Shown here piece after piece: positions 1 to 56,813 of a DNA stretch of 56,813 nucleotides (within the stretch, counting starts at the first letter, position 1; every line of letters begins with the position of its first letter). Made by a program: the position numbers and the translations under genes. The notes beneath the pieces were generated by a model. The model did not search any database and was not told where the DNA came from. It worked only from the letters and a program-made list of their open reading frames with translations. The DNA lies in the IMG/VR virus record IMGVR_UViG_3300035498_001578, one strand, 5' to 3'. Source of the stretch: an uncultured virus (IMG/VR IMGVR_UViG_3300035498_001578). Taxonomy: Duplodnaviria > Heunggongvirae > Uroviricota > Caudoviricetes.

Positions 1-487
1 TGTAATCCATATTATAAGCCGTTTATTTGCCGTTTTAAGCCGTTGTAATGCTTGTTTTATGTATTTGTGTTACCGAAGTATAAAGTCCTCAAATAAGCCT
101 ATTTACACGCTTATAAACCGCATATATTGAAAAGCATATAATGTATCGTTATTTTATAGTATAAAGTTTTTATCATTACCAATTTTTTCCATATTTATTG
201 TTTGACTATTAAAACTATAAACATTATAAGAAAAATATATTATTGTTTTTATTTATCGATATTTAAAAATCTATATTATTTTTATTATAATATTCTATGG
301 GTGGTATTGAAGTGTCAAAAACTGCCTATACTTTTTGTGCAATATTACAAAACAGGTTCTTATTAAAGCCTCAAATAGTAATTTTGTATAAAAAGTAATA
401 TTAAATAAATTTATCTTTATTTAATTTGTATAACTTGTTACGGAAATGTTTCAAGTTGTTACGATTTTGTTGCGATTTCAAAATCTA

Positions 488-516
488 TTGTAACTTAATC
501 GGTTATGTGCTATAAT
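488..516 (+). promoter_or_regulatory. sigma-A-type promoter upstream of the structured leader and glucosaminidase gene
   Basis: TTGTAA-N17-TATAAT with TG extended -10. Confidence 0.6.
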
Positions 517-625
517 ATAGTTGTTGAAAAAGGAAAAGGCTTGAAGTGCCTTTAAATAAAAGGCTTCCAGCACTTTTAACAATAGCACAACAAGAAATAG
601 ATTGAGAATTTTTTAACAAACTCCA

Positions 626-841
626 TAATATGACTATATAAGGTATAGTTTACCCGTTATGATATAACATATTTGTTATGAATGTTATAACGATTGAGCA
701 ATGGGGTATAGGACCAGACCTATAACTATAATAGGTATGTGTTTTTCCTATGATAGCCCTTTGGCTATAACTTTTATTGCTTTTGAGCTATGGTAATTTT
801 TTATATCATTTGATATAACTTTTATCCCTTTAGTCATATTA
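626..841 (+). ncRNA. multi-hairpin structured 5' leader or ncRNA
   Basis: 11-bp closing stem TAATATGACTA (626-636)/TAGTCATATTA (831-841) enclosing several hairpins, several followed by TATAAC. Confidence 0.45.
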
Positions 842-896
842 CTATTATCGTAAAATGTTAAATACAACATAAGTGATATAATATGGAGGTTTCGTT

Positions 897-1394
897 ATGA
901 AAAATTTATTTACAAAAGTTGCAGTAAGTGTTATAATGTGTCTGTCGTTGATAATCAATGTACAAGCAAGAGAATTACCATTAACAAGAGGTATTAATAG
1001 TTATTCAAATGCTACTATTGAAGATATTCAAAAAATAACAGCAGGTACAAGGTTATCAGGATATGAACAGGTCATATTAGATACTGAGAAAGAGTATGAA
1101 GTAAATGCGTTCTTTATATTGGCAGTAGCACAGGCAGAAACAGGATTTGGTAATGCAGGTGTTGGTAGGTCAAGAAATAATTGTTTTGGTACAACTGATG
1201 GTCATGGTTACGCTTATTATGCTAACACAGGTGAAAGCGTTAAAGCATTTGGCTCTAATATCAGAAGAAATTATTTTGATAAAGGACTGTATACTTTACC
1301 TAAAATTGGTGCTAAGTATTGTACCAGTTATGGATGGGCTAAAACAGTTGAAAATAATATCAACTCTATCTATAATAAAATGATGAATAGTTAA
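897..1394 (+). CDS. secreted glucosaminidase (GH73-like) peptidoglycan hydrolase
   Basis: Signal-peptide-like N-terminus; AVAQAETGFG, NNCFG and KYCTSYGW motifs; GGAGG RBS. Confidence 0.8.
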   Translation: MKNLFTKVAVSVIMCLSLIINVQARELPLTRGINSYSNATIEDIQKITAGTRLSGYEQVILDTEKEYEVNAFFILAVAQAETGFGNAGVGRSRNNCFGTTDGHGYAYYANTGESVKAFGSNIRRNYFDKGLYTLPKIGAKYCTSYGWAKTVENNINSIYNKMMNS

Positions 1395-2361
1395 TTACAT
1401 ATTTCTAATCGTTTTTTAATTATTCATCAATTAACAAAAATAAATATTTTTAATATATAAAGGAAAATAGTTTTCTTTAAACCGTTAAATTTTTTCTTCT
1501 ATTATATTTTAAAAAAATAGCATAAATAAAAAATATAAAAGAAAGATATAGAAACTTAGTGGATATAGTTAAAGAAAAAATAATCAAAAAGAAAACTATA
1601 AAAATCCTATCCATTAAAAATATTATTTTGTAAATTATAGAAAAGTGGAGAGTTTGTTAAAGATTGCTTGGCACTCGGTTTATTTCTTTTTTAGAGTTTA
1701 TTATTATAATATTTTTAATGAAGTCGGGGTTGAGAAAATCTCGACTTTATTTTTATTCATCAATAATTATTTTTTAATAATTGTTTCTTTAAATGTTTTT
1801 TCTAAAATCTTTTTTAATATTTTTAAAAAAGTTCTTGACAAATACTAATTCTTGTGTTATCATAGGTTTATAAATTGAATAGTTGATATTCGATTTTCTT
1901 TGTTTCTATAATATACGGTTTATAGATTAAGAACAAATACTTTTTGTTGAAAAGAATTATTTATTTTCATAACTATTTATTTAAAAGAGCATATTCAAAC
2001 TCCAAAATAAAAAGTTTCTTCTTTGCATAATAATAAATTTACATTACAATAAATAATTTGTAATAGATAAGAAGTGTTTGTTCTGAAATATAAATCAAAA
2101 CCTAAAAGAAAAAATGCTATTTGTACCCTCGCAGGGTAGTAGTGTTTATACCCTATAAGGGTAGTGGTATATTTTAACAAGAAACAATACTTAATTAGTT
2201 ATTAGTTTTTGATGTGTGGTTGTTTGACAATGAACTAAAAAAACACACTAAATAAAAATAAAAAAAGCATATAATAAAGCCAAAATACACTTATATATTT
2301 TGTTGTCTTATGGCTACACATTAAAAATTGATTATATACAATAAAGAGGAAGTGAATAATA

Positions 2362-2517
2362 ATGAAAGATTATATAAATAATATTTTATATGGAAAATAT
2401 TTTGCAAATTTAAAAGAGATGAGCTTAATAGAAAGAATAAAAACTTATATATTATATAAGAAACATATAAAACTGCTTTATGATATAAATAAAGTAAGAA
2501 AGCGTTGTACTTTCTAA
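2362..2517 (+). CDS. small hypothetical protein (51 aa)
   Basis: AGAGGA RBS, ATG at 2362, open to TAA 2517; below ORF-track cutoff. Confidence 0.5.
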   Translation: MKDYINNILYGKYFANLKEMSLIERIKTYILYKKHIKLLYDINKVRKRCTF

Positions 2518-2545
2518 AAAGTTTCTAAATTCTTTTTAACAATGA

Positions 2546-2617
2546 TGAGCTATAGTATAACGGTTAGTACATTGGATTTTGATTCCAAGAATACCAGTTC
2601 GATTCTGGTTAGCTCCG
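2546..2617 (+). tRNA. tRNA-Gln(TTG), no encoded CCA
   Basis: Cloverleaf: GAGCTA/TAGCTC acceptor, TTGGA-TTTTGAT-TCCAA anticodon arm, CCAG-TTCGATT-CTGG T arm, G discriminator. Confidence 0.92.
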
Positions 2618-2809
2618 TTTTGTAATCTACATTTCAAAAGTTTACATTCCTCTACTAAAAGAGCTTAATTTAATAAGCTCTTTTTTATTTATAAAAACGC
2701 TATTATTAAAAAATTTTGCTAAAAAAACATTTATTAAAAGAACTATAATTTTTTTAAAAAAATTAAAAATAATACTTGACAAATAACACTTAGTATGCTA
2801 TAATAAGTT

Positions 2810-2949
2810 TGTGGTTGAGAGATACAGGTCTTAACCATAAGAGAATTTGTTTCTATTATTCCACATTGAGAAGCAAATTCCTCCTCGTTTATAAATTTTT
2901 TAAGGTTATTGATTGAAGAAAGAGAGCTTTTGCGTTAGCTCTCTTTTTT
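2810..2949 (+). ncRNA. candidate sRNA with anti-start-codon/anti-SD element
   Basis: Promoter 2776-2804, two hairpins, CAT in a loop followed by CCTCCTC, intrinsic terminator; no ORF. Confidence 0.5.
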
Positions 2950-3078
2950 CGTATATAAAAAAGTTTCTAAAAACATTTTCCAATATATTTCTAATTTTTC
3001 TTTTTAAATTATTGTTGACAAGTCTTAAAATTTGTGATATAATTCAATTATAATAAAAATTATAAAGGAGGAATTTAT

Positions 3079-4743
3079 ATGCTATCAAAAGCACAAAAAG
3101 ATAGATATATCAAACTGTATAATACAGATGGAAAAATATCTACAACAGTAATGAAAATTTTAAACGCAAATGTTAATTATAATTATGCAGGTTGGGAAGA
3201 AAAATTATTAAAAAAGGTTCTTCCTAATTTTGAGAAGTTAGACCAAATACATAATTATATAACAACAAAAATGCCTGAGTTTTATAAAGAATGTTGTTAT
3301 AATGAATCAAGCAGAATTGATGAAATAAAAAACATCATTAAGGAATCAGAAATCAATCCACTTAATAATAAGAATTGGAACAAACAAATCTTTTCTATAT
3401 TAAATGCGATGAACGAAGATATAACAGACGAAATATCTGCTTGTTTATATATTGCTGAAAATATGCCTGAGTTTTTTGGATTACATACAGAGTATATTAC
3501 AGAAGAAGATATTAATGATGCAAGAGTTATATTTGTAGAAAACCTTAGTGATGATTTTACTAAAAATGTTAAGAAGGAAAGTATTGAATATTGTATTAGT
3601 AAAATTATAGATTATCCCGTTGAATATGTTGGCGATTGGCTTAGAGAAAATATCAAAGACTTTTATTCAAGAGCTTTTCTTAGTCAGCTCAAAATGGCAA
3701 AGACTTTAAATATTTCATCAATAGAAAAAATAACTGATGAAAGTATTACAGAAGAAGTTCAAAAAGAAAATGATATTCTTAATGATACTTTTGAAGAAGA
3801 AGATGAACCTAAAGAACTTTCTATTGAAGAAATTATTCTTGATTCAGGTGTTGATTTTTCTAAGTCAGGTTGGGAAATAGAGTTATCAAGAATTATTGGT
3901 AATTTTACTCCTGAACAAGCAAAACAATATATGAAAGATAATATGCACGACTACTATTACGAGAACTGTTATGATGAAGAACTTATTCTTGAAAGACTTA
4001 AAGATAAGATACTAAATTCAAAAATTGATTTTAGTAAAAGAAATTGGTTTATTGAAGTATCAAGAATAATGGATAACTCACCATCAGAAGCATATCATTT
4101 TGTTAAAGATAATATGCAAGATTTGTTTAATAAGTGTTATTCAAATGAGAAGTACGGTGAAGATGGTGTTTTAACAGTTCCCAATTATGTTGTTATGGCT
4201 ATTAATACAGGTGTTGATTTTGTAAAAGATAATAATGTTGAAGAAAAATTATCACAGGCTTTTAATTGTTCTATAGAGCAAGCACAAAAATTTGTTGATA
4301 ATGTTCTTAGAAAGAGTTTTGATTTTGATGAAGTGGTAGAAGAACCTATTGTTGAAAAAACTACATCAATAGAAGTTAAACCTTTATCAGCAAAAGCAGA
4401 ACAAAGAAAAAATCTTATATTAAATTCTAAGATAGATTTTAATAAAAAAGGTTGGACTAAAAAAATCGCATTATTGCTTAATCTTTCACAAAACAGTGTT
4501 AGCAATTGGGTAAGAGTTGCTATGCCTGATTTCTATTATAATAGTTGTTTTAAGGATATACTTCCACAAAATAAAAGTTATGAAGTTCCAAGAAGAATTA
4601 AAGTTATTAAAGAATCAGGTATAAATTTTACAAAGCCTTGGGTTACAAAAGTTGCAAAATTGTTTAATGTTTCAGAAAACGAAGCGAGAAGCTTTATTAA
4701 AGAATATATGCCTGAATGTTACTCAACATTTAGAAAATATTAA
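3079..4743 (+). CDS. tandem HTH-like repeat protein (IDFSKxGW...MPEFY module, ~8 copies)
   Basis: Repeats visible in translation; own promoter and AAGGAGG RBS. Confidence 0.85.
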   Translation: MLSKAQKDRYIKLYNTDGKISTTVMKILNANVNYNYAGWEEKLLKKVLPNFEKLDQIHNYITTKMPEFYKECCYNESSRIDEIKNIIKESEINPLNNKNWNKQIFSILNAMNEDITDEISACLYIAENMPEFFGLHTEYITEEDINDARVIFVENLSDDFTKNVKKESIEYCISKIIDYPVEYVGDWLRENIKDFYSRAFLSQLKMAKTLNISSIEKITDESITEEVQKENDILNDTFEEEDEPKELSIEEIILDSGVDFSKSGWEIELSRIIGNFTPEQAKQYMKDNMHDYYYENCYDEELILERLKDKILNSKIDFSKRNWFIEVSRIMDNSPSEAYHFVKDNMQDLFNKCYSNEKYGEDGVLTVPNYVVMAINTGVDFVKDNNVEEKLSQAFNCSIEQAQKFVDNVLRKSFDFDEVVEEPIVEKTTSIEVKPLSAKAEQRKNLILNSKIDFNKKGWTKKIALLLNLSQNSVSNWVRVAMPDFYYNSCFKDILPQNKSYEVPRRIKVIKESGINFTKPWVTKVAKLFNVSENEARSFIKEYMPECYSTFRKY

Positions 4744-4849
4744 GTAAAGATTTTAAGTAAAAGATGTTAAGTAAAAAATATTAAATAAAAATATTTTTGA
4801 AAAATTTTAAAAAAGTACTTGACAAACATCAAAAAGTGTGATATAATTT

Positions 4850-5118
4850 ATTTACAGTCAAGGAACGGAAAAAGTTGACTGTAAAGTTTTCATAGTCTTA
4901 TTTTCTTTCATTTTTTTGTTCTTTCTTGCTTGATAGGCAGAAAGGTATATATGTAAGAGAGTTTCTTAACAAGTGGTGCACATACAATAACTCTCTTACA
5001 TATTCCTTAAAAATGATTAAGCCAGTTTTGATAGTCTGTTGACTATTTCATAATAAAACCTCTTTAAAAAGTGTGTGTTGTTTGAGGAAAGAGTAGATGT
5101 TTTATCTACTCTTTTTTC
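4850..5118 (+). ncRNA. candidate multi-hairpin sRNA with anti-RBS segments
   Basis: Promoter 4819-4847; three hairpins each followed by CAT...(T/C)CCT/CTTTC tracts; terminator 5087-5118. Confidence 0.45.
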
Positions 5119-5220
5119 TTTGTAAAGAAATACTCATAAGAAATAGATATTTTTATTAAACTATTGACAAATAATAAAAAATATAGTATAATTAAACAAA
5201 AACAAAGGAGGATTAGAGAA

Positions 5221-6288
5221 ATGTCTATAGAAAACAATCACCTAAAAGAGCTTTTTAAAGATGAGAAGTTGATAGAGTTATTTAATAAATATAATAATGA
5301 AAAAAGTTTTGAAAGCAGAATTGTTCAATTAATTAGATTAAAGAGCATTGATATAACAAAAGATTCTTGGTTGTCAAATTTAACAAATTTATTATACGAA
5401 AGAGAAATAATCAATCCGTTTACTTTAAAACCTTTTAATGAAGAAGAAATTTTTAATTTTATGAATGTTAAAATGTCTACTTTTGTTGAAGATTTTTGTA
5501 ATAAAAATTTTACTTATTATCGTTCAATATTAAAAGAGATAACTAACGTAACTGAAAAAGAAATAAAAATTGATGAAACTTCTTCTAATAAAAAGGTGGA
5601 AAATAATAATTTAGGAAACAACAAACCAAATGAAGTAATTAAAAAAAGAAAAATAAAAAATTTTAAGAATAAAAAACAAAATTCCAAAACAAAAATGATA
5701 TGTAATGTTATTAAAAATTCCAACATTGATTACTCTCTTGGCGGTTGGGAGAATAAATTAAAAAAAGAAATAAAAGATAAATTAAATATTGATTTATCCC
5801 CAACTAATATTTGGAATTATATTACTACTTATTTTCCTGAAAAATATTGTCGTAAGAAAAAAGAAGAAGAAACAAATTTAAAAGAAAAAATAGCTCTTAT
5901 AGAATTAAATACTGAACATATCTATGAATGTGGAGATTTAGAAATGTTAGATTTAACAGATGGAGTTACAAAAAGCGTTGTTGATTTATTATGTGTATGC
6001 GGTATTGATTTTTCAAAAAGAGGTTGGAGTCGTAAACTAACAACTATATTTGGCATTCCTGCATATAATAGTTGTTATAATGTTGTGAAAAACAATTTTC
6101 CTAATTTTGTAAAAAAATATTGTTACTCAACAAAAAATAAAAATATCATAAATGAATTTACTGACGATAAAAAAGATACAAGTATAAAAGAAAGACTTAA
6201 AAAAGAAAAATTTATTGATGAATACCTTTCCATCTACATAGAATGGATTCAAGAAGATTTAGTAGTTGATTATTCTAAAGAAGATTAA
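5221..6288 (+). CDS. HTH-like repeat family protein (~3 modules)
   Basis: IDYSLGGW and IDFSKRGW modules; start moved to ATG 5221 after AAGGAGG (track start overlaps the promoter -35). Confidence 0.8.
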   Translation: MSIENNHLKELFKDEKLIELFNKYNNEKSFESRIVQLIRLKSIDITKDSWLSNLTNLLYEREIINPFTLKPFNEEEIFNFMNVKMSTFVEDFCNKNFTYYRSILKEITNVTEKEIKIDETSSNKKVENNNLGNNKPNEVIKKRKIKNFKNKKQNSKTKMICNVIKNSNIDYSLGGWENKLKKEIKDKLNIDLSPTNIWNYITTYFPEKYCRKKKEEETNLKEKIALIELNTEHIYECGDLEMLDLTDGVTKSVVDLLCVCGIDFSKRGWSRKLTTIFGIPAYNSCYNVVKNNFPNFVKKYCYSTKNKNIINEFTDDKKDTSIKERLKKEKFIDEYLSIYIEWIQEDLVVDYSKED

Positions 6289-6464
6289 ATTAAATACTAA
6301 TAAATATAATTTTTTATTTAAAAGAGGATTTTTTATCCTCTTTTTTTATTTTTCATCAATTTCATCAATTTACCTATTGACAAAAAATAAATATTGTAGT
6401 ATAATATAGACAATGTAAAAATGTAATTGTGATAATAAGCTATATGTCGGAAGGGGGAATATAC

Positions 6465-8765
6465 TTGACGTATAATAAAAAAGATAATATAGCAACAACA
6501 GATTTGTCTAAGTATTATAAAAAGTATATTGGGCAGGGTGGAATTTTTAAAATTGTATTAAATAGTAAAATAGATTTCTCTAAAGCAGGTTGGGAAAAAC
6601 AACTTACTCAGATATTTATAAATACTAAAACAGGTTTTACTAATCCTACTGCTACTTATACTTGGGTAAAAAATAATATGCCTGATTTTTATAAGGAATG
6701 TTGTTATAATGAAAGTAGAGAAATATCAGAAATAAGAAGTGCTATTTATGACAAGCATATTTCTTTCTTTAATAAAGATTGGAATAAAAAAGTTTTTGAT
6801 ATTATTTCTAATATGGATAGAGAAATAAAGACACAAGCTGATTCTTGTTTTTGGATGAAAAAGAATATGCCTGAGTTTTTTGGTTATGAAACTATCTTTG
6901 CAGAGGGTAATGAAAAAAACATCAATGAAGCAAGGAAATGTATTGTAAATAATCTTAGTGATGATTTTGCTAAAAATAAAAATGCTAATAATATTGTTGG
7001 CGAAATAATTCAAATCCCTTTATCAGAAATAAATGATTGGTTGAAAAAGAATATACCAAATTTCTATTCAAGAGCTTTTGTTTCTAAGAAACCTCCTACA
7101 AAAGAGGAAATTGTTAGATATTCTGATATAGATTATTCTAAAGAGCATTGGGAATATGAATTGTTTGAATCATTAAATATGTCACCTGACGATACAAGAA
7201 AATGGGTAAAAGAAAATATGCCTGAATTCTATTACAATAATTGTTTTAATGAACATACTATTGCTAATAGAAAAATTGATTTAATTCTAAAAAGTAATGT
7301 AGATATTACTAAAAGAAATTGGCATATTGAATTATCAAGGCTTATTAATGATATTCCTAAAAACACATTCTATTTCGTAAGAGATTATATGCCTGATTTT
7401 TATAAGAAATGTTATTTTGACCCTAAACTTGGTAATAATGGTATGATAACTGTTCATAATTATGTTCAAATTCTTTTTGAAGCTAAAATTAATTTCTATG
7501 ATTATGGATGGGATAAACAAACAGCATATATTTTAAATACCACCGTAGAAAACGCAAGAGAGTTTATTAGAACCAAATTACCATTCTTTTATAATGTTGA
7601 ATACTTCTATGACAAAAAGCCTGTTGTAGAGCAATATAACGCAAATGACAGGGTGTTAGTAAGTAGTACGTATAAAGATTCAAATATGTATAAAGATACT
7701 ATATATGAAACTCCTATTTACAATGAAAGTTCTATTATAGAAGATACGGATGCACTTGGCATTCCTAATGAAAATTCTAACAGTATTTCTAATAACATTT
7801 CTAATAATAATATTTCTAATAATAGTATTCATGATGAAAATATTTCTAATAACTCTTCTAAAAAATCAAAGAAGATAAATGAAGTTATACAGGAAAGAAA
7901 TAGAAATGCTATTATCACTTTCAACGAACAGCCTTTTACTAATCGTAATAAGTCTGAATTTGAAAAAAGAAGAAATATTATTATGAATTGCGATATAGAC
8001 TTTTCTAAGTATGGTTGGAAATTTAAATTGGCAGAGCTTATGGATTCTAATCCAGCAGCAGTAACAAATTGGTTGGCTAATAATATGCCTAAGTTTTATA
8101 ATGAATATTGTAACATTTATAATTATCAATATCCAAATAAAAATAAAAGACTTCTTAATAAAAGAAAAAAGATTATTGAAAAGTCCAATATAGATTTCTC
8201 TAAAAAGGGTTGGAGTAACGACTTGGCTAAATTATTCAATCTAAATAATCCAACGACTGCTTATAATTGGGTAAAAAGAAATTTACCTGATTTCTTTAAA
8301 AACAACTGTTGGAAACTTGGACAGAAGAATAATGATGATGGTGTTGTTCAATCTACTTTAGAAGATGTATATAACGCACAAGAAGTAACTTTATCTCCTG
8401 TTGAAAAAAGAAAAGAAATAATTCTAAATGCTAATATAGATTATTCTAAGAAAGGTTGGGGAACTGAATTAGGTAAAATTTTAAATATTTCTGCATCAGC
8501 AGCTCTTATATGGGTAAAAAAAAATATGCCTGAGTTTTATGAAGAAAACTGTTTTAAACAGAGGTCATCCAATGAAATTACCAATAAAAGAAAAGAACTT
8601 ATAAGAACCTGTGATATTAATTTCGGTGATTATGGTTGGAGTATTCATTTAGGCAAACTTTTAAATTTATCTCCTATTAGTGCTTCTGCTTGGTTAAGAA
8701 GCAATATGCCTGATTTCTATGAATCTAAGTGTCGTAAAGGTACTAATTATAAAAAGTCTGTGTGA
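6465..8765 (+). CDS. tandem HTH-like repeat protein (~10 modules, Asn-rich linker)
   Basis: Ten modules in translation; N-terminal half collinear with 3079..4743; probable TTG start after AAGGGGG. Confidence 0.85.
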   Translation: MTYNKKDNIATTDLSKYYKKYIGQGGIFKIVLNSKIDFSKAGWEKQLTQIFINTKTGFTNPTATYTWVKNNMPDFYKECCYNESREISEIRSAIYDKHISFFNKDWNKKVFDIISNMDREIKTQADSCFWMKKNMPEFFGYETIFAEGNEKNINEARKCIVNNLSDDFAKNKNANNIVGEIIQIPLSEINDWLKKNIPNFYSRAFVSKKPPTKEEIVRYSDIDYSKEHWEYELFESLNMSPDDTRKWVKENMPEFYYNNCFNEHTIANRKIDLILKSNVDITKRNWHIELSRLINDIPKNTFYFVRDYMPDFYKKCYFDPKLGNNGMITVHNYVQILFEAKINFYDYGWDKQTAYILNTTVENAREFIRTKLPFFYNVEYFYDKKPVVEQYNANDRVLVSSTYKDSNMYKDTIYETPIYNESSIIEDTDALGIPNENSNSISNNISNNNISNNSIHDENISNNSSKKSKKINEVIQERNRNAIITFNEQPFTNRNKSEFEKRRNIIMNCDIDFSKYGWKFKLAELMDSNPAAVTNWLANNMPKFYNEYCNIYNYQYPNKNKRLLNKRKKIIEKSNIDFSKKGWSNDLAKLFNLNNPTTAYNWVKRNLPDFFKNNCWKLGQKNNDDGVVQSTLEDVYNAQEVTLSPVEKRKEIILNANIDYSKKGWGTELGKILNISASAALIWVKKNMPEFYEENCFKQRSSNEITNKRKELIRTCDINFGDYGWSIHLGKLLNLSPISASAWLRSNMPDFYESKCRKGTNYKKSV

Positions 8766-9033
8766 TTAACAACAAAAAAATTAATAATTAATATTTTTTA
8801 ATAATAGTAATTTTTACCATAATGGGTAAATTATAGTTATATAAAAAGAGGATAGAATTAAATCTACCCTCTTTTTTGTTAGAAATAATTTACAAATCAC
8901 CTTGACAAATAATGGAAAGTGTTATATAATTATGTTATACTTAAGAACAAAAACGATTTATACAGAATTAGTATAAAATAGTATTTTTTCCTAAGTATAC
9001 TACACATTTATAAAGGAGGTTAAAAGAACGCAA

Positions 9034-9831
9034 ATGTCGCTTTCACCAAGACAACTTAGAAGTAAGAGACTTATTATAACAAATGAAGCCATTGAAAATG
9101 GCTTAAATTTAAAAAAAGAAGGTTGGGATATTGAATTAGCTAAGTTATATGGTACATCACAAAGAATAGCATATAAATATGTTAAAAGGAATTACCCACT
9201 CATTTTTGAACACTGTTATAAATACGAAGAAGATGTTTTACAAGCAACAACTACAATTAAGCAACATAATCAACAAAATCAAGAAACAAACAAAGCAATA
9301 CCAAAGGTTGTTAGTAAGACTATTAGTAATACTAAAGCTAAAAATGTAACAAAGAAAGTAGCAACAAATAAAGCAACAAACAATGTAACACAATTAGCAA
9401 CAAATAGCAATACCAATAGTAACACAATTAGAAGTACATACACTAATGAAGAAAGAGCAACGATTATTTCTAAAATACTTGAAGTAACTGGTTATGCTGA
9501 TGACGATTGGAAGTTTAAAGCAGCGGAAGCTGTTAATATGAACGAAGAACAAATTTATGTATTCGTTCAACAGTATATGCCTTGGTTCTTTGGAGAAGAA
9601 GAACAGGTAGATACAAGAAATAAAAGATTAAAAAAATCTACTTCTAAGGAAGTATCAGAGGATATTTTTAATCAAATATTTGCAGAATCTATAACTGATT
9701 TTCATCAAAAAAATTGGCATTATAATTTCTGTAAAGAACTTAGTGAAAAAGTTAGTTGTACAGCAAATGAAGCTAAAGCTTGGGTAAGAGATAATAAACC
9801 TGAGTTTTATGAAACACATTGCTATAAATAA
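9034..9831 (+). CDS. HTH-like repeat family protein (~3 modules)
   Basis: LKKEGW...YPLIF and DFHQKNW...PEFY modules; promoter and RBS. Confidence 0.8.
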   Translation: MSLSPRQLRSKRLIITNEAIENGLNLKKEGWDIELAKLYGTSQRIAYKYVKRNYPLIFEHCYKYEEDVLQATTTIKQHNQQNQETNKAIPKVVSKTISNTKAKNVTKKVATNKATNNVTQLATNSNTNSNTIRSTYTNEERATIISKILEVTGYADDDWKFKAAEAVNMNEEQIYVFVQQYMPWFFGEEEQVDTRNKRLKKSTSKEVSEDIFNQIFAESITDFHQKNWHYNFCKELSEKVSCTANEAKAWVRDNKPEFYETHCYK

Positions 9832-10068
9832 TTTTTTTACAAGCAACTCTATAAAAAATCATTATTTAAAAAAGTCATTATTTAAAAAATATCAATAACG
9901 TGTTTGATAAAAAATCAATAAAATTATACAAGAGAGGTAGATATTACCTCTCTTTTTTTGTTTAAAAAAGTATTGACAAACAATAAAAAGTATGCTATAA
10001 TAGTAGTAAATCAGAAGTGGAAATTTGTTTGTAAAGAAAAGTTAAAAGTATAGTAAGGGGGAAAATAA

Positions 10069-11925
10069 ATGAAGAATCTCGATAGTGAGACTAAACGTAA
10101 GATAAAAATCGTCAATTCTCTAAATGATGATTTCATCAATCAGGAAGATTGGTTTGATAAACTTAGTAAAATGTTGTGTATATCACCAAATATATTACCA
10201 AGATTTATTATGCAATATACTCCTGAATTCTACAATAAGGCTTGTAGTAAACTAATGGACAATTCAGAAGCAGTAACAGAAGATAATACTACTATAAATA
10301 ATAAAAAGAATGTTCCTATTCAGAAAGTAAAGAATGAATACAGAAAACATACGATATTAAATAGTGGTATAAACTTTGAAGAAAGAGGTTGGTGTTCAGA
10401 ACTTGCACAAAAGTTAAATATTACACCAGCAGCTGTACTTCTTTGGATTAAAACTAATATGCCTGAACTTTATGAAAATTCTTATCCTCGCATTAAAAAG
10501 GAAAAGGTTGTCGTAAAGAAGCCTAAAGAAAAAAGAGTGTATTATAGAAGAAAATCTAAAGACCCTGTTAGTATAAACTATAAGAATTTTGATGAAAATA
10601 TTACTGATGAGCAAAGAATTGAAATAATTAAAAATCTACCTAATGATTTCTTACAGCAGAAGGGTTGGAGAATCAAGCTCATTGAAAAGATAAATGTTCC
10701 ATCAAAAGACTTGTTCTCTTGGATAAAAACAAATGTTCCTGAGTTTTATACTAAGGCGTATGAAAACAGTAAAGACGTTGAAATAAATAAGGAAGTGGAA
10801 GTAGCAGATAGATATAAAGAATTAAAGGCAGCAAGATTAAAGGTTATTAATGAAAGTAATATTGATTTCTCTAAGAATACTTGGTGTGTTGAATTATCCA
10901 AGCTCTTTGGTATTTCACCTGAAAGTACTAAGATATGGATGGAAAGTAATTTACTTGACTTAATGAGAACTTTTGCAAAGCCTATTTCACAGAGTACCGT
11001 GGATAAGATTAATAATATTAAAAATTCCAATATAGATTTTAGTAAAAGAAATTGGTATATAGAATTAGCTAAAGAAATTAATTCTACTCCTAAAGCAACA
11101 TTTAGTTTTGTAGCTAATTATATGCCTGAATTTTTTGAAAATTGTTATCACGACAATCAATCAGCTACTACTGCTGATTATATAAGAATAGTTAATGAGA
11201 GTGATATTGATTTAAATAAATTCGGTTGGGAAAAAGATTTAGTTAATCTTATTGGTATTAAAGAAAAGAATGCAAAGCAGTGGATTAAAAATCATATGTT
11301 TGATTTAAATAATAAATCTATTGTTGCTTTTAAAGATTCTCTTATCGATAATAAGGAAGCTTCTAATAAAGAGGTTGCCAATAAGGAAATTTCTAATAAT
11401 GAAAAATCAAATACGGTTAATAATATTGATGATAAAACAGAAGTAGTGAACACTCCTGTGAATAATTCTAAAAATAATCCTGCAAACAATTCTAATAATA
11501 TTTCTAATAATGAAAATATTGAAGTTAAGAAAAATGCTACCGAGATATTCTTAAATAGTCTTGGTATTGATTTCACTAAAAAGGATTGGTGCATAAGATT
11601 ATCTATAGAATTAAATAACTCTCCTGACAGAGCTTTTGATTTTGTAAAGTATAAAGCTCCTAATTTATTCAAGATTTGTTATTTAGATGAAGATTCTAAT
11701 AACGCTCTTAATAAATCAGTAAAGAAAATTTCATCAGATAGAATGAACCAAATGATTAAAATTATCAATAATGGTACTGTTGATTTCTCTAAGAGAGGTT
11801 GGTCAACTGAACTTGGTAGAATATTCAATATAGAACCTATATCAGCTTATATATGGGTTAAGAATAATATGAGCAGTTTCTATGAAAAGAATTGTAAAAA
11901 GAATAAAGTTAAGAGTGAAGATTAA
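10069..11925 (+). CDS. tandem HTH-like repeat protein (~8 modules)
   Basis: Repeated IDFSKxxW...MPEF modules; promoter and RBS. Confidence 0.85.
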   Translation: MKNLDSETKRKIKIVNSLNDDFINQEDWFDKLSKMLCISPNILPRFIMQYTPEFYNKACSKLMDNSEAVTEDNTTINNKKNVPIQKVKNEYRKHTILNSGINFEERGWCSELAQKLNITPAAVLLWIKTNMPELYENSYPRIKKEKVVVKKPKEKRVYYRRKSKDPVSINYKNFDENITDEQRIEIIKNLPNDFLQQKGWRIKLIEKINVPSKDLFSWIKTNVPEFYTKAYENSKDVEINKEVEVADRYKELKAARLKVINESNIDFSKNTWCVELSKLFGISPESTKIWMESNLLDLMRTFAKPISQSTVDKINNIKNSNIDFSKRNWYIELAKEINSTPKATFSFVANYMPEFFENCYHDNQSATTADYIRIVNESDIDLNKFGWEKDLVNLIGIKEKNAKQWIKNHMFDLNNKSIVAFKDSLIDNKEASNKEVANKEISNNEKSNTVNNIDDKTEVVNTPVNNSKNNPANNSNNISNNENIEVKKNATEIFLNSLGIDFTKKDWCIRLSIELNNSPDRAFDFVKYKAPNLFKICYLDEDSNNALNKSVKKISSDRMNQMIKIINNGTVDFSKRGWSTELGRIFNIEPISAYIWVKNNMSSFYEKNCKKNKVKSED

Positions 11926-12250
11926 TTATAGCTCCTTATAGATTTATATAATCTTTTTAATAATTTTTCTAAATATAGTATGGTTAAGTTTTTTAAGGAA
12001 TTATTTCTTGATGAATTTCTTACCATACTATATTTTTTATTTTTCTCTAATAAATAATTTAATTATTAAAAGCCTTTAAAAAAATTAGATTTTCTATGTA
12101 TAATTTTTTCAATATATAACATAATGTTTAGTAAGAAATAAAACCTATAACCTAAAAATTATAAAAAAGTCTTGACAAAGAATAATAAGTGTGTTATAAT
12201 AAAGACATAAATGAGAGGAAAATATTTTTTAAGGAAAGGAGTTTTTGTAT

Positions 12251-12805
12251 ATGACAAAGACAATAGACATAACAGATACAGCAGATAGAAAACAGTTAAT
12301 TATTAATAATGATATAGATTTCGCTCAAAAGGGATGGTGTTATAAAGTAGCAGATATATTAAATATATCTTATACAGCAGCTTACCACTGGGTAGAAAGA
12401 AATATGCCTAATGAATATAAAAATGCCTATAAAGTGGACGATATGCTTGAAATAAGAAAGTCAATAGTGGAGAATTGTAATATAGACTTTTCTAAACCAG
12501 GTTGGAGTAAGGAATTAAGCCACCTCTTTGGTGTTAATCAAGGTAATACTTTTAATTATGTAAAAAAATATATGCCTGAGTTCTTTGAAAATCATTGTTA
12601 TAATCAGCAGGCTATTATTGATGAAAGAAAAGAAATAGTAGAAAATTGTAATATAGATTTCTCTAAAAAGGGGTGGGGAAATGAATTAGCTAAATTATTC
12701 TATCTATCTCCATCAGCTACGCATACTTGGTTAAAACGTAATATGCATGATTTTTATGAAAAGTATTGCTTTAAGAATGAAAGAAGAAAAAAGAATACTC
12801 AATAA
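12251..12805 (+). CDS. HTH-like repeat family protein (3 modules)
   Basis: Three clean modules; ATG 12251 (or TTG 12245) after AAAGGAG. Confidence 0.85.
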   Translation: MTKTIDITDTADRKQLIINNDIDFAQKGWCYKVADILNISYTAAYHWVERNMPNEYKNAYKVDDMLEIRKSIVENCNIDFSKPGWSKELSHLFGVNQGNTFNYVKKYMPEFFENHCYNQQAIIDERKEIVENCNIDFSKKGWGNELAKLFYLSPSATHTWLKRNMHDFYEKYCFKNERRKKNTQ

Positions 12806-12915
12806 TTTAAAGAGAGGTATAAATTACCTCTCTTTTTTATTATAAAATATTGACAAATAATAGAATATATGGTATAATAATACATATAAAATAACTAAAG
12901 AGGGAGGTAATAATT

Positions 12916-13404
12916 TTGGACTATTATGAGATGGAAGTATATAATCCTAATCCAACAAAAAAGCAAAAAGAAAAATTTAATTATATAAATAATGCTTGTG
13001 ACTGTAAAATAGTTTCATTCTATTTTTCTAAATTTGAACATCAAAATTTAAGTTCAAAGGAATTAGATAATATGCTTATGGATTCTTTATCAGATGATAT
13101 TAAATTTTTCCTTAAAGTACAAGGAGTAAGTTTAATGTTATGGGGCTTTTCTATACAGTTAAGAAAAGATTCAAAAATTTATGATTTTAAGAAAGACTTT
13201 GAAGAAATAAATAGTTATTTTTCTTTTGATATATTAAATAGTATTTATTCATCATTAGAAAAAATAGCAAACCCTGTTACTCATAAATATTTATTTTTAA
13301 ATAAAGAAAAAGCAGATATAGTAAAGAAAAAATTAACTCCTGAGTTAATATGTAATATATACAGAAAGAGAGGAAATAATTTTAATGTACCTAATATCAG
13401 GTGA
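12916..13404 (+). CDS. hypothetical protein (divergent member of the 160-200 aa paralog family)
   Basis: Promoter and GGAGG RBS; similar to 13385 and 29294 (CxxxIVxxFxL, FLLKxxG). Confidence 0.75.
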   Translation: MDYYEMEVYNPNPTKKQKEKFNYINNACDCKIVSFYFSKFEHQNLSSKELDNMLMDSLSDDIKFFLKVQGVSLMLWGFSIQLRKDSKIYDFKKDFEEINSYFSFDILNSIYSSLEKIANPVTHKYLFLNKEKADIVKKKLTPELICNIYRKRGNNFNVPNIR

Positions 13405-13864
13405 AGATTATCATTATAATTTAGATTTGGTAGATATACTTAAAAATACTTGCTCAATACCAATAGTAAGTGCTTTTTATTTAAAGACAAAAACATCCGT
13501 ACATTCTATATATTGTAAAAATTATGATGCCATTCTTAATACTATGACTAATTATAGCGAAATTGCAGAAGCAATAACAGATTGTTTCCCTGTGGAATTA
13601 CAAATGCTTTTTAAATTAAACGGTATATCATTGGAAGTAATGGCAGGTAGAGTATATGTTGTAGATAATTCAGGTTACTTTTTGAATACTGATGATTTAT
13701 TAAATCTATTTCCTGTTGATATAGTTAAGAAAATAATGGTTATTTTACAAGATGTATGTGATTGTTACTATACAGGTTTTTATTATGAAGAAAAATCTTT
13801 ATATGAAGATATGTTAAAAATCATAGAAGCTAAATATACATATAATACAGATTTTGACGATTAA
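13385..13864 (+). CDS. hypothetical protein, paralog of 12916 and 29294
   Basis: LKNTCSIPIVSAFYLK resembles LKGLCTIPIIQGFTLK. Confidence 0.75.
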   Translation: MYLISGEDYHYNLDLVDILKNTCSIPIVSAFYLKTKTSVHSIYCKNYDAILNTMTNYSEIAEAITDCFPVELQMLFKLNGISLEVMAGRVYVVDNSGYFLNTDDLLNLFPVDIVKKIMVILQDVCDCYYTGFYYEEKSLYEDMLKIIEAKYTYNTDFDD

Positions 13865-13930
13865 AAAATACTTGACAAAAAATAAAAAATGTGGTATAAT
13901 AAATTATAATCATTTGAAGGGAGATTACAT

Positions 13931-14773
13931 ATGAACAGTAAGGATGTATCAGCATTTATAAAAGAATTATTAGAGAGCGGTTATCGTTTTTCACAAAGTA
14001 ACGGTTCTTCTAAAGATGATAAAATTTGTACCTTATGTCAGGAATATTACAATTCTGGTTGCAATGAGGGAAGATTTTGTAAGAGGTTTAAACCATTATC
14101 TTCTATTGTTAAAGAATATCCAAAAGAGGGTACTAATAACGAACCTATTGAAAAACCAAATAAGAATAATCCTATTCAGGAAATTAATAATATGAAAGAA
14201 GATATACTTAAATTGCCATATAATCAAGTTTATGATGAACTTATTAAGGCATTTGAAACTAATCTTAATAATATAAAGAAAAATTTGGAAAGAAAGGAAA
14301 TGGAAAAGGCTATGAGTGAAAAGAAAACAGAAGAAGTTAAGAACCCTCTTAAAGATATCGCAGATATACTTGATAAAGCTGTTGAGAATGAAAATAGTAA
14401 GAAGAACATTAAAACTCCTGAAAAGAAAAATGTTAATGGTATAGATAGTGTTATTAATAGTCTTGCTAACAATATTCCTAATAACAACTTTTCTAATAAC
14501 AACTTTGCTAATAATACATATTCAAATATACCTACTAATAACATTACTTCTTTTGGAGATATATCTCCTATTAATACTTCAGAAGATATATCTGCTGTAA
14601 AAGAAGAAATAAGTACTGAGTGTAGAAATTGTATGAAGAAAGATGTATGTAGATATCAAGGTACTAATATAAGCTCTGAAAAGATTGCTCACGCTTTAAG
14701 TATTAAATACCCTCATATTGATTTCTCTGCTGTACACTGTAAGTATTTTGTAGGTGAACCTGAAAATAAGTAA
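13931..14773 (+). CDS. hypothetical protein with Cys clusters at both ends (possible Zn-binding)
   Basis: CTLC...C...C at N-terminus and CRNC...C...C at C-terminus; own promoter. Confidence 0.75.
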   Translation: MNSKDVSAFIKELLESGYRFSQSNGSSKDDKICTLCQEYYNSGCNEGRFCKRFKPLSSIVKEYPKEGTNNEPIEKPNKNNPIQEINNMKEDILKLPYNQVYDELIKAFETNLNNIKKNLERKEMEKAMSEKKTEEVKNPLKDIADILDKAVENENSKKNIKTPEKKNVNGIDSVINSLANNIPNNNFSNNNFANNTYSNIPTNNITSFGDISPINTSEDISAVKEEISTECRNCMKKDVCRYQGTNISSEKIAHALSIKYPHIDFSAVHCKYFVGEPENK

Positions 14774-14842
14774 TATATACAAAAATAATATTTAAAAAGG
14801 GGTAGTCAAGTTACTACCCTTTTATTACACAAGGAGGAAACA

Positions 14843-15253
14843 ATGACAGTATATAGAATTTATTCTAAGAATAAAGGAAGATGTTTATATTGGAATGAAA
14901 TAAAAAACAAATATATAAGGAAATATAATATAATTAAAACTTGCTGTTTTGAAATAAAGAAGAAAAAATTAAGTAAGGAAGTTGCATTTTTCTTAGACCT
15001 CAAAGGAATAAATAAGTATATTTATAATGATGTACTCTTTATTGGCGGTATGTCTAACTTTTATTATTTGATAATAAATGAAATACTAACAGTAGAAGAA
15101 GTAAATTATATTATAACAGAACTTTATAAAGCTCGTTGCGTAAAAAAAATATTTAATCAGAGCTTATGTTTTTTAAATAAAAATATAGCTGATGAATGTA
15201 TGCAAGAGCTTAATGATGAAGATTTAAAACTTTTACAAGAATCGGGTGATTAA
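14843..15253 (+). CDS. hypothetical protein (divergent paralog family)
   Basis: AAGGAGG RBS; FFLDLKG and LTVEE motifs. Confidence 0.75.
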   Translation: MTVYRIYSKNKGRCLYWNEIKNKYIRKYNIIKTCCFEIKKKKLSKEVAFFLDLKGINKYIYNDVLFIGGMSNFYYLIINEILTVEEVNYIITELYKARCVKKIFNQSLCFLNKNIADECMQELNDEDLKLLQESGD

Positions 15254-15255
15254 TT

Positions 15256-15672
15256 ATGTTTGTATTAGAACAAAATACTTTTTATAGGATAGCTAAAGAC
15301 TTTATAAAAAGTCAGGTAGTTAAAGAATTAGATATGTTCAATGACCCTTTAAAATATCCTGATATTGAGTTTTTTAGTGAAGGTAATAATTATTATAATT
15401 ATCCTATAGAAGAAGTAAAAGATAATAAAGAATTGTATAATAAAATTATTTTGACAGGTTACGCTTTTAATATCTTGAAAATTATTGAACGTAAAAATTT
15501 TCCTGATGTATTAAAGTTACTTGTAAGATTGCAAGACGAATATTATATTACTATTGGTATAAAAATCATTGATTATTTCTACGATAATATTAAAGATGAA
15601 GATGAAAATATAAATCTTTTCATAGAAGAAATAATACAAAATTTTTTCAATGAAGAATTAAAATATATTTAA
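15256..15672 (+). CDS. hypothetical protein, paralog of 15682
   Basis: FFxEGN, ELYNK and GYxFN shared with the next gene. Confidence 0.75.
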   Translation: MFVLEQNTFYRIAKDFIKSQVVKELDMFNDPLKYPDIEFFSEGNNYYNYPIEEVKDNKELYNKIILTGYAFNILKIIERKNFPDVLKLLVRLQDEYYITIGIKIIDYFYDNIKDEDENINLFIEEIIQNFFNEELKYI

Positions 15673-15681
15673 GAGGAGATT

Positions 15682-16092
15682 ATGGATAATAAACTTAATT
15701 TTGAAAAAGACTTATTTTTTGAAGTATTAAAAGAATGCTTAATAGACCAATTGGAAGATGAATTAAAAATAAAGAACTCTTCTAATAAGTTTTTTCAAGA
15801 GGGTAATGAATTTTACCATAATGATGTCCTTAATGTAATGTTTAATAATGAATTATATAATAAAACGGTTATTATGGGATATATTTTTAATCTTTTGGAT
15901 TTCATACAATATAGAGAATATCCTGATGAATTAAAAATGATTATATCCTTAGAAAAAGAAAAATATAAATATATTATAGGAGAAATGATTGTAAATTGTT
16001 TCTATGGAGAAAAAATAGATAATGAGAATATTCAATCTTTTATAAATAGAATTATAAAGAAACTTTTAAAAGAAAAGTATAAATACATTTGA
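15682..16092 (+). CDS. hypothetical protein, paralog of 15256
   Basis: Tandem duplicate; GAGGAG RBS. Confidence 0.75.
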   Translation: MDNKLNFEKDLFFEVLKECLIDQLEDELKIKNSSNKFFQEGNEFYHNDVLNVMFNNELYNKTVIMGYIFNLLDFIQYREYPDELKMIISLEKEKYKYIIGEMIVNCFYGEKIDNENIQSFINRIIKKLLKEKYKYI

Positions 16093-16107
16093 GAGGAGAA
16101 TGATTAT

Positions 16108-16602
16108 ATGTTTTTTGAATTGTTTGAAAACCATATAGCAAGAGTTGTTGGATTCGATATTAAAGATGCAAAAAAAATAACTACTCTTAGAGTAACTGCC
16201 AATGCTTCTCGAAGTTGGTTATCAACAGCTGAAAGATTAAATAATATCATAAAAGAATGTAGCTCTTCTTTTGTTTTTGATATACAGGGAACTAAAGCAA
16301 GTTTTATTCTTAATAATGTAATAGATAATGGAAAAACTTATGTTCTTGATTTAAGATTTGATAAGTATTACGATATTCCTATTTGGTTAGTAGAAGAAAA
16401 TATGGATTATTTAAAATTTTACGAAGAATTTTCTAATGATATACAGAAAAGAATAATAAATGATGAAGATTTAAAAAAAGTAGATATTCAGATAACAAGT
16501 AAGTTCTTATGTTTCTATGCTGAAAAAGATGTTTCTGAATTAGATATACCTAATAATTATACTGTAAGAGAAAAAACGGACTTTACTTTTTTTAATTACT
16601 AA
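16108..16602 (+). CDS. hypothetical protein, paralog of 16623
   Basis: SSFVFxxQG and EKxVSELxIP shared. Confidence 0.75.
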   Translation: MFFELFENHIARVVGFDIKDAKKITTLRVTANASRSWLSTAERLNNIIKECSSSFVFDIQGTKASFILNNVIDNGKTYVLDLRFDKYYDIPIWLVEENMDYLKFYEEFSNDIQKRIINDEDLKKVDIQITSKFLCFYAEKDVSELDIPNNYTVREKTDFTFFNY

Positions 16603-16622
16603 AAAATACATTTGAAAGGAGA

Positions 16623-17114
16623 ATGGTAATTTTGTTCTTTAAATTACGAAAAGGTATTCGGTCTATTAACGATTTAGAAATTGAAGATACAAAAAGAATT
16701 TATGGATTTTTAGTATCAGTAAAAAAAACAAAAGATACTAAATTAATAAAAAACAAATTGAACAAACATTTAAATAATTGCATATCTTCTTTTGTTTTTA
16801 AAGTGCAGGGCGTTAATGTAAATTTTATTTGTACTATTAAAACTAAAGAACAGTTTGATAATAATATATTTAAATTGACATTTAATGAATTTTTTGCTTA
16901 TCCTATTAATTTAATTAATGACAATCAAAATTATTTTCAGTTTACAGAAGAATTATTTTCAGAGCTGAAAGATAAAATATTAAATGATGATTTTTTCAAT
17001 AAATTAAATGTAACTATAATAAAAAATTTTCGTTGTTATTATTCAGAGAAAAATGTTTCCGAATTATCCATACCTAAGGAATATAATTTGAAAATAATTG
17101 AAAGTTATTGTTAA
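16623..17114 (+). CDS. hypothetical protein, paralog of 16108
   Basis: Tandem duplicate. Confidence 0.75.
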   Translation: MVILFFKLRKGIRSINDLEIEDTKRIYGFLVSVKKTKDTKLIKNKLNKHLNNCISSFVFKVQGVNVNFICTIKTKEQFDNNIFKLTFNEFFAYPINLINDNQNYFQFTEELFSELKDKILNDDFFNKLNVTIIKNFRCYYSEKNVSELSIPKEYNLKIIESYC

Positions 17115-17120
17115 AAGCAG

Positions 17121-17690
17121 GTGAAAATTATGGTTTTATATAAATTACATATAAATATTTCTCATTTAACTCACGAAGAAATTTATGAGTGTAGGAAAAA
17201 AGTAAATAATATCTTATTTAAACATAACAATTTTTATTTATATGATTATTGGGTTGAACATACTGATGATTATCCTGATTATTTTGTTAAGAAAAACTAT
17301 AAAGGAATGGATATGTCTTTTCTTAACAGAAAGAAAATATGTGATGTAGGATTAATATTAGCCATTGAAAATGTAGAGATAAAAGTAATAGAACAATTTA
17401 GCACTGTTACTTTTTGGAAGGATGGTTTTGAATTTAGAACTCCATTCTTTTTATTTGATGATATAGATTTCTTAATTAAAGTAAATAGAGATATATGTGA
17501 CTTACCGTTTATTAAGAAAGAACTTTTTTCTAATTGTTTTTACTTTGATGATAAAGAAGAAATATTAAGAGCTAAGTCAGAAGTGGAGAATTTCTTAAAA
17601 ATTGAATTATCTAATAACAAAATAAATAATAATATACACGTTAATTGTATGGGGATAGATACTACTAATAAACAAATCATTACTTTATAG
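17121..17690 (+). CDS. hypothetical protein
   Basis: 189-aa ORF in operon, followed by a hairpin terminator. Confidence 0.7.
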   Translation: MKIMVLYKLHINISHLTHEEIYECRKKVNNILFKHNNFYLYDYWVEHTDDYPDYFVKKNYKGMDMSFLNRKKICDVGLILAIENVEIKVIEQFSTVTFWKDGFEFRTPFFLFDDIDFLIKVNRDICDLPFIKKELFSNCFYFDDKEEILRAKSEVENFLKIELSNNKINNNIHVNCMGIDTTNKQIITL

Positions 17691-17779
17691 GTGAATAATT
17701 TCACCTATTTTTTATTTGACAAATAATAAATATTGTGGTATAATAAATATAAATTAAAAACAAAAGGAGAAAATTAAAA

Positions 17780-18370
17780 ATGGCTACTAAAAATTTATTT
17801 ACATTAGCCGAATTTTATTTAGCTAATGGTACTGCTTTTGAAGAATTAAAATTAACTTGGAAAGCAAATGAATTAACATATAACAGACTATGTAACATTT
17901 CAAATGAAGCTAAAATCAATGATAAATTATTAAACATAAAGACTGTGTGTTTTAATAGATATAATGTAATACATAATCAAAAAGAGCTTTTTAATAAAAA
18001 AGAAGCAATAGATAAATTAAATAGTCACGTCTTTTGTTTTAAGTTACAGGGAATAAGTCTAAGTGTAAGCGTTGATAATACTAATAATTTAATGTTTGGT
18101 AATAAATATTCATTAGCTTATTTTTACCTGAATAATGAATTAACTCTTAAACAATGCAATTACATAACCAATTATATTGAAAAAGAATTAAAAGATAATA
18201 TAGTTTGTTCTGATAAAGAAATATTCTTTAACAAAAGAACAGATGCTTATGATTTGGTAAAGTCAATTCTTAATGATGTCTATAGTAAAAACTTATTTGT
18301 TAAGGATATAAATAGAGAAATTTACTTAGAAATAATGAATGGTAATTTCGCAGGATATAGTTACATATAA
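17780..18370 (+). CDS. expanded paralog family protein
   Basis: FNRY...FKLQG...SLA...LTLKQC...EIFF signature. Confidence 0.8.
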   Translation: MATKNLFTLAEFYLANGTAFEELKLTWKANELTYNRLCNISNEAKINDKLLNIKTVCFNRYNVIHNQKELFNKKEAIDKLNSHVFCFKLQGISLSVSVDNTNNLMFGNKYSLAYFYLNNELTLKQCNYITNYIEKELKDNIVCSDKEIFFNKRTDAYDLVKSILNDVYSKNLFVKDINREIYLEIMNGNFAGYSYI

Positions 18371-18382
18371 GGAGAGGAAAAT

Positions 18383-18973
18383 ATGAAGTTTAATTATAAA
18401 AATTTATATACAATTGCAAGTATGAAAAAAATAGATGATATACCAAAAGATAAATGGGGTTATAGATACAATGGAAAAATACTTACTTATAATGATATAA
18501 AAAAATTAAACAACCACGAAGATATTCTTAATGTAATAAATAATTATAAACCTAAGGTGATATTCTTTAACAAATATAAGGTAGTAGATAATAGAGAAGA
18601 AATCGTTAAATTTCTTAATTCTGTAAGCTTTTATTTAAAGTTGCAAGATGTAGATATAAAAATGAGTATTGATGAAAATGATAATTTATTGTTTAATGAT
18701 GACCATTCATTAGCTAAGTTATACTTAAATGGTAGATTAAGTTTTAATCAATGCAAATATATATCAAAGACATTTGATAAAGAGGACGATATTATATGTT
18801 ATGATAAAGAGTTCTTCTTTAGAAAACCAAAGGATATAATTTGTATAGCTAACAATATAGCTTCAATATGTAATATTGATAGAGAATCAATTATGAGTAT
18901 AGGAGGTATGGATTATGATTATATAATAACAGGATTTAGTGAATTTAGAAAAACGAAAGATATACATGATTAA
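18383..18973 (+). CDS. expanded paralog family protein
   Basis: Same signature; RBS. Confidence 0.8.
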   Translation: MKFNYKNLYTIASMKKIDDIPKDKWGYRYNGKILTYNDIKKLNNHEDILNVINNYKPKVIFFNKYKVVDNREEIVKFLNSVSFYLKLQDVDIKMSIDENDNLLFNDDHSLAKLYLNGRLSFNQCKYISKTFDKEDDIICYDKEFFFRKPKDIICIANNIASICNIDRESIMSIGGMDYDYIITGFSEFRKTKDIHD

Positions 18974-18990
18974 TATAAAGGAGTAAAACT

Positions 18991-19536
18991 ATGAACAAAT
19001 ATTTATACACAATACACCAATCAACTTGGGTTAAAGTGGAATATAAACTTAAAATACTTACTTTCAATAAATGCAGTAATATATTAGGAGAGAAAAAATT
19101 TGAATCTCTTATTGATTGGAATAAAACTATGTTATTTAATAGATATATGGTGGTTAAAAATCAAAAAGAAGTTCTTGACAAACTAAAAGCCCGTACTTTA
19201 CATTTTTTATTACGTGGAATAGATATAAAAATAACTATTGATGAAAACAATCATTTACTATTTAATGGTAGTAATACATTGGCAGGTATTTATATAAATA
19301 AAACTTTAAATCTTAGAGAATGCAACTATATAACTAAGTATATTGAAAAAGAATTAAATGAAGATATACTTGTTTACGATGCTGAACTTTTCTTTAAAAA
19401 TTATATTACCGCTAAAATATTAGCCTCAATTATTAATGATGGAATATTCACCAATACAACATTTACAGTAGTTGTAGATGGAGAACAATATAATTATTAT
19501 GATGAAAAAGGGGCATACAAAGAACAAGTAGGATAA
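18991..19536 (+). CDS. expanded paralog family protein
   Basis: Same signature; RBS. Confidence 0.8.
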   Translation: MNKYLYTIHQSTWVKVEYKLKILTFNKCSNILGEKKFESLIDWNKTMLFNRYMVVKNQKEVLDKLKARTLHFLLRGIDIKITIDENNHLLFNGSNTLAGIYINKTLNLRECNYITKYIEKELNEDILVYDAELFFKNYITAKILASIINDGIFTNTTFTVVVDGEQYNYYDEKGAYKEQVG

Positions 19537-19559
19537 ATTATAGAAAGGGGATTTAAAAA

Positions 19560-20096
19560 GTGATAAAGCTATATTCAATTCAAAAAATAAAAAACATAAA
19601 TTATAGATGGGAATATAGTACTGTTACATATAATGATATTTGTAGTCTTACTAATGAAGATGACACAACCAAAATATTAAGCAATAGGAATATAATGTTT
19701 AATAGATTTAAAGTTGTAGATAATAAAGAGGAAGTATTGGAAGATTTAAAAGCCCATACATTTCACTTAACATTACAGGGAATAAATCTAAATATAACTA
19801 TAGATGAAGATAATCATTTATTATTTGATGGACAAGAATCATTGGCTTATTTTTATTTAGCAAAAGATTTTTCTCTTAGAGAATGTAATAATTTAAGTAA
19901 ATATATATTGGCAAATAAAAATGTAATTTGTTGCGATAAAGAAGTTTTCTTTAAAGGTAAACAGAATAGCTTTGATATAATGAATTACTTGGATAATGTG
20001 GTTAAAAGTAAGAATTATGAATTTGCTATTAGCTTTATAGATAATATTAATTATACTTATTTACTTGAAACAAGACCCGAAAAGTTTAGGTTTTAA
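19560..20096 (+). CDS. expanded paralog family protein
   Basis: Same signature; GTG start. Confidence 0.8.
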   Translation: MIKLYSIQKIKNINYRWEYSTVTYNDICSLTNEDDTTKILSNRNIMFNRFKVVDNKEEVLEDLKAHTFHLTLQGINLNITIDEDNHLLFDGQESLAYFYLAKDFSLRECNNLSKYILANKNVICCDKEVFFKGKQNSFDIMNYLDNVVKSKNYEFAISFIDNINYTYLLETRPEKFRF

Positions 20097-20116
20097 ATAC
20101 AGAAAGGAGAAATATT

Positions 20117-20716
20117 ATGAAAAAATTATGTTCATTGTATGCAATACCCATTAAAGCTCCAATAGATTTAGAAAAAGGTGATTTATATAAAGGTGTAAAA
20201 ACAACCGATAATATGTATAAAGAGTTTTTTGATGAAAAAACTATTGACTATATAACAACCAAACATAAACCTTTAGTTTTTGATAAATTCAAAATAACAG
20301 ATAATAAAGAAGAGACAATAAAAGCTATACAAGCACAAATGTTCTTATTTAAATTGAAGGGTAATGATTTGGATATAAGTGTTGATAAAGAAAACAATAT
20401 ATTGTTCTTTGGAAGCGATTCTTTAGCACAGGCATATATAGAAGAAAAATTAAGTTTATCTCAATGCAAAGATATAAATAAGTATTTTAATAAACAGGAG
20501 AATATTTCTTGTTACGATAAAGAAGTCTTATTTAAGAAAAATGAAGATAAAAATTTTGAACTGTCCGATTATTTGAACAAAATTATGGAAAAGAATAATA
20601 TAGATATTACAATTTTTTGTATGGATATACCTTTTATTAATGTTCTTTACAAGATAAGAAATGGAGAAAAAGTAGATTGGGATAATCTAAGTAACTACTT
20701 CTTTGGAAAGGAATAA
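20117..20716 (+). CDS. expanded paralog family protein
   Basis: Same signature; RBS. Confidence 0.8.
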   Translation: MKKLCSLYAIPIKAPIDLEKGDLYKGVKTTDNMYKEFFDEKTIDYITTKHKPLVFDKFKITDNKEETIKAIQAQMFLFKLKGNDLDISVDKENNILFFGSDSLAQAYIEEKLSLSQCKDINKYFNKQENISCYDKEVLFKKNEDKNFELSDYLNKIMEKNNIDITIFCMDIPFINVLYKIRNGEKVDWDNLSNYFFGKE

Positions 20717-20717
20717 T

Positions 20718-21227
20718 ATGAAATATTACTATTTGTATGAAAAAAGATTGGGCAATAAATATGGCAATAGAATAAGTTGTTTTAGTAGCTTGGTAAAATA
20801 TTTACCTAATTACAAAATTTCTTATTACCCTATTTATTTGCTTATGTTTTTACATAAATTAGTTCTTTATGATTCTTTAATTATTAAAGACTATAAAATA
20901 CTTAATAAAAAAATTATTGATGATTTAAATAAAGAGCTATTTCATTTAGTAATAAATGGGATAGAAATCAACACTCCTGTTGAAAGCGATAAGTTAAGAT
21001 ATAATGGATTACCACCTAATTATTGTTTTGTAAACAATATTTTAACCAAAGAAGAATTTGATATGGTTGATAATGTTTTTTCTAAATATAAAGAAGATAT
21101 TGATTATGAAATAATAGATTTTGCTTTTTATTTTCAAGAAGAACAAGCAGCACAAGAATTTATTAAGTATATAAGAACAACATATCAGGCGTATGGTGAA
21201 TTTGTTGTAATGGTTCAGGAAGTGTGA
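20718..21227 (+). CDS. expanded paralog family protein
   Basis: LFHLVING, LTKEEF, FSKYKEDIDY; start moved to ATG 20718 after AAAGGA. Confidence 0.78.
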   Translation: MKYYYLYEKRLGNKYGNRISCFSSLVKYLPNYKISYYPIYLLMFLHKLVLYDSLIIKDYKILNKKIIDDLNKELFHLVINGIEINTPVESDKLRYNGLPPNYCFVNNILTKEEFDMVDNVFSKYKEDIDYEIIDFAFYFQEEQAAQEFIKYIRTTYQAYGEFVVMVQEV

Positions 21228-21231
21228 TTCT

Positions 21232-21738
21232 ATGGCTAAATATATTTATGTTGTATGTCCTCACAGTTGGAATGGTGATATAATAACAAGTCCAAATCAA
21301 GGATTTAATGCTAAATACCTAATGGAACAAACAAATTGTTCTTTTGATACCGCTAATGAAATTATAAGTAAATTTAAATGTTACAAATTCAAAAGATTTG
21401 TAATATATAATGATGAAATAATTAAATCTCTAACCGCAGGGGTGTTTCATTTAATCTTACAAAATAAGAAAATGAAAATAGAGAAAACCCAAACAAATAG
21501 ATTGTTATTCAATAAGGGTAGAGATTTATTTTATTCCTACTTACACAAGAAATTCGATATGAAAGAATGTAAATATATAGAAAATATCATTATTAAAAAC
21601 TTTAAAGAAAATAAAGACTATATAATTGATGATGAATCTATAGCATTTGCTACTAAATCAGCAGCAAAAGAATTTTCTGATTACTTAGAAACCAACTATG
21701 ATATTTCAACCGTACTTATAACCTGTATAAGAGATTAA
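21232..21738 (+). CDS. expanded paralog family protein
   Basis: FHLILQ, LLFN, NFKENKDY. Confidence 0.78.
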   Translation: MAKYIYVVCPHSWNGDIITSPNQGFNAKYLMEQTNCSFDTANEIISKFKCYKFKRFVIYNDEIIKSLTAGVFHLILQNKKMKIEKTQTNRLLFNKGRDLFYSYLHKKFDMKECKYIENIIIKNFKENKDYIIDDESIAFATKSAAKEFSDYLETNYDISTVLITCIRD

Positions 21739-21841
21739 AACGTCATATAAGAGGTTTTTAAATGAACAATGAATAAATACACAATCAAATATTAAAACCC
21801 TCTTAAAAGCAATCCTGAGGGCTTAGAAAGGAGGTTTAGAA

Positions 21842-22381
21842 ATGACTGTCTATAAAGTCGTTGGATATGATTCTTCTCCATATAGAGAAGAATACAAAGA
21901 TAAATTTATGTTTTATCCATCGTTTAATTGGGATTGGTATGCTTATGATTATCTATATAATTTATTATTACAGAAGCACTTAACTTCTTTGTTAGATAAA
22001 TATGATGATTTAATAACATTTAATTCCTATTCTATTAAAAATCAAAAAGCTTTTGGTGTATTGAAGAAAAAATGGTTACATCATATTATCGCAGGTAATT
22101 TAAGTATGAACGTACTTGGTAATCGTGGTAATAATTATTTGGTTTTCAATAGAGATTATATAACATTGGATGAGCTGTGTTTTGATAAGAAATTAACCAT
22201 TGCTGAAATTAGGCAGATGGAAAAAGATATAAGAAGGAATCTTGTTCTTGGAGAAGATTATAGTATCCATGAAAAGAATTTCTACTTTAAAAGAAAACAT
22301 CAAGCATTAAAGTTCATTAAGGAATTATGCGAAGCAACAGACCATAAATTTAACTTTTATGTTACTCCTGTCGTATTTTAA
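21842..22381 (+). CDS. expanded paralog family protein
   Basis: HHIIAG, LTIAEI, GEDY...FYF. Confidence 0.78.
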   Translation: MTVYKVVGYDSSPYREEYKDKFMFYPSFNWDWYAYDYLYNLLLQKHLTSLLDKYDDLITFNSYSIKNQKAFGVLKKKWLHHIIAGNLSMNVLGNRGNNYLVFNRDYITLDELCFDKKLTIAEIRQMEKDIRRNLVLGEDYSIHEKNFYFKRKHQALKFIKELCEATDHKFNFYVTPVVF

Positions 22382-22423
22382 TATTTAAAAAATATTTATA
22401 TTAAAAAAGAAAGGAAAGTAACT

Positions 22424-22981
22424 ATGATTTATTTTACAAGCGATTTGCATTTCGGGCATAAGAATGTTATAAACTTTGATAAACGCCCGTTTAAAACTAC
22501 TGAGGAGATGGATAATTTTATAATCAATAATTGGAACAAAACAGTCAGTACTAATGATACGGTTTATATATTAGGCGATATTTCTTTTCACGTTAATATA
22601 GAAGATGTTGTCAATAACATACAGCAGCTTAAAGGAAGTAAAATATTAATAAAAGGAAATCACGACAACGAATATTATAAAAAAGATATCTTTAAGGGGT
22701 GTTTTGTTGATATAAAGGATTATCACGAATTTAAATATAACCATAAACTTTTCGTTTTATCTCATTATCCTATGTTGTTTTATAATCACCAACACAGTAA
22801 TGGTATTATGTGCTATGGTCACGTACATAATTCTATTGAAGACGAATACATACAGTACTTTAAAGAATATTTAAAGGAAAAAGATATTCCGTGTAAAATG
22901 ATTAATGTAGGAATAATGAATAATGAATACAGACCCATATCAATAGATGACCTTATAAAGAAAGTAGAGGAAAAGAAATGA
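22424..22981 (+). CDS. calcineurin-like metallophosphoesterase (phage type)
   Basis: SDLHFGH, LGD, GNHD, HYP, GHVH, NVG motifs. Confidence 0.92.
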   Translation: MIYFTSDLHFGHKNVINFDKRPFKTTEEMDNFIINNWNKTVSTNDTVYILGDISFHVNIEDVVNNIQQLKGSKILIKGNHDNEYYKKDIFKGCFVDIKDYHEFKYNHKLFVLSHYPMLFYNHQHSNGIMCYGHVHNSIEDEYIQYFKEYLKEKDIPCKMINVGIMNNEYRPISIDDLIKKVEEKK

Positions 22982-23424
22982 GAAATTTATATTTTTACAT
23001 AATAGTACTTTTAATATTTGCATACTTAGAAAAAAGAAAGAGTTATTTTATACAGGAACTTGAGAAAGAAAACAAATCTGTTTCAACTGCTTGTTATGCA
23101 GCGTATACTTTACTGAATTTATTCATTGCATTAATACCATTCGTCAATCTACTGGTGCTTTATTTCATTATTTTTGAAAAACCATTGATAGATAAGGCGA
23201 TTAAAGGTATAATTAAGTCAGATTCAGAATCTCCTGTGGAAAATGAAGTGGAAAAAGAAATAATTGATGAAAAAAAACAAGAAGAAGAAATTGATGAATT
23301 ATTAGAAAAATTAAAAGTAAGTAAAGAAAAACCAAAAAGAAAAAGAAAAACTAAGCCTGCTTCTGTTGCTTTATATGAAAAGGTAACAAGTCAAGAATTG
23401 GAGGTTCAAAACCCTGAGAAATAA
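22978..23424 (+). CDS. hypothetical membrane protein
   Basis: Two hydrophobic segments and a charged tail; ATGA overlap with previous gene. Confidence 0.7.
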   Translation: MRNLYFYIIVLLIFAYLEKRKSYFIQELEKENKSVSTACYAAYTLLNLFIALIPFVNLLVLYFIIFEKPLIDKAIKGIIKSDSESPVENEVEKEIIDEKKQEEEIDELLEKLKVSKEKPKRKRKTKPASVALYEKVTSQELEVQNPEK

Positions 23425-24588
23425 AGGGTTTTGAGAAAAATTACAAAGACCGTTTGAAATATAACGGTCTTATTTTTTTATAAAAAAGCCCTAAAATAGG
23501 GCTTTTCTTATTAAACCATTTAATAAAAACAGGGGAGCTAGATTGTTAAAAATTTAACAATATTGTACAAGTTTTTAACAATTGAAATAATTTAGTATGA
23601 GTTACCAATAATTACCAATTTTATGGTTGATTATAATATATATAAGAAAAAACTATTATATTAAATTTTTAATTATTTTCAATATTCCATAGTGTATGTA
23701 TTATAAATTAGGTAAAAATAGCCTTAATAAATGGTTTAATAAGCGATTTTTAACATTGTGCAAATTGTACATTATTTGGCTTAAAAGTTTGTAAAAAACA
23801 CCGAAATCTATTTATTTTGCACAAATCTATTGACTTTTATAGGCATTCGTGATATAATCGTATCTGTAAGGCAAAAAGGAAGAGAAAAATAGATATATAA
23901 CATTAAAGTTATAAAATCTATAATTAAAATCCTATATAACAGGAAAAAGCTATACGCCATATAGGAAAAATGTGATAATGCAGAAATGGTTTGAAAAATC
24001 AAACTTTTTTGAAATTTTTGAGAAATTGTTTTTTTGACTGAAATCTAAATCGGTCAAGAAAATTAAGAAGAATTTTCTAATCTTACTTAATATAAAGTAA
24101 ATAAATTTCTCCAATAGAGGAACAATTAAGAAAATTCACTCTTAAAAACTTTTTATAAAGAACCTTCTATTATATATTCAAATATACTTAAATATAAATT
24201 TTCTTTAATATAGTAAAGAATCATATATTTACTTATTAAGGGAAATTTATTTTTTTGAGTAGATATAGAAACAACTTGTAAAGTGCATATAAGTTTTTCT
24301 ATATATGAAGTGCTAATTGTTTTCATATAGAAAAGAATTTTATATAGACAAATAAAAAGAAATAAATATAAAGATTTAAATAAATATTTTTTGAAAATAA
24401 AAATCTTTTTAAAAAGCCTTTTAAACATAAGTAATTATAGGGTTTTAAAAAATAAAAAATATTTTTAAAAAAATTTTAAAAAAGTACTTGACAAAACAAA
24501 AGTTTTGTTATATAATACAATATGTAAGGTGATTAAACGCCTTAACAATGATGAATAAGATTTCTTATTTATCTTACGTACATTGAAA

Positions 24589-24849
24589 ATTGATATTTGT
24601 GTTAAAAATAGTTTTTTATTTGGATTAGTCATAGTGACTAGCCTCCTTTCAATATTTTAATTTATTTTAGCTATTTGCAAATATCAATCCTGAATAATTA
24701 TAAAACATTTGAGGAATTGCTAATATGTGAATTTAGTTTTCATAATAGTGGAATGATTGACCTCCTTTCATAATGTAGTTATAAGTTTTTTGTTTACGCA
24801 AACATATAATTTTGTTAGTCAAAAAGTTCCTTGAATGTTTTTATAATTA
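24589..24849 (+). ncRNA. two long hairpins with anti-SD (CCTCCTTT) in their loops
   Basis: Promoter 24488-24516; stems ATTGATATTTG/CAAATATCAAT and TAATTATAAAACATT/AATGTTTTTATAATTA. Confidence 0.45.
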
Positions 24850-24861
24850 TAAAGGAAATAA

Positions 24862-24946
24862 GCGGTTGTGGTGGAATAGGTAGACACAAGGGACTTAAAA
24901 TCCCTCGCTTGTAATGAGCATACGGGTTCGACTCCCGTCAGCCGCA
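24862..24946 (+). tRNA. tRNA-Leu(TAA), long variable arm, no encoded CCA
   Basis: GCGGTTG/CAGCCGC acceptor, AGGGA-CTTAAAA-TCCCT anticodon arm, ACGGG-TTCGACT-CCCGT T arm. Confidence 0.95.
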
Positions 24947-25090
24947 TTTATAGTTTATAAAAAGTATATATAGTTTTTATTTGTTTTTGGATAAGCATTA
25001 TTTCTATTACATATACTTTTTTAATATTATTTGTAATAAATCTATCTAATACATTGGTTTGTTAATAACAAATAATCATAAACTATAATA

Positions 25091-25930
25091 TTGTCTACGG
25101 ACAGTGAAGATAGTTTTAAATAACTATCTTTCCCATTGCGTAAGGGGGTAAAAGATACGATAACCAAGTATCGCTTGTAATGAAAATTACATATAATTGC
25201 AATGGGACACTTAGAGGATAATTAAATTCTCTGTATAGCAAGTGCTATGCAAAAGTGAAACTTAATATATAAATAATATAATTAGTTTTTCAAAATGGGA
25301 AACTTCCGCAACTCCCGAAAAACTACCCTTTAAGGGTATACCCCATTAGGGTAATTTAATTGTATTTATTAAAATTAAGAAGTTCGTGAGGATAAGAAAT
25401 TATTCTTTGAGAACTGCATAAGACTAACGAACTTATGTGAAATATCTAATAATAATTCTGATAACTAATAATGAATCAAATCATTATTGACCTTCGGATT
25501 TATTTTCTTATCTTTAGTAACGGGAGATAAGAGTAAAAGTTAAACTGTTTCTAAAAAATCTTTTAAAGACTTTCTAAGAAACGACCTAACGTATTTTATA
25601 AATCGTTACAGGTTAAGACTTCCCTCTTGGATTGGAAGTTGGTATCACCCTTTGGTTTTTGATATTTTTCAACAAAGGGTATCTGAATGTACTATGAAAA
25701 ACAAACATTGTTTACCCAAAATATTTCTAATATAACCTATGTATATAGGGTGTATGTGTATAGATTTGTTTTTATATTGTAGCTTTCTCCTATAAAGATT
25801 TTTCTATATATATGCTAACGGTTCAGAAGTAAGTGATTACAATTATGAGTAATGAAGCCTAAATCTTTTTTAGAATTAGTTCTTCTAAAGACAAGGTGAA
25901 ACCGTGCCATTATTCCAAGTGGTGTGCAAT
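25091..25930 (+). ncRNA. giant structured ncRNA, ROOL-like (GOLLD not excluded)
   Basis: ORF-free, more than 15 local and long-range helices (CCCATTGC/GCAATGGG, AAGTTCGT/ACGAACTT, ACCCTTTG/CAAAGGGT, TCTGAA/TTCAGA); directly after a tRNA; segments resemble ROOL as recalled from memory; ends approximate. Confidence 0.6.
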
Positions 25931-26114
25931 ATTTCTTTTGAAAGAAAAGATAATAGAAGATGGATAATTAAAAAAATACTTATTCATTCAAGCATAATAT
26001 TATTTCATAGTATAAAAGATAAATAAAAAAATATCATCAATCCCTTGTAATTAAGTTTGCAAGGGATTCTTAAAAAGTTATTCCTTGTGTAAATATTTTA
26101 GTATATCAAGAGGA

Positions 26115-26150
26115 AGACGTACCATTCGGGTGGGTACGTCTTTTTCTTTT
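26115..26150 (+). terminator. intrinsic terminator closing the tRNA/ncRNA cluster
   Basis: AGACGTACC...GGTACGTCT followed by a T tract. Confidence 0.7.
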
Positions 26151-26816
26151 GTAATGATTTATATTTCTAATAAATTGTTTAATCTTACATAATTTATTTT
26201 TGCATAATAAAAAAGCAGTTCACAAAGAACTGCCCCTTAACAAACCAAATTATAAAAATCTATTATATGAAAGGAAAGACTCTACTATGGCAAAAAAGTC
26301 TTGCACAGTAAAAATAGATATTGTTATACCGAATATAATAGATAATTCTATTTTTTGAAAAAAATTATTATAGTACTTGACTTTTATAATATTATATATT
26401 ACTATATGTGTATGGATAAAACTCCTAACGGTAAAATTGTTCATTAAAAAAAAGTCAAGACAGAGAAAAAAAGTAGGTGGTTATTTATATAACCATCTAT
26501 TTTTTTATTAAAAATTATTTTGGAAAGTATTGACAATCATAAAAATATATGTTATTATATAATTGGCTTTGAGAAAAGCTTCATAATCTGTTTGATTTTC
26601 ATACGACTAAGTGCAATACAAAGAGATAGGTGATTTTAAATAATTACCTATTTTTTTGTTAAAGAAATTTTAAAAAAGTACTTGACAATATAAAAAAATG
26701 TGGTATAATAAGAACATAGACATTTTTTGCAATAAAACTTTCCACCTCTTTTGTAAAAATGGGAAGAAAAAGGACTACAATTAAGTAGTCCTTTTCTATT
26801 TATAAAAATTTATTTA

Positions 26817-28217
26817 TTAAAGTCTATTTAATATATCTTTTACCAAATCACTTCTAACACTTTCACCGTCTTTCAATGTAATCTGACAAGCTAAAGGACT
26901 ATCCTTCATTAATTCACTTGCCCAACTTAAACCATTGTTCTTTTCGTCAAGATATATATTATCTATTTGGTTTATATCTCCCAATATAATTATCTTAGTA
27001 TCAATACCAATTCTTGTTAAAATACCTTTCATTTGACTTACAGTACAGTTCTGAGCTTCATCAATAATAATAAACTGTTTATTAATACTTCTACCTCTCA
27101 TATAAGCAATAGCTTCTGCTGTAATTATATTCTGGTCAAATAAGTATTGTACCTTACCTTTTAATTCTTTCTCATTCTTATATCTTTCTTTTTCATTACT
27201 ATCTACTAAAGCTTCTAAGTTATCCATAAAGCCTCTTAAAAATGGATTTATCTTTTCTTCTTCTGTACCAGGTAAATAACCTATATCCTTACCCAAGCTC
27301 TCTACTTCTCTTGTTATTAAAATTCTTCTATAATCAGCATATCCATTAAAGGTTTGTTCTAATCCACAAGCTAATGTAATAAAATCTTTACCTGTACCGC
27401 TACCGCCTTGAAGTATAACCAATGGTATATCTTCTGCACTTCTCATCATTGCATCAATAGCAAATTTCTGACCTATATTCTTACCTGTTATACCGTATGG
27501 ATGATATTCATTTAATATAAATTCTATTTCAGTACAATCTTTTGTTATTATACCCATTAATGTAGAATTACTATCTTCTATTTTATGTATAAGCAAATAT
27601 TCATTAGGGTGGAATTCTCTGTTGCTCAATTCGCCCAATTCATTATATATATTATCTATTTCATCAATTTTAATTTTATTATCATTACTAAGAGCTTGAT
27701 TTATATAATTCTCAGATATATAGATTTCAGCTCTGCCTTTATATTCATTATCAACCTGTGTATTTTCATAATCTTCTGCTGTAATTCCCATTATGTCAGC
27801 TTTGATTTTTACATTTATATCTTTACTTATAATTATTACATTTTCGCCTGACTCTTTAAAGAATTTAGCAACCTGAATAATTCTATTATCGCTCTTAGAT
27901 TTTTCCCAACTCTCAGGTAAAGTCATATTGTAATGATTATTCTCAATCTTTAATATACCATAAGAATCATCAATTTCATTTATACGAATACCATCAATTA
28001 AAGTAGTATCTTCTAATTTACCTTTTTCTCTTAATTTATTTATTTCTCTACTTACAGCTCTTGCGTTATTATTGATATCTTTTTTACCCTTTTTAAAATT
28101 ATCAATTTCTTCAATAACAGCTTCTGTAAGTATAACTATATTATCTTCAAATTTATAAATACTTTGTGGGTCATCTAATAAGATGTTTGTATCTAATACA
28201 TAATATTTTTTATTCAT
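26817..28217 (-). CDS. phoH: PIN domain + PhoH-family ATPase (YlaK/PhoH2-like)
   Basis: VLDTNILL PIN start, GGSGTGK Walker A, GYLPG, MRGRS, IIDEAQN, GDINQID; ATG 28217 after GAGGTG. Confidence 0.93.
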   Translation of the reverse strand: MNKKYYVLDTNILLDDPQSIYKFEDNIVILTEAVIEEIDNFKKGKKDINNNARAVSREINKLREKGKLEDTTLIDGIRINEIDDSYGILKIENNHYNMTLPESWEKSKSDNRIIQVAKFFKESGENVIIISKDINVKIKADIMGITAEDYENTQVDNEYKGRAEIYISENYINQALSNDNKIKIDEIDNIYNELGELSNREFHPNEYLLIHKIEDSNSTLMGIITKDCTEIEFILNEYHPYGITGKNIGQKFAIDAMMRSAEDIPLVILQGGSGTGKDFITLACGLEQTFNGYADYRRILITREVESLGKDIGYLPGTEEEKINPFLRGFMDNLEALVDSNEKERYKNEKELKGKVQYLFDQNIITAEAIAYMRGRSINKQFIIIDEAQNCTVSQMKGILTRIGIDTKIIILGDINQIDNIYLDEKNNGLSWASELMKDSPLACQITLKDGESVRSDLVKDILNRL

Positions 28218-28382
28218 ATACACACCTCGAATGTCTTAATGTATTAAAGCAAAAAAATATTTCGCTTGTTATTATATAAATAAAAAATTGGGGTCTATAA
28301 AAAATAGAAAATATGTTTGTTTTTAAATTTATGTCTTGACATTATAAAATATTTGTGATATAATATTTTTACAGTGAAAATT

Positions 28383-28746
28383 AAATATAAGATAATTTAC
28401 TTCTAAAAAGAACAAAAATTCTAAAACCTATATACCGTACATATTATTTAATATGTATAGGTATATCAAATAATATTAATTGTCTTAATTCTTAATTTTC
28501 CTTATATGAAATAAATATATTAGTTTTTACTTCTATTTTATGGTTATAGTAAGTTAATGATGATTTTATTAAAACTAATGATTATTATTTCTGTATTATA
28601 ATTAAATATATTCTTTTTAAATATAAAACAATTTACTTCTAATTTAATTTAGGATATATAAAATGCTATATAAAACTTAATTGCTTTAATCGTTAAAATG
28701 AATATATAAAAACTCTGAACATTAGATATAATTTAGTTTACTTCTA
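28383..28746 (+). repeat. four spaced copies of A[AG]ATATA-N6-TTTACTTCTA in a noncoding unit
   Basis: Copies at 28383, 28513, 28619, 28724; between promoter 28336-28364 and terminator 28832-28858. Confidence 0.7.
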
Positions 28747-28910
28747 TTACAGTAAATATATTTCAACTCCAATTTAACTAAATTGCTTACTAATGTTTTT
28801 TATTTGGTCAACATCTTTTACTTTATATATTGGGCGAGATTTTTTCTCGTCCTTTTTTATTGACAAATAATAAAAAGTATGATATAATAATTACATAGGA
28901 GGTTATAAAT

Positions 28911-29264
28911 ATGAATTTTACTTTTTTTGGAAAACCTATAAGATTAGTTAATCAATTAAAGAAAAGAAATAATTTCCGTTGTGAATACAACAATATAATC
29001 ATTGAATCAGATTACGATGGAAATTCAGGATTTGAATGTGAAATATTTATAAAAGATACTGAATTTTATGTTTATTATGCTGATAAAACATTAAAAGACT
29101 CTATTCAGGGTGGACTTGATGATTTTGAAGAAGAAATTCGTAATATTATTTATGATATGAAAAAGAATATAGAAATCTTATCTACTATTCCTGATTTAGA
29201 TAAGAATGTAGATTTTTATTGTACGACCTGCGGTTGTAGATTGGCACATAAATTGTTAGAATAA
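28911..29264 (+). CDS. hypothetical protein with C-terminal CxxC
   Basis: Promoter and AGGAGG RBS. Confidence 0.75.
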   Translation: MNFTFFGKPIRLVNQLKKRNNFRCEYNNIIIESDYDGNSGFECEIFIKDTEFYVYYADKTLKDSIQGGLDDFEEEIRNIIYDMKKNIEILSTIPDLDKNVDFYCTTCGCRLAHKLLE

Positions 29265-29293
29265 AATTAAAGAGAATAGGAGTTGATTATTCA

Positions 29294-29779
29294 ATGTTTC
29301 AAATACCTTGTTTTACATATAATTATAATTCTGAATATACAGAGAAATTAAAAGGATTGTGTACTATTCCTATTATTCAAGGATTTACATTAAAGAATAA
29401 AGCTTTTAATGCTCATACTTGGGATTGGAATATGGTTTGTGAATATATAGATAAAAAAATTCCTGATGATATAAAGTTTTTACTTAAAATGAATGACTTA
29501 ATTTTATTTTACGAAGCAACTAATAGCCCTTCAGAAGTAAACATTCGTATCATGAAATATAAATCAACTGAAACCGTTAATACTTATAGATTGTTAGAAT
29601 ACTTTTCTATTGATACGGTTAAATATATTATTCGTAAATTAAAAAAATTTACTACTTGTAATTATTATGGTTTTGCTTTTGAAGATGAAAAATTATACAA
29701 TGAATTAAATGATGAAATAAATACAATGATGGAACAATATATAAAGGACAGCTATAAAAATCTTTTTGATTGGTTATAA
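29294..29779 (+). CDS. hypothetical protein, paralog of 12916 and 13385
   Basis: Shared motifs; AGGAG RBS. Confidence 0.75.
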   Translation: MFQIPCFTYNYNSEYTEKLKGLCTIPIIQGFTLKNKAFNAHTWDWNMVCEYIDKKIPDDIKFLLKMNDLILFYEATNSPSEVNIRIMKYKSTETVNTYRLLEYFSIDTVKYIIRKLKKFTTCNYYGFAFEDEKLYNELNDEINTMMEQYIKDSYKNLFDWL

Positions 29780-29881
29780 AAACTATTGACAAATAATAAA
29801 AAATGTGGTATAATAATTACAATGTTTTTAAGAGAGAAATTAAAAGAGATTTTTATAAAAGAGAAAGGTGGAAGGATAACT

Positions 29882-32074
29882 ATGAATACAATGAACGAAG
29901 TTTTGTTACGTAGAAAAAATTCTTTTATTGTTACTGAAAAAGAATTTGCTTATGATTCATTTGTTGCAGCAAAAAATAAAGAAGATTTGCTTGACTTCTT
30001 AAATGAAGATAGTAAGTTAAAAGACCTCAATCACGAAAAGTTTAATAGCCTTGAAGAATTTTACATTGCTTTTGTACCTGACTATCTTGGTAAAAAAGAT
30101 GTTATTAATGATTGTAATGAATATTTCAAAAGATTAGGTTATACATTGGGTTCTTCTTTTGATGATTTAGCTTTTTATAAATTAGACCATATTAGAGATA
30201 CTCTTATGGAAGTTTATGATATTCTTAAATCTTTAAAGGGAGCTGATATTAATTATTCTACATTGAATGATATATCAACTGATACTGAATCAGAAGATAA
30301 TGTAGAGTTAATTAAATTAGAAAAGGCTACTTCTGATGATTATGCAAAAATCATCAAAAACCTTCTTAGCTCTAAAACCTCTTTATCTAATAAAGACTTA
30401 GAAGATATAAAGAACTCCGTTTCTGTTAATAGTAATATTATTCTTTCTATTAAGGAAATTCCTTTTAAAGAGAATCTTATTGCTGTTACTAAGCTCCTTA
30501 TGCAAAACGGTTTATCTTTATATACTACTAAGTGGTTTAATAATACGACTGATGTATTAAGACTTATTGTTGGTTTATCTGACGGTGATATTTCTTTAGT
30601 TACTCAGTGTCGTTTTAAGAACCTTAAAAATAGAGAAAAGAAATTTATCGTATCTTTATTAAATACTGTTGTTAAGAATAATAGCAATGCTTATGAAGAT
30701 ATGTATAAGAAGAAAAACCTTTGGATAACCGCAGCTTATAAATTAAATGTAGGTACTTTTAAACAGTATGATTATGCCCTTAAAGCTATTTCTATGCTTA
30801 GAAATGGTGAGCATATTGATACATTTATGGGTAAGGTTGATAATCTTATTAAGAATAATCAAATTATTCCTGCTGTTGATTTACTTAAAACAAGACCAGG
30901 AGAATTTGCAAGAAGATTAAATGAGTTTATCAATAAGCCTGACCTTACAGAAAAAGACCTTCATTATATTATGAATGTTTATAAAAATATCGTTAGTAAG
31001 TTAAGCTCTCCTGTTCTTATTTCTATTATTACATTCTTTAAGAATTATAATAAAGAAGGATTAAGAGTATTTAATGTAAAAGCTAATTCAAGTAAATCCT
31101 ATGCAGTCTTAAATACTTGTAATGATTTAAAGAGTAAATTTATTGATTATATCGTTCAGGTAAGCAATAATGCTCTTGTAAATCTTTATATGGAAAAAGA
31201 TTATATGGGCTACGTTTATTTATCTGATGAATTTAAAAACTTTGCAATTCCCAATACTTTAAGAACAAGTAATTCTACAAGTAGAATTGTTACAAGAGGC
31301 AGTAGGGAAAGTTTTGATTACGATAAATTAAGAGCTTTTATCCATTGGACTAATACAGAAGATGGTACAAGAATTGATGTAGACTTATCTTGTGGTTTGT
31401 TTACTGAAAACTTAACTTGTGTAGAATATGTTGATTTTACTCATTTAAAATGTGAGGGAATGAAACATTCAGGAGATATTACTGACGGTGGAGATTTCAA
31501 TGGTGAGGGTGCAGCTGAATTTATTGACATATATGTAGAAACTCTTAGGAAACATAATGTTAAATATATTGTTCCTCAGATTTATGTATTTTCAAAAATA
31601 CCATTTAGTCAATTAAATTGTACATTTGGATATACCAATGAACTTACAGGTAAGATAAATCCTAAGAATGTCTTTAATAAAATGGCTATAACGACCAACG
31701 AAATGAATATAGTACCATTTATTATGGATATTGAAACTAAGGAAATTATCTATGTAGATGCCCCTATTGCTCATTGTGATATGAAACAAAAGACTACACC
31801 AAAAACTCAGATGGTAGAAACTCATTTAAATTCATTGCAGGTTATTTTATATAACTTTATCCATACTAACAGAATGAGTATGTATGATTTAGTTAAATAT
31901 AATATTCAGGCAAGAGGAATTGAAACTGATGATATTTCTAACGCTGATGTTATCTTTACTAATAAACAAATAGATATTACGGAGCTTAACAAAAAGAGGG
32001 AAGAAAACAATCAACCTTTAATTAAAGTTATTACTCCTTATGATATTGATGAATTTGTTGGAGATTTATTGTAA
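29882..32074 (+). CDS. large protein with C-terminal TerD-like domain
   Basis: LLKTRPGEFARRL, W...RIDVDLS, HSGDITDG, GAAEFIDI motifs; start moved to ATG 29882. Confidence 0.75.
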   Translation: MNTMNEVLLRRKNSFIVTEKEFAYDSFVAAKNKEDLLDFLNEDSKLKDLNHEKFNSLEEFYIAFVPDYLGKKDVINDCNEYFKRLGYTLGSSFDDLAFYKLDHIRDTLMEVYDILKSLKGADINYSTLNDISTDTESEDNVELIKLEKATSDDYAKIIKNLLSSKTSLSNKDLEDIKNSVSVNSNIILSIKEIPFKENLIAVTKLLMQNGLSLYTTKWFNNTTDVLRLIVGLSDGDISLVTQCRFKNLKNREKKFIVSLLNTVVKNNSNAYEDMYKKKNLWITAAYKLNVGTFKQYDYALKAISMLRNGEHIDTFMGKVDNLIKNNQIIPAVDLLKTRPGEFARRLNEFINKPDLTEKDLHYIMNVYKNIVSKLSSPVLISIITFFKNYNKEGLRVFNVKANSSKSYAVLNTCNDLKSKFIDYIVQVSNNALVNLYMEKDYMGYVYLSDEFKNFAIPNTLRTSNSTSRIVTRGSRESFDYDKLRAFIHWTNTEDGTRIDVDLSCGLFTENLTCVEYVDFTHLKCEGMKHSGDITDGGDFNGEGAAEFIDIYVETLRKHNVKYIVPQIYVFSKIPFSQLNCTFGYTNELTGKINPKNVFNKMAITTNEMNIVPFIMDIETKEIIYVDAPIAHCDMKQKTTPKTQMVETHLNSLQVILYNFIHTNRMSMYDLVKYNIQARGIETDDISNADVIFTNKQIDITELNKKREENNQPLIKVITPYDIDEFVGDLL

Positions 32075-32276
32075 TACTTATACAAAAAAGGTGACTATTT
32101 TTTAGTCATCTTTTTTATTTAAAATGCTTGACAAAGAATAAAAAGTGTGGTATTATATAAGTACATTAAAAATGATTTTCAAATAAATATAAGGAGGTTA
32201 ATAAAAGTAAATAAAGAAAATCTAATTTATCAATTCTAAAAAACATTAATACTAAAAAACTAAAGGAGGACTTTTT

Positions 32277-33239
32277 ATGAATGATAATATGAATAATGTA
32301 AATAACGGTACGAATAATACAAACAATGGTATGAATAATGGCGTAAACAATATGATACCCAATGGTATGAAAAAATGCCCTACTTGTGGTAGTCCAATGG
32401 CAAAGACAGCAAAGAGTTGTCCAATATGTGGAGCTAAGAATAAGAATCCAACAGTACTAATAATTGCTATTATCGTTGGTGTTATTTTCCTTTTGTGTTG
32501 CTGTGGCGGTGGAATAACTATTATGAGCAGTAAAAGCGATACTTCTACTACAACAGGTACAAGTACTCCTGCAAGTAGCTCAGATAGTTTAGAAGATAAA
32601 AGTTCTACTGATGTTTCAACAGGAGAAACCAATTATGAAATTAGTAATACTAAGTTTGAATATTACACTAATTCAATTGGCAAAACAGAATATTATGGCA
32701 TTGTTGAAATAACGAACACAGGTAGTACAAATCTTTACCTTAAAGATTGTACATTTGATTTGGAAGATAATACAGGTCATCTTTTGCAGACAGAGGACTT
32801 TATTAGTTCAGCCCCTGATGTAATTAAGCCTGGTGAAAAAGGTTATTTCTACAACAATATAGGTTCTACTACTCTTGATGATGGTGTATCTGTTAGCAAT
32901 GGTATAAATTTAGTACCACAAGTTACTGTCGTAGAAGCAACAGGTGAAGCAACCGATTTGGAAGTAAGCGATACTGAATTAAAGTATGATAGCAATTATC
33001 CTGTTATCACAGGTAGAATTACAAATACCACGAACGAAGAACAAAATTGTTATGTACAAACAATTTTTTATGATAAAAATGGTGAGGTGTTGGCAATAAC
33101 AGGAACAAATGTTTACGATATCCCTGCTAATGGCAAAAAGAGTTTTGAAAACTCAGGTATGTTTATGAATGATAATGTAACTGCAAATACTGTTGGAGAT
33201 TATAAAACTATCGCACAGGTAAGTTATTATCAGTGGTAA
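32277..33239 (+). CDS. zinc-ribbon + transmembrane + FxLYD-like extracellular domain protein
   Basis: CPTCG...CPICG, a TM helix, Ser/Thr linker, and GxITN...FYDKNG type domains. Confidence 0.8.
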   Translation: MNDNMNNVNNGTNNTNNGMNNGVNNMIPNGMKKCPTCGSPMAKTAKSCPICGAKNKNPTVLIIAIIVGVIFLLCCCGGGITIMSSKSDTSTTTGTSTPASSSDSLEDKSSTDVSTGETNYEISNTKFEYYTNSIGKTEYYGIVEITNTGSTNLYLKDCTFDLEDNTGHLLQTEDFISSAPDVIKPGEKGYFYNNIGSTTLDDGVSVSNGINLVPQVTVVEATGEATDLEVSDTELKYDSNYPVITGRITNTTNEEQNCYVQTIFYDKNGEVLAITGTNVYDIPANGKKSFENSGMFMNDNVTANTVGDYKTIAQVSYYQW

Positions 33240-33294
33240 TACATATAAGAGGGAGATATAATTCTCCCTCTCTTTTTTAGAAAGGAGAATATAT

Positions 33295-33699
33295 ATGAAG
33301 AAATTTAACATAGAAGATAAATTGCTTTATTATTTAGGAATATTTTCAGTTGTAATAACAATTATTTTTTTTATTTTATCTAAGTATTTCATCATAGAAA
33401 CAAACTGTTTCTTAAAAACAAACTTTAATATATATTGTCCTTTATGTGGTGGCACAAGAGCTACTATATTATTGTTTCAAGGAGAGCTGTTAAAGAGTAT
33501 TTATTATAACCCTATTGTAATTTATACGATATTATTAGGAAGTATCTTTATGATTAAAAATACTATTGCTATTTTCTTTAATAAAATCAAGGTTTTTAGT
33601 ATTACTAACAAATATCTATATATATTCTTAATAATACTTACTCTAAATTTTCTTATTAAGAATTATTTCGTGGTATTTAAAAATATTTTTCTTATTTAA
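33295..33699 (+). CDS. DUF2752-like membrane protein
   Basis: C...CPLCGGTRA...G...S..YNP motif with TM helices. Confidence 0.85.
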   Translation: MKKFNIEDKLLYYLGIFSVVITIIFFILSKYFIIETNCFLKTNFNIYCPLCGGTRATILLFQGELLKSIYYNPIVIYTILLGSIFMIKNTIAIFFNKIKVFSITNKYLYIFLIILTLNFLIKNYFVVFKNIFLI

Positions 33700-33769
33700 A
33701 AATTTTTTAATTTACCTAATATAAAAACAATTATAAATAATATTTACTAAGTGACACTAAGTTTTTAGT

Positions 33770-33880
33770 GTTGTGATTGTGTTTTGTTGCTCCAATTTTG
33801 TTTCATAGTTGGGGTCCTCCTTAATAAAATAAAGTGGTTACAAGGAAAAAGAGTGCTGTTCGATGGCACTCTTTTTTTGT
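33770..33880 (+). ncRNA. candidate hairpin RNA with anti-ATG/anti-SD loop
   Basis: TTTCAT-N9-CCTCCTT inside an imperfect hairpin; terminator GAGTGC...GCACTC plus T tract. Confidence 0.45.
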
Positions 33881-33954
33881 TTTAAAAATACTTGACAAAA
33901 AAGAAAAAATATAGTATAATATACTTAATAAGAAAAATATAAAAATGATTTTAA

Positions 33955-34125
33955 CAAGCACCCTTGTTTTTAGAATATTCTAAAAATATGTTTCTGGTGA
34001 CTTCGGGCGATTTGCCGTCCGAAAGGTGAGGGTAATTCATTTCACATACCATTCAACACTTGTGATAGAATTTTAAGACTACACCAAAAAATGACGAGTA
34101 GTAGCCACCACTCACCAAATTCAAT
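33955..34125 (+). ncRNA. unidentified GC-enriched structured RNA
   Basis: Promoter 33892-33920; stems TTCGGGCG/CGTCCGAA, GGTGAG/CTCACC, TCACA/TGTGA, ACTAC/GTAGT; no ORF. Confidence 0.45.
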
Positions 34126-34552
34126 ATATAGTATATAATACTTTTTTATTTTTTTAGTTTTTTAAATTCTGTCGATGTATTGTAATGTAAAAATGCTAAG
34201 AGATTGACAGAAAATTAAAAACGCTTTATTTGCCTATGTTTTTGTGAAAATATAGTAAATAATAAATAAGAAATAATAATTGGAGGTAACTTTTCAATGA
34301 GTTCGACAAGATTAGTGTTTCAAATACTAACAAAATACACTATTGTATATTGAACGGGTATTAATACTAATATAGTGGAAAAGCAAAATAAGTTGATATA
34401 ATACCAGCGAATAAACAAATAACTGAATTTACTGTTACAGATACAGAATTAAAATATAAAAATAAAGTTCCTGTTGTTACAGGCAAAATAAATAATACTA
34501 ATAATACAGAACAAAATGTTTGTTTAAAAATCATATTCTATCGAATTTTAGG

Positions 34553-36169
34553 CAAGAGTACCCCCACTTCAAAAAATCGTTAGATTTTTAAGTGGGGGAT
34601 GAATTGCTTTTTTAATGGAAATATATTGAAAATATATTTATTTTAGTGTATAATAATTTTATAAATTTTTAAAGAAAGGAGGATATTTTAATGTATAAAA
34701 CTGATTGCATTATTGTTAAGAATGATGATAGTAATAAAAAATTAATAGAGTATTTTAAGGAAAATTGTAAAAATGCTAAGTTATTTAAAAATAGTGTTAT
34801 TTTTCGATTAAGACAACTTTTAACAGCTAGAAATAAAGAAAATAAAGATTTAAGTGATAATGAAATTCAAGTATTAAATGAATTTGAAGCTGTTAAAAGT
34901 AGTGAACATTCTAAATATTATAAGGATTTAAGAAAGAGTGGATTTCCTACTTATAATCTTATGGACGCTGTTTTTAAAGTAAACAATAATTCAGATTACT
35001 ATAATGATAATCCTATGCAAACTACTCAAAATATCATTAAAGAATGTTTAAATGATTTTAAATCTTATAATAATGCTAAAAAAGAATACATTAAAAATTC
35101 TTCTAAATTTACGGGAACGCCTAAACTTCCTGGTTATATTAAAACTGATGAAATCAGTTTTGATATAACGAATCAAGATGCCGTTGTTTATAAAAGAGAT
35201 GATGGTACTTTTTATCTTAAATTACCTAAAACTAAATTAGTTTTAAATTTAGGTAAAAGAGAAATATCTAACTTAAAAGAAGTAACCGTAACACCTTACT
35301 ACGATACATACAAAGTATGTATCGTTAGTGAAGTGGATATAAATAAAAATTATGATTTAGATGAATCTAAAATCATAGGAATTGATTTAGGTGTAGATAA
35401 TTTTCTAACTATAAGTAATAATTGTGGATTAAATCCATTTATTATTAATGGGAAAATTCTTAAATCTAAAAATCAATTTTTTAATAAAGTTACTTCCGAT
35501 TTAAAGAGCAAACTCCCTTTAGGAGTTTATTCTTCTAAAAGATTAGAACATATTCATAAATATCGTTCTAATTATATGAATGATGCTATACATAAGATTT
35601 CTACTTATATTATAAGTTATTGTTTAACTAATAAGATAGGTACTATTGTGGTAGGAAAAAATGGCTCTTGGAAACAAGAGTCTAATATTGGTACAATAAA
35701 TAACCAAAATTTTTGTTTCCTACCACATAGTACTTTTATTTCTAAACTTAAATATAAATGTGAAATGTATAATATTAAGTTTATACTTAATGAGGAATCT
35801 TATACATCTAAATCTTCCTTTTTAGATAATGACTTTATTCCTACTTATAAAAAAGATAATACTACTAATTATACTTTTAGTGGTAAAAGAGTATATAGAG
35901 GTTTATATATATCTAAAGAAGGAATTAAACTTAATGCTGATGTAAACGGAGCTTCTAATATAATAAAAAAAGCAGTTGACACTGCTTTTGAAAATATTAA
36001 AGATTTTAGCTATCTTTACTCAAAAATAGAAAGAATCAACATTTATTAAAAGTAATTCGAGTAACATCGAATAGATGGGTGGGTGGACACCCTAAAACTC
36101 AGTTCCTGAGTTTTAGAAACTCCCACTTCAAATTGAGGCAAAGCCTCAATTAAGTGGTGAGTTATTCAT
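34553..36169 (+). mobile_element. IS200/IS605-family non-autonomous element (tnpB only, IS1341-like)
   Basis: Subterminal hairpins CCCCCACTT...AAGTGGGGG (34561-34598) and CCCACTTC...AAGTGG near 36122-36156, TTCA(T) right end; removal restores the flanking frame; ends +/-1 nt. Confidence 0.85.
34691..36049 (+). CDS. tnpB: RNA-guided endonuclease TnpB
   Basis: PKLPGY, GIDLGVDN, IVVGKN...WKQ, EESYTSK, RGLY, NADVNGA motifs. Confidence 0.93.
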   Translation: MYKTDCIIVKNDDSNKKLIEYFKENCKNAKLFKNSVIFRLRQLLTARNKENKDLSDNEIQVLNEFEAVKSSEHSKYYKDLRKSGFPTYNLMDAVFKVNNNSDYYNDNPMQTTQNIIKECLNDFKSYNNAKKEYIKNSSKFTGTPKLPGYIKTDEISFDITNQDAVVYKRDDGTFYLKLPKTKLVLNLGKREISNLKEVTVTPYYDTYKVCIVSEVDINKNYDLDESKIIGIDLGVDNFLTISNNCGLNPFIINGKILKSKNQFFNKVTSDLKSKLPLGVYSSKRLEHIHKYRSNYMNDAIHKISTYIISYCLTNKIGTIVVGKNGSWKQESNIGTINNQNFCFLPHSTFISKLKYKCEMYNIKFILNEESYTSKSSFLDNDFIPTYKKDNTTNYTFSGKRVYRGLYISKEGIKLNADVNGASNIIKKAVDTAFENIKDFSYLYSKIERINIY

Positions 36170-36379
36170 TAGTGATACGACTATTACTATTCCTAAGAAT
36201 TGCAAACGACCTTTTGAAATAAAAGGCTTTTATATAAAGAATAGAGTAGAGCAAGATATAATAAGTAATTATAAAGTATTTGCCCAAGGTAATTATTTTC
36301 AATAAGTTGTATAAATAAGGAAAAATAAGCATATAATATAAATATCTTATTAAACACTTTAAAAAGGAGATATTTAATT

Positions 36380-36790
36380 ATGCTTAGTATTAATGAAGTT
36401 GAAAGTATTACAAATGAATTTAAAAATTATCTAATAGACAATTACGTAGAAAAAGAAAAACCATCTAATATATCTTTATCAGAGATAATAAATGGTTTAA
36501 TAACAGATAAAAATATTAATTTAGAATGGTGGAGTGGATATAAGAAAAGAATTAAATCAGGAGATATTGTTTATATACCTAATATTAAAAAATTTGGTAT
36601 ATTTATTTGCCCTGCGGTTAAGAAAGATAAGTTAAGAATTAGGTTGCTTAAAAATGATGATAAAAATAGCGTTTATTCTACAGATTGGTTCTTTAATTAT
36701 GATGAAATAAAAATTGTTAAGCATAATAATAAATTAAGTAGAAACTTTACAGAAACAGAAGATAATTTTATTTATAAATATGCTCAATAA
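36380..36790 (+). CDS. hypothetical protein (possible KOW/SH3-like segment)
   Basis: AAGGAG RBS; IKSGDIVYIP motif. Confidence 0.7.
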   Translation: MLSINEVESITNEFKNYLIDNYVEKEKPSNISLSEIINGLITDKNINLEWWSGYKKRIKSGDIVYIPNIKKFGIFICPAVKKDKLRIRLLKNDDKNSVYSTDWFFNYDEIKIVKHNNKLSRNFTETEDNFIYKYAQ

Positions 36791-36804
36791 TTTTTTAAAA
36801 ACTA

Positions 36805-36833
36805 TTGACAAAAGATTGAAAGTGTGATATAAT
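36805..36833 (+). promoter_or_regulatory. sigma-A promoter of RNA module B
   Basis: TTGACA-N17-TATAAT, extended -10. Confidence 0.85.
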
Positions 36834-36837
36834 ATAA

Positions 36838-37020
36838 CTGTTCTTGAAAAAGAGAACGGTAGGGGAATTTCAACTCCTTCCTTAAATATTGTCGTTAATG
36901 GATAACAGAGGTGTCCTTGACAATAAAATTTATTGGGAATTGTTTTCAATTACAGCCTACTTTCGAGTGGCGTAGAAGGAAATTTGTGTACCAATAAAAT
37001 ATATATTATATAGTTGCAAA
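36838..37020 (+). ncRNA. tracrRNA-like scaffold RNA, copy B
   Basis: Homologous to 39551-39730 with compensatory changes; ATTTCAA (36867-36873) and AATATATATTATATAGTTGCAA (36998-37019) complementary to array-B repeat. Confidence 0.75.
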
Positions 37021-37031
37021 TAATTATATAA

Positions 37032-37216
37032 GTGCGAATCTTAAAAAAGAATATTGTTTTTATATGTTTAAAAATTAGATTCGCACCTGTAATTCTGCAC
37101 AAAATTCAATATTTTTTTAATGGTAAATGATTTTTATAAAAAGTTATTTACTTATTAGTTGTTTATTATAACAAAGCAAAACTTAAAAATTGAATATTTT
37201 TTTGTGCAATATCGCA
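37032..37216 (+). promoter_or_regulatory. type I-C-like CRISPR leader, copy B
   Basis: Inverted repeat GTGCGAATCT/AGATTCGCAC ending 131 nt before repeat 1; TTTGTGCAATATCGCA junction. Confidence 0.7.
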
Positions 37217-37367
37217 GTTGCAACTTATATATGTGTATATATTGAAATAAATTCCATATAAGCTTTTTTTTGGTAAGCCTGTAATGTTGCAATTTATATA
37301 TGTATGTATATTGAAATATATCATCAGTTAAGGATGCACTACTTGACAACAACGTTGCAACTTATAT
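37217..37367 (+). CRISPR. mini CRISPR array B: two 32-bp repeats + one truncated repeat, 2 spacers (37, 36 bp)
   Basis: GTTGCAACTTATATATGTGTATATATTGAAAT at 37217, variant at 37286, 14-nt partial at 37354. Confidence 0.85.
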
Positions 37368-37466
37368 TGCAATTTGATAAAATTAAAATAAAATTTTTAT
37401 TATTTTGTTTAATATTTCTCTTTATTTATATATATAAATATATGAAAACAAAAAGGGAGGTAGAAA

Positions 37467-37685
37467 ATGATGACAATAACTTTTAATAATATTCAAACAG
37501 TTAAGGATTTTGTAAATACGACTAATAAATGTAACGGTGATGTTGAAGTAAAATCCGATAGATATGTAGTAGACGGTAAGTCTATTATGGGTCTTTTCTC
37601 TTTAGACTTTTCTTTACCAGTAGAGGTTGTTACTCATAATCCTGATGACTTGAAAACAATTAAAGATTTCATAAATACATTGTAA
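37467..37685 (+). CDS. HPr-like phosphocarrier-fold protein (Ser46-type motif present, His15 motif absent)
   Basis: VDGKSIMGLFSL motif; 72 aa; GGGAGG RBS. Confidence 0.85.
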   Translation: MMTITFNNIQTVKDFVNTTNKCNGDVEVKSDRYVVDGKSIMGLFSLDFSLPVEVVTHNPDDLKTIKDFINTL

Positions 37686-37798
37686 TTTATTTAATTGATT
37701 ATACATTTTGCCATTTTGTAATAATCCTCCTTGCAAATAAATTACAATTTATAAAGAGCTTAGTTTTAATACTAAGTTCTTTTTTTTATTAAAAATAC

Positions 37799-37827
37799 TT
37801 GACAAATAATAAAATTTATGATATAAT
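37799..37827 (+). promoter_or_regulatory. sigma-A promoter of the effector gene
   Basis: TTGACA-N17-TATAAT, extended -10. Confidence 0.85.
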
Positions 37828-37862
37828 ATAAACAAATAAAAACATTAAAGGAGGAAACAAAA

Positions 37863-39506
37863 ATGGCTAAATCAAAGAAAGAACCTTGTTTTACAATAGA
37901 AATACCATTGAATCTTGAAAAATTCCAAATTGATTTTTTAAATAAAAAATTGGAGTCTTGTAGAAAAATATATAATGCTTTGCTTAATGTAACTTCAAGA
38001 AGGTTTGAAGAAATGAAAAGAACAAAAAGATATAGATATGCTAATGAACTTCTTGATAAACATAAAATATCTACAAAATTAGAAAGTATATCATATAGAG
38101 GTATTATTAGTAAATTGCAAAAAGAAGAAAAGGAAATTGAAAAAAAGTTAAAGGATAAGAATTTATCACAAGAAGATAGAGTTTCTTTGACCAAACAAAA
38201 AGATAATATCTCTATAAAAACACAAGATATTGCAGAAGCTGATAAAATTAAAAATGATTTGTTGAAAGAATATAAAATTTCACAAAATATTTTTTACCAA
38301 GATTTGAAAGAAATCTATAAAAAATTTAATATTAATTCTAAGACAGCAGAAGGCGTTAAAGACAATCTTTGGAGAGCTTATGACAGTATTTTATATGGAA
38401 AAGGTGAAGAATTTCATCATAAAAGATATGGTACTTTCAATACTATGATTGGTAGTCGTAATAATAAAACTATTGAATTAAAGCTTGATAAAAATTGCAT
38501 AACATTTATGGGAAAAGATTATCCTATTAAATTGCCAAAAAATAACGAATATATTAATGAGGGATTAAAACACGAAATAAAAATGTGTAGAATTGTTCGT
38601 AAGAATATAAAAAAGAAAGATAGATTTTTTGTACAGGTAATTTTGATAGGTTATCCACCTACAAAATGCAATCGCCTTATGGGTAATGGTAAGGTTGGTA
38701 TTGATATTGGCACTCAAACTATTGCAGTATCTAGTGATAGAGAATTAAAATTGGAAGAGCTTGCAAAAGGAGCACAAGATATTCAAAATCAGCTCAGAAT
38801 AATTAACAGAAAAATGGATAGAAGTAGAAGAGCTACTAACCCTGATAACTTTAATGAAGATGGAACTTTTGTTACATTAAAAGAAGGAGAAAAGCGTAAG
38901 TGGAAACAATCAAACAACTATAAAAAATTAGCAGCTGAAAGAAAAGAACTTTTCAGAAAACAAGCCGATTTAAGAACACTTTCACACGAAACACTTGCTA
39001 ACGAAATTATTGGAATGGGCGATGAGTTTTATGTAGAAGATATGGATTTCAAAGCATTACAGAAAAAGGCTAAAAAGACTACTAAAAATTCTAAGGGTAA
39101 GTTTAACCGTAAAAAGAGGTTTGGTAAATCTTTGGCTAATAAAGCTCCTTCAAAGGCATTGGATATCTTAAATAGGAAACTTGGTTATTTCAATAAAGAA
39201 CTTATTAAAATAAACACTAAAAAAGCTAAAGCAAGTCAATATAACCACGTAGATAATACTTACGTTAAAATGCCATTAAGCAAAAGGTCTAAAACTATTG
39301 ATGGTAAAAAGTATCAACGTGACTTATATGCAGCTTATTGTATTAGTCACATCAATCCTGATTTGGAAACTTTTAATAGGCAGGAATGTATTAACGGTTT
39401 TGCTAATTTCGATAAAATGCACGATGAAGTAATCAGAGAGCTTAAAAATGATAATTCTACCCATAAGGTATCAAGTTTAGGGTTGAAAGATTTTTCAGAA
39501 TTATAA
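37863..39506 (+). CDS. CRISPR-associated TnpB/Cas12f-like type V effector (547 aa)
   Basis: RuvC-I VGIDIG, RuvC-II FYVEDMDF, RuvC-III QRDLYAA; TnpB-like N-terminus (CRKIYNALL); no CxxC pair; flanked by two arrays; no IS hairpin ends seen. Confidence 0.82.
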   Translation: MAKSKKEPCFTIEIPLNLEKFQIDFLNKKLESCRKIYNALLNVTSRRFEEMKRTKRYRYANELLDKHKISTKLESISYRGIISKLQKEEKEIEKKLKDKNLSQEDRVSLTKQKDNISIKTQDIAEADKIKNDLLKEYKISQNIFYQDLKEIYKKFNINSKTAEGVKDNLWRAYDSILYGKGEEFHHKRYGTFNTMIGSRNNKTIELKLDKNCITFMGKDYPIKLPKNNEYINEGLKHEIKMCRIVRKNIKKKDRFFVQVILIGYPPTKCNRLMGNGKVGIDIGTQTIAVSSDRELKLEELAKGAQDIQNQLRIINRKMDRSRRATNPDNFNEDGTFVTLKEGEKRKWKQSNNYKKLAAERKELFRKQADLRTLSHETLANEIIGMGDEFYVEDMDFKALQKKAKKTTKNSKGKFNRKKRFGKSLANKAPSKALDILNRKLGYFNKELIKINTKKAKASQYNHVDNTYVKMPLSKRSKTIDGKKYQRDLYAAYCISHINPDLETFNRQECINGFANFDKMHDEVIRELKNDNSTHKVSSLGLKDFSEL

Positions 39507-39517
39507 TTTAAAAACTA

Positions 39518-39546
39518 TTGACAAAGTTTAAAAAGTATGGTATAAT
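39518..39546 (+). promoter_or_regulatory. sigma-A promoter of RNA module A
   Basis: TTGACA-N17-TATAAT, extended -10, 11 nt after the effector stop. Confidence 0.85.
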
Positions 39547-39550
39547 ATAA

Positions 39551-39730
39551 TTGTCCTTGAAAAAAGGACGGTAGGGGAATTCCAACTCCTTCCTTAAATA
39601 TTACCGTTAATAGATATCAGAGGTATCTTTGGTAATAAAATTTATTGGGAATTATCTTCAATTACAAAGGCTTTCGAGCCAAGTAGAAGGAGATTTGCGT
39701 ACCAATAAAGCATACTTATATATAAGTGCG
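39551..39730 (+). ncRNA. tracrRNA-like scaffold RNA, copy A
   Basis: Stems GTCCTT/AAGGAC, TATTACC/GGTAATA, TTTATTGG/CCAATAAA, GGCT-TTCG-AGCC; ATTCCAA (39579-39585) complementary to repeat end TTGGAAT; partial anti-repeat at the 3' end. Confidence 0.78.
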
Positions 39731-39911
39731 AAACTCTAAAGTTTAATACTATTTTCGAGTAGGTTAAAATAAGTTTCGCACCAATAAAATTATACAAAAG
39801 TTAATATTCTCTTTACAATAAATAACTTTTGTAAATTGTTATTTTATATGTTATTTGTTTAAATTGAGTGAATAATAATTAAAAATTGAATATTTTTTGT
39901 ATAATTTTGCA
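39726..39911 (+). promoter_or_regulatory. type I-C-like CRISPR leader, copy A
   Basis: Inverted repeat GTGCGAAACT/AGTTTCGCAC ending 131 nt before repeat 1; AAAAATTGAATATTTTTTGT shared with copy B. Confidence 0.7.
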
Positions 39912-40347
39912 GTTGCAATATGTATATGTGTATGTATTGGAATATAAGCAAATGCACCATCACCAAGCACGTAAGAGTTGCAATATGTATATGTGTATGT
40001 ATTGGAATAAATGGGATATATCTAAAATATTCGCTTGTTATAGTTGCAATATGTATATGTGTATGTATTGGAATTTCCACACCGTTCTTTTTTGCGGCTG
40101 TTTTAAGCAGGTTGCAATATGTATATGTGTATGTATTGGAATAGCCTGTGAAACAATTAATTTATCTTTATTAGCAAGTTGCAATATGTATATGTGTATG
40201 TATTGGAATATCAGTTACTTCAATTAATTTCATTGCTTAACACATTTCTTTGTTGCAATATGTATATACGTATGTATTGGAATATCTGAGTATCTATCAA
40301 TATCAAGTGTATATTGTTGCAATATGTGTATGCGTATGTATTGGAAT
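39912..40347 (+). CRISPR. CRISPR array A: seven 32-bp repeats, 6 spacers (33, 34, 36, 35, 42, 32 bp)
   Basis: GTTGCAATATGTATATGTGTATGTATTGGAAT at 39912, 39977, 40043, 40111, 40178; variants at 40252 and 40316 (trailer end). Confidence 0.97.
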
Positions 40348-40590
40348 ATACTAAATTATTTATGTATGCGGATTGAAATTGATTTGCTTTTTTGTAAGAG
40401 ATGCCATAAGGAGCATTATGTCACATATATGTATTTTTTCCATTAAAACATCACAATACATACATATATGTGTGGGTTAAAACAATAAATAAATTTTTGT
40501 GGTGCGAATGCCAATTAAACATTAGCTGTATTGCAAAAAATTTATAAAATAAAAGAATTAATACAAACAATTAGAAAGGAATGATATTAA

Positions 40591-40914
40591 ATGGCTGAAT
40601 TTGAAGATATTAATATAGATTTATCTAAACGTACTCCTGCCGAATGGTCGGATATCTACCATTTAAAACTTTATAATTCTCCTCCTCGTCAGCTTTGGAC
40701 TGAATTTGAATGGGCTTATAATCTTCCTAATTTGGATTATCAATATATCCTCATAAATGATTCTTCCGAAGAAGCAGAGGAAATGGAACTTAGAGCTTTT
40801 GATATTAAGAATCTTATTTTCCATCTTGCTGATAAAAGTGAAAAAGAAATTCTTAAAACAAAATATATTGAAACTGAATGGATAAGAAAAAAACTTATTG
40901 TGAATGATTTTTAA
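40591..40914 (+). CDS. hypothetical protein
   Basis: AAAGGA RBS; 107 aa. Confidence 0.7.
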   Translation: MAEFEDINIDLSKRTPAEWSDIYHLKLYNSPPRQLWTEFEWAYNLPNLDYQYILINDSSEEAEEMELRAFDIKNLIFHLADKSEKEILKTKYIETEWIRKKLIVNDF

Positions 40915-40938
40915 CTGATAAGTTGGAGGTTACTATAT

Positions 40939-42300
40939 ATGTCTAATAAAAAACAAAAAATGATTATAAAATACGCAATGTCTCAGGTAAATAAATTTAA
41001 AACTAATAAGATAAAAGAAATGGACACTAACAATGTCCTATTTTCTGCTTTAAAAAATTATACTATTACAAAAGATAACTCAGTATTAAACCTTGTAAAT
41101 AAAGTAAAAGATATCCTTAATACATATTATCCTTCTAATGAATCTAACGAAGTAAATGTTATGATAAATATTCTTTCTGATAAGATTTTGGAAGTTAATA
41201 ATGGCATTCATAATGAAATAATTCCTAATGATATAAAATCTTATATAGATGCTTGTATAGAAGACCTTGTAACCGAAAGTTTTGTTAATGAAATTAAAAC
41301 AGAGTGTAATGCTTCTAATATTACATTAAATGATAAGTTTTCTTTATTCGACTTAATTTCAGAAGGTAATATTAGTGACCTTACTGCTATGTATTTAACA
41401 TTATTATGTTATATCTCTTGTTCTAAACAAATCTCTTATTCTCGCAATAATAAAGATTTAAATAAAATAAAATTTACTGATGAAGATGCTATAAGCGTAA
41501 TTTTCTCTTTTGTTTTAGCTTCCGTAAATTTTATTGCTAGTAATTTTTATGAAAGAGATTATGAAAGAGGTTGTTCTGATACTGAAAAAAAATTCTTTGA
41601 AGAAAAAAAGATTATAGTGGATGACTTTAAGGAAAAAATGATTTCACTTGAAAAAGCCCAACAAGAAATAACTACTCTTAAAGATAAGTATACCAAATTG
41701 CAAAATTCTTTAGAAGCAAGAGTAGATAAAAAGGTAGATAAGATTAGTAAATCCTTAACCGAAGAAAAGAAATCTTTAGCTTCTGAGAATAATAGATTAA
41801 AACTTAAAATTCAGGAGCTGCAAGAGAAAAATAATAATCTCCAATCTATTGTAGATAAGCAGGCTAAACAAACCATTAATAACGAAAAGATTGAAACTCT
41901 TAATAAGACTATTAAGAAACTTACAGAACAGAATAATAATTTAAGGAAATTAACTTCTAATCCTGTTATTGAAAAAACTATTAATAATATAGAACAAGAT
42001 TTCCCTGAGGATAAAACTATTGATATGAATAGAAGTATTCTTTTTATTGGTGGTCATACGACTACTCTTGAAAACTTATGTTCTATTTATTCTAAGGCTG
42101 ATTGTGTTTCTAATGAAACTACTGAGCTTAATCAATCTTATATGAATAGTTTTGATGGTATTGTATTCTTAACCGATTTCTTATCTCATAACCTCTATAA
42201 GAAGATTAAGAGATTAGCTGATAAATATAATATTAAATACATACATTGTAAAAAGAATAATGTCGATTTAATTATCGACGATATTGAAAATAACTTTTAA
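40939..42300 (+). CDS. coiled-coil protein with C-terminal DUF2325-like domain
   Basis: Heptad region followed by ILFIGGH...DGIVFLTDFLSH...IKYIHC. Confidence 0.8.
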   Translation: MSNKKQKMIIKYAMSQVNKFKTNKIKEMDTNNVLFSALKNYTITKDNSVLNLVNKVKDILNTYYPSNESNEVNVMINILSDKILEVNNGIHNEIIPNDIKSYIDACIEDLVTESFVNEIKTECNASNITLNDKFSLFDLISEGNISDLTAMYLTLLCYISCSKQISYSRNNKDLNKIKFTDEDAISVIFSFVLASVNFIASNFYERDYERGCSDTEKKFFEEKKIIVDDFKEKMISLEKAQQEITTLKDKYTKLQNSLEARVDKKVDKISKSLTEEKKSLASENNRLKLKIQELQEKNNNLQSIVDKQAKQTINNEKIETLNKTIKKLTEQNNNLRKLTSNPVIEKTINNIEQDFPEDKTIDMNRSILFIGGHTTTLENLCSIYSKADCVSNETTELNQSYMNSFDGIVFLTDFLSHNLYKKIKRLADKYNIKYIHCKKNNVDLIIDDIENNF

Positions 42301-42328
42301 CCTTTTTTATTTAAAGGAGGAATCATCT

Positions 42329-42667
42329 ATGAGTAACCCTATGAATGATAACGATAACTTTGACCAAGAAGAAATGATTGATATATCTAAGAATATATTA
42401 TTCATTGGAGCTTCTCCCAAGCTCTTTAACAAATTACACGATATATACATCAATTCTAAGAGCTTGGATTTTAAAGCTACTAAAATAAGTAAGAAAGCTA
42501 TTGAGAACTCTGATGGTGTAGTTTTATTAAATCATACTACAACTAATCCTTATGCTACTTATTCTAAAATTAAAAGTATTGCAGAGCAGTGTAAGGTAAA
42601 GTATATTACTATTACTAATAATAATATAGACTTAATCGTAGATACAATTGAAAAAACCTTTAAATGA
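42329..42667 (+). CDS. stand-alone DUF2325-like domain protein
   Basis: Aligns with C-terminus of 40939; start moved to ATG 42329 after AAGGAGG. Confidence 0.75.
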   Translation: MSNPMNDNDNFDQEEMIDISKNILFIGASPKLFNKLHDIYINSKSLDFKATKISKKAIENSDGVVLLNHTTTNPYATYSKIKSIAEQCKVKYITITNNNIDLIVDTIEKTFK

Positions 42668-42880
42668 AAAATAAAGCCTGATTAATTTCAGGCTTTTTCT
42701 ATTTTTGCAGGATTTGACTTTTAAAAATTCATTTTTGTTTGTTTCTCTATAGGGGAAATTTTAAAAAATAGGCATTTCCTGAATTTTTTATTATTTAATC
42801 TTGCATTTTTAGGATTTCTTTAATTATTAAACCATTTATTAAGAAAATCCTCTATAGGAAAAATTAATTATAACACTTCT

Positions 42881-43429
42881 TTATATAGAATAATTATTTT
42901 CATATATATTTTCTTTACTATCATTAAGCATTAACCCGTGGTCTATTAAAAACTCTTTCTTAACTTTAGATTCGTAAAATAAATTTTCTATATATATACA
43001 TATATCTTTTGCTTCTCTCTTACTAAAATAACAAGAAAATTCACCAATACTTATTTCATTAGAATAATTTTTCATAAGGAGCTTATTCATCATCCTTAAA
43101 TCATTTAAACTTAAATTACTATAAGTATATAATTGTCTTGTAGTAGCACAACCATTTATATCCAATATATCATTTGTTATTGCTACTGTATGAATTTTTT
43201 TTGTAGGAAGAAGATTACTTAAATCTCGTTTTATATGCTTTTCTAATGTAGAAATATTCTTTTTCTCAGCATTAATATAATACCTTATATCCCTAAATAC
43301 TATTTTACTTATTATATAATCTATAGTAGTCTTAATAGAAAACTGTTTCTTTAATTTATTTAAGTAATCAACAGTTATATGTCCTAAGTTATAATTATCA
43401 ACATATATATTTATATTATAAGATTCCAT
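42881..43429 (-). CDS. expanded paralog family protein (divergent)
   Basis: AGGAGG RBS, minus-strand promoter; similar to 47742. Confidence 0.75.
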   Translation of the reverse strand: MESYNINIYVDNYNLGHITVDYLNKLKKQFSIKTTIDYIISKIVFRDIRYYINAEKKNISTLEKHIKRDLSNLLPTKKIHTVAITNDILDINGCATTRQLYTYSNLSLNDLRMMNKLLMKNYSNEISIGEFSCYFSKREAKDICIYIENLFYESKVKKEFLIDHGLMLNDSKENIYENNYSI

Positions 43430-43449
43430 ATAAACCTCCTATTAATTAT

Positions 43450-45170
43450 AAATTCTTTTAATATTATACCATAAATTTTATAATTTGTCAATATTAAAAA
43501 GCTTTTATATAATAAATAAAAGTTTTTTACTTTGGAGAATGATTATAATTATCTATATATAGGGGAATTAAAACAAGGAGAAAATTTTAAAATGTAAACT
43601 GTAAAGCAGGGAATCTTATTAACCCATTTAATAATAAAGGAATTGGTTAATAAGTGTAAAAAAATTTTGAAAAAAATTTAAGAGCAGGAAACGAGAGGCT
43701 TGATTTTTTTAAAATTTATTTATAATTTAAAAATTAGAGCTGAACTGATTTTTTATTTAATTTATTCTTTATTATTTTTATTTATTGTTTTCTTTTATTA
43801 TTTCTATTTATTATTCTTTTTTTCTATATATTTCTTTCTATATATTTCTCTATATATATCTTTTTATTTTTATTACTCATTTCAATCGTTTATTATTAAA
43901 AAAGCTTATTATTAAAAAGTTTATTATTAGAGAATTTATTATTAAAAGATTCTTTTCTATATATAGCAATTTTTTATTTAAATAAAAGATTCATTGTTTA
44001 TTCTATTTATTCTTTATCTTTTATTATTATAATTCATTCCAATCATTTATAATTAAAAAACTATATAGAAAAGATTTTTTCTTATAGTAGAGAGTATATT
44101 AAGTAATTCTTTTATTCTTTATTCTATATATTCTTTTTTTTTATTCTTTCTATCTAATTATTGTTTCTATATTATATTTTCTTTCCAATTATATTTTCTT
44201 TCTAATTATTCTTAATTATTTTTAAACCTCGTTCTAGTCGCTTTTTTTATTAAAGGTTTTATTATTAGCTTCTATATTACTTTTCTTATATATATTCTTT
44301 TTCTATACAATCTTTTTTATATATCTTTTTTCTATATATAGAGAATTTATTATTCTTTCTCTAATTCTTAATTTACTTTCTTTATTATTTTACCTCTTTA
44401 AAGAATTATAATTTTTTAGTTTTATACTTCTGTTTTCTTATATACTGAATTTATACTTCCTTATTTTATTTATTAATTAGAAAGCCATATATTTTCTTTT
44501 TATTATTAAATGTTTTTCTGTATATTTCTTATGTATTTTCTATATATAGAAGAATTAATTATACAGGGAATTATTACATAGTTATTCTTTTTGTTATATA
44601 GAGAATTAATAATTAAAGGTTTTATTTATAATAAGAAAATATTAAAAGATTCTTTCTATATATAGTAATTTATATAATAAGAGAAAAATTAAAGATTAGA
44701 TTTTTTAAAGAATATTGTAAGAGAAATTAAAGAAAATTTTCAAAATAAAGAATTTTTCTATAGAGGAAATTAAAAATTTATAGATGGAGATATAGAAAAT
44801 TTTTAAAAATTAGACAAGGATTTTTTTAAAAAATCAAGGTGTAAAATAAGAGAAAAAATTTTATAGTTTAAGTAGAATAATTCATAAGTGTAAATAAAAA
44901 GTTTTATATTATAATAAAACAAAGGTTTTTAGGAGAAATAGTTGTAGTAACTAAATAAGATAAAATCTCGCTAAAAACCTTCATATAAAAAATAAAAACA
45001 AAGAGGATAAAAATAATAGAAAAAAATAAAAATATTATGGAAAAATGATAAAATTTTTATATATACAATAAAATTACAATTTTTAAGAATATATTTTTCA
45101 AGATTATAATTGTTGCTAAAACGGATATATATTTATTATAAGTAATAAAATATAATTATAAGAGAGGTAA
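43450..45170. repeat. AT-rich noncoding region with repeated CTAT(AT)nAG-purine-AATT motifs
   Basis: Copies near 43552, 43956, 44332, 44539, 44595, 44656, 44757; T-rich to A-rich skew switch near 44.55-44.6 kb. Confidence 0.55.
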
Positions 45171-45178
45171 GATAAAAA

Positions 45179-45664
45179 ATGATTAAGAGATTAGTAAGAA
45201 AAGTAGAAGCTAATACAACAGTAGAAGCAATGTCACCAAAGGAATTTATACAGATATGTAAGGGTAAGTTTTTCAAGCCAAGTCAATGGAAAATAATAAA
45301 GCAAGGTTTTGAAGAAGGCTTAGATGTACCAAAGATACAGGTATATGCAGACCCAAAGTTTGATTCTTCACAGATGGAGAAGATAAAGGATGGTCTTGTA
45401 GCAGGTGTAGATGTAACAATTTACGCAAAGCCTGATTTTAGCAGCACTCAGATGTACTGGATATTAGAGGGTTTAAGAAATAATTTAGACGTATCATTAT
45501 ATGCAAAGCCTGATTTTAATGCAGAGCAGATGAGAACGCTTATGGTAGGACTTAAAGATGGATTAACAGCAGATGATTTAAAAAATGTTGCTATTCCAAG
45601 TCTTGAATCAAACTTTATGAGCCAAAAGATAAAAGATATTAGAGTTAAAAAATTACATTTCTAA
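45179..45664 (+). CDS. short-repeat protein (YAKPDFxxxQMxxIxxGL units)
   Basis: Three to four ~25-aa repeats; GAGGT RBS. Confidence 0.8.
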   Translation: MIKRLVRKVEANTTVEAMSPKEFIQICKGKFFKPSQWKIIKQGFEEGLDVPKIQVYADPKFDSSQMEKIKDGLVAGVDVTIYAKPDFSSTQMYWILEGLRNNLDVSLYAKPDFNAEQMRTLMVGLKDGLTADDLKNVAIPSLESNFMSQKIKDIRVKKLHF

Positions 45665-45736
45665 TTATTTTTAATTATAAAAGAGGGCAAATTAATTTGC
45701 CCTCTTATTTTTAGAAAAAAATATATAATTTCTTTA

Positions 45737-46678
45737 TTATTCTAAGATATTATTTAATTCATCAAAATAATTAGATAGTTCTTCTTTAGTAAAAATAATA
45801 TCAGGTAAATAAATAAAATCTTCATTAGAAACATCTTCTTTATTAGGAGAGATTTTATTATATAATTTTTGATATTGTTCAATAGAAAAAATATTATTCT
45901 GATTATCCTTAAAGAAATCAGCAATCTTATTAAAAGAATAATCTCCACTCATATAAGTATATAATAAATCCGCATTAAGTCTTGTAATAATTATATCAAA
46001 GTATTTTTTATTAAAATCCAAATTAAGAACTAAATTAGAAAAACAATAATGTAAATAAGAAGAAATTGGAACTTCTAAACGTAAACTATTTTTTAAAGTA
46101 ACCTTAATCATAAAATTATATTTATTAGGCGAAGCTTCTGTATATTCCCAATTCAAATCATTCTTTATTAAATTGTTTGTAGAAGAATTATCATATATAA
46201 CATCAAAATAAGAATCATTCTTATGGGAGAAAGAAAGTTTAAATTTATTAAGAGTTTCTTTATTATTGTTTTTTTCATCATCATAATAAATAAATTTTTC
46301 ATTTACATTCATTAAAGAAAATTCTTCTATATATCTAATGAAGTAATAATTCAGTTTATATAAAATTTTAGGATTAATAGTAATATTATCTAACATAACA
46401 GCTTCAATAGTAAAATCTCTATAACCCCAACCAAAGATTTTACAAACAGTATCTAATATACTATTAAAATTATCAATAGTATTTTCTTTTTCATTTTGAA
46501 TAGAGAAAGTAATATAATTATTATTATTTTCAACACCGTAATTAGAAATATACTTAAATATTTCTTTAGGATATAAATTTAAATTATTTAATTGTAAGGT
46601 ATCGGAAGATATTTTTACTGATTTAAAAAATAATGTAGGGTTATTTAATATTGAAAAATTATTTTTATTTTTCATCAT
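45737..46678 (-). CDS. hypothetical protein, paralog of 46717
   Basis: ILNNP, NPKxLYKLN, CFSN, PDII shared. Confidence 0.75.
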   Translation of the reverse strand: MMKNKNNFSILNNPTLFFKSVKISSDTLQLNNLNLYPKEIFKYISNYGVENNNNYITFSIQNEKENTIDNFNSILDTVCKIFGWGYRDFTIEAVMLDNITINPKILYKLNYYFIRYIEEFSLMNVNEKFIYYDDEKNNNKETLNKFKLSFSHKNDSYFDVIYDNSSTNNLIKNDLNWEYTEASPNKYNFMIKVTLKNSLRLEVPISSYLHYCFSNLVLNLDFNKKYFDIIITRLNADLLYTYMSGDYSFNKIADFFKDNQNNIFSIEQYQKLYNKISPNKEDVSNEDFIYLPDIIFTKEELSNYFDELNNILE

Positions 46679-46716
46679 AATTAAAAAGCTCCTTTATATA
46701 AAATTTTTTGTAACTT

Positions 46717-47574
46717 TTAAGTATTAGTTATAATATGTAAATCCAAACAATAATCATTTATTTCACTATTAGATAAAATAATGTCAGGAGAATAATTATT
46801 ATTCTTAGGTAAATTAATTAATCTACAAAATTCTTTATATTGTTCAAGAGTAAAGAATTTATCTGAATACTCTTTGAAGAATTTTTCAGTAGTCGTGGTT
46901 TTATAAATAGATAATAATTCTTGATTAATAGAAGAATTAATAGAATCAAAAGAATGATTACAATTAATAATACTATCTCTAAAATTAGAAAAGCAAGAAT
47001 TAATAAAATATTTTAAATTATGTTTTAAAAATAGTTCTTGTTTTAATTTAAAATTAAGTATTAAATTATATGATTGGCTATCATATTTAAAATTATATAT
47101 TTCATTATTATTTTTTAATGTAAAAGAAAAGTTGTTAGAAGTACTATCTAAAGATTTATCGGAAAAACCTATAGAAGTTTCTTCCAATTTTTTATCTTCT
47201 AATGTTTTATTTTCTAATAGTTCGTTTTTTAACAATTCACTTGAAGTATAATCAGCAAGAGCTAATAAAATATATTTATTTAATTTATAAAGACTTTTAG
47301 GATTATCGAAAGATTTATTTAATATAGATAAATCTATTTCCGCAGGGAAAGAAGTATTATCTATTTCATCACTAAAAGTAAGTAGTATATCTTTAAAAAT
47401 AAATATAGAATCTTCAAAAGAGTTTACAGGTTCTTTATTTATAAAAGTAATATAATCTTTAGTCTTATCATAAATAAAATCGTTAATAATATCGAATTTT
47501 TTCTTAGTAAAGTCTATGTCATTAGAAAAGAGTTTAATTGAATTAATAATTATTAAGGGGTTATTTAAAATCAT
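46717..47574 (-). CDS. hypothetical protein, paralog of 45737
   Basis: Tandem duplicate; AAGGAG RBS. Confidence 0.75.
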   Translation of the reverse strand: MILNNPLIIINSIKLFSNDIDFTKKKFDIINDFIYDKTKDYITFINKEPVNSFEDSIFIFKDILLTFSDEIDNTSFPAEIDLSILNKSFDNPKSLYKLNKYILLALADYTSSELLKNELLENKTLEDKKLEETSIGFSDKSLDSTSNNFSFTLKNNNEIYNFKYDSQSYNLILNFKLKQELFLKHNLKYFINSCFSNFRDSIINCNHSFDSINSSINQELLSIYKTTTTEKFFKEYSDKFFTLEQYKEFCRLINLPKNNNYSPDIILSNSEINDYCLDLHIITNT

Positions 47575-47741
47575 AATATTATAGCTCCTTTTGATAAAAT
47601 TTAATGTTACAAATTAATAATAAAAAATTTTAAAATAAAAAAAGGAGTATTTTAAGAATTTTAAAAAAATACTCCTTATAAATTATATTTTTTTTATATT
47701 ATTAAAATCTTCCTCTCTTTGATATTATTCAAAATTAGGTT

Positions 47742-48257
47742 TTATTCAAAATTAGTTTTTATTTTATAAAAACATTTATATTCGGTTTTCTCTTGTAAAA
47801 TATCAATTACTTCTTTTATGTTTGTTTGCTTGAACCAAAGAATTCCATTGTTAGTAATAAAGTCTTTTTTATAAATAAAATTGTTGTTAATAATATTATT
47901 AAATAATTTAACATCTTCAACAGTAAAATTGCAAAATCTACATAACTCCATAAGAGAGGTGTTATTATCATTGATATTAAGTTTTTTATTTTCATCAAAA
48001 TCTATTGAATAAATATTATTTGATAAATAAAAATTAAATAATGCTTGTTTTAATTTACTTTTTAAATTATTAGTAAAGCTTGTATTTAAAAAATAAGAAT
48101 TATCAAAAATATAGCTTATATTTTCGAATAATATATTATCCTTAATGAATTTAAATTCTTCGATAGAAAAATTGTTTTTTATTTCATTAAGTTTTTCATC
48201 ACTCAAATAAATAATTCTATCCTTTTCACACTCATACATTAAACTATAAGAAAGCAA
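47742..48257 (-). CDS. expanded paralog family protein
   Basis: GGAGGTGG RBS, TTG start; family signature. Confidence 0.75.
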   Translation of the reverse strand: MLSYSLMYECEKDRIIYLSDEKLNEIKNNFSIEEFKFIKDNILFENISYIFDNSYFLNTSFTNNLKSKLKQALFNFYLSNNIYSIDFDENKKLNINDNNTSLMELCRFCNFTVEDVKLFNNIINNNFIYKKDFITNNGILWFKQTNIKEVIDILQEKTEYKCFYKIKTNFE

Positions 48258-48379
48258 AATACCACCTCCGTTATTTTTATTATACTATGTTTTTTATAAA
48301 TTGTCAAATAGTTTTATAGAAGAGGTTTTTATATATTTATTTATTAAAAAACGAAGTATAAAAAGAGAGGGAATAAAAA

Positions 48380-49408
48380 ATGAGATTAAGACATTATGTA
48401 ATAAGAAATCCGCATTTTAGAAAAGGTAGTTTTGAAGAAACTTCTAATAATGCAAAAAATTTTAATACTGCAAAAACTTCTAACAATAGGGTAATAAGAA
48501 GAATAGTAAAAGCAGGACTTCCTGAAACAGAACAATTTGTACAAGAATGTAAAGATAGTGGTAAGTTTAATAATAATCAGATTGCAGAACTTGAAAGTTG
48601 TCTTAAATATGATTATACGTTAGATGAATTTAAATTATTTGCCAAGCCTGAATTTAATGTAGAACAAATGAAAGCTATTTCTGTTTGTATAAGTTATGAC
48701 GAGTTTAGTAAGGAATTTATTGAAACTTTAAGCAATCCAAAATTTGATGCAGCTACAATGGAAAGTTTCTTAAATGATGTATCAGATGGAATAAAACCTG
48801 ATGATGTTTTATTATATATGAACCCTGCGTTTAGTAAAGAGCAGAGAGAAATAATTAAAGAAGCAATACAAGATGCAAGTATGTTTGGTAAGAACAAAGA
48901 CTTATACAATAAATATATTAAAGAGATTGTGAATCCAAGTCTTTCTGCTGAAGAAATGAAAGAAGTTAAAGAAAAATATAAAGAAGCAGCAGATGAGGAT
49001 TGGAAGAGTACTTTCTTAGATAATATTGTATTAATTGAATTTAAAGATGTTCTTAAAAAATGTAATAATTATCAAAAACAAGAAATATATGACGGTTATT
49101 ATAAAAAATTATCTAATGATAAGATTGCTTTATATGCAGATAGTGAACTTTCTCCTGAGAGAATGGAACAGATTAAGTTAGGCTTAATAAATGGTTTAAC
49201 TAAAAAACAAGTTTCATTATATGCTAATCGTTATTTTAGTGTAGAACAGATGAAAATTCTTAGAGCAAGTTTAGAGGAAGGTTTAGCTTTTGAAAAAGTT
49301 AAGTTATATGCTTATCCTGATATTACACCAGCGTATATGTTAGAAATAATGGAGAAGTTTGAAAAAGGTAAGAGTATTGAAGAAGTAAAGAAACAATTTA
49401 GATTATAA
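48380..49408 (+). CDS. short-repeat protein (FAKPEFNVEQM units), related to 45179
   Basis: Multiple ~28-aa repeats; RBS. Confidence 0.8.
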   Translation: MRLRHYVIRNPHFRKGSFEETSNNAKNFNTAKTSNNRVIRRIVKAGLPETEQFVQECKDSGKFNNNQIAELESCLKYDYTLDEFKLFAKPEFNVEQMKAISVCISYDEFSKEFIETLSNPKFDAATMESFLNDVSDGIKPDDVLLYMNPAFSKEQREIIKEAIQDASMFGKNKDLYNKYIKEIVNPSLSAEEMKEVKEKYKEAADEDWKSTFLDNIVLIEFKDVLKKCNNYQKQEIYDGYYKKLSNDKIALYADSELSPERMEQIKLGLINGLTKKQVSLYANRYFSVEQMKILRASLEEGLAFEKVKLYAYPDITPAYMLEIMEKFEKGKSIEEVKKQFRL

Positions 49409-49578
49409 AAAATATAAGAGAGAACTTTAATTTAGTTCTCTCTTTTTTATATACCTCTTAAAATCGCTCAAAATCGATTTTAAGGACGTTTAATAATTTT
49501 ATAAAGAATTACACAGCAAAATGTTTGACACGTCTTAAAATTGAAAATAAGAACAAAATAGAGAGGTTTATAGCCTCT

Positions 49579-50094
49579 CTACTGAAATTGATTATCTGTA
49601 CATACATAATAACCTTCTTTGTATATATAATTCATTTCATTACAAAACTTGTAAGCATCTACTTCGTTGTCAAAGTAAAATTCATTGGAATAAGTTTCAT
49701 AATCTTTACCTTTAACAAAGTTTTCTTTTATTGTAGAATAAATATAATTAATTTCTTCCTTAGAAAGAAGTTGTTTCTTATATAATTCATGAAAAGAATA
49801 AGAATGAACACCATTATAATGGTCTATTATTCTTAAAAACTTAGTCTTTGCTATACCGTAAATTGAAGAATTATCTATTTCTAAATCAAGCCCTTTCATA
49901 GCTAAGAAAAATTCCATTTCTTTTACTTTACTCATAAAATTTTCACAGGTTATAATGTAATGTTTAAATTGAATATAACTATAATCTTGTATAAGTTCTT
50001 TTATTCTTTCGGACGGACAATTTAGAATTATTTCCATATTTTCCATATTTGTAAGTTTTATATTACTATTTCTAATGTAAAATAAATTATTCAT
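49579..50094 (-). CDS. expanded paralog family protein
   Basis: FFLAMKG, LSKEEI, GKDY...FYF. Confidence 0.78.
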   Translation of the reverse strand: MNNLFYIRNSNIKLTNMENMEIILNCPSERIKELIQDYSYIQFKHYIITCENFMSKVKEMEFFLAMKGLDLEIDNSSIYGIAKTKFLRIIDHYNGVHSYSFHELYKKQLLSKEEINYIYSTIKENFVKGKDYETYSNEFYFDNEVDAYKFCNEMNYIYKEGYYVCTDNQFQ

Positions 50095-50106
50095 ATAAAC
50101 TCCTTT

Positions 50107-50628
50107 CTATAAAAAAAGTTGAAGCACATTAATATCTTGGATATAATAATTTGTGTTATCTGATTTTATTCTTTTAATTATATCATCGCAAGTTTTATAA
50201 TTGTTAAAACATAATTCTTCTGTTGCAACATAATCTATTTTTTCTTTATATTTAGAAAAAACATTATGTAACTTCCTTACTTCCTTTAAACTAAGAATCT
50301 TATCTCTATATAATGCAAGAGTGGAAATATAGAAACAATCATTAGAAATAAAAGAAAGTTTGCTCTTAAAACAACTTACTGTTAATTCCCCTGTAATTAT
50401 TTTATGGAATAATTGCTGTTTTATTTCATAAAATATCTTTTCGTTATTAATTTTGTAATAATAAAAAGACATTGATTTGTTTAGAATAGATTGAATATAT
50501 TCATCAGATAAATTATTATCTTTTAAAAACTTTTCATTACTAAGAAATTTTGTATCAATAAAAGAAATATCGTTTAATGTGTGTAAATAATCTTGGTAAT
50601 GGTAATATATTCTATATATCTTTTTCAA
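50107..50628 (-). CDS. expanded paralog family protein
   Basis: LFHKIITG, LSLKEV, HNVFSKY. Confidence 0.78.
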   Translation of the reverse strand: MKKIYRIYYHYQDYLHTLNDISFIDTKFLSNEKFLKDNNLSDEYIQSILNKSMSFYYYKINNEKIFYEIKQQLFHKIITGELTVSCFKSKLSFISNDCFYISTLALYRDKILSLKEVRKLHNVFSKYKEKIDYVATEELCFNNYKTCDDIIKRIKSDNTNYYIQDINVLQLFL

Positions 50629-50648
50629 TTATATCTCTCCTCTCTAAA

Positions 50649-51191
50649 TTAAAGTGTTGGTCTTACCTCTGCTATACAATAGTCTTTTTCACTATATGAT
50701 GAATCACTCTCTTTTATTGTTTTAATTATTCTTTCACAGGAAAGACGATTTGTAAAGTATAAATCTTCGTGTTGAAAATAATCTTCGTCTGCTTTATACT
50801 TAGAAAAAACATTATGTACTTTCTTTATTTCTTCTAAAGTAAGAATGTTTTTCTTATATAAACTGTAAGTATTGGTAAGAATACCTGTATAAGTTATAAA
50901 AATAAGAACATTAGGTCTTAGTTTGTAATCTTTAGTCCAACGGGCTATTTTCAAATCTCTTGCAACAATCCTATGAAATAGAACCAATTTTATGTCATCA
51001 ATTATTTTTTCATTATATATTTTATAACTATGAAAATCTTGACTGTTTGTAAAAAAATCTTGAATATTGTTATTTTGACTACAATCAAGTAGCATTTTTC
51101 TAATAGAGTTTGTATCAAGGTCAATAAATTCAAGATAACGATATTGATTATTACATATATTTTTGAGTTTTATTGAATATAGTTCTTCCAT
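50649..51191 (-). CDS. expanded paralog family protein
   Basis: LFHRIVA, LTLEEI, HNVFSKY. Confidence 0.78.
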   Translation of the reverse strand: MEELYSIKLKNICNNQYRYLEFIDLDTNSIRKMLLDCSQNNNIQDFFTNSQDFHSYKIYNEKIIDDIKLVLFHRIVARDLKIARWTKDYKLRPNVLIFITYTGILTNTYSLYKKNILTLEEIKKVHNVFSKYKADEDYFQHEDLYFTNRLSCERIIKTIKESDSSYSEKDYCIAEVRPTL

Positions 51192-51203
51192 ATATAGCCC
51201 CTT

Positions 51204-51722
51204 TTAATGGTACTTACTAATTTTGTAAATTACATCTTCATTAGGATATTTATTTATTTTTTCTATTGCTTTTTTAGCTGAACTCTTGGTTATGAAAAAC
51301 AATTGTTCAAAAATAGCATAATCTTTTCCTCTTTTGTAGTTTAAGAAAACATTATGAAGATTATTTATTTCTTTTAAAGTAAGAACCTTATTTCTATACA
51401 TATTAATTGTTGAGCTGTAACAATAGATACCTTGTGTAAAGCAAAGGTTGTTAGTAAATAAATCTATCTTTAAATCCCCTGAAATAATCTTATGAAAAAA
51501 TAGTTTTTTAATATCCTCATAAATCTTTTCGTTAATAACAGTGTATGTATAAAAAGAAACTGTATCTTCTAATATACATTGTATATCGAACTTAGTAAGG
51601 TTATTCGCTTTTAATAATTCTTCTCTGTAGAAAAAGTCAGAATTAATAAAACGAATATCATCTTTTCTTATTTCAAGAAAGTTGTTTCCATTTACTGCGT
51701 ATATATTATATAACGGTTTCAA
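51204..51722 (-). CDS. expanded paralog family protein
   Basis: FFHKIISG, LTLKEI, GKDY. Confidence 0.78.
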   Translation of the reverse strand: MKPLYNIYAVNGNNFLEIRKDDIRFINSDFFYREELLKANNLTKFDIQCILEDTVSFYTYTVINEKIYEDIKKLFFHKIISGDLKIDLFTNNLCFTQGIYCYSSTINMYRNKVLTLKEINNLHNVFLNYKRGKDYAIFEQLFFITKSSAKKAIEKINKYPNEDVIYKISKYH

Positions 51723-51729
51723 AAGTTAG

Positions 51730-52332
51730 TCACTTCCTTTGAGGTATTTTTATAGGCTCTATGTTGTTTGGATGATAAAGGAACAAATTATCGCTACTAA
51801 TATTGGCAATATTAAAACCATTATACCTATAATCAGTTAAAATTTTTCTACCCATAAGGTGGGTTACGGCTTTAGCATCTTTGTATTTTTCAAAACAAAC
51901 ATATTCATCTATAACTTCATAATCAATTCCTTTTCCATAATTAGAAAAGATGTTATGTAACTTTTTTATTTCTTTTAAAGTAATAACTTTGTTTCTAAAC
52001 AATGAAAGGGTATTTAAATGAATATATTTTTTACAAATAAAAGCTATGCAATTTGCATTGTTTTCATTGTACGTGTTTATTTTGAAATCACCTGAAATAA
52101 TTCTATTAAAGAATAGCGAAATAATTTCTTTGGTTATTTCATCATTATAGATATTATACTTATAGAAAGAGAAAATCTTATCTAAAATAAGATTCTTTTC
52201 TTCTTCGGTAATACCACCTGTTTCTAAAGTATAGGATAATTCTTTTGTCATAAATTCTTTTGTCACAACAAGTTTAGTTAATATGTTTGATTTATTATAA
52301 GCCTGATAATCTATACAAAATAAGTTTTTCAT
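51730..52332 (-). CDS. expanded paralog family protein
   Basis: FFNRIISG, ITLKEI, GIDY; promoter upstream. Confidence 0.78.
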   Translation of the reverse strand: MKNLFCIDYQAYNKSNILTKLVVTKEFMTKELSYTLETGGITEEEKNLILDKIFSFYKYNIYNDEITKEIISLFFNRIISGDFKINTYNENNANCIAFICKKYIHLNTLSLFRNKVITLKEIKKLHNIFSNYGKGIDYEVIDEYVCFEKYKDAKAVTHLMGRKILTDYRYNGFNIANISSDNLFLYHPNNIEPIKIPQRK

Positions 52333-52458
52333 TGTTCTTCTCCTCTCTTTTTTAAGTAACTATATTATATCATAAATTTTGTTATTTGTCAAGAATATAT
52401 TAAGAACTTTTATATATTAAAAACCCTTAGTAGTTAATCGTTCTACTAAGGGTAATTG

Positions 52459-53262
52459 TTATTCAATAAAATATATAATTATTGTGCCGTCACTGGCTTT
52501 TTTGTATGACATACAATCTCCGTCTGCAATATTCATTTCATTAAACAAACTAAAGCAATAATCAAAATATGAATTAATATTTTCTAAATCTTCATTAGTA
52601 ATAAACTCTTTATTGCAAAGAGTTTCAATAAGACGATATTCTTTTTTATCAAAATCAAACTCCAATCTATCGTCTTTATAAACTTGAAGAAGATTTCTAC
52701 TTAATTCGCTTTCTCCATAATGAACACTACAATAATTCATTGAACTGTTTTTTGTATCAGTATAACATTGTTTAATAAAGTCAAATTTACTATCAAAAAT
52801 TTTATATAATGCTACGCTTAAAATCTGAAATACATCATTTTCATTTTCAAAAACCTCTATGATTTGAGGAAGATATGGGTTGCTTAGATTTTTTATTATT
52901 GTATCAATGTAATATGATAAATAATTGTCCGAACCCATAAAAGCATTATATATAAGGTTTTTTATTTTTTCAGAAAAGACAAACTCAGTAAAATAATTGT
53001 AGTTCAATAAATCATTATTTAATTTTTCTACAATACTATTATGCGGTGCTTTGACATACAACATATTAGAAGTGTTTAAAATGCTCTGATATTTGTGTTC
53101 TTCGTAATTTTCTTCTTTATAAACTTCAATAAGATGTTTTTCAAATAGATTGTTTTTATCAAAAATAAGTTCTGTTCTATAATTATTTAATATATCTTTT
53201 TTCTTTGTGGGAAAATCCATAATAGTATAATTATTTTCGGTTGTATATACTTTAATTTTCAA
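52459..53262 (-). CDS. hypothetical protein
   Basis: Probable TTG start at 53262 after AAGGAGG. Confidence 0.7.
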   Translation of the reverse strand: MKIKVYTTENNYTIMDFPTKKKDILNNYRTELIFDKNNLFEKHLIEVYKEENYEEHKYQSILNTSNMLYVKAPHNSIVEKLNNDLLNYNYFTEFVFSEKIKNLIYNAFMGSDNYLSYYIDTIIKNLSNPYLPQIIEVFENENDVFQILSVALYKIFDSKFDFIKQCYTDTKNSSMNYCSVHYGESELSRNLLQVYKDDRLEFDFDKKEYRLIETLCNKEFITNEDLENINSYFDYCFSLFNEMNIADGDCMSYKKASDGTIIIYFIE

Positions 53263-53275
53263 ATTAAATTCCTCC

Positions 53276-53782
53276 TTAATAGAATCTATAATAAACCCGT
53301 TCAAATACTAAAGAATTTACTCTAAAAATAATATAAGGATACCAGTTTTTAGAACACTTATGAAAAGTATCATTAACAAGTTGTATATCTCTTAGTCTTT
53401 TAAATAAGATGTATTTATCTGTACTATAATCAACACCTTCTTTAAAGTTTTGTTCGATATATTCTTGTATTTTTCCCATTTCTTTCAATGTTATTTTATT
53501 ATTTGTATAAGCTCTTAATAATGTTGTTCCACAAACCATAAGATAGTTTTCTTTATCAAGTTTAAATGTTAAGTCCCTGCCATTAAGTAAATCCATAAAG
53601 AACATTTGCTTTAAATAATTAAGAATTTCAGTATTGTTGATAATATATATATTTGAAAACATAACATTTTTCTTAGGTATAGCATTGATTTTATCTATTA
53701 CTTCTTCATATTTTTCAAGTTCTTTGAATGTGACTAATTCTCTATAACCTGTATGTCTTAATACATAACGATTATTTGCCAT
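53276..53782 (-). CDS. expanded paralog family protein
   Basis: FFMDLLNG, ITLKEM, NFKEGVDY. Confidence 0.78.
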   Translation of the reverse strand: MANNRYVLRHTGYRELVTFKELEKYEEVIDKINAIPKKNVMFSNIYIINNTEILNYLKQMFFMDLLNGRDLTFKLDKENYLMVCGTTLLRAYTNNKITLKEMGKIQEYIEQNFKEGVDYSTDKYILFKRLRDIQLVNDTFHKCSKNWYPYIIFRVNSLVFERVYYRFY

Positions 53783-53804
53783 AATAAATCCCCTTTTCTA
53801 TAAA

Positions 53805-54323
53805 TTATACACTACAATGCAAAATACTATATAGTGTATTCTTGCAAGGATAATTCTTTATCATTAATGCAACCTTTCTTGCAAGTCTATATTGTTTGAA
53901 GAATAATTCTTCATACGTAGAGTAATCTTTTTCATCATATTTAGAAAAGATATTATTTATTTTCTTTACTTCTCTTAAAGTAAGGATTTTATTTTTATAT
54001 AACTTAAAAGTATTTATAGTTGTTTTATTGTCTTCTTTGATGAATAATTCATTTTTATTTATTTCGCCATTAAGGATTTTAACAAAAAATAAAGCTGTTA
54101 TATCGTTAATTATATTCTCGTTGGAAGTTGTATAATTATAAAACCTTATGACATTTTTAGTGTTAAGAATTTTTTGAACATCGTTTGCTGAAAGATTATT
54201 TTTCTTCAATAATTCTTTGCAGGTTATATAATCCGTATTAACATAAGCTTTTTTGTATATTCGCATTTCCTCAAAAAGTGGTTGTTCATAATCAAAGAAA
54301 AATATTTTATATAAAAAACTCAT
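53805..54323 (-). CDS. expanded paralog family protein
   Basis: FFVKILNG, LTLREV, FSKY; promoter upstream. Confidence 0.78.
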   Translation of the reverse strand: MSFLYKIFFFDYEQPLFEEMRIYKKAYVNTDYITCKELLKKNNLSANDVQKILNTKNVIRFYNYTTSNENIINDITALFFVKILNGEINKNELFIKEDNKTTINTFKLYKNKILTLREVKKINNIFSKYDEKDYSTYEELFFKQYRLARKVALMIKNYPCKNTLYSILHCSV

Positions 54324-54411
54324 TTATTATCCTCCTTTTTAATTGATTGTATTATACCATAAAATTTATTGTTTGTCAAGATTTTAAAAAAAGGGAGAAT
54401 AAATCTCCCTT

Positions 54412-54933
54412 TTATGAAATATATTGTTTAGCTTTCCAAGAACAAAAAAGATTATATCTTCTATTTATATAATTACAAAATCTTTCGGCTTCACTTTCAG
54501 ATGTAAAATAAATCTTGTAATTATTTATGTTGTAATCCATATAAATGATAAGATTGTTTTTTATGGAATCATATATGTAGTTTATTTCCTCATAAGATAA
54601 AATATCATCTTTATATAATTCACATAAGGAATGATGTTCTTCTTCGTCATTCCTATCTACAATTCTTAAATTGTAAGTCATATCTTCTTCGTTAGAAGTA
54701 TAATATAATCTTTTCAACTTAAGCTTAAAACCTTTTAGAGTTAATAAGAAGTCTACATCTTTTATTTTGCTTATAAATTCCTTATTAGATATTTGATAAT
54801 CATTAAAACGAACATAATCGTAATCATCAATAAGTCCATCAAGCTCAAACCTTGAACAACATAAAATGTTTAACATTTCACGTACATTTATGTTTCTTCC
54901 TATTGTGTTTTTTATTCCATATAATTTACTCAT
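54412..54933 (-). CDS. expanded paralog family protein, close to 49579
   Basis: FLLTLKG, LSYEEINYIY. Confidence 0.78.
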   Translation of the reverse strand: MSKLYGIKNTIGRNINVREMLNILCCSRFELDGLIDDYDYVRFNDYQISNKEFISKIKDVDFLLTLKGFKLKLKRLYYTSNEEDMTYNLRIVDRNDEEEHHSLCELYKDDILSYEEINYIYDSIKNNLIIYMDYNINNYKIYFTSESEAERFCNYINRRYNLFCSWKAKQYIS

Positions 54934-55457
54934 AAATAATCTTTTCCTTTCAATCCCATTAACATAACATCTAATTCATCAAATGGAGTAAATCTCATTG
55001 ATAATATCGAATAATTATGTCGAATGGAAATAGCTCTAATATCTTTAGGTTTTTTAAAAAGAGGATAAGTTAATAATTCATAATCCACTTTATTTTTAAA
55101 ATTGGTTTCGATAGTCTTTTGTATTTTTTTCATTTCTCTAAGATTTATTATCTTTTTTCTATACGCCAAAGATAAGCTATTATCGTTTACTAAAAGATAT
55201 TCGATTTCAGGATTTTTTTCATTTGCTTTAGTTGAAAATCTTAAATCGCTTGTAAGTATCTCTGCGAAAAACTCTTGTTTTAGAGAATTGATAATATCTT
55301 TGTTTTTAATAATAAAGATATTAGAACAAACAAAATTCTTATCGGGTATTTCAATAAATTCTTCGTAATCATCTACATCTTTTAAAATATCTTCCATTGT
55401 AACAAGTTTATTAGAAACCGTATTTAACAAAAGATATGCTATTTTAATATTTTTCAT
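54930..55457 (-). CDS. expanded paralog family protein, close to 53276
   Basis: SNIFIIKN, INLREM, NFKNKVDY. Confidence 0.78.
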   Translation of the reverse strand: MKNIKIAYLLLNTVSNKLVTMEDILKDVDDYEEFIEIPDKNFVCSNIFIIKNKDIINSLKQEFFAEILTSDLRFSTKANEKNPEIEYLLVNDNSLSLAYRKKIINLREMKKIQKTIETNFKNKVDYELLTYPLFKKPKDIRAISIRHNYSILSMRFTPFDELDVMLMGLKGKDYL

Positions 55458-55690
55458 TTAAAATCCGCTCCTTTTTTTGTGTTTTTTGTTTACGATTATA
55501 TTATATCATAATTTTTGCAATTTGTCAAGATGTTTTTTAAAAAAATATAAAATATACGTTAAAATCGCTCAGAATGTTTTTTAAGCCAATTAAATCATGT
55601 AATAAACAAATATAAAATAAATAATAAAAACTCTTCGTTATGACAAAGCCAATAAAAAATAGGGAGTCTAAACTCCCTATTTAATTCTTT

Positions 55691-56803
55691 TTAAACTGCC
55701 TGTGAAGTTTTCTCTACAAAACTCTTATTTATTTCCTTTACAATCAAATCTATATTATCACTATGACAGTGAATCCACTTGCAATTATTAGACTTTGCTA
55801 CGTTCTTTATTTTTTCATATAAAGAGTGGGAAATAAAGTTTGTAAAAAACACAATACCATCAAAACTCTTTATGTAATTCGCAGAACATATAGCAGAACA
55901 GTTCATAATATTCTCTGAATTTTTGTAAACGGTTTTCAACTTTCTTATGGTTGGAATATATCCACCAACAAATAAAAGTTTCTTAGTTGTATCAATATTT
56001 TCTATTTCAATTTTTTTATTGGTTATTTCTATAATCTCTTCTTTAAACATTTTATCTGAGGCTACATTACCTGTTTTAATGTTTTTTGTTGAAGAAGATT
56101 GACATTCTTTATGAGATAACTCTTTATCTTTTTTGTATATTGTTTTCTGTAATTCATCATTTTTTTTCTGTAGTTCGTTGGTTTTTTCTTCTAAAGATTT
56201 AATTTTATTAAGCAACTTCTCTGTTTCACTTTGATTCATTTCAAGTTGTTGTCTAAGTTCTTTGTTATCTTTAGTTATTACATTATTTTCTTTTTCGAGA
56301 TATTTGTTTATCTCTAAAAGCATAATGCTATCGTTGTTTTCGTCACTAACAGATAACGATATATTTGTTGCAATTATATAAAAAACATTAAACAACAAAT
56401 TGAACTCTCCTATTTCTCCAAAAGAAAATTTTTTGGTTATGAAATCGGACTTGTCCAACATTTTAGGGTCTTTTATCATTTTGCTATATAACGCAAAGCG
56501 TATTAAGTCCTCTATTTGTGAATATACCTTAAAAGTGAAAGAAGCTCCAAATAGTTCATTTAGATATTCGTTAAAGCGGATTTCTTTTTTAAAACTAATT
56601 TCTTCTTTAAGTGATATTTTGTCTACTATGTTTTTTATATCAGGTAAACTCTTTAAGAAGTTCATGGGTAGTCCATCATTTTCTCCAAAAATAAAGTCAG
56701 AAGAAGAAATAGACCAAAAAACTGTTTTCATAACATTGTTTAGAAAAGAACTTGCGATATTTGAAATATCATCTGTACAAGGTTTTTCTAATGCCGAAAC
56801 CAT
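55691..56803 (-). CDS. coiled-coil + DUF2325-like domain protein (probably 5'-partial)
   Basis: LLFVGG...FDGIVFFTNFISH; frame stays open to the window edge. Confidence 0.78.
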   Translation of the reverse strand: MVSALEKPCTDDISNIASSFLNNVMKTVFWSISSSDFIFGENDGLPMNFLKSLPDIKNIVDKISLKEEISFKKEIRFNEYLNELFGASFTFKVYSQIEDLIRFALYSKMIKDPKMLDKSDFITKKFSFGEIGEFNLLFNVFYIIATNISLSVSDENNDSIMLLEINKYLEKENNVITKDNKELRQQLEMNQSETEKLLNKIKSLEEKTNELQKKNDELQKTIYKKDKELSHKECQSSSTKNIKTGNVASDKMFKEEIIEITNKKIEIENIDTTKKLLFVGGYIPTIRKLKTVYKNSENIMNCSAICSANYIKSFDGIVFFTNFISHSLYEKIKNVAKSNNCKWIHCHSDNIDLIVKEINKSFVEKTSQAV

Positions 56804-56813
56804 TAAATCAGTA

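Follow-up and report, generated by a model that had tools for sequence, protein, structure and literature searches.

One effector gene flanked by two diverged copies of a scaffold RNA, with a separate CRISPR array downstream of either copy, raises the question of what these scaffold RNAs are and where they come from. The locus lies in an uncultured-virus record (IMGVR_UViG_3300035498_001578) of 56,813 nucleotides, called the window here; the carrier of the effector and the two scaffold/array modules is probably a large phage. Type V CRISPR has been proposed to have arisen when the guide RNA of a transposon was split into a tracrRNA and a crRNA. Our analysis makes it quite probable that the scaffolds are paralogous tracrRNAs that derive from the right-end guide RNA of an IS200/IS605-type TnpB, that this ancestral RNA is now split between scaffold and CRISPR repeat, and that both copies serve the 547-aa nuclease. 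Homology, conservation of structure, complementarity and covariation were computed; expression, processing, effector binding and DNA cleavage we infer.

Organization of the locus

The features of the locus are listed below. Bit scores refer to R1, a covariance model built from the two window scaffold copies, and fold z values to comparison with shuffled sequences.

36805..36833, + strand: predicted promoter of scaffold B (TTGACA, 17-nt spacer, TATAAT, TG before the −10; 12/12 consensus)
36840..36997, + strand: scaffold B core (fold z −4.8; covariation with copy A; R1 201.6 bits), with stem 1 (36840-36857), pseudoknot hairpin (36858-36881; loop ATTTCAA, 36867-36873), helix 4/5 domain and helix 6-9 domain with closing helix TTATTGGG/ACCAATAA
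36998..37031, + strand: tail B, near full-length anti-repeat directly 3′ of helix 6
37032..37086, + strand: hairpin B (arms GTGCGAATCT/AGATTCGCAC, interior 35 nt; 10 pairs, 1 of them a double change against copy A)
37087..37216, + strand: leader B, ~70% identity to leader A; a conserved TTAAAAATTGAATATTTTTT block precedes repeat 1
37217..37385, + strand: CRISPR array B, two 32-nt repeats (37217, 37286) with spacers of 37 and 36 nt
from 37354, + strand: degenerate third repeat of array B
37467..37685, + strand: 72-aa ORF with weak HPr similarity (PF00381, E 1.4e-4, below cut-off)
37753-37782, 3′ of the 72-aa ORF: terminator-like site (terminator scan)
37799..37827, + strand: predicted promoter of the effector gene (12/12 consensus)
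37863..39506, + strand: effector, 547 aa, RuvC nuclease of TnpB/Cas12 fold (NF040570, 1.1e-17)
39518..39546, + strand: predicted promoter of scaffold A (12/12 consensus)
39553..39708, + strand: scaffold A core (fold z −4.9; R1 197.3 bits), with stem 1 (39553-39569), pseudoknot hairpin (39570-39593; loop ATTCCAA, 39579-39585), helix 4/5 and helix 6-9 domains
39709..39725, + strand: tail A, shorter anti-repeat with a 17-nt deletion relative to tail B
39726..39781, + strand: hairpin A (arms GTGCGAAACT/AGTTTCGCAC)
39782..39911, + strand: leader A
39912..40347, + strand: CRISPR array A, seven 32-nt repeats (the last two with 2-3 changes) and six spacers of 32-42 nt
40350..40381, + strand: degenerate repeat remnant (repeat family D5), which ends in TTGAAAT like repeat B

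Matches to the promoter consensus at 12/12 positions occur three times in all within 36000-40700. From these full-consensus promoters, both scaffold RNAs are predicted to start at stem 1, scaffold A beginning 47 nt past the effector stop codon and behind its own predicted promoter. Promoter-like sites in general were found 36 times versus 34.6 expected, the DNA being 65–70% A+T. Genes for adaptation were not detected in the window. Two further candidate parts of the system were rejected. ORF136 (36380-36790) has no similarity that would make it the remnant of a second effector (E 0.36), and an upstream 452-aa TnpB, considered as partner of module B, is unrelated in sequence to the effector (E 0.62) and has a structured RNA of its own. 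With the spacers, no protospacer was found within the window at ≤6 mismatches, and no significant match was obtained against 50,697 phage records. In viral contigs, a 24-nt part of one of the eight spacers was searched and gave no match.

Predicted pairing of the scaffolds with their repeats

Both loop 7-mers, ATTTCAA (36867) and ATTCCAA (39579), lie in the 8-nt loop of the second hairpin. Each is the exact complement of the last 7 nt of its own repeat, AUUCCAA facing UUGGAAU in module A and AUUUCAA facing UUGAAAU in module B, as had been noticed in an earlier sequence-only reading of this DNA; the window's own 7-mer counts lead to a chance expectation of 0.034–0.039 per scaffold. The same reading had taken the 3′ tails for partial anti-repeats, which agrees with the computed duplexes. 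Tail A and repeat A form a 14-bp duplex (repeat nt 10-24, −13.0 kcal/mol); among controls, 13 of 2000 segments drawn at random from the window and 49 of 1000 shuffled repeats do as well. For tail B and repeat B, the duplex has 21 bp (repeat nt 2-24, −18.1 kcal/mol) and is equalled by 6 of 2000 segments and 11 of 1000 shuffled repeats. The tail duplexes are A/U-rich, and tail A, which also pairs with the complement of repeat B (−12.7 kcal/mol), is moderately better than chance.

Two pairs between the RNAs covary from module to module. In the loop duplex, C:G in module A is replaced by U:A in module B, and tail nt 5, which pairs with repeat nt 23 in the same register in both, shows the same exchange; as only the two window copies are compared, each of these covariations rests on one event. 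The pairing also sets the orientation of the arrays. Tails pair with plus-strand repeats much better than with their complements in three of four combinations, and conserved leaders lie upstream of the arrays with degenerate repeats downstream. Reading of the arrays from the minus strand was rejected, as the loops do not pair with the repeat complements (0.1 to 0.8 kcal/mol) and the tails do worse in three of four cases.

The two modules had been proposed to be semi-orthogonal. This holds for loop A, which rejects repeat B (−0.3 kcal/mol versus −6.2 kcal/mol with repeat A), but not for loop B, which accepts repeat A through a G-U pair (−3.3 kcal/mol versus −3.8 kcal/mol with its own repeat). 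Tails prefer their own repeat by only 1.6–2.3 kcal/mol. Orthogonality of scaffold and repeat is predicted to be one-directional.

The modules had been read as two tracr:crRNA pairs, and this pairing scheme stands. In neither module did the promoter/terminator scan give a match between scaffold and array, so that the scaffold may share a transcript with the array and pair with repeat 1 in cis. Each scaffold would then be the 5′ part of a long precursor of scaffold, hairpin, leader and array, in which spacer 1 is used like a transposon guide behind a very large terminal loop and the later units serve in trans, if at all. We regard this as unlikely but a serious possibility. Strong promoters stand only before the scaffolds and none before the arrays, and in predicted folds that extend from the scaffold to the end of spacer 1, tail and repeat 1 are paired in either module (z −4.9 and −6.4). 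Moreover, exactly such a fused form is seen at two loci of relatives, L016 and L024, where promoter, scaffold and terminal hairpin are followed by 2–3 more repeat-spacer units. On the other hand, the presence of seven repeats in array A implies that units act in trans, a 3′ end could be set by the conserved hairpin that follows the tail, and weak promoters in the leaders are possible in DNA of such A+T content. The long precursor is in any case a variant of the main reading rather than its opposite, the pairing scheme being identical.

Fold and covariation of the two scaffold copies

The structure examined consists of the pairs common to the minimum-free-energy folds of both copies, 56 in number including the 10-pair hairpin after the tail. 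Seven of these pairs are changed on both sides between copies A and B, two are changed on one side and still form standard pairs, and none is broken. All 112 cells of the shared structure are paired, compared with 45–54% and no double changes when the 3′ partner is slid by 1–3 columns. The observed covariation is reached by 2 of 500 shuffles, which is the floor for two sequences. Within the core, 14 of 23 substitutions fall into paired columns and all 14 keep the pairing. The four compensatory stem pairs of the sequence-only reading are all present in copies A and B. Its long-range TCCTTC/GAAGGA pairing, by contrast, was rejected, as both strands are invariant and GAAGGA already belongs to the covarying helix 7, where one pair is compensated between the window copies and 6 of 6 pairs show double changes across the family.

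These data bear on the state of module B, which might be a decaying, nonfunctional duplicate, with module A alone at work. Array B has just two spacers, 3 positions distinguish its two full repeats, and the third repeat is truncated; module B also lies upstream of the effector gene, from which another ORF and the terminator-like site separate it. Yet scaffold B retains all shared pairs and a 12/12 promoter, it follows repeat B and not repeat A in the sequence of its loop and tail, and its anti-repeat is longer. In addition, the flanking leader DNA has drifted to ~70% identity, whereas the core remains at 85% with pair-preserving stem changes only. Decay of module B is improbable given this pattern.

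The loop 7-mer might also kiss the loop of stem 1 (UUGAAA) inside the scaffold instead of pairing with the repeat. In copy B this would be feasible, the stem 1 loop UUGAAA being complementary to the hairpin 2 loop UUUCAA. In copy A, however, hairpin 2 carries UUCCAA while the stem 1 loop is still UUGAAA, which leaves an A-C mismatch, and the change in loop A restores a perfect match to repeat A. A kissing loop thus appears very improbable.

The effector and its protein relatives

In the effector, the RuvC triad D281, E392 and D487 is conserved in invariant columns. A cysteine zinc finger is absent; from S458 to D487, none of 21 aligned sequences has a cysteine. The structure model (pLDDT 78.6) has its best predicted fold matches in ISFba1 TnpB, Cas12p, CnCas12f1 and ISDra2 TnpB (E 1e-11 to 1e-9), and a sequence search of the PDB with the effector returned no chain at E≤1. 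The CRISPR arrays, of 7 and 2–3 repeats, thus adjoin a RuvC effector of TnpB/Cas12 fold.

With 41–45% identity to thousands of proteins of ~486 aa, the effector is nested among transposon-borne TnpBs, as indicated by identity, a multi-copy element with Y1 transposase and the tree. Its closest relative, P0002, is 64% identical; the P0002 locus was not found in metagenome or viral contigs, and a search of viral contigs for the window effector protein found nothing. The best identity was 41% in phage records and 40% in plasmid records.

Homologous RNAs in TnpB relatives

Among 80 genome loci, 42 have a match to model R1 directly 3′ of the stop codon of the related gene, as do 35 of 80 viral loci (E≤1e-3). 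In a 45-row alignment (A5) that was fitted to the model and thus favours the structure, double changes occur at 37 of 46 pairs and the paired fraction of cells is 90%, compared with 37–51% in slid controls. The same helices emerged from RNAalifold when a MAFFT alignment made without fitting to the model was used, and 27 of 40 pairs are compensatory there. In one assembly, five copies of a relative share an identical sequence over 3458-5618 and differ immediately beyond ..GAGTTTCAG; the multi-copy element carries a Y1 transposase (PF01797, 2.3e-42). At least one set of R1-bearing TnpB relatives therefore sits in an IS200/IS605 element. As the R1 RNA adjoins genes of TnpB relatives, some of them in IS200/IS605 elements, the scaffold is a homologue of the transposon guide RNA (omegaRNA/reRNA).

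The 3′ end of the relatives' RNA consists of a short hairpin and a 6-nt strand, then the guide. This strand, which occupies the 6 nt up to the boundary, pairs with the loop of a 5′ hairpin in a pseudoknot that covaries, with 99.1% of cells paired; the central pair (n=37) is C-G in 21, A-U in 11, U-A in 2 and U-G in 1, and unpaired in 2. The scaffold and the right-end guide RNA of related TnpB genes are homologues, and the two tracr:repeat duplexes correspond to the relatives' pseudoknot and terminal hairpin; the earlier suggestion of a tracrRNA with a short duplex at the repeat 3′ end plus a distal duplex is well supported by this comparison. Strand polarity differs, UUGAAA being the scaffold loop in relatives and the repeat end in the window, and R1 placed the relatives' pseudoknot hairpin on stem 1 in some cases and on hairpin 2 in others, so that either may be its descendant in the window.

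A layout like that of the window, with a hairpin loop complementary to the repeat 3′ end, was found in the array-bearing relatives L144, L064, L065, L063, L073 and L068. In L144, the loop UUGAACC faces the repeat end GGUUCGG (7 bp including two G-U); GGCA faces UGCC in L064, L065, L063 and L073, and GGCU faces AGCC in L068. In relatives of the GCCAG type, the pseudoknot has just 4–5 bp and the predicted loops 3–7 nt. With default filters, R1 left L064, L065 and L068 unmatched; with filters off, L064 reached 17.7 bits and L144 17.1 bits, and the scaffolds of L065 and L068 remained unmatched. Loci L081-L088 gave no R1 match at E≤1. GCGAA..TTCGC hairpins also occur in L144, L064, L065 and L073, where they stand before the scaffold. 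Rfam gave no match at gathering score in the window and none at E≤1 in 36000-40500; in the RNA region of L020, there were two chance-level matches only (E 0.27 and 0.37), below gathering score.

Despite this clear homology to the relatives' right-end RNA, it is hardly credible that the scaffolds are guide RNAs of still-mobile TnpB elements with the arrays as unrelated neighbours: neither the terminal hairpin nor the ..GAGTKTCAG end of the relatives is present in the window copies, which have their own predicted promoters after the stop codon and are both followed by arrays with complementary repeats; one copy has no gene in front, and no Y1 transposase occurs among the window ORFs searched.

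Proposed origin of the split guide RNA

We propose that scaffold, terminal hairpin, 6-nt pseudoknot strand and guide would originally have followed each other in one RNA, and that in the window the terminal hairpin's loop would be the place where this RNA was split. The scaffold would retain the 5′ arm of this hairpin as its tail, the anti-repeat. From the CRISPR repeat would come the 3′ arm (nt 2-24 in B, nt 10-24 in A), one linker nucleotide and, as nt 26-32, the pseudoknot strand, with the spacer immediately after it. Pairing of tail with repeat and of the hairpin-2 loop with the repeat 3′ end would rebuild the ancestral fold, which would put the spacer at the position of the transposon guide. 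The module of scaffold plus array would have duplicated later, and the copies would have kept their stems and both contacts with their own repeats through compensating changes.

A bolder version, which we judge unlikely and offer tentatively, sees the locus as a living intermediate in which one nuclease uses two diverged guide modules. The precursors would be contiguous, running from scaffold and anti-repeat over a long inserted loop to repeat 1 and spacer 1, and would act in cis for spacer 1 and in trans for the rest; the natural exchange of C:G and U:A in the pseudoknot would give loop A real selectivity for its own array. If so, together with the fused forms of L016 and L024 and the mobile relatives, one family would display every stage of splitting.

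The preferred reading, of paralogous tracrRNAs split from a transposon guide RNA, would add an independent lineage in which the counterpart of each split part in the ancestral RNA can be traced at the level of single nucleotides. The paralogous modules would amount to a natural experiment in which stems and both inter-RNA contacts are maintained by compensation, and the same family holds still-mobile relatives as well as relatives with the scaffold fused to a mini-array. In practical terms, the analysis predicts the point at which tail and repeat could be joined into a single guide RNA for the 547-aa nuclease and the 7 nucleotides that set scaffold-repeat specificity.

Comparison with known systems

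The Cas12f guide has a short duplex at the repeat 3′ end next to the guide and a longer distal duplex, with a multi-stem tracrRNA. The window resembles it in its two-duplex guide scheme and miniature effector, with fold matches to CnCas12f1 and AsCas12f at E 6e-10 to 3e-8. However, the effector is only 11–15% identical and has no zinc-finger cysteines, the PADLOC Cas12f model covers residues 266-325 only (60 residues), and by sequence the effector does not group with Cas12f. Cas12p ('Cas12 hacker', PDB 9jfs) is likewise a phage-borne miniature Cas12 (500-700 aa) close to TnpB and is the second-best fold match to the effector (E 2.7e-11; identity 13%). The available text of bioRxiv 10.1101/2025.01.20.633832 describes a Cas12p pseudoknot formed in trans by the last repeat nucleotides and the tracrRNA, named R:AR-1, and states that a pseudoknot involving the repeat 3′ end is a general feature of Cas12 tracrRNAs. 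The Cas12p pseudoknot has 4 bp (AAAC:UUUG) versus 7 bp in the window, and Cas12p, unlike the window effector, has a zinc finger and a thioredoxin-binding insert.

For TnpB, the available part of PMC13639567 describes the omegaRNA/reRNA as a right-end RNA from the gene 3′ end whose pseudoknot is essential for cleavage. The TnpBs of ISDra2 and ISFba1 are the best fold matches (8iaz, E 2.4e-11; 8h1j, E 9e-10), whereas the window RNA appears to be split and promoter-driven and its family has no Rfam match. Among named CRISPR effectors, Cas12n (type V-U4) has the best sequence similarity (PADLOC Cas12u4, 6.8e-11; profile versus PDB 9j09, E 7.6e-4), in matches that are weak and partial. Its tracrRNA is reported within the 3′ tail of the gene, as far as the accessible text of bioRxiv 10.64898/2026.03.27.714800 goes. 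Scaffold A, in contrast, begins past the stop codon with its own predicted promoter.

TranC and the 'functional RNA splitting' model reportedly come from Jin et al., Cell 2025, and the LaTranC structure is said to be PDB 9jfq/9jfo. In the available text of PMC13565253, PMC13639567 and bioRxiv 10.64898/2026.03.27.714800, TranC is a TnpB-like effector among transposon TnpBs with a small array, its right-end RNA divided into tracrRNA and crRNA. Judged from its sequence, the window system fits this published concept. Its tracrRNA plus repeat corresponds to the ancestral right-end RNA by R1 homology, hairpin and pseudoknot mapping onto the tail:repeat and loop:repeat-end duplexes, and pairing of the tail with repeat 1 in cis is predicted here by folding. 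LaTranC itself matches the effector at the level of fold only (rank 19, E 1.7e-7, 13% identity), and as no PDB chain was found by sequence, the window represents a lineage other than LaTranC. To judge from titles and abstracts, none of the papers retrieved on 'two tracrRNAs' deals with natural loci. The TranC concept is already published; what is new here is the lineage, the natural compensated pair and the duplicated module, and the window, in distinction from TranC, has two diverged scaffold-plus-array modules for one effector.

Organization of the locus

Scaffolds A and B, two paralogous putative tracrRNAs that each have their own array, lie on either side of the gene for a TnpB-fold effector. 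The features of this region and of its setting in the window are listed by coordinate and strand.

897-1394: glucosaminidase-like lysin
2546-2617 and 24862-24946: tRNA genes, Gln and Leu
26817-28223, minus: PIN-PhoH fusion protein
36805-36833, plus: promoter of scaffold B, 12/12 consensus match
36840-36997, plus: scaffold RNA B core, from the fold
to 37031, plus: tail B, A/U-rich, directly 3′ of the scaffold B core
37032-37086, plus: long hairpin B, followed by the leader
from 37217, plus: CRISPR array B, two 32-nt repeats and a truncated third
37467-37685, plus: 72-aa ORF between array B and the effector gene, HPr-like below threshold (PF00381, E 1.4e-4; NF010354, 5e-5)
37753-37782, plus: terminator-like site 3′ of the 72-aa ORF, the sole good one in the region
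37799-37827, plus: second 12/12 consensus promoter, upstream of the effector gene
37863-39506, plus: effector gene, 547 aa
39518-39546, plus: third 12/12 consensus promoter, upstream of scaffold A
39553-39708, plus: scaffold A core, followed by tail, hairpin and leader
39726-39781, plus: hairpin A, between tail A and leader A
39912-40347, plus: CRISPR array A, seven 32-nt repeats and six spacers

Besides these three promoters, 36000-40700 contains no perfect (12/12) match. Most ORFs of the window have no Pfam family, and because a PIN-PhoH fusion, a glucosaminidase-like lysin and two tRNAs occur among them, the window is probably a large phage or other mobile element. Cas1, Cas2 and Cas4 were not found among the window ORFs searched. 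In two long runs (14843-23424, plus; 49579-55457, minus), ORFs of 136-200 aa stand back to back and none has a Pfam family; one cross-comparison gave no similarity between the runs. A C-terminal DUF2325 is carried by two proteins, at 40939-42300 (E 2.4e-9), just downstream of array A, and at 55691-56803 (E 1.1e-7). A second TnpB of 452 aa, unrelated to the effector, is encoded in the region 34691-36190 (NF040570, 2.7e-39). The stretch 3′ of it, 36055-36190, is strongly structured (z -6.6), has no Rfam match and is probably its guide RNA.

A diverged TnpB-family effector

By sequence, the effector is best described as a diverged TnpB-family protein; its NF040570 match (1.1e-17) lies below the family cut-off. 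Relatives number 2807 proteins at E≤0.001, and among the 120 listed the sole printed name is ‘transposase’ (P0082). The closest, P0002, is 64% identical, and the other listed proteins are 41-45% identical and mostly about 486 aa long. All 21 aligned sequences share D281, E392 and D487. A cysteine zinc finger is absent from all 21 in the region of effector residues 455-487, where H462 and several lysines are invariant. The whole family, mobile and array-associated, lacks the zinc finger usual in the nucleic-acid-binding domain of TnpB and Cas12f.

No solved (PDB) chain matched the effector by sequence. Its AlphaFold model (pLDDT 78.6, pTM 0.50) matched the folds of ISFba1 TnpB (E 2.4e-11), Cas12p (2.7e-11), CnCas12f1 (6e-10) and ISDra2 TnpB (9e-10), and further those of Cas12m2, AsCas12f and LaTranC (1.7e-7), all at 11-17% identity. 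A profile search reached only RdCas12n (9j09, E 7.6e-4), and PADLOC gave weak Cas12u4 and Cas12f matches. Judged by the model, the effector has a TnpB/Cas12 fold and is a member of none of the solved subtypes.

Covariation between the two scaffolds

Folded separately, scaffolds A and B adopt one common architecture, with a stability far above that of shuffled sequences (z -4.9 for A and -4.8 for B). Among the 56 pairs common to both folds, seven are changed on both sides, two on one side with a standard pair retained, and none is broken. When the partner was slid by 1-3 columns, pairing fell to 45-54% and no double changes occurred. The cores differ by 23 substitutions; 14 of these fall in paired columns and all 14 preserve pairing. 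The leader DNA of the two modules has diverged to ~70% identity. All stem pairs that had been quoted in the sequence-only reading are correct, and their covariation was confirmed on the shared fold. The long-range pairing TCCTTC/GAAGGA proposed there did not hold up: it lacks covariation and conflicts with a helix that is supported.

Homology to a transposon guide RNA

With R1, a covariance model built from the two scaffold copies, 42 of 80 genome loci (43 matches, E≤1e-3) and 35 of 80 viral loci gave a match just behind the stop codon of the relative's gene. In a 45-row alignment, double changes were found at 37 of 46 pairs, and 90% of cells were paired vs 37-51% with slid partners. Since this alignment was fitted to R1 and leans towards the model, the analysis was repeated with 37 of the 43 matches aligned by MAFFT; L016 and L024 were left out because of a long insertion at the 3′ end, as were four copies with the sequence of L025. 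RNAalifold again gave the same helices, and 27 of 40 pairs were compensatory. No Rfam family matched the scaffold RNA.

One assembly carries five copies of an element, identical from 3458 to 5618, which encodes a Y1 (IS200-type) transposase, and the relatives are mobile. Because R1 matches lie 3′ of the genes of TnpB relatives and these are mobile with a Y1 transposase, we conclude that the scaffold is homologous to the guide RNA (omegaRNA/reRNA) made from the right end in an IS200/IS605 TnpB lineage.

In the relatives, the last shared helix (..TAAGAACC) is followed by a short hairpin (e.g. CAACG-loop-CGTTG) and then by GAGTGTCAG or a variant. Identity among the five copies is lost immediately 3′ of the final G of the GAGTGTCAG end. 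As this divergence marks the transposon end, the guide is expected to start there. The 6 nt 5′ of the final G complement the loop of the hairpin directly preceding helix 4, and the two strands covary (UGACAC/GUGUCA, UGAAAC/GUUUCA, UGAUAC/GUAUCA, UGAUGC/GCGUCA). On the MAFFT alignment, 99.1% of cells of this pseudoknot are paired, its central pair being C-G in 21, A-U in 11, U-A in 2, U-G in 1 and unpaired in 2 of 37 sequences. The terminal hairpin shows double changes at four of six pairs.

The repeat as the probable missing 3′ part

The window scaffolds stop at the last shared helix and have neither the terminal hairpin nor the ..TCAG end. Their tails, directly 3′ of the cores, had been read as anti-repeats of their own repeats, and the predicted duplexes bear this out. 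Tail B complements nt 2-24 of repeat B (21 bp, -18.1 kcal/mol) and tail A complements nt 10-24 of repeat A in the same register (14 bp, -13.0 kcal/mol). Tail B pairing was equalled by 6 of 2000 segments drawn at random from the window and by 11 of 1000 shuffled repeats. For tail A (13 of 2000 and 49 of 1000) the A/U-rich sequences make the control only moderate. Nucleotide 25 of the repeat serves as a linker. The hairpin directly before helix 4 has an 8-nt loop, 7 nt of which are exactly complementary to repeat nt 26-32, and the spacer lies directly 3′ of the repeat. This 7-mer pairing, noticed in the initial reading as ATTCCAA and ATTTCAA with the repeat ends, has a chance expectation of 0.034-0.039 per scaffold for each loop. 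Two pairs covary between the modules: C with G29 (A) vs U with A29 (B) in the loop:repeat pairing, and C:G (A) vs U:A (B) at tail nt 5:repeat nt 23; each is a single event.

In the mechanism we propose, the ancestral terminal hairpin would have been opened in its loop to give two RNAs. The scaffold would serve as tracrRNA and the repeat would complete the ancestral fold, keeping the order of hairpin 3′ arm, 1-2 nt linker, pseudoknot strand and guide. The pseudoknot strands of the window have opposite polarity to those of the mobile relatives, and the homology of the relatives' single 5′ hairpin to window stem 1 or hairpin 2, the pseudoknot hairpin, is ambiguous.

The two pairs had been called semi-orthogonal. 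In predicted energies this applies in one direction: loop A rejects repeat B (-0.3 vs -6.2 kcal/mol with its own repeat), with loss of the central pair, but loop B accepts repeat A (-3.3 vs -3.8 kcal/mol), which is tolerated via G-U. The tails favour their own repeat by 1.6-2.3 kcal/mol. A degenerate repeat remnant (40350-40381), immediately 3′ of the last array A repeat, ends in TTGAAAT like repeat B, which points to G29 of repeat A, with the loop C that matches it, as derived. No protospacers were found in the window, in phage records or, for one spacer part, in viral contigs.

The scan of 36000-40700 revealed no strong promoter directly before either array and no terminator-like site after either tail, and in the predicted fold from scaffold start through first spacer both modules show the tail paired in cis to repeat 1. 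For these reasons the primary transcript may be a single precursor that looks like the ancestral RNA with its terminal loop greatly enlarged (cf. L016, L024). The hairpin after the tail, with one compensated pair between copies, could be a 3′-end or processing signal. Hairpins with GCGAA/TTCGC arms are conserved among relatives with arrays; they occur after the tail in the window (37032-37086, 39726-39781) and between stop codon and scaffold in L144 (4514-4558), L064 (5497-5540), L065 and L073.

Arrays in relatives

A simple scan for repeats in every retrieved locus, together with reading of tree neighbours, located arrays 3′ of the gene in L064, L065 and L068, with repeats that begin GTTGCAA as in the window and end GCCAG, in L063 and L073 (2-3 repeats), and in the viral contig L144 (4510-5300; nine repeats of 33 nt; protein 35% identical). 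In each of these loci, the loop of a hairpin before helix 4 is complementary to the repeat 3′ end. In L144, loop UUGAACC pairs with GGUUCGG (7 bp, two G-U). The pairings GGCA/UGCC (L064, L065, L063, L073) and GGCU/AGCC (L068), of 4-5 bp in predicted 3-7-nt loops, are weaker support for the split scheme. With filters off, R1 aligned the scaffolds of L064 (17.7 bits) and L144 (17.1 bits) to those of the window.

In two Ruminococcus assemblies (L016:3600-3990, L024:1330-1790), a consensus promoter is followed by the scaffold with enlarged terminal hairpin and pseudoknot strand and then by 2-3 further copies of the 3′ unit with ~35-nt spacers, all upstream of a TnpB-like gene. This arrangement is a scaffold-array fusion, a state different from that of the window.

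In a quick LG+G4 tree of 48 rows picked from about 170 loci (excluding L011 and L066, whose frames are interrupted), the window effector groups with P0002 (support 100), and L144, L064, L063, L073, L065 and L068 form a clade (93). The former pair lies beside L081 and this clade, at a weak joining node (86, drawn open). A single clade of eight, a group named post hoc after the tree, was not rejected by the AU test (p 0.32).

Comparison with published systems

Neither this lineage with its RNA family, nor a duplicated scaffold-plus-array module around one effector, nor a natural compensated scaffold-repeat pair was found in print in our literature search; the supplements of the TranC reports may list the lineage. 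The TranC concept, a transposon-CRISPR intermediate, is set out in PMC13565253, PMC13639567 and bioRxiv 10.64898/2026.03.27.714800, the last of which reports arrays with 32-38 bp repeats and a phage-borne member. For a phage-encoded Cas12p, bioRxiv 10.1101/2025.01.20.633832 describes a pseudoknot (R:AR-1) formed in trans by the tracrRNA with the last nucleotides of the repeat, which its authors consider usual for Cas12 tracrRNAs. As the TranC and Cas12p reports already describe it, the mechanism proposed here, a split guide RNA with a trans pseudoknot, is of a known kind.

Follow-up and report, generated by a model that had tools for sequence, protein, structure and literature searches.

The window, by which the whole 56.8-kb stretch of DNA analysed here is meant, represents ~48% of a contig of ~118.8 kb. 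Two modules, A and B, which are homologous over their full length, each consist of a promoter, a scaffold RNA with an anti-repeat tail, a leader, and a small CRISPR array. A gene for a TnpB-derived Cas12-like nuclease of 547 aa (P0001, 37863..39506) lies between the two arrays and is served by a consensus promoter (37799..37827, 12/12). All genes, promoters, RNAs, leaders, and arrays described here lie on the plus strand. A small ORF of 72 aa (37467..37685), situated 3′ of array A and 5′ of the nuclease gene, shows a weak HPr match below the Pfam cut-off and is followed by a terminator-like hairpin detected by a terminator scan (37753-37782). The locus sits on a probable phage: among 25 proteins, 9 have a PHROG match at E<=1e-5 (an endolysin, PhoH, and phrog_33734 among them), and the window, with a GC content of 24%, contains two tRNAs and numerous ORFs that match no family. 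It contains neither a capsid nor a terminase gene. The named cellular homologues of PhoH belong to Clostridium and related genera, and Clostridium or a related genus can only be guessed as the host.

Both arrays are built from repeats of 32 bp, as an earlier note on this DNA had claimed. Array A (37217..37385) contains two repeat copies (37217-37248 and 37286-37317) that differ at 3 positions, two spacers of 37 and 36 nt, and a degenerate third copy from 37354. Array B (39912..40379) contains seven repeats (39912-40347) separated by six spacers of 32-42 nt. A degenerate copy (40348-40379) directly adjoins the seventh repeat, and array A likewise ends in such a copy. In array B, the five leader-proximal repeats are identical and the final two have 2 mismatches each, a pattern, identical near the leader and mutated at the far end, that shows signs of polar growth. 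The first base is A in seven of the eight spacers, which suggests a possible repeat unit of 33 bp. Spacer length ranges from 32 to 42 nt here, compared with 33-36 nt in 93% of 847 I-C spacers.

The repeats start with GTTGCAA and end with the block (A/G)TATTG(A/G)AAT, whereas the criterion for I-C repeats is a GTC(G/A)C start and a GTGGATTGAAAT end. Against a consensus built from 26 I-C repeats of 32 nt, they are identical at 17-19 of 32 in-register positions, and their mean number of in-register matches to I-C repeats is 17-18, as against 9.5-10.3 (sd ~1.5) for shuffled repeats (z ~5). I-C repeats, the substrate of Cas5c, possess an unpaired 3′ tail of ~11 nt after the stem-loop. The hairpin had been called weak in the repeats of both arrays, and this is only partly true. 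Minimum free energies of −2.7 and −3.4 kcal/mol were obtained for array A and of −8.5 kcal/mol for array B; the 43 I-C repeats average −13.0 kcal/mol and extend from −17.0 to −7.4 kcal/mol. Array A lacks the GC-rich stem-loop of I-C; array B has an A-U/G-U stem in a different register which, unlike the I-C structure with its unpaired tail, extends nearly to the 3′ end of the repeat.

The nearest labelled models for P0001 in PADLOC are Cas12u4 (6.8e-11) and Cas12f (4.8e-10), and its match to guided_TnpB of NCBIfam (1.1e-17) is under the cut-off of that model. The structure model (pLDDT 82.2) shows a TnpB/Cas12 fold, with TnpB and Cas12f as the top Foldseek matches (8iaz, 6e-12; 8hr5, 2e-11; 8h1j, 1e-10). 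The D-E-D triad of the RuvC domain (D281, E392, and D487) is invariant across 69 sequences. Neither a TnpA gene nor transposon ends were found around P0001 in the window.

One copy of an omegaRNA-derived scaffold RNA has been duplicated along with each array. Copy A (36838..37010) is preceded by a consensus sigma-70 promoter (36805..36833; TTGACA-17-TATAAT, 12/12, with TG before the second hexamer) and copy B (39551..39721) by a consensus promoter at 39518..39546 (12/12); scaffold A, the nuclease gene, and scaffold B have identical consensus promoters. The scaffold copies share 42 predicted pairs, 6 of which show compensatory double changes between A and B. Of 80 viral loci, 32 have a match to R1, the covariance model of this RNA, immediately 3′ of the TnpB-like ORF (E<=0.01). 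The anti-repeat tail of copy A (36991..37020) forms a duplex of −19.9 kcal/mol with repeat nt 1-29; among 267 background pieces taken from the window (mean −10.9, sd 2.7), 2 reach this value. The tail of copy B (39701..39725) is 17 nt shorter and forms a duplex of −16.8 kcal/mol with repeat nt 9-30; since 31 of 275 background pieces are as low (mean −12.8, sd 2.9), this second pairing is weak and nonsignificant by itself.

The stem-1 loop of the scaffold (AATTTCAA at 36866-36873 in A, AATTCCAA at 39578-39585 in B) is complementary to the ATTGRAAT end of the repeat. The two loops differ at a single position, which matches the difference between TTGGAAT and TTGAAAT in the repeats, so that loop and repeat co-vary. 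In 25 of 29 relatives, the two sides of a pseudoknot are perfectly complementary, compared with 12.2 (sd 2.1) when partners are shuffled (0/1000 shuffles). As judged from these complementarities, the pairing of loop and repeat would take the place of that pseudoknot. A switch of the arrays to tracr-dependent use had been suggested before, and it is supported by the omegaRNA-homologous neighbour RNA, its anti-repeat tail, and the co-variation of its loop with the repeat end.

Leader A extends over 37032..37216 and leader B over 39726..39911, and each begins with a distal inverted repeat. According to the earlier note, GTGCGAA...TTCGCAC is present in both leaders with 131 nt from the last inverted-repeat base to repeat 1, and the coordinates bear this out: GTGCGAA lies at 37032-37038 (A) and 39726-39732 (B), TTCGCAC at 37080-37086 (A) and 39775-39781 (B), and repeat 1 starts at 37217 and 39912, respectively. 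TTCGCAC occurs only at these two leader sites in the whole 56.8-kb window, and GTGCGAA occurs three times (37032, 39726, and 40502). The true arm length is 10 bp, with GTGCGAATCT/AGATTCGCAC in module A (37032-37041 and 37077-37086) and GTGCGAAACT/AGTTTCGCAC in module B (39726-39735 and 39772-39781), and the arms of the two modules differ by a compensatory T>A / A>T change. The inverted repeats span 55 nt (A, 37032..37086) and 56 nt (B, 39726..39781), and their loops are AT-rich. Folded as RNA, the leader hairpins reach −18.3 and −17.9 kcal/mol (z −5.4 and −4.8), values that 0 of 200 shuffles equal. The equal spacing of 131 nt is partly inherited because the modules are homologous; two single-base indels cancel out.

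The 3′ end of leader B is TTTTTTGTATAATTTTGCA, which contains an extended −10-like TGTATAAT. The junction before the repeat reads TTTTGCA in leader B, as in I-C and phage leaders, and ATCGCA in leader A, a partial match to the I-C junction. Located 3′ of array B, a repeat-like hairpin (40420-40476) and a lone GTGCGAA half-site (40502-40508) may represent a terminator and what is left of a third leader (40420..40508).

In a preprint (bioRxiv 10.1101/2023.05.26.542337), I-C leaders are described as carrying subtype-specific motifs 100-200 bp upstream, the spacing of which matters. In the present sample, Cas8c was found in 37 of 301 Clostridia genomes, and adjoining arrays in 30 of the 35 regions examined. 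When at most one mismatch per arm is allowed, the inverted repeat occurs in 25 of 43 I-C leaders of Clostridia, with the same arms and a comparable spacing (it ends 105-139 nt from repeat 1). Junction motif and repeat termini match as well, and the I-C parallel, which had been drawn from recall, therefore holds. Among the 30 leaders adjacent to Cas8c, both arms are exact in 11 and have at most one mismatch each in 17; in a second I-C family, the inverted repeat is present in 8 of 13 leaders and ends 124-137 nt from repeat 1. The leader ends with TTTGCT in 14/43 I-C leaders and with TTTGCA in 1/43, and TTTTTGCT is found at the repeat junction in many. The I-C inverted repeat spans 42-44 nt and includes an internal AAGC..ACAT..GG motif, a combination that the leaders of the window do not have, their loop being 12-13 nt longer. 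A profile of the 43 I-C leaders (nhmmer) gave nonsignificant values for the leaders of the window (E 1.2-7.7). Twenty further inverted-repeat sites were also located, 17 of them upstream of an array; 13 of these arrays have I-C-type repeats, and 4 have repeats of 35-37 nt and are presumably type III-like. Because the inverted repeat precedes arrays of both kinds, the signal seems to follow the adaptation module and not the effector.

The L090 leader connects the two groups. It scores as I-C type with the I-C leader profile (nhmmer, E 8e-7), and its alignment score with the leaders of the window is reached by 6/500 shuffles for leader A and 1/500 for leader B; with junction and repeat, 0/500 shuffles reach the score. 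Moreover, 18 distinct phage-borne leaders with a spacing of 130-132 nt and GTTGCA-type repeats align with the leaders of the window. For the phage leader L287, 0/500 shuffles reach the alignment score of leader A, and leader B scores 27.5, compared with −1.3 (sd 4.8) for shuffles, 0/500 of which reach 27.5. The junction of leader B matches that of the phage leaders, TTTGTAYAAGTTTGCT before GTTGCAAC. A profile of the phage leaders found no match in the window at E<=10. Support for homology of the whole leaders to those of I-C is indirect and comes solely by way of L090 and the phage leaders.

The closest relatives of the arrays are mini-arrays on other phage contigs, with canonical I-C-type leaders and repeats of the form GTTGCAAC...ATTGAAAT. 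A search of five phage records that carry these closest arrays, three of them with a completeness of at least 90%, found no cas1. Cas8c is encoded in three of the five, so those arrays probably use Cascade. One of the phage records, G544, encodes Cas8c and a 574-aa relative of P0001 at ~1 kb from its array; no significant anti-repeat was found at this locus, and R1 detects no scaffold RNA at the five phage-borne I-C-variant records. These mini-arrays are probably of the kind that PMC7162821 calls a “type I-C variant lacking Cas1 and Cas2” of huge phages. The arrays of the window had been proposed to descend from an I-C locus. This proposal can be refined, since the nearest arrays are phage-borne, on contigs in which no cas1 was found, and not in bacterial I-C loci; descent was probably via a phage-borne I-C lineage.

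A Pfam search of 60 ORFs found no cas1, cas2, or cas4 in the 56.8-kb window, and tblastn with seven L144 proteins found none of cas3, cas5c, cas8c, cas7, cas4, cas1, and cas2 there (best E 0.05). As the window covers 56.8 of ~118.8 kb, cas1, cas2, and cas4 or Cascade genes may lie outside it. Protospacer searches with the spacers of the window gave no match, so no PAM can be read. I-C acquisition selects a motif located 5′ of the protospacer, and type V and TnpB nucleases read the same side.

From the observed anatomy, homologies, and complementarities of the locus, it is proposed, with a probability of roughly 0.6, that the probable phage carries a CRISPR system that is both chimeric and tracr-dependent. 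This system would combine arrays of I-C lineage, a TnpB-derived effector, a split omegaRNA, and putative I-C-type acquisition. Both arrays and their leaders would come from the type I-C lineage, closest to its phage-borne branch, and would have kept two leader signals linked to I-C adaptation, namely, the inverted repeat ~130 nt from repeat 1 and the TTTTGC(A/T) junction. The effector would not be Cascade but the 547-aa nuclease, derived from a TnpB family of the IS200/IS605 type. The omegaRNA of this family would be split in two, with a scaffold produced from its own consensus promoter before each array. The new 3′ tail of the scaffold would pair with the 5′ two-thirds of the repeat, and its stem-1 loop with the last 7 repeat nt (TTGRAAT), directly 5′ of the spacer; the latter pairing would rebuild in trans the ancestral omegaRNA pseudoknot that precedes the guide. 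New spacers would enter at the leader end via an I-C-type Cas1-Cas2-Cas4, supplied by the host or by a co-resident element. Since the I-C motif lies on the side read by type V and TnpB nucleases, such spacers would be directly usable. The arrays are small (2 + 6 spacers), and acquisition could therefore be ancient or extinct.

The small size of the arrays also suits an explanation considered unlikely, according to which they are relics of an I-C-type locus that acquire nothing and provide a fixed set of 8 guides for the TnpB-derived nuclease. The leader motifs would then persist by descent, or they would have some other function, for example in stabilising the 3′ end of the scaffold RNA or in terminating it. 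Indeed, the inverted repeat follows the anti-repeat after ~12 nt (A) or directly (B) and folds strongly as RNA; its longer loop and a mid-leader that has diverged past profile detection are in line with such a relic. However, arms, compensatory change, 131-nt spacing, and junction have been kept in two paralogous leaders that have otherwise drifted. No T-run follows the leader hairpin, which is thus not a canonical intrinsic terminator, and the five identical leader-proximal repeats of array B point to duplication after the divergence of A and B.

It is very improbable that the arrays serve a type I-C Cascade, of the host or on the other half of the phage, and that the TnpB-like gene, with its RNA, is left over from a transposon unconnected with them and stands beside them by chance. 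The I-C type of the leaders and repeat termini would be expected in that case, as would the Cas8c of three of the five closest phage records and the relative of P0001 that stands near an array without a significant anti-repeat in G544. Nevertheless, array A has no GC-rich stem-loop of the I-C kind and array B has a different stem in its place, the scaffold RNA has been duplicated with each array, and its tail and loop are complementary to, and co-vary with, the repeat. Three identical consensus promoters serve the two scaffolds and the nuclease, which retains its D-E-D catalytic residues and is not surrounded by a TnpA gene or transposon ends. Autonomous acquisition, through an adaptation module of the phage itself situated outside the window, would make borrowing unnecessary; about half of the contig lies there, and complete CRISPR-Cas systems are carried by some phages according to PMC7162821. 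Since no Cas1 was found in any of the five closest-array phage records, three of them at least 90% complete, such a module is hardly to be expected.

Within the chimeric reading, a tentative view, held with rather less than even confidence, is that a type V-like system was born by capture of an I-C array and leader and not by duplication of an omegaRNA segment. A TnpB lineage on a phage would have added an anti-repeat to its omegaRNA and adjusted its pseudoknot loop to fit the ATTGAAAT sequence that is conserved at the end of I-C repeats. If so, the nuclease would gain the spacer supply of I-C adaptation modules, with the PAM on the side that it reads. The I-C-type leader would then be a portable socket by which unrelated effectors, cellular or viral, share one adaptation machine, and the locus may be a snapshot of a new CRISPR system assembled from borrowed parts.

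With the I-C systems of Clostridia (43 loci), the locus shares the repeat length (32-33 nt), the GT and ATTGAAAT at the two ends of the repeat, the orientation of the array, the distal inverted repeat ~130 nt from repeat 1, the TTTTGC(T/A) junction, and spacer lengths centred on 33-36 nt. It differs from them in that its repeats start with GTTGCAA instead of GTCGC and have no GC-rich hairpin, the inverted repeat measures 55-56 instead of 42-44 nt, the mid-leader is unrecognisable to the profile, and no cas3-5-8c-7-4-1-2 operon adjoins the arrays. The phage mini-arrays (L276, L287, L292, L300, and L307) resemble it in lying on phage contigs, with several short arrays per genome, and in their GTTGCAAC start, ATTGAAAT end, TTTGTAYAAGTTTGCT junction, lack of cas1, and inverted repeat 130-132 nt before repeat 1. 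Unlike those of the window, their repeats are 34 nt long with a GC-rich hairpin and are accompanied by no R1-detectable scaffold RNA.

On the effector side, the TnpB proteins of IS200/IS605 elements that belong to the same family, such as those in Clostridium phage c-st and phiCD211, are homologous to P0001 (35-47% identity), and a homologous RNA scaffold, with a pseudoknot beside the guide, lies right after their gene. These relatives, however, measure ~486 aa, are accompanied by tnpA and transposon ends and by no array, and use one fixed guide after ...GTGTCAG; compared with them, P0001 and P0003, which are 64% identical, have a longer helical N-terminal region due to insertions. Cas12f and Cas12n (types V-F and V-U4) are likewise miniature tracr-dependent type V effectors and provide the best PADLOC matches and some of the best fold matches of P0001. 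The similarity is nonetheless remote (profile versus 9j09, E 0.009), the zinc-finger cysteines are replaced throughout the P0001 family, and the array here is of I-C type.

A further comparison concerns the TranC systems, reportedly described by Jin et al. in 2025 (Cell 188:6283). At the sequence level P0001 does not match LaTranC, and the resemblance is one of fold (9jfq, E 1.5e-7, rank 23). In the available parts of three texts (PMC13639567; bioRxiv 10.64898/2026.03.27.714800; bioRxiv 10.1101/2025.09.28.678669), TranC are presented as TnpB-to-Cas12 intermediates with a split omegaRNA, and neither I-C-type leaders nor a spacer source is mentioned; one of the TranC-citing texts terms the arrays “unknown subtype.” A 5′-TTC PAM is given for a TranC nuclease in bioRxiv 10.1101/2025.09.28.678669; the distant TnpB relatives in phage c-st insert beside a TTAC-like motif, not TTC. 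As far as these sources go, TranC and the present locus have in common a compact nuclease resembling TnpB (547 aa for P0001, 574 aa for the LaTranC-derived TranC11a), an omegaRNA split into tracrRNA and crRNA, and short arrays with repeats of 32-36 bp and no adjacent cas genes, in Bacillota and phages.

The CRISPR locus at 36.8-40.5 kb most likely represents a chimeric system, in which an array and leader of type I-C lineage are read by a TnpB-derived nuclease via a split omegaRNA. One gene lies between two homologous modules, each consisting of a promoter, a structured RNA of about 170 nt, a leader of 185-186 nt, and a CRISPR array, and modules A and B can be aligned end to end. Their promoters are perfect TTGACA-17-TATAAT sequences (36805-36833 in A and 39518-39546 in B), and a third promoter, identical to these two, serves the 547-aa gene, P0001 (37799-37827 and 37863-39506, respectively). 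An Rfam search of 34000-41000 gave no match. The G+C content of the window is about 24%, and 9 of 25 window proteins match PHROG families, endolysin and PhoH among them. Two tRNAs and many ORFs without a family match are also present, and no capsid or terminase gene lies within the window, which looks like part of a phage or of another mobile element.

A second TnpB, an ordinary one of 452 aa, is encoded 1.8 kb upstream of the CRISPR locus (34691-36049, +); it matches OrfB_IS605 and a Cas12f1-like TNB domain, its guided_TnpB score is above the cut-off, and it belongs to a different family from P0001. After array B, at 40420-40508, a strong hairpin of repeat-like sequence is followed by a lone half-site, GGTGCGAATGCC, which resembles the 5′ arm of the inverted repeats of I-C leaders; this stretch possibly combines a terminator with what is left of a third leader. 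DUF2325 is found at the C-terminus of two proteins, one encoded directly downstream of array B (40939-42300, +) and the other at 55691-56803 (-), with a match just under the Pfam cut-off (32.4 vs 33.6 bits). Tandem small ORFs (136-200 aa) form two runs, 14843-23424 (+) and 49579-55457 (-). They are almost devoid of Pfam matches, the exception being Metallophos_2 at 22424-22981, and for 21 of the 29 tested, the window contains a paralogue (E≤1e-5).

P0001 belongs to a large family: of 8000 scored candidates, 2807 match at E≤0.001. Most members measure about 486 aa, are about 43% identical, and are named transposase, and one relative of 558 aa reaches 64% identity. The best PADLOC models are Cas12u4 and Cas12f, and the score against NCBIfam guided_TnpB is under the cut-off. 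The PDB gave no match by sequence, and in a profile search the Cas12n entry 9j09 came up at E 0.009. Structurally, the model of P0001 (pLDDT 82.2) resembles TnpB and Cas12f (E 6e-12 to 1e-10) as well as LaTranC (E 1.5e-7). Residues D281, E392, and D487 are conserved without exception in 69 sequences. Neither a single-protein scan of viral contigs nor a scan of metagenome contigs with a two-sequence alignment turned up close relatives of the nuclease locus.

The two copies of the scaffold RNA have 42 predicted pairs in common, six of them with compensatory changes. The covariance model built from both copies (R1) matches directly after a TnpB-like ORF in 32 of 80 viral loci when E≤0.01 is required and in 54 when the limit is E≤1, so that the scaffold RNA is a descendant of the omegaRNA of the P0001 family. 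In the relatives, the omegaRNA ends in a terminal hairpin and GTRTCAG, beyond which the copies diverge, and the end of GTRTCAG is the boundary of transposon end and guide. In 25 of 29 relatives, the first-hairpin loop and the hexamer preceding the guide are complementary, in several co-varying states; shuffled partners give a mean of 12.2 (sd 2.1), and 25 is reached in none of 1000 shuffles. This pairing is a pseudoknot of the omegaRNA.

The window scaffold stops short of the terminal hairpin and has a repeat-complementary tail there instead. The duplex of tail and repeat amounts to -19.9 kcal/mol in module A, where 2 of 267 background pieces are as low, and to -16.8 kcal/mol in module B, a value which is weak alone (31 of 275 pieces). 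The first-hairpin loop is AATTTCAA in A and AATTCCAA in B, both being complementary to the final 7 nt of the repeat in their own array (TTGAAAT in A and TTGGAAT in B); as RNA, the stem-1 loop of scaffold B reads AAUUCCAA and the repeat end UUGGAAU. Given these complementarities of tail and loops, the repeat:anti-repeat duplex would occupy the place of the former terminal hairpin, and the I-C-type 3′ end of the repeat would supply the pseudoknot strand in trans, adjoining the spacer. The switch to tracr-dependent use proposed in the earlier note is supported by the omegaRNA-derived scaffold, its repeat-complementary tail, and the loop complementary to the repeat end.

Both leaders had been described as containing a GTGCGAA...TTCGCAC inverted repeat (IR) 131 nt from repeat 1, and it is present as described. 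The arms are 10 bp long, with a compensatory change setting module A apart from module B, and the spacing is equal because two 1-nt indels cancel out between the homologous leaders. No T-run follows the IR, which was therefore rejected as a canonical intrinsic terminator. The parallel with type I-C drawn in the earlier note is real and is now documented with data. I-C leaders were sampled from 301 Clostridia genomes (Cas8c in 37; an array in 30 of 35 regions downstream of cas8c) and from 249 genomes of a family reached via uncultured Clostridium sp. (Cas8c in 17; arrays in 13 of 16 regions). Among 43 I-C leaders, the IR is found with at most one mismatch per arm in 25, and both arms are exact in 12. 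It is 42-44 nt long overall, and its end lies 105-139 nt from repeat 1, 130 being the commonest distance in the larger, class-wide sample. TTTGCT ends 14 of the 43 leaders, often inside ATTTTTGTnnATTTTTGCT, and leader B of the window ends ATATTTTTTGTATAATTTTGCA.

The bare 14-base pattern GTGCGAA-N25-50-TTCGCAC was discarded as a marker because it is unspecific, occurring in 42 of 301 genomes vs 31 for the reversed control. Of 20 further IR sites fetched, 17 precede an array at about 104-140 nt; the other three have neither the internal motif nor an array. Only the 42-44-nt IR class with the internal motif marks arrays. The repeats behind the 17 sites are I-C-type in 13 cases and 35-37 nt long in four, ending ...GGGGACGGAAAC or similar; the latter arrays (L333, L334, L335, and L337, from Clostridia genomes, with the IR about 125-128 nt before the array) are presumably type III-like. 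Since both kinds of array follow the IR, the IR leader is not bound to one repeat type and marks arrays accompanying I-C adaptation modules. On this evidence, a single adaptation module may serve different effector types by way of a leader that they have in common.

Among bacterial genomes, the closest array found with a loose two-repeat pattern lies on L090, a 4.8-kb phage-like contig in a Ruminococcus MAG bin. Its leader ends ...CATTTTTGCA, followed by GTTGCAAC...ATTGAAAT repeats, and an inverted repeat is present 140 nt upstream. The same MAG also has a complete I-C operon, in which the leader directly adjoins cas2 and opens with GTGCGAACCT...AGGTTCGC, some 126 nt ahead of repeat 1. At L090:2480-2580, a second leader-like stretch ends AATTTTTGCA and is followed by a single I-C-like repeat (GTCACAACC...GGATTGTAAT), of which no second copy was found there; it could be a solitary repeat unit and conceivably an RNA decoy for I-C Cas proteins. 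The loose pattern returned 62 loci in genome contigs, of which eight are real arrays with 30-35-nt repeats, spread across bacteria and archaea, so the GTTGCAA/ATTGRAAT termini alone are not I-C specific. The strict repeat pattern had no match in viral or genome contigs. The leader-junction pattern had none in viral contigs, and its 32 loci in metagenome contigs were all rejected as single chance matches without arrays.

A profile HMM of the 43 I-C leaders detects the entire L090 leader (E 8e-7), and it scores the window leaders at E 1.2-7.7 only. The window IR loops are 12-13 nt longer than in I-C leaders, and the middles of the window leaders are AT-rich and diverged. Since the profile fails on the window, the I-C link rests on short motifs with their spacing, on repeats, and on bridging sequences. 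The scores of the two window leaders against the L090 leader are reached by 1 and 6 of 500 shuffles, and that of junction plus repeat by none of 500. The window repeats are identical to the I-C consensus, in register, at 17-19 of 32 positions, and they give on average 17-18 matches vs 9.5-10.3 for shuffled repeats (sd about 1.5). The weak repeat hairpin that had been noted applies fully only to array A, since an A-U/G-U stem with an energy of -8.5 kcal/mol can form in the repeat of array B.

When IMG/VR was scanned for IR, spacing, and junction jointly, 48 loci were obtained. Eighteen distinct phage-borne leaders (contigs of 44-346 kb) precede mini-arrays of 1-6 repeats, which are 34 nt long and read GTTGCA(A/C)CCC....GGGTTGCGTTAGATTGAAAT. 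In these leaders, 130-132 nt separate the end of the IR from repeat 1, and TTTGTAYAAGTTTGCT forms the junction. Both window leaders can be aligned with them. The alignment of leader B with one of them, L287, scores 27.5 against -1.3 (sd 4.8), and the scores of L287 with leaders A and B are reached by 0 of 500 shuffles for each. A profile of the phage-borne leaders did not find the window. Among the five phage records with the closest arrays, three of which are at least 90% complete, Cas1 was found in none, Cas8c in three, and a 574-aa relative of P0001 in one (G544). Because the closest leader relatives are phage-borne, the window arrays most likely derive from the I-C array lineage, and within it from a branch carried by phages. 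The available text of PMC7162821 reports huge phages with a type I-C variant without Cas1 and Cas2 and suggests that host Cas proteins are possibly used by phage arrays.

In the 346-kb viral record G544 (locus L299, reverse strand 802-3720), the order after the 574-aa gene is a GC-rich non-coding stretch of about 200 nt, a 155-aa ORF, an I-C-type leader, and a 3-repeat array. The genome of this phage also carries cas3-cas5-cas8c-cas7 of its own and at least five mini-arrays of this kind, cas1 being absent. G544 was rejected as a second nuclease-array coupling, as an R1 match is absent and the anti-repeat reaches -22.2 vs a background of -22.3 (sd 2.2). In a GC-rich viral contig (L072:6001-8003), a distant relative of P0001 (31% identity) is encoded, with an I-C-type leader IR at 7503-7544 right after its stop codon and a 4-copy array of 33-nt repeats about 220 nt beyond the IR. 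This may be a second, independent pairing of P0001's TnpB family with an I-C-type array.

Genes for Cas1, Cas2, Cas4, and Cascade are absent from the window, which represents about 48% of a contig of ~118.8 kb. In array B, the five repeats nearest the leader are identical, and the distal ones carry mutations. The window spacers are 32-42 nt long, and in I-C arrays 93% of 847 spacers measure 33-36 nt. The named cellular homologues of the window PhoH (about 46% identity) all come from Clostridium and related genera. As to a host with type I-C, one such family does contain it (17 of 249 genomes). No protospacers were found in the window itself or L001-L080, in the 344 fetched loci (3.2 Mb in total), or in a phage collection, where all matches had E≥0.3, and consequently no PAM can be read. 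The PAM of type I-C is TTC. In phage c-st, three copies of distant relatives start with TTACA at their left ends; the target is thus TTAC-like rather than TTC, which is neither for nor against a TTC PAM of P0001. For a TranC nuclease, a 5′-TTC PAM is given in the available text of bioRxiv 10.1101/2025.09.28.678669. In I-C leaders, according to the accessible part of bioRxiv 10.1101/2023.05.26.542337, subtype-specific motifs lie 100-200 bp upstream and their spacing is critical. It is a coherent inference that the window arrays would use a host I-C adaptation module, as the earlier note had proposed, and spacer acquisition in trans is plausible.

The route from a TnpB transposon nuclease to a CRISPR effector is an open question. 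In the available text of PMC10691335, the origin of arrays by duplication of an omegaRNA segment is favoured, and insertion beside a pre-existing array is also considered possible. The window locus is a concrete, testable case for the latter, with an array that bears the leader signals of a different CRISPR type, I-C. The scaffold RNA can still be aligned with the omegaRNA of transposon relatives, and the individual steps are therefore readable, namely, how the terminal hairpin was split and how the pseudoknot came to be provided in trans. The locus also gives a specific prediction for how phage arrays without cas1 gain spacers, and it draws attention to a compact nuclease of 547 aa whose guide architecture is defined.

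TranC-like systems, phage arrays without cas1, and I-C leader motifs are already known singly, and part of the present findings may already be in print. Their combination, together with the re-tuning of the pseudoknot loop to the I-C repeat end, was not found in the literature searched, supplements and Jin et al. 2025 lying outside its scope. I-C-type leaders are not mentioned in the available text of two TranC preprints or of the other literature searched. In TranC clades 3 and 11, repeats measure 32-36 bp (median 32-33). The architecture of the split omegaRNA in the window is described for TranC systems, where it is termed functional RNA splitting (Jin et al. 2025, as presented in the accessible parts of PMC13639567 and the two preprints).
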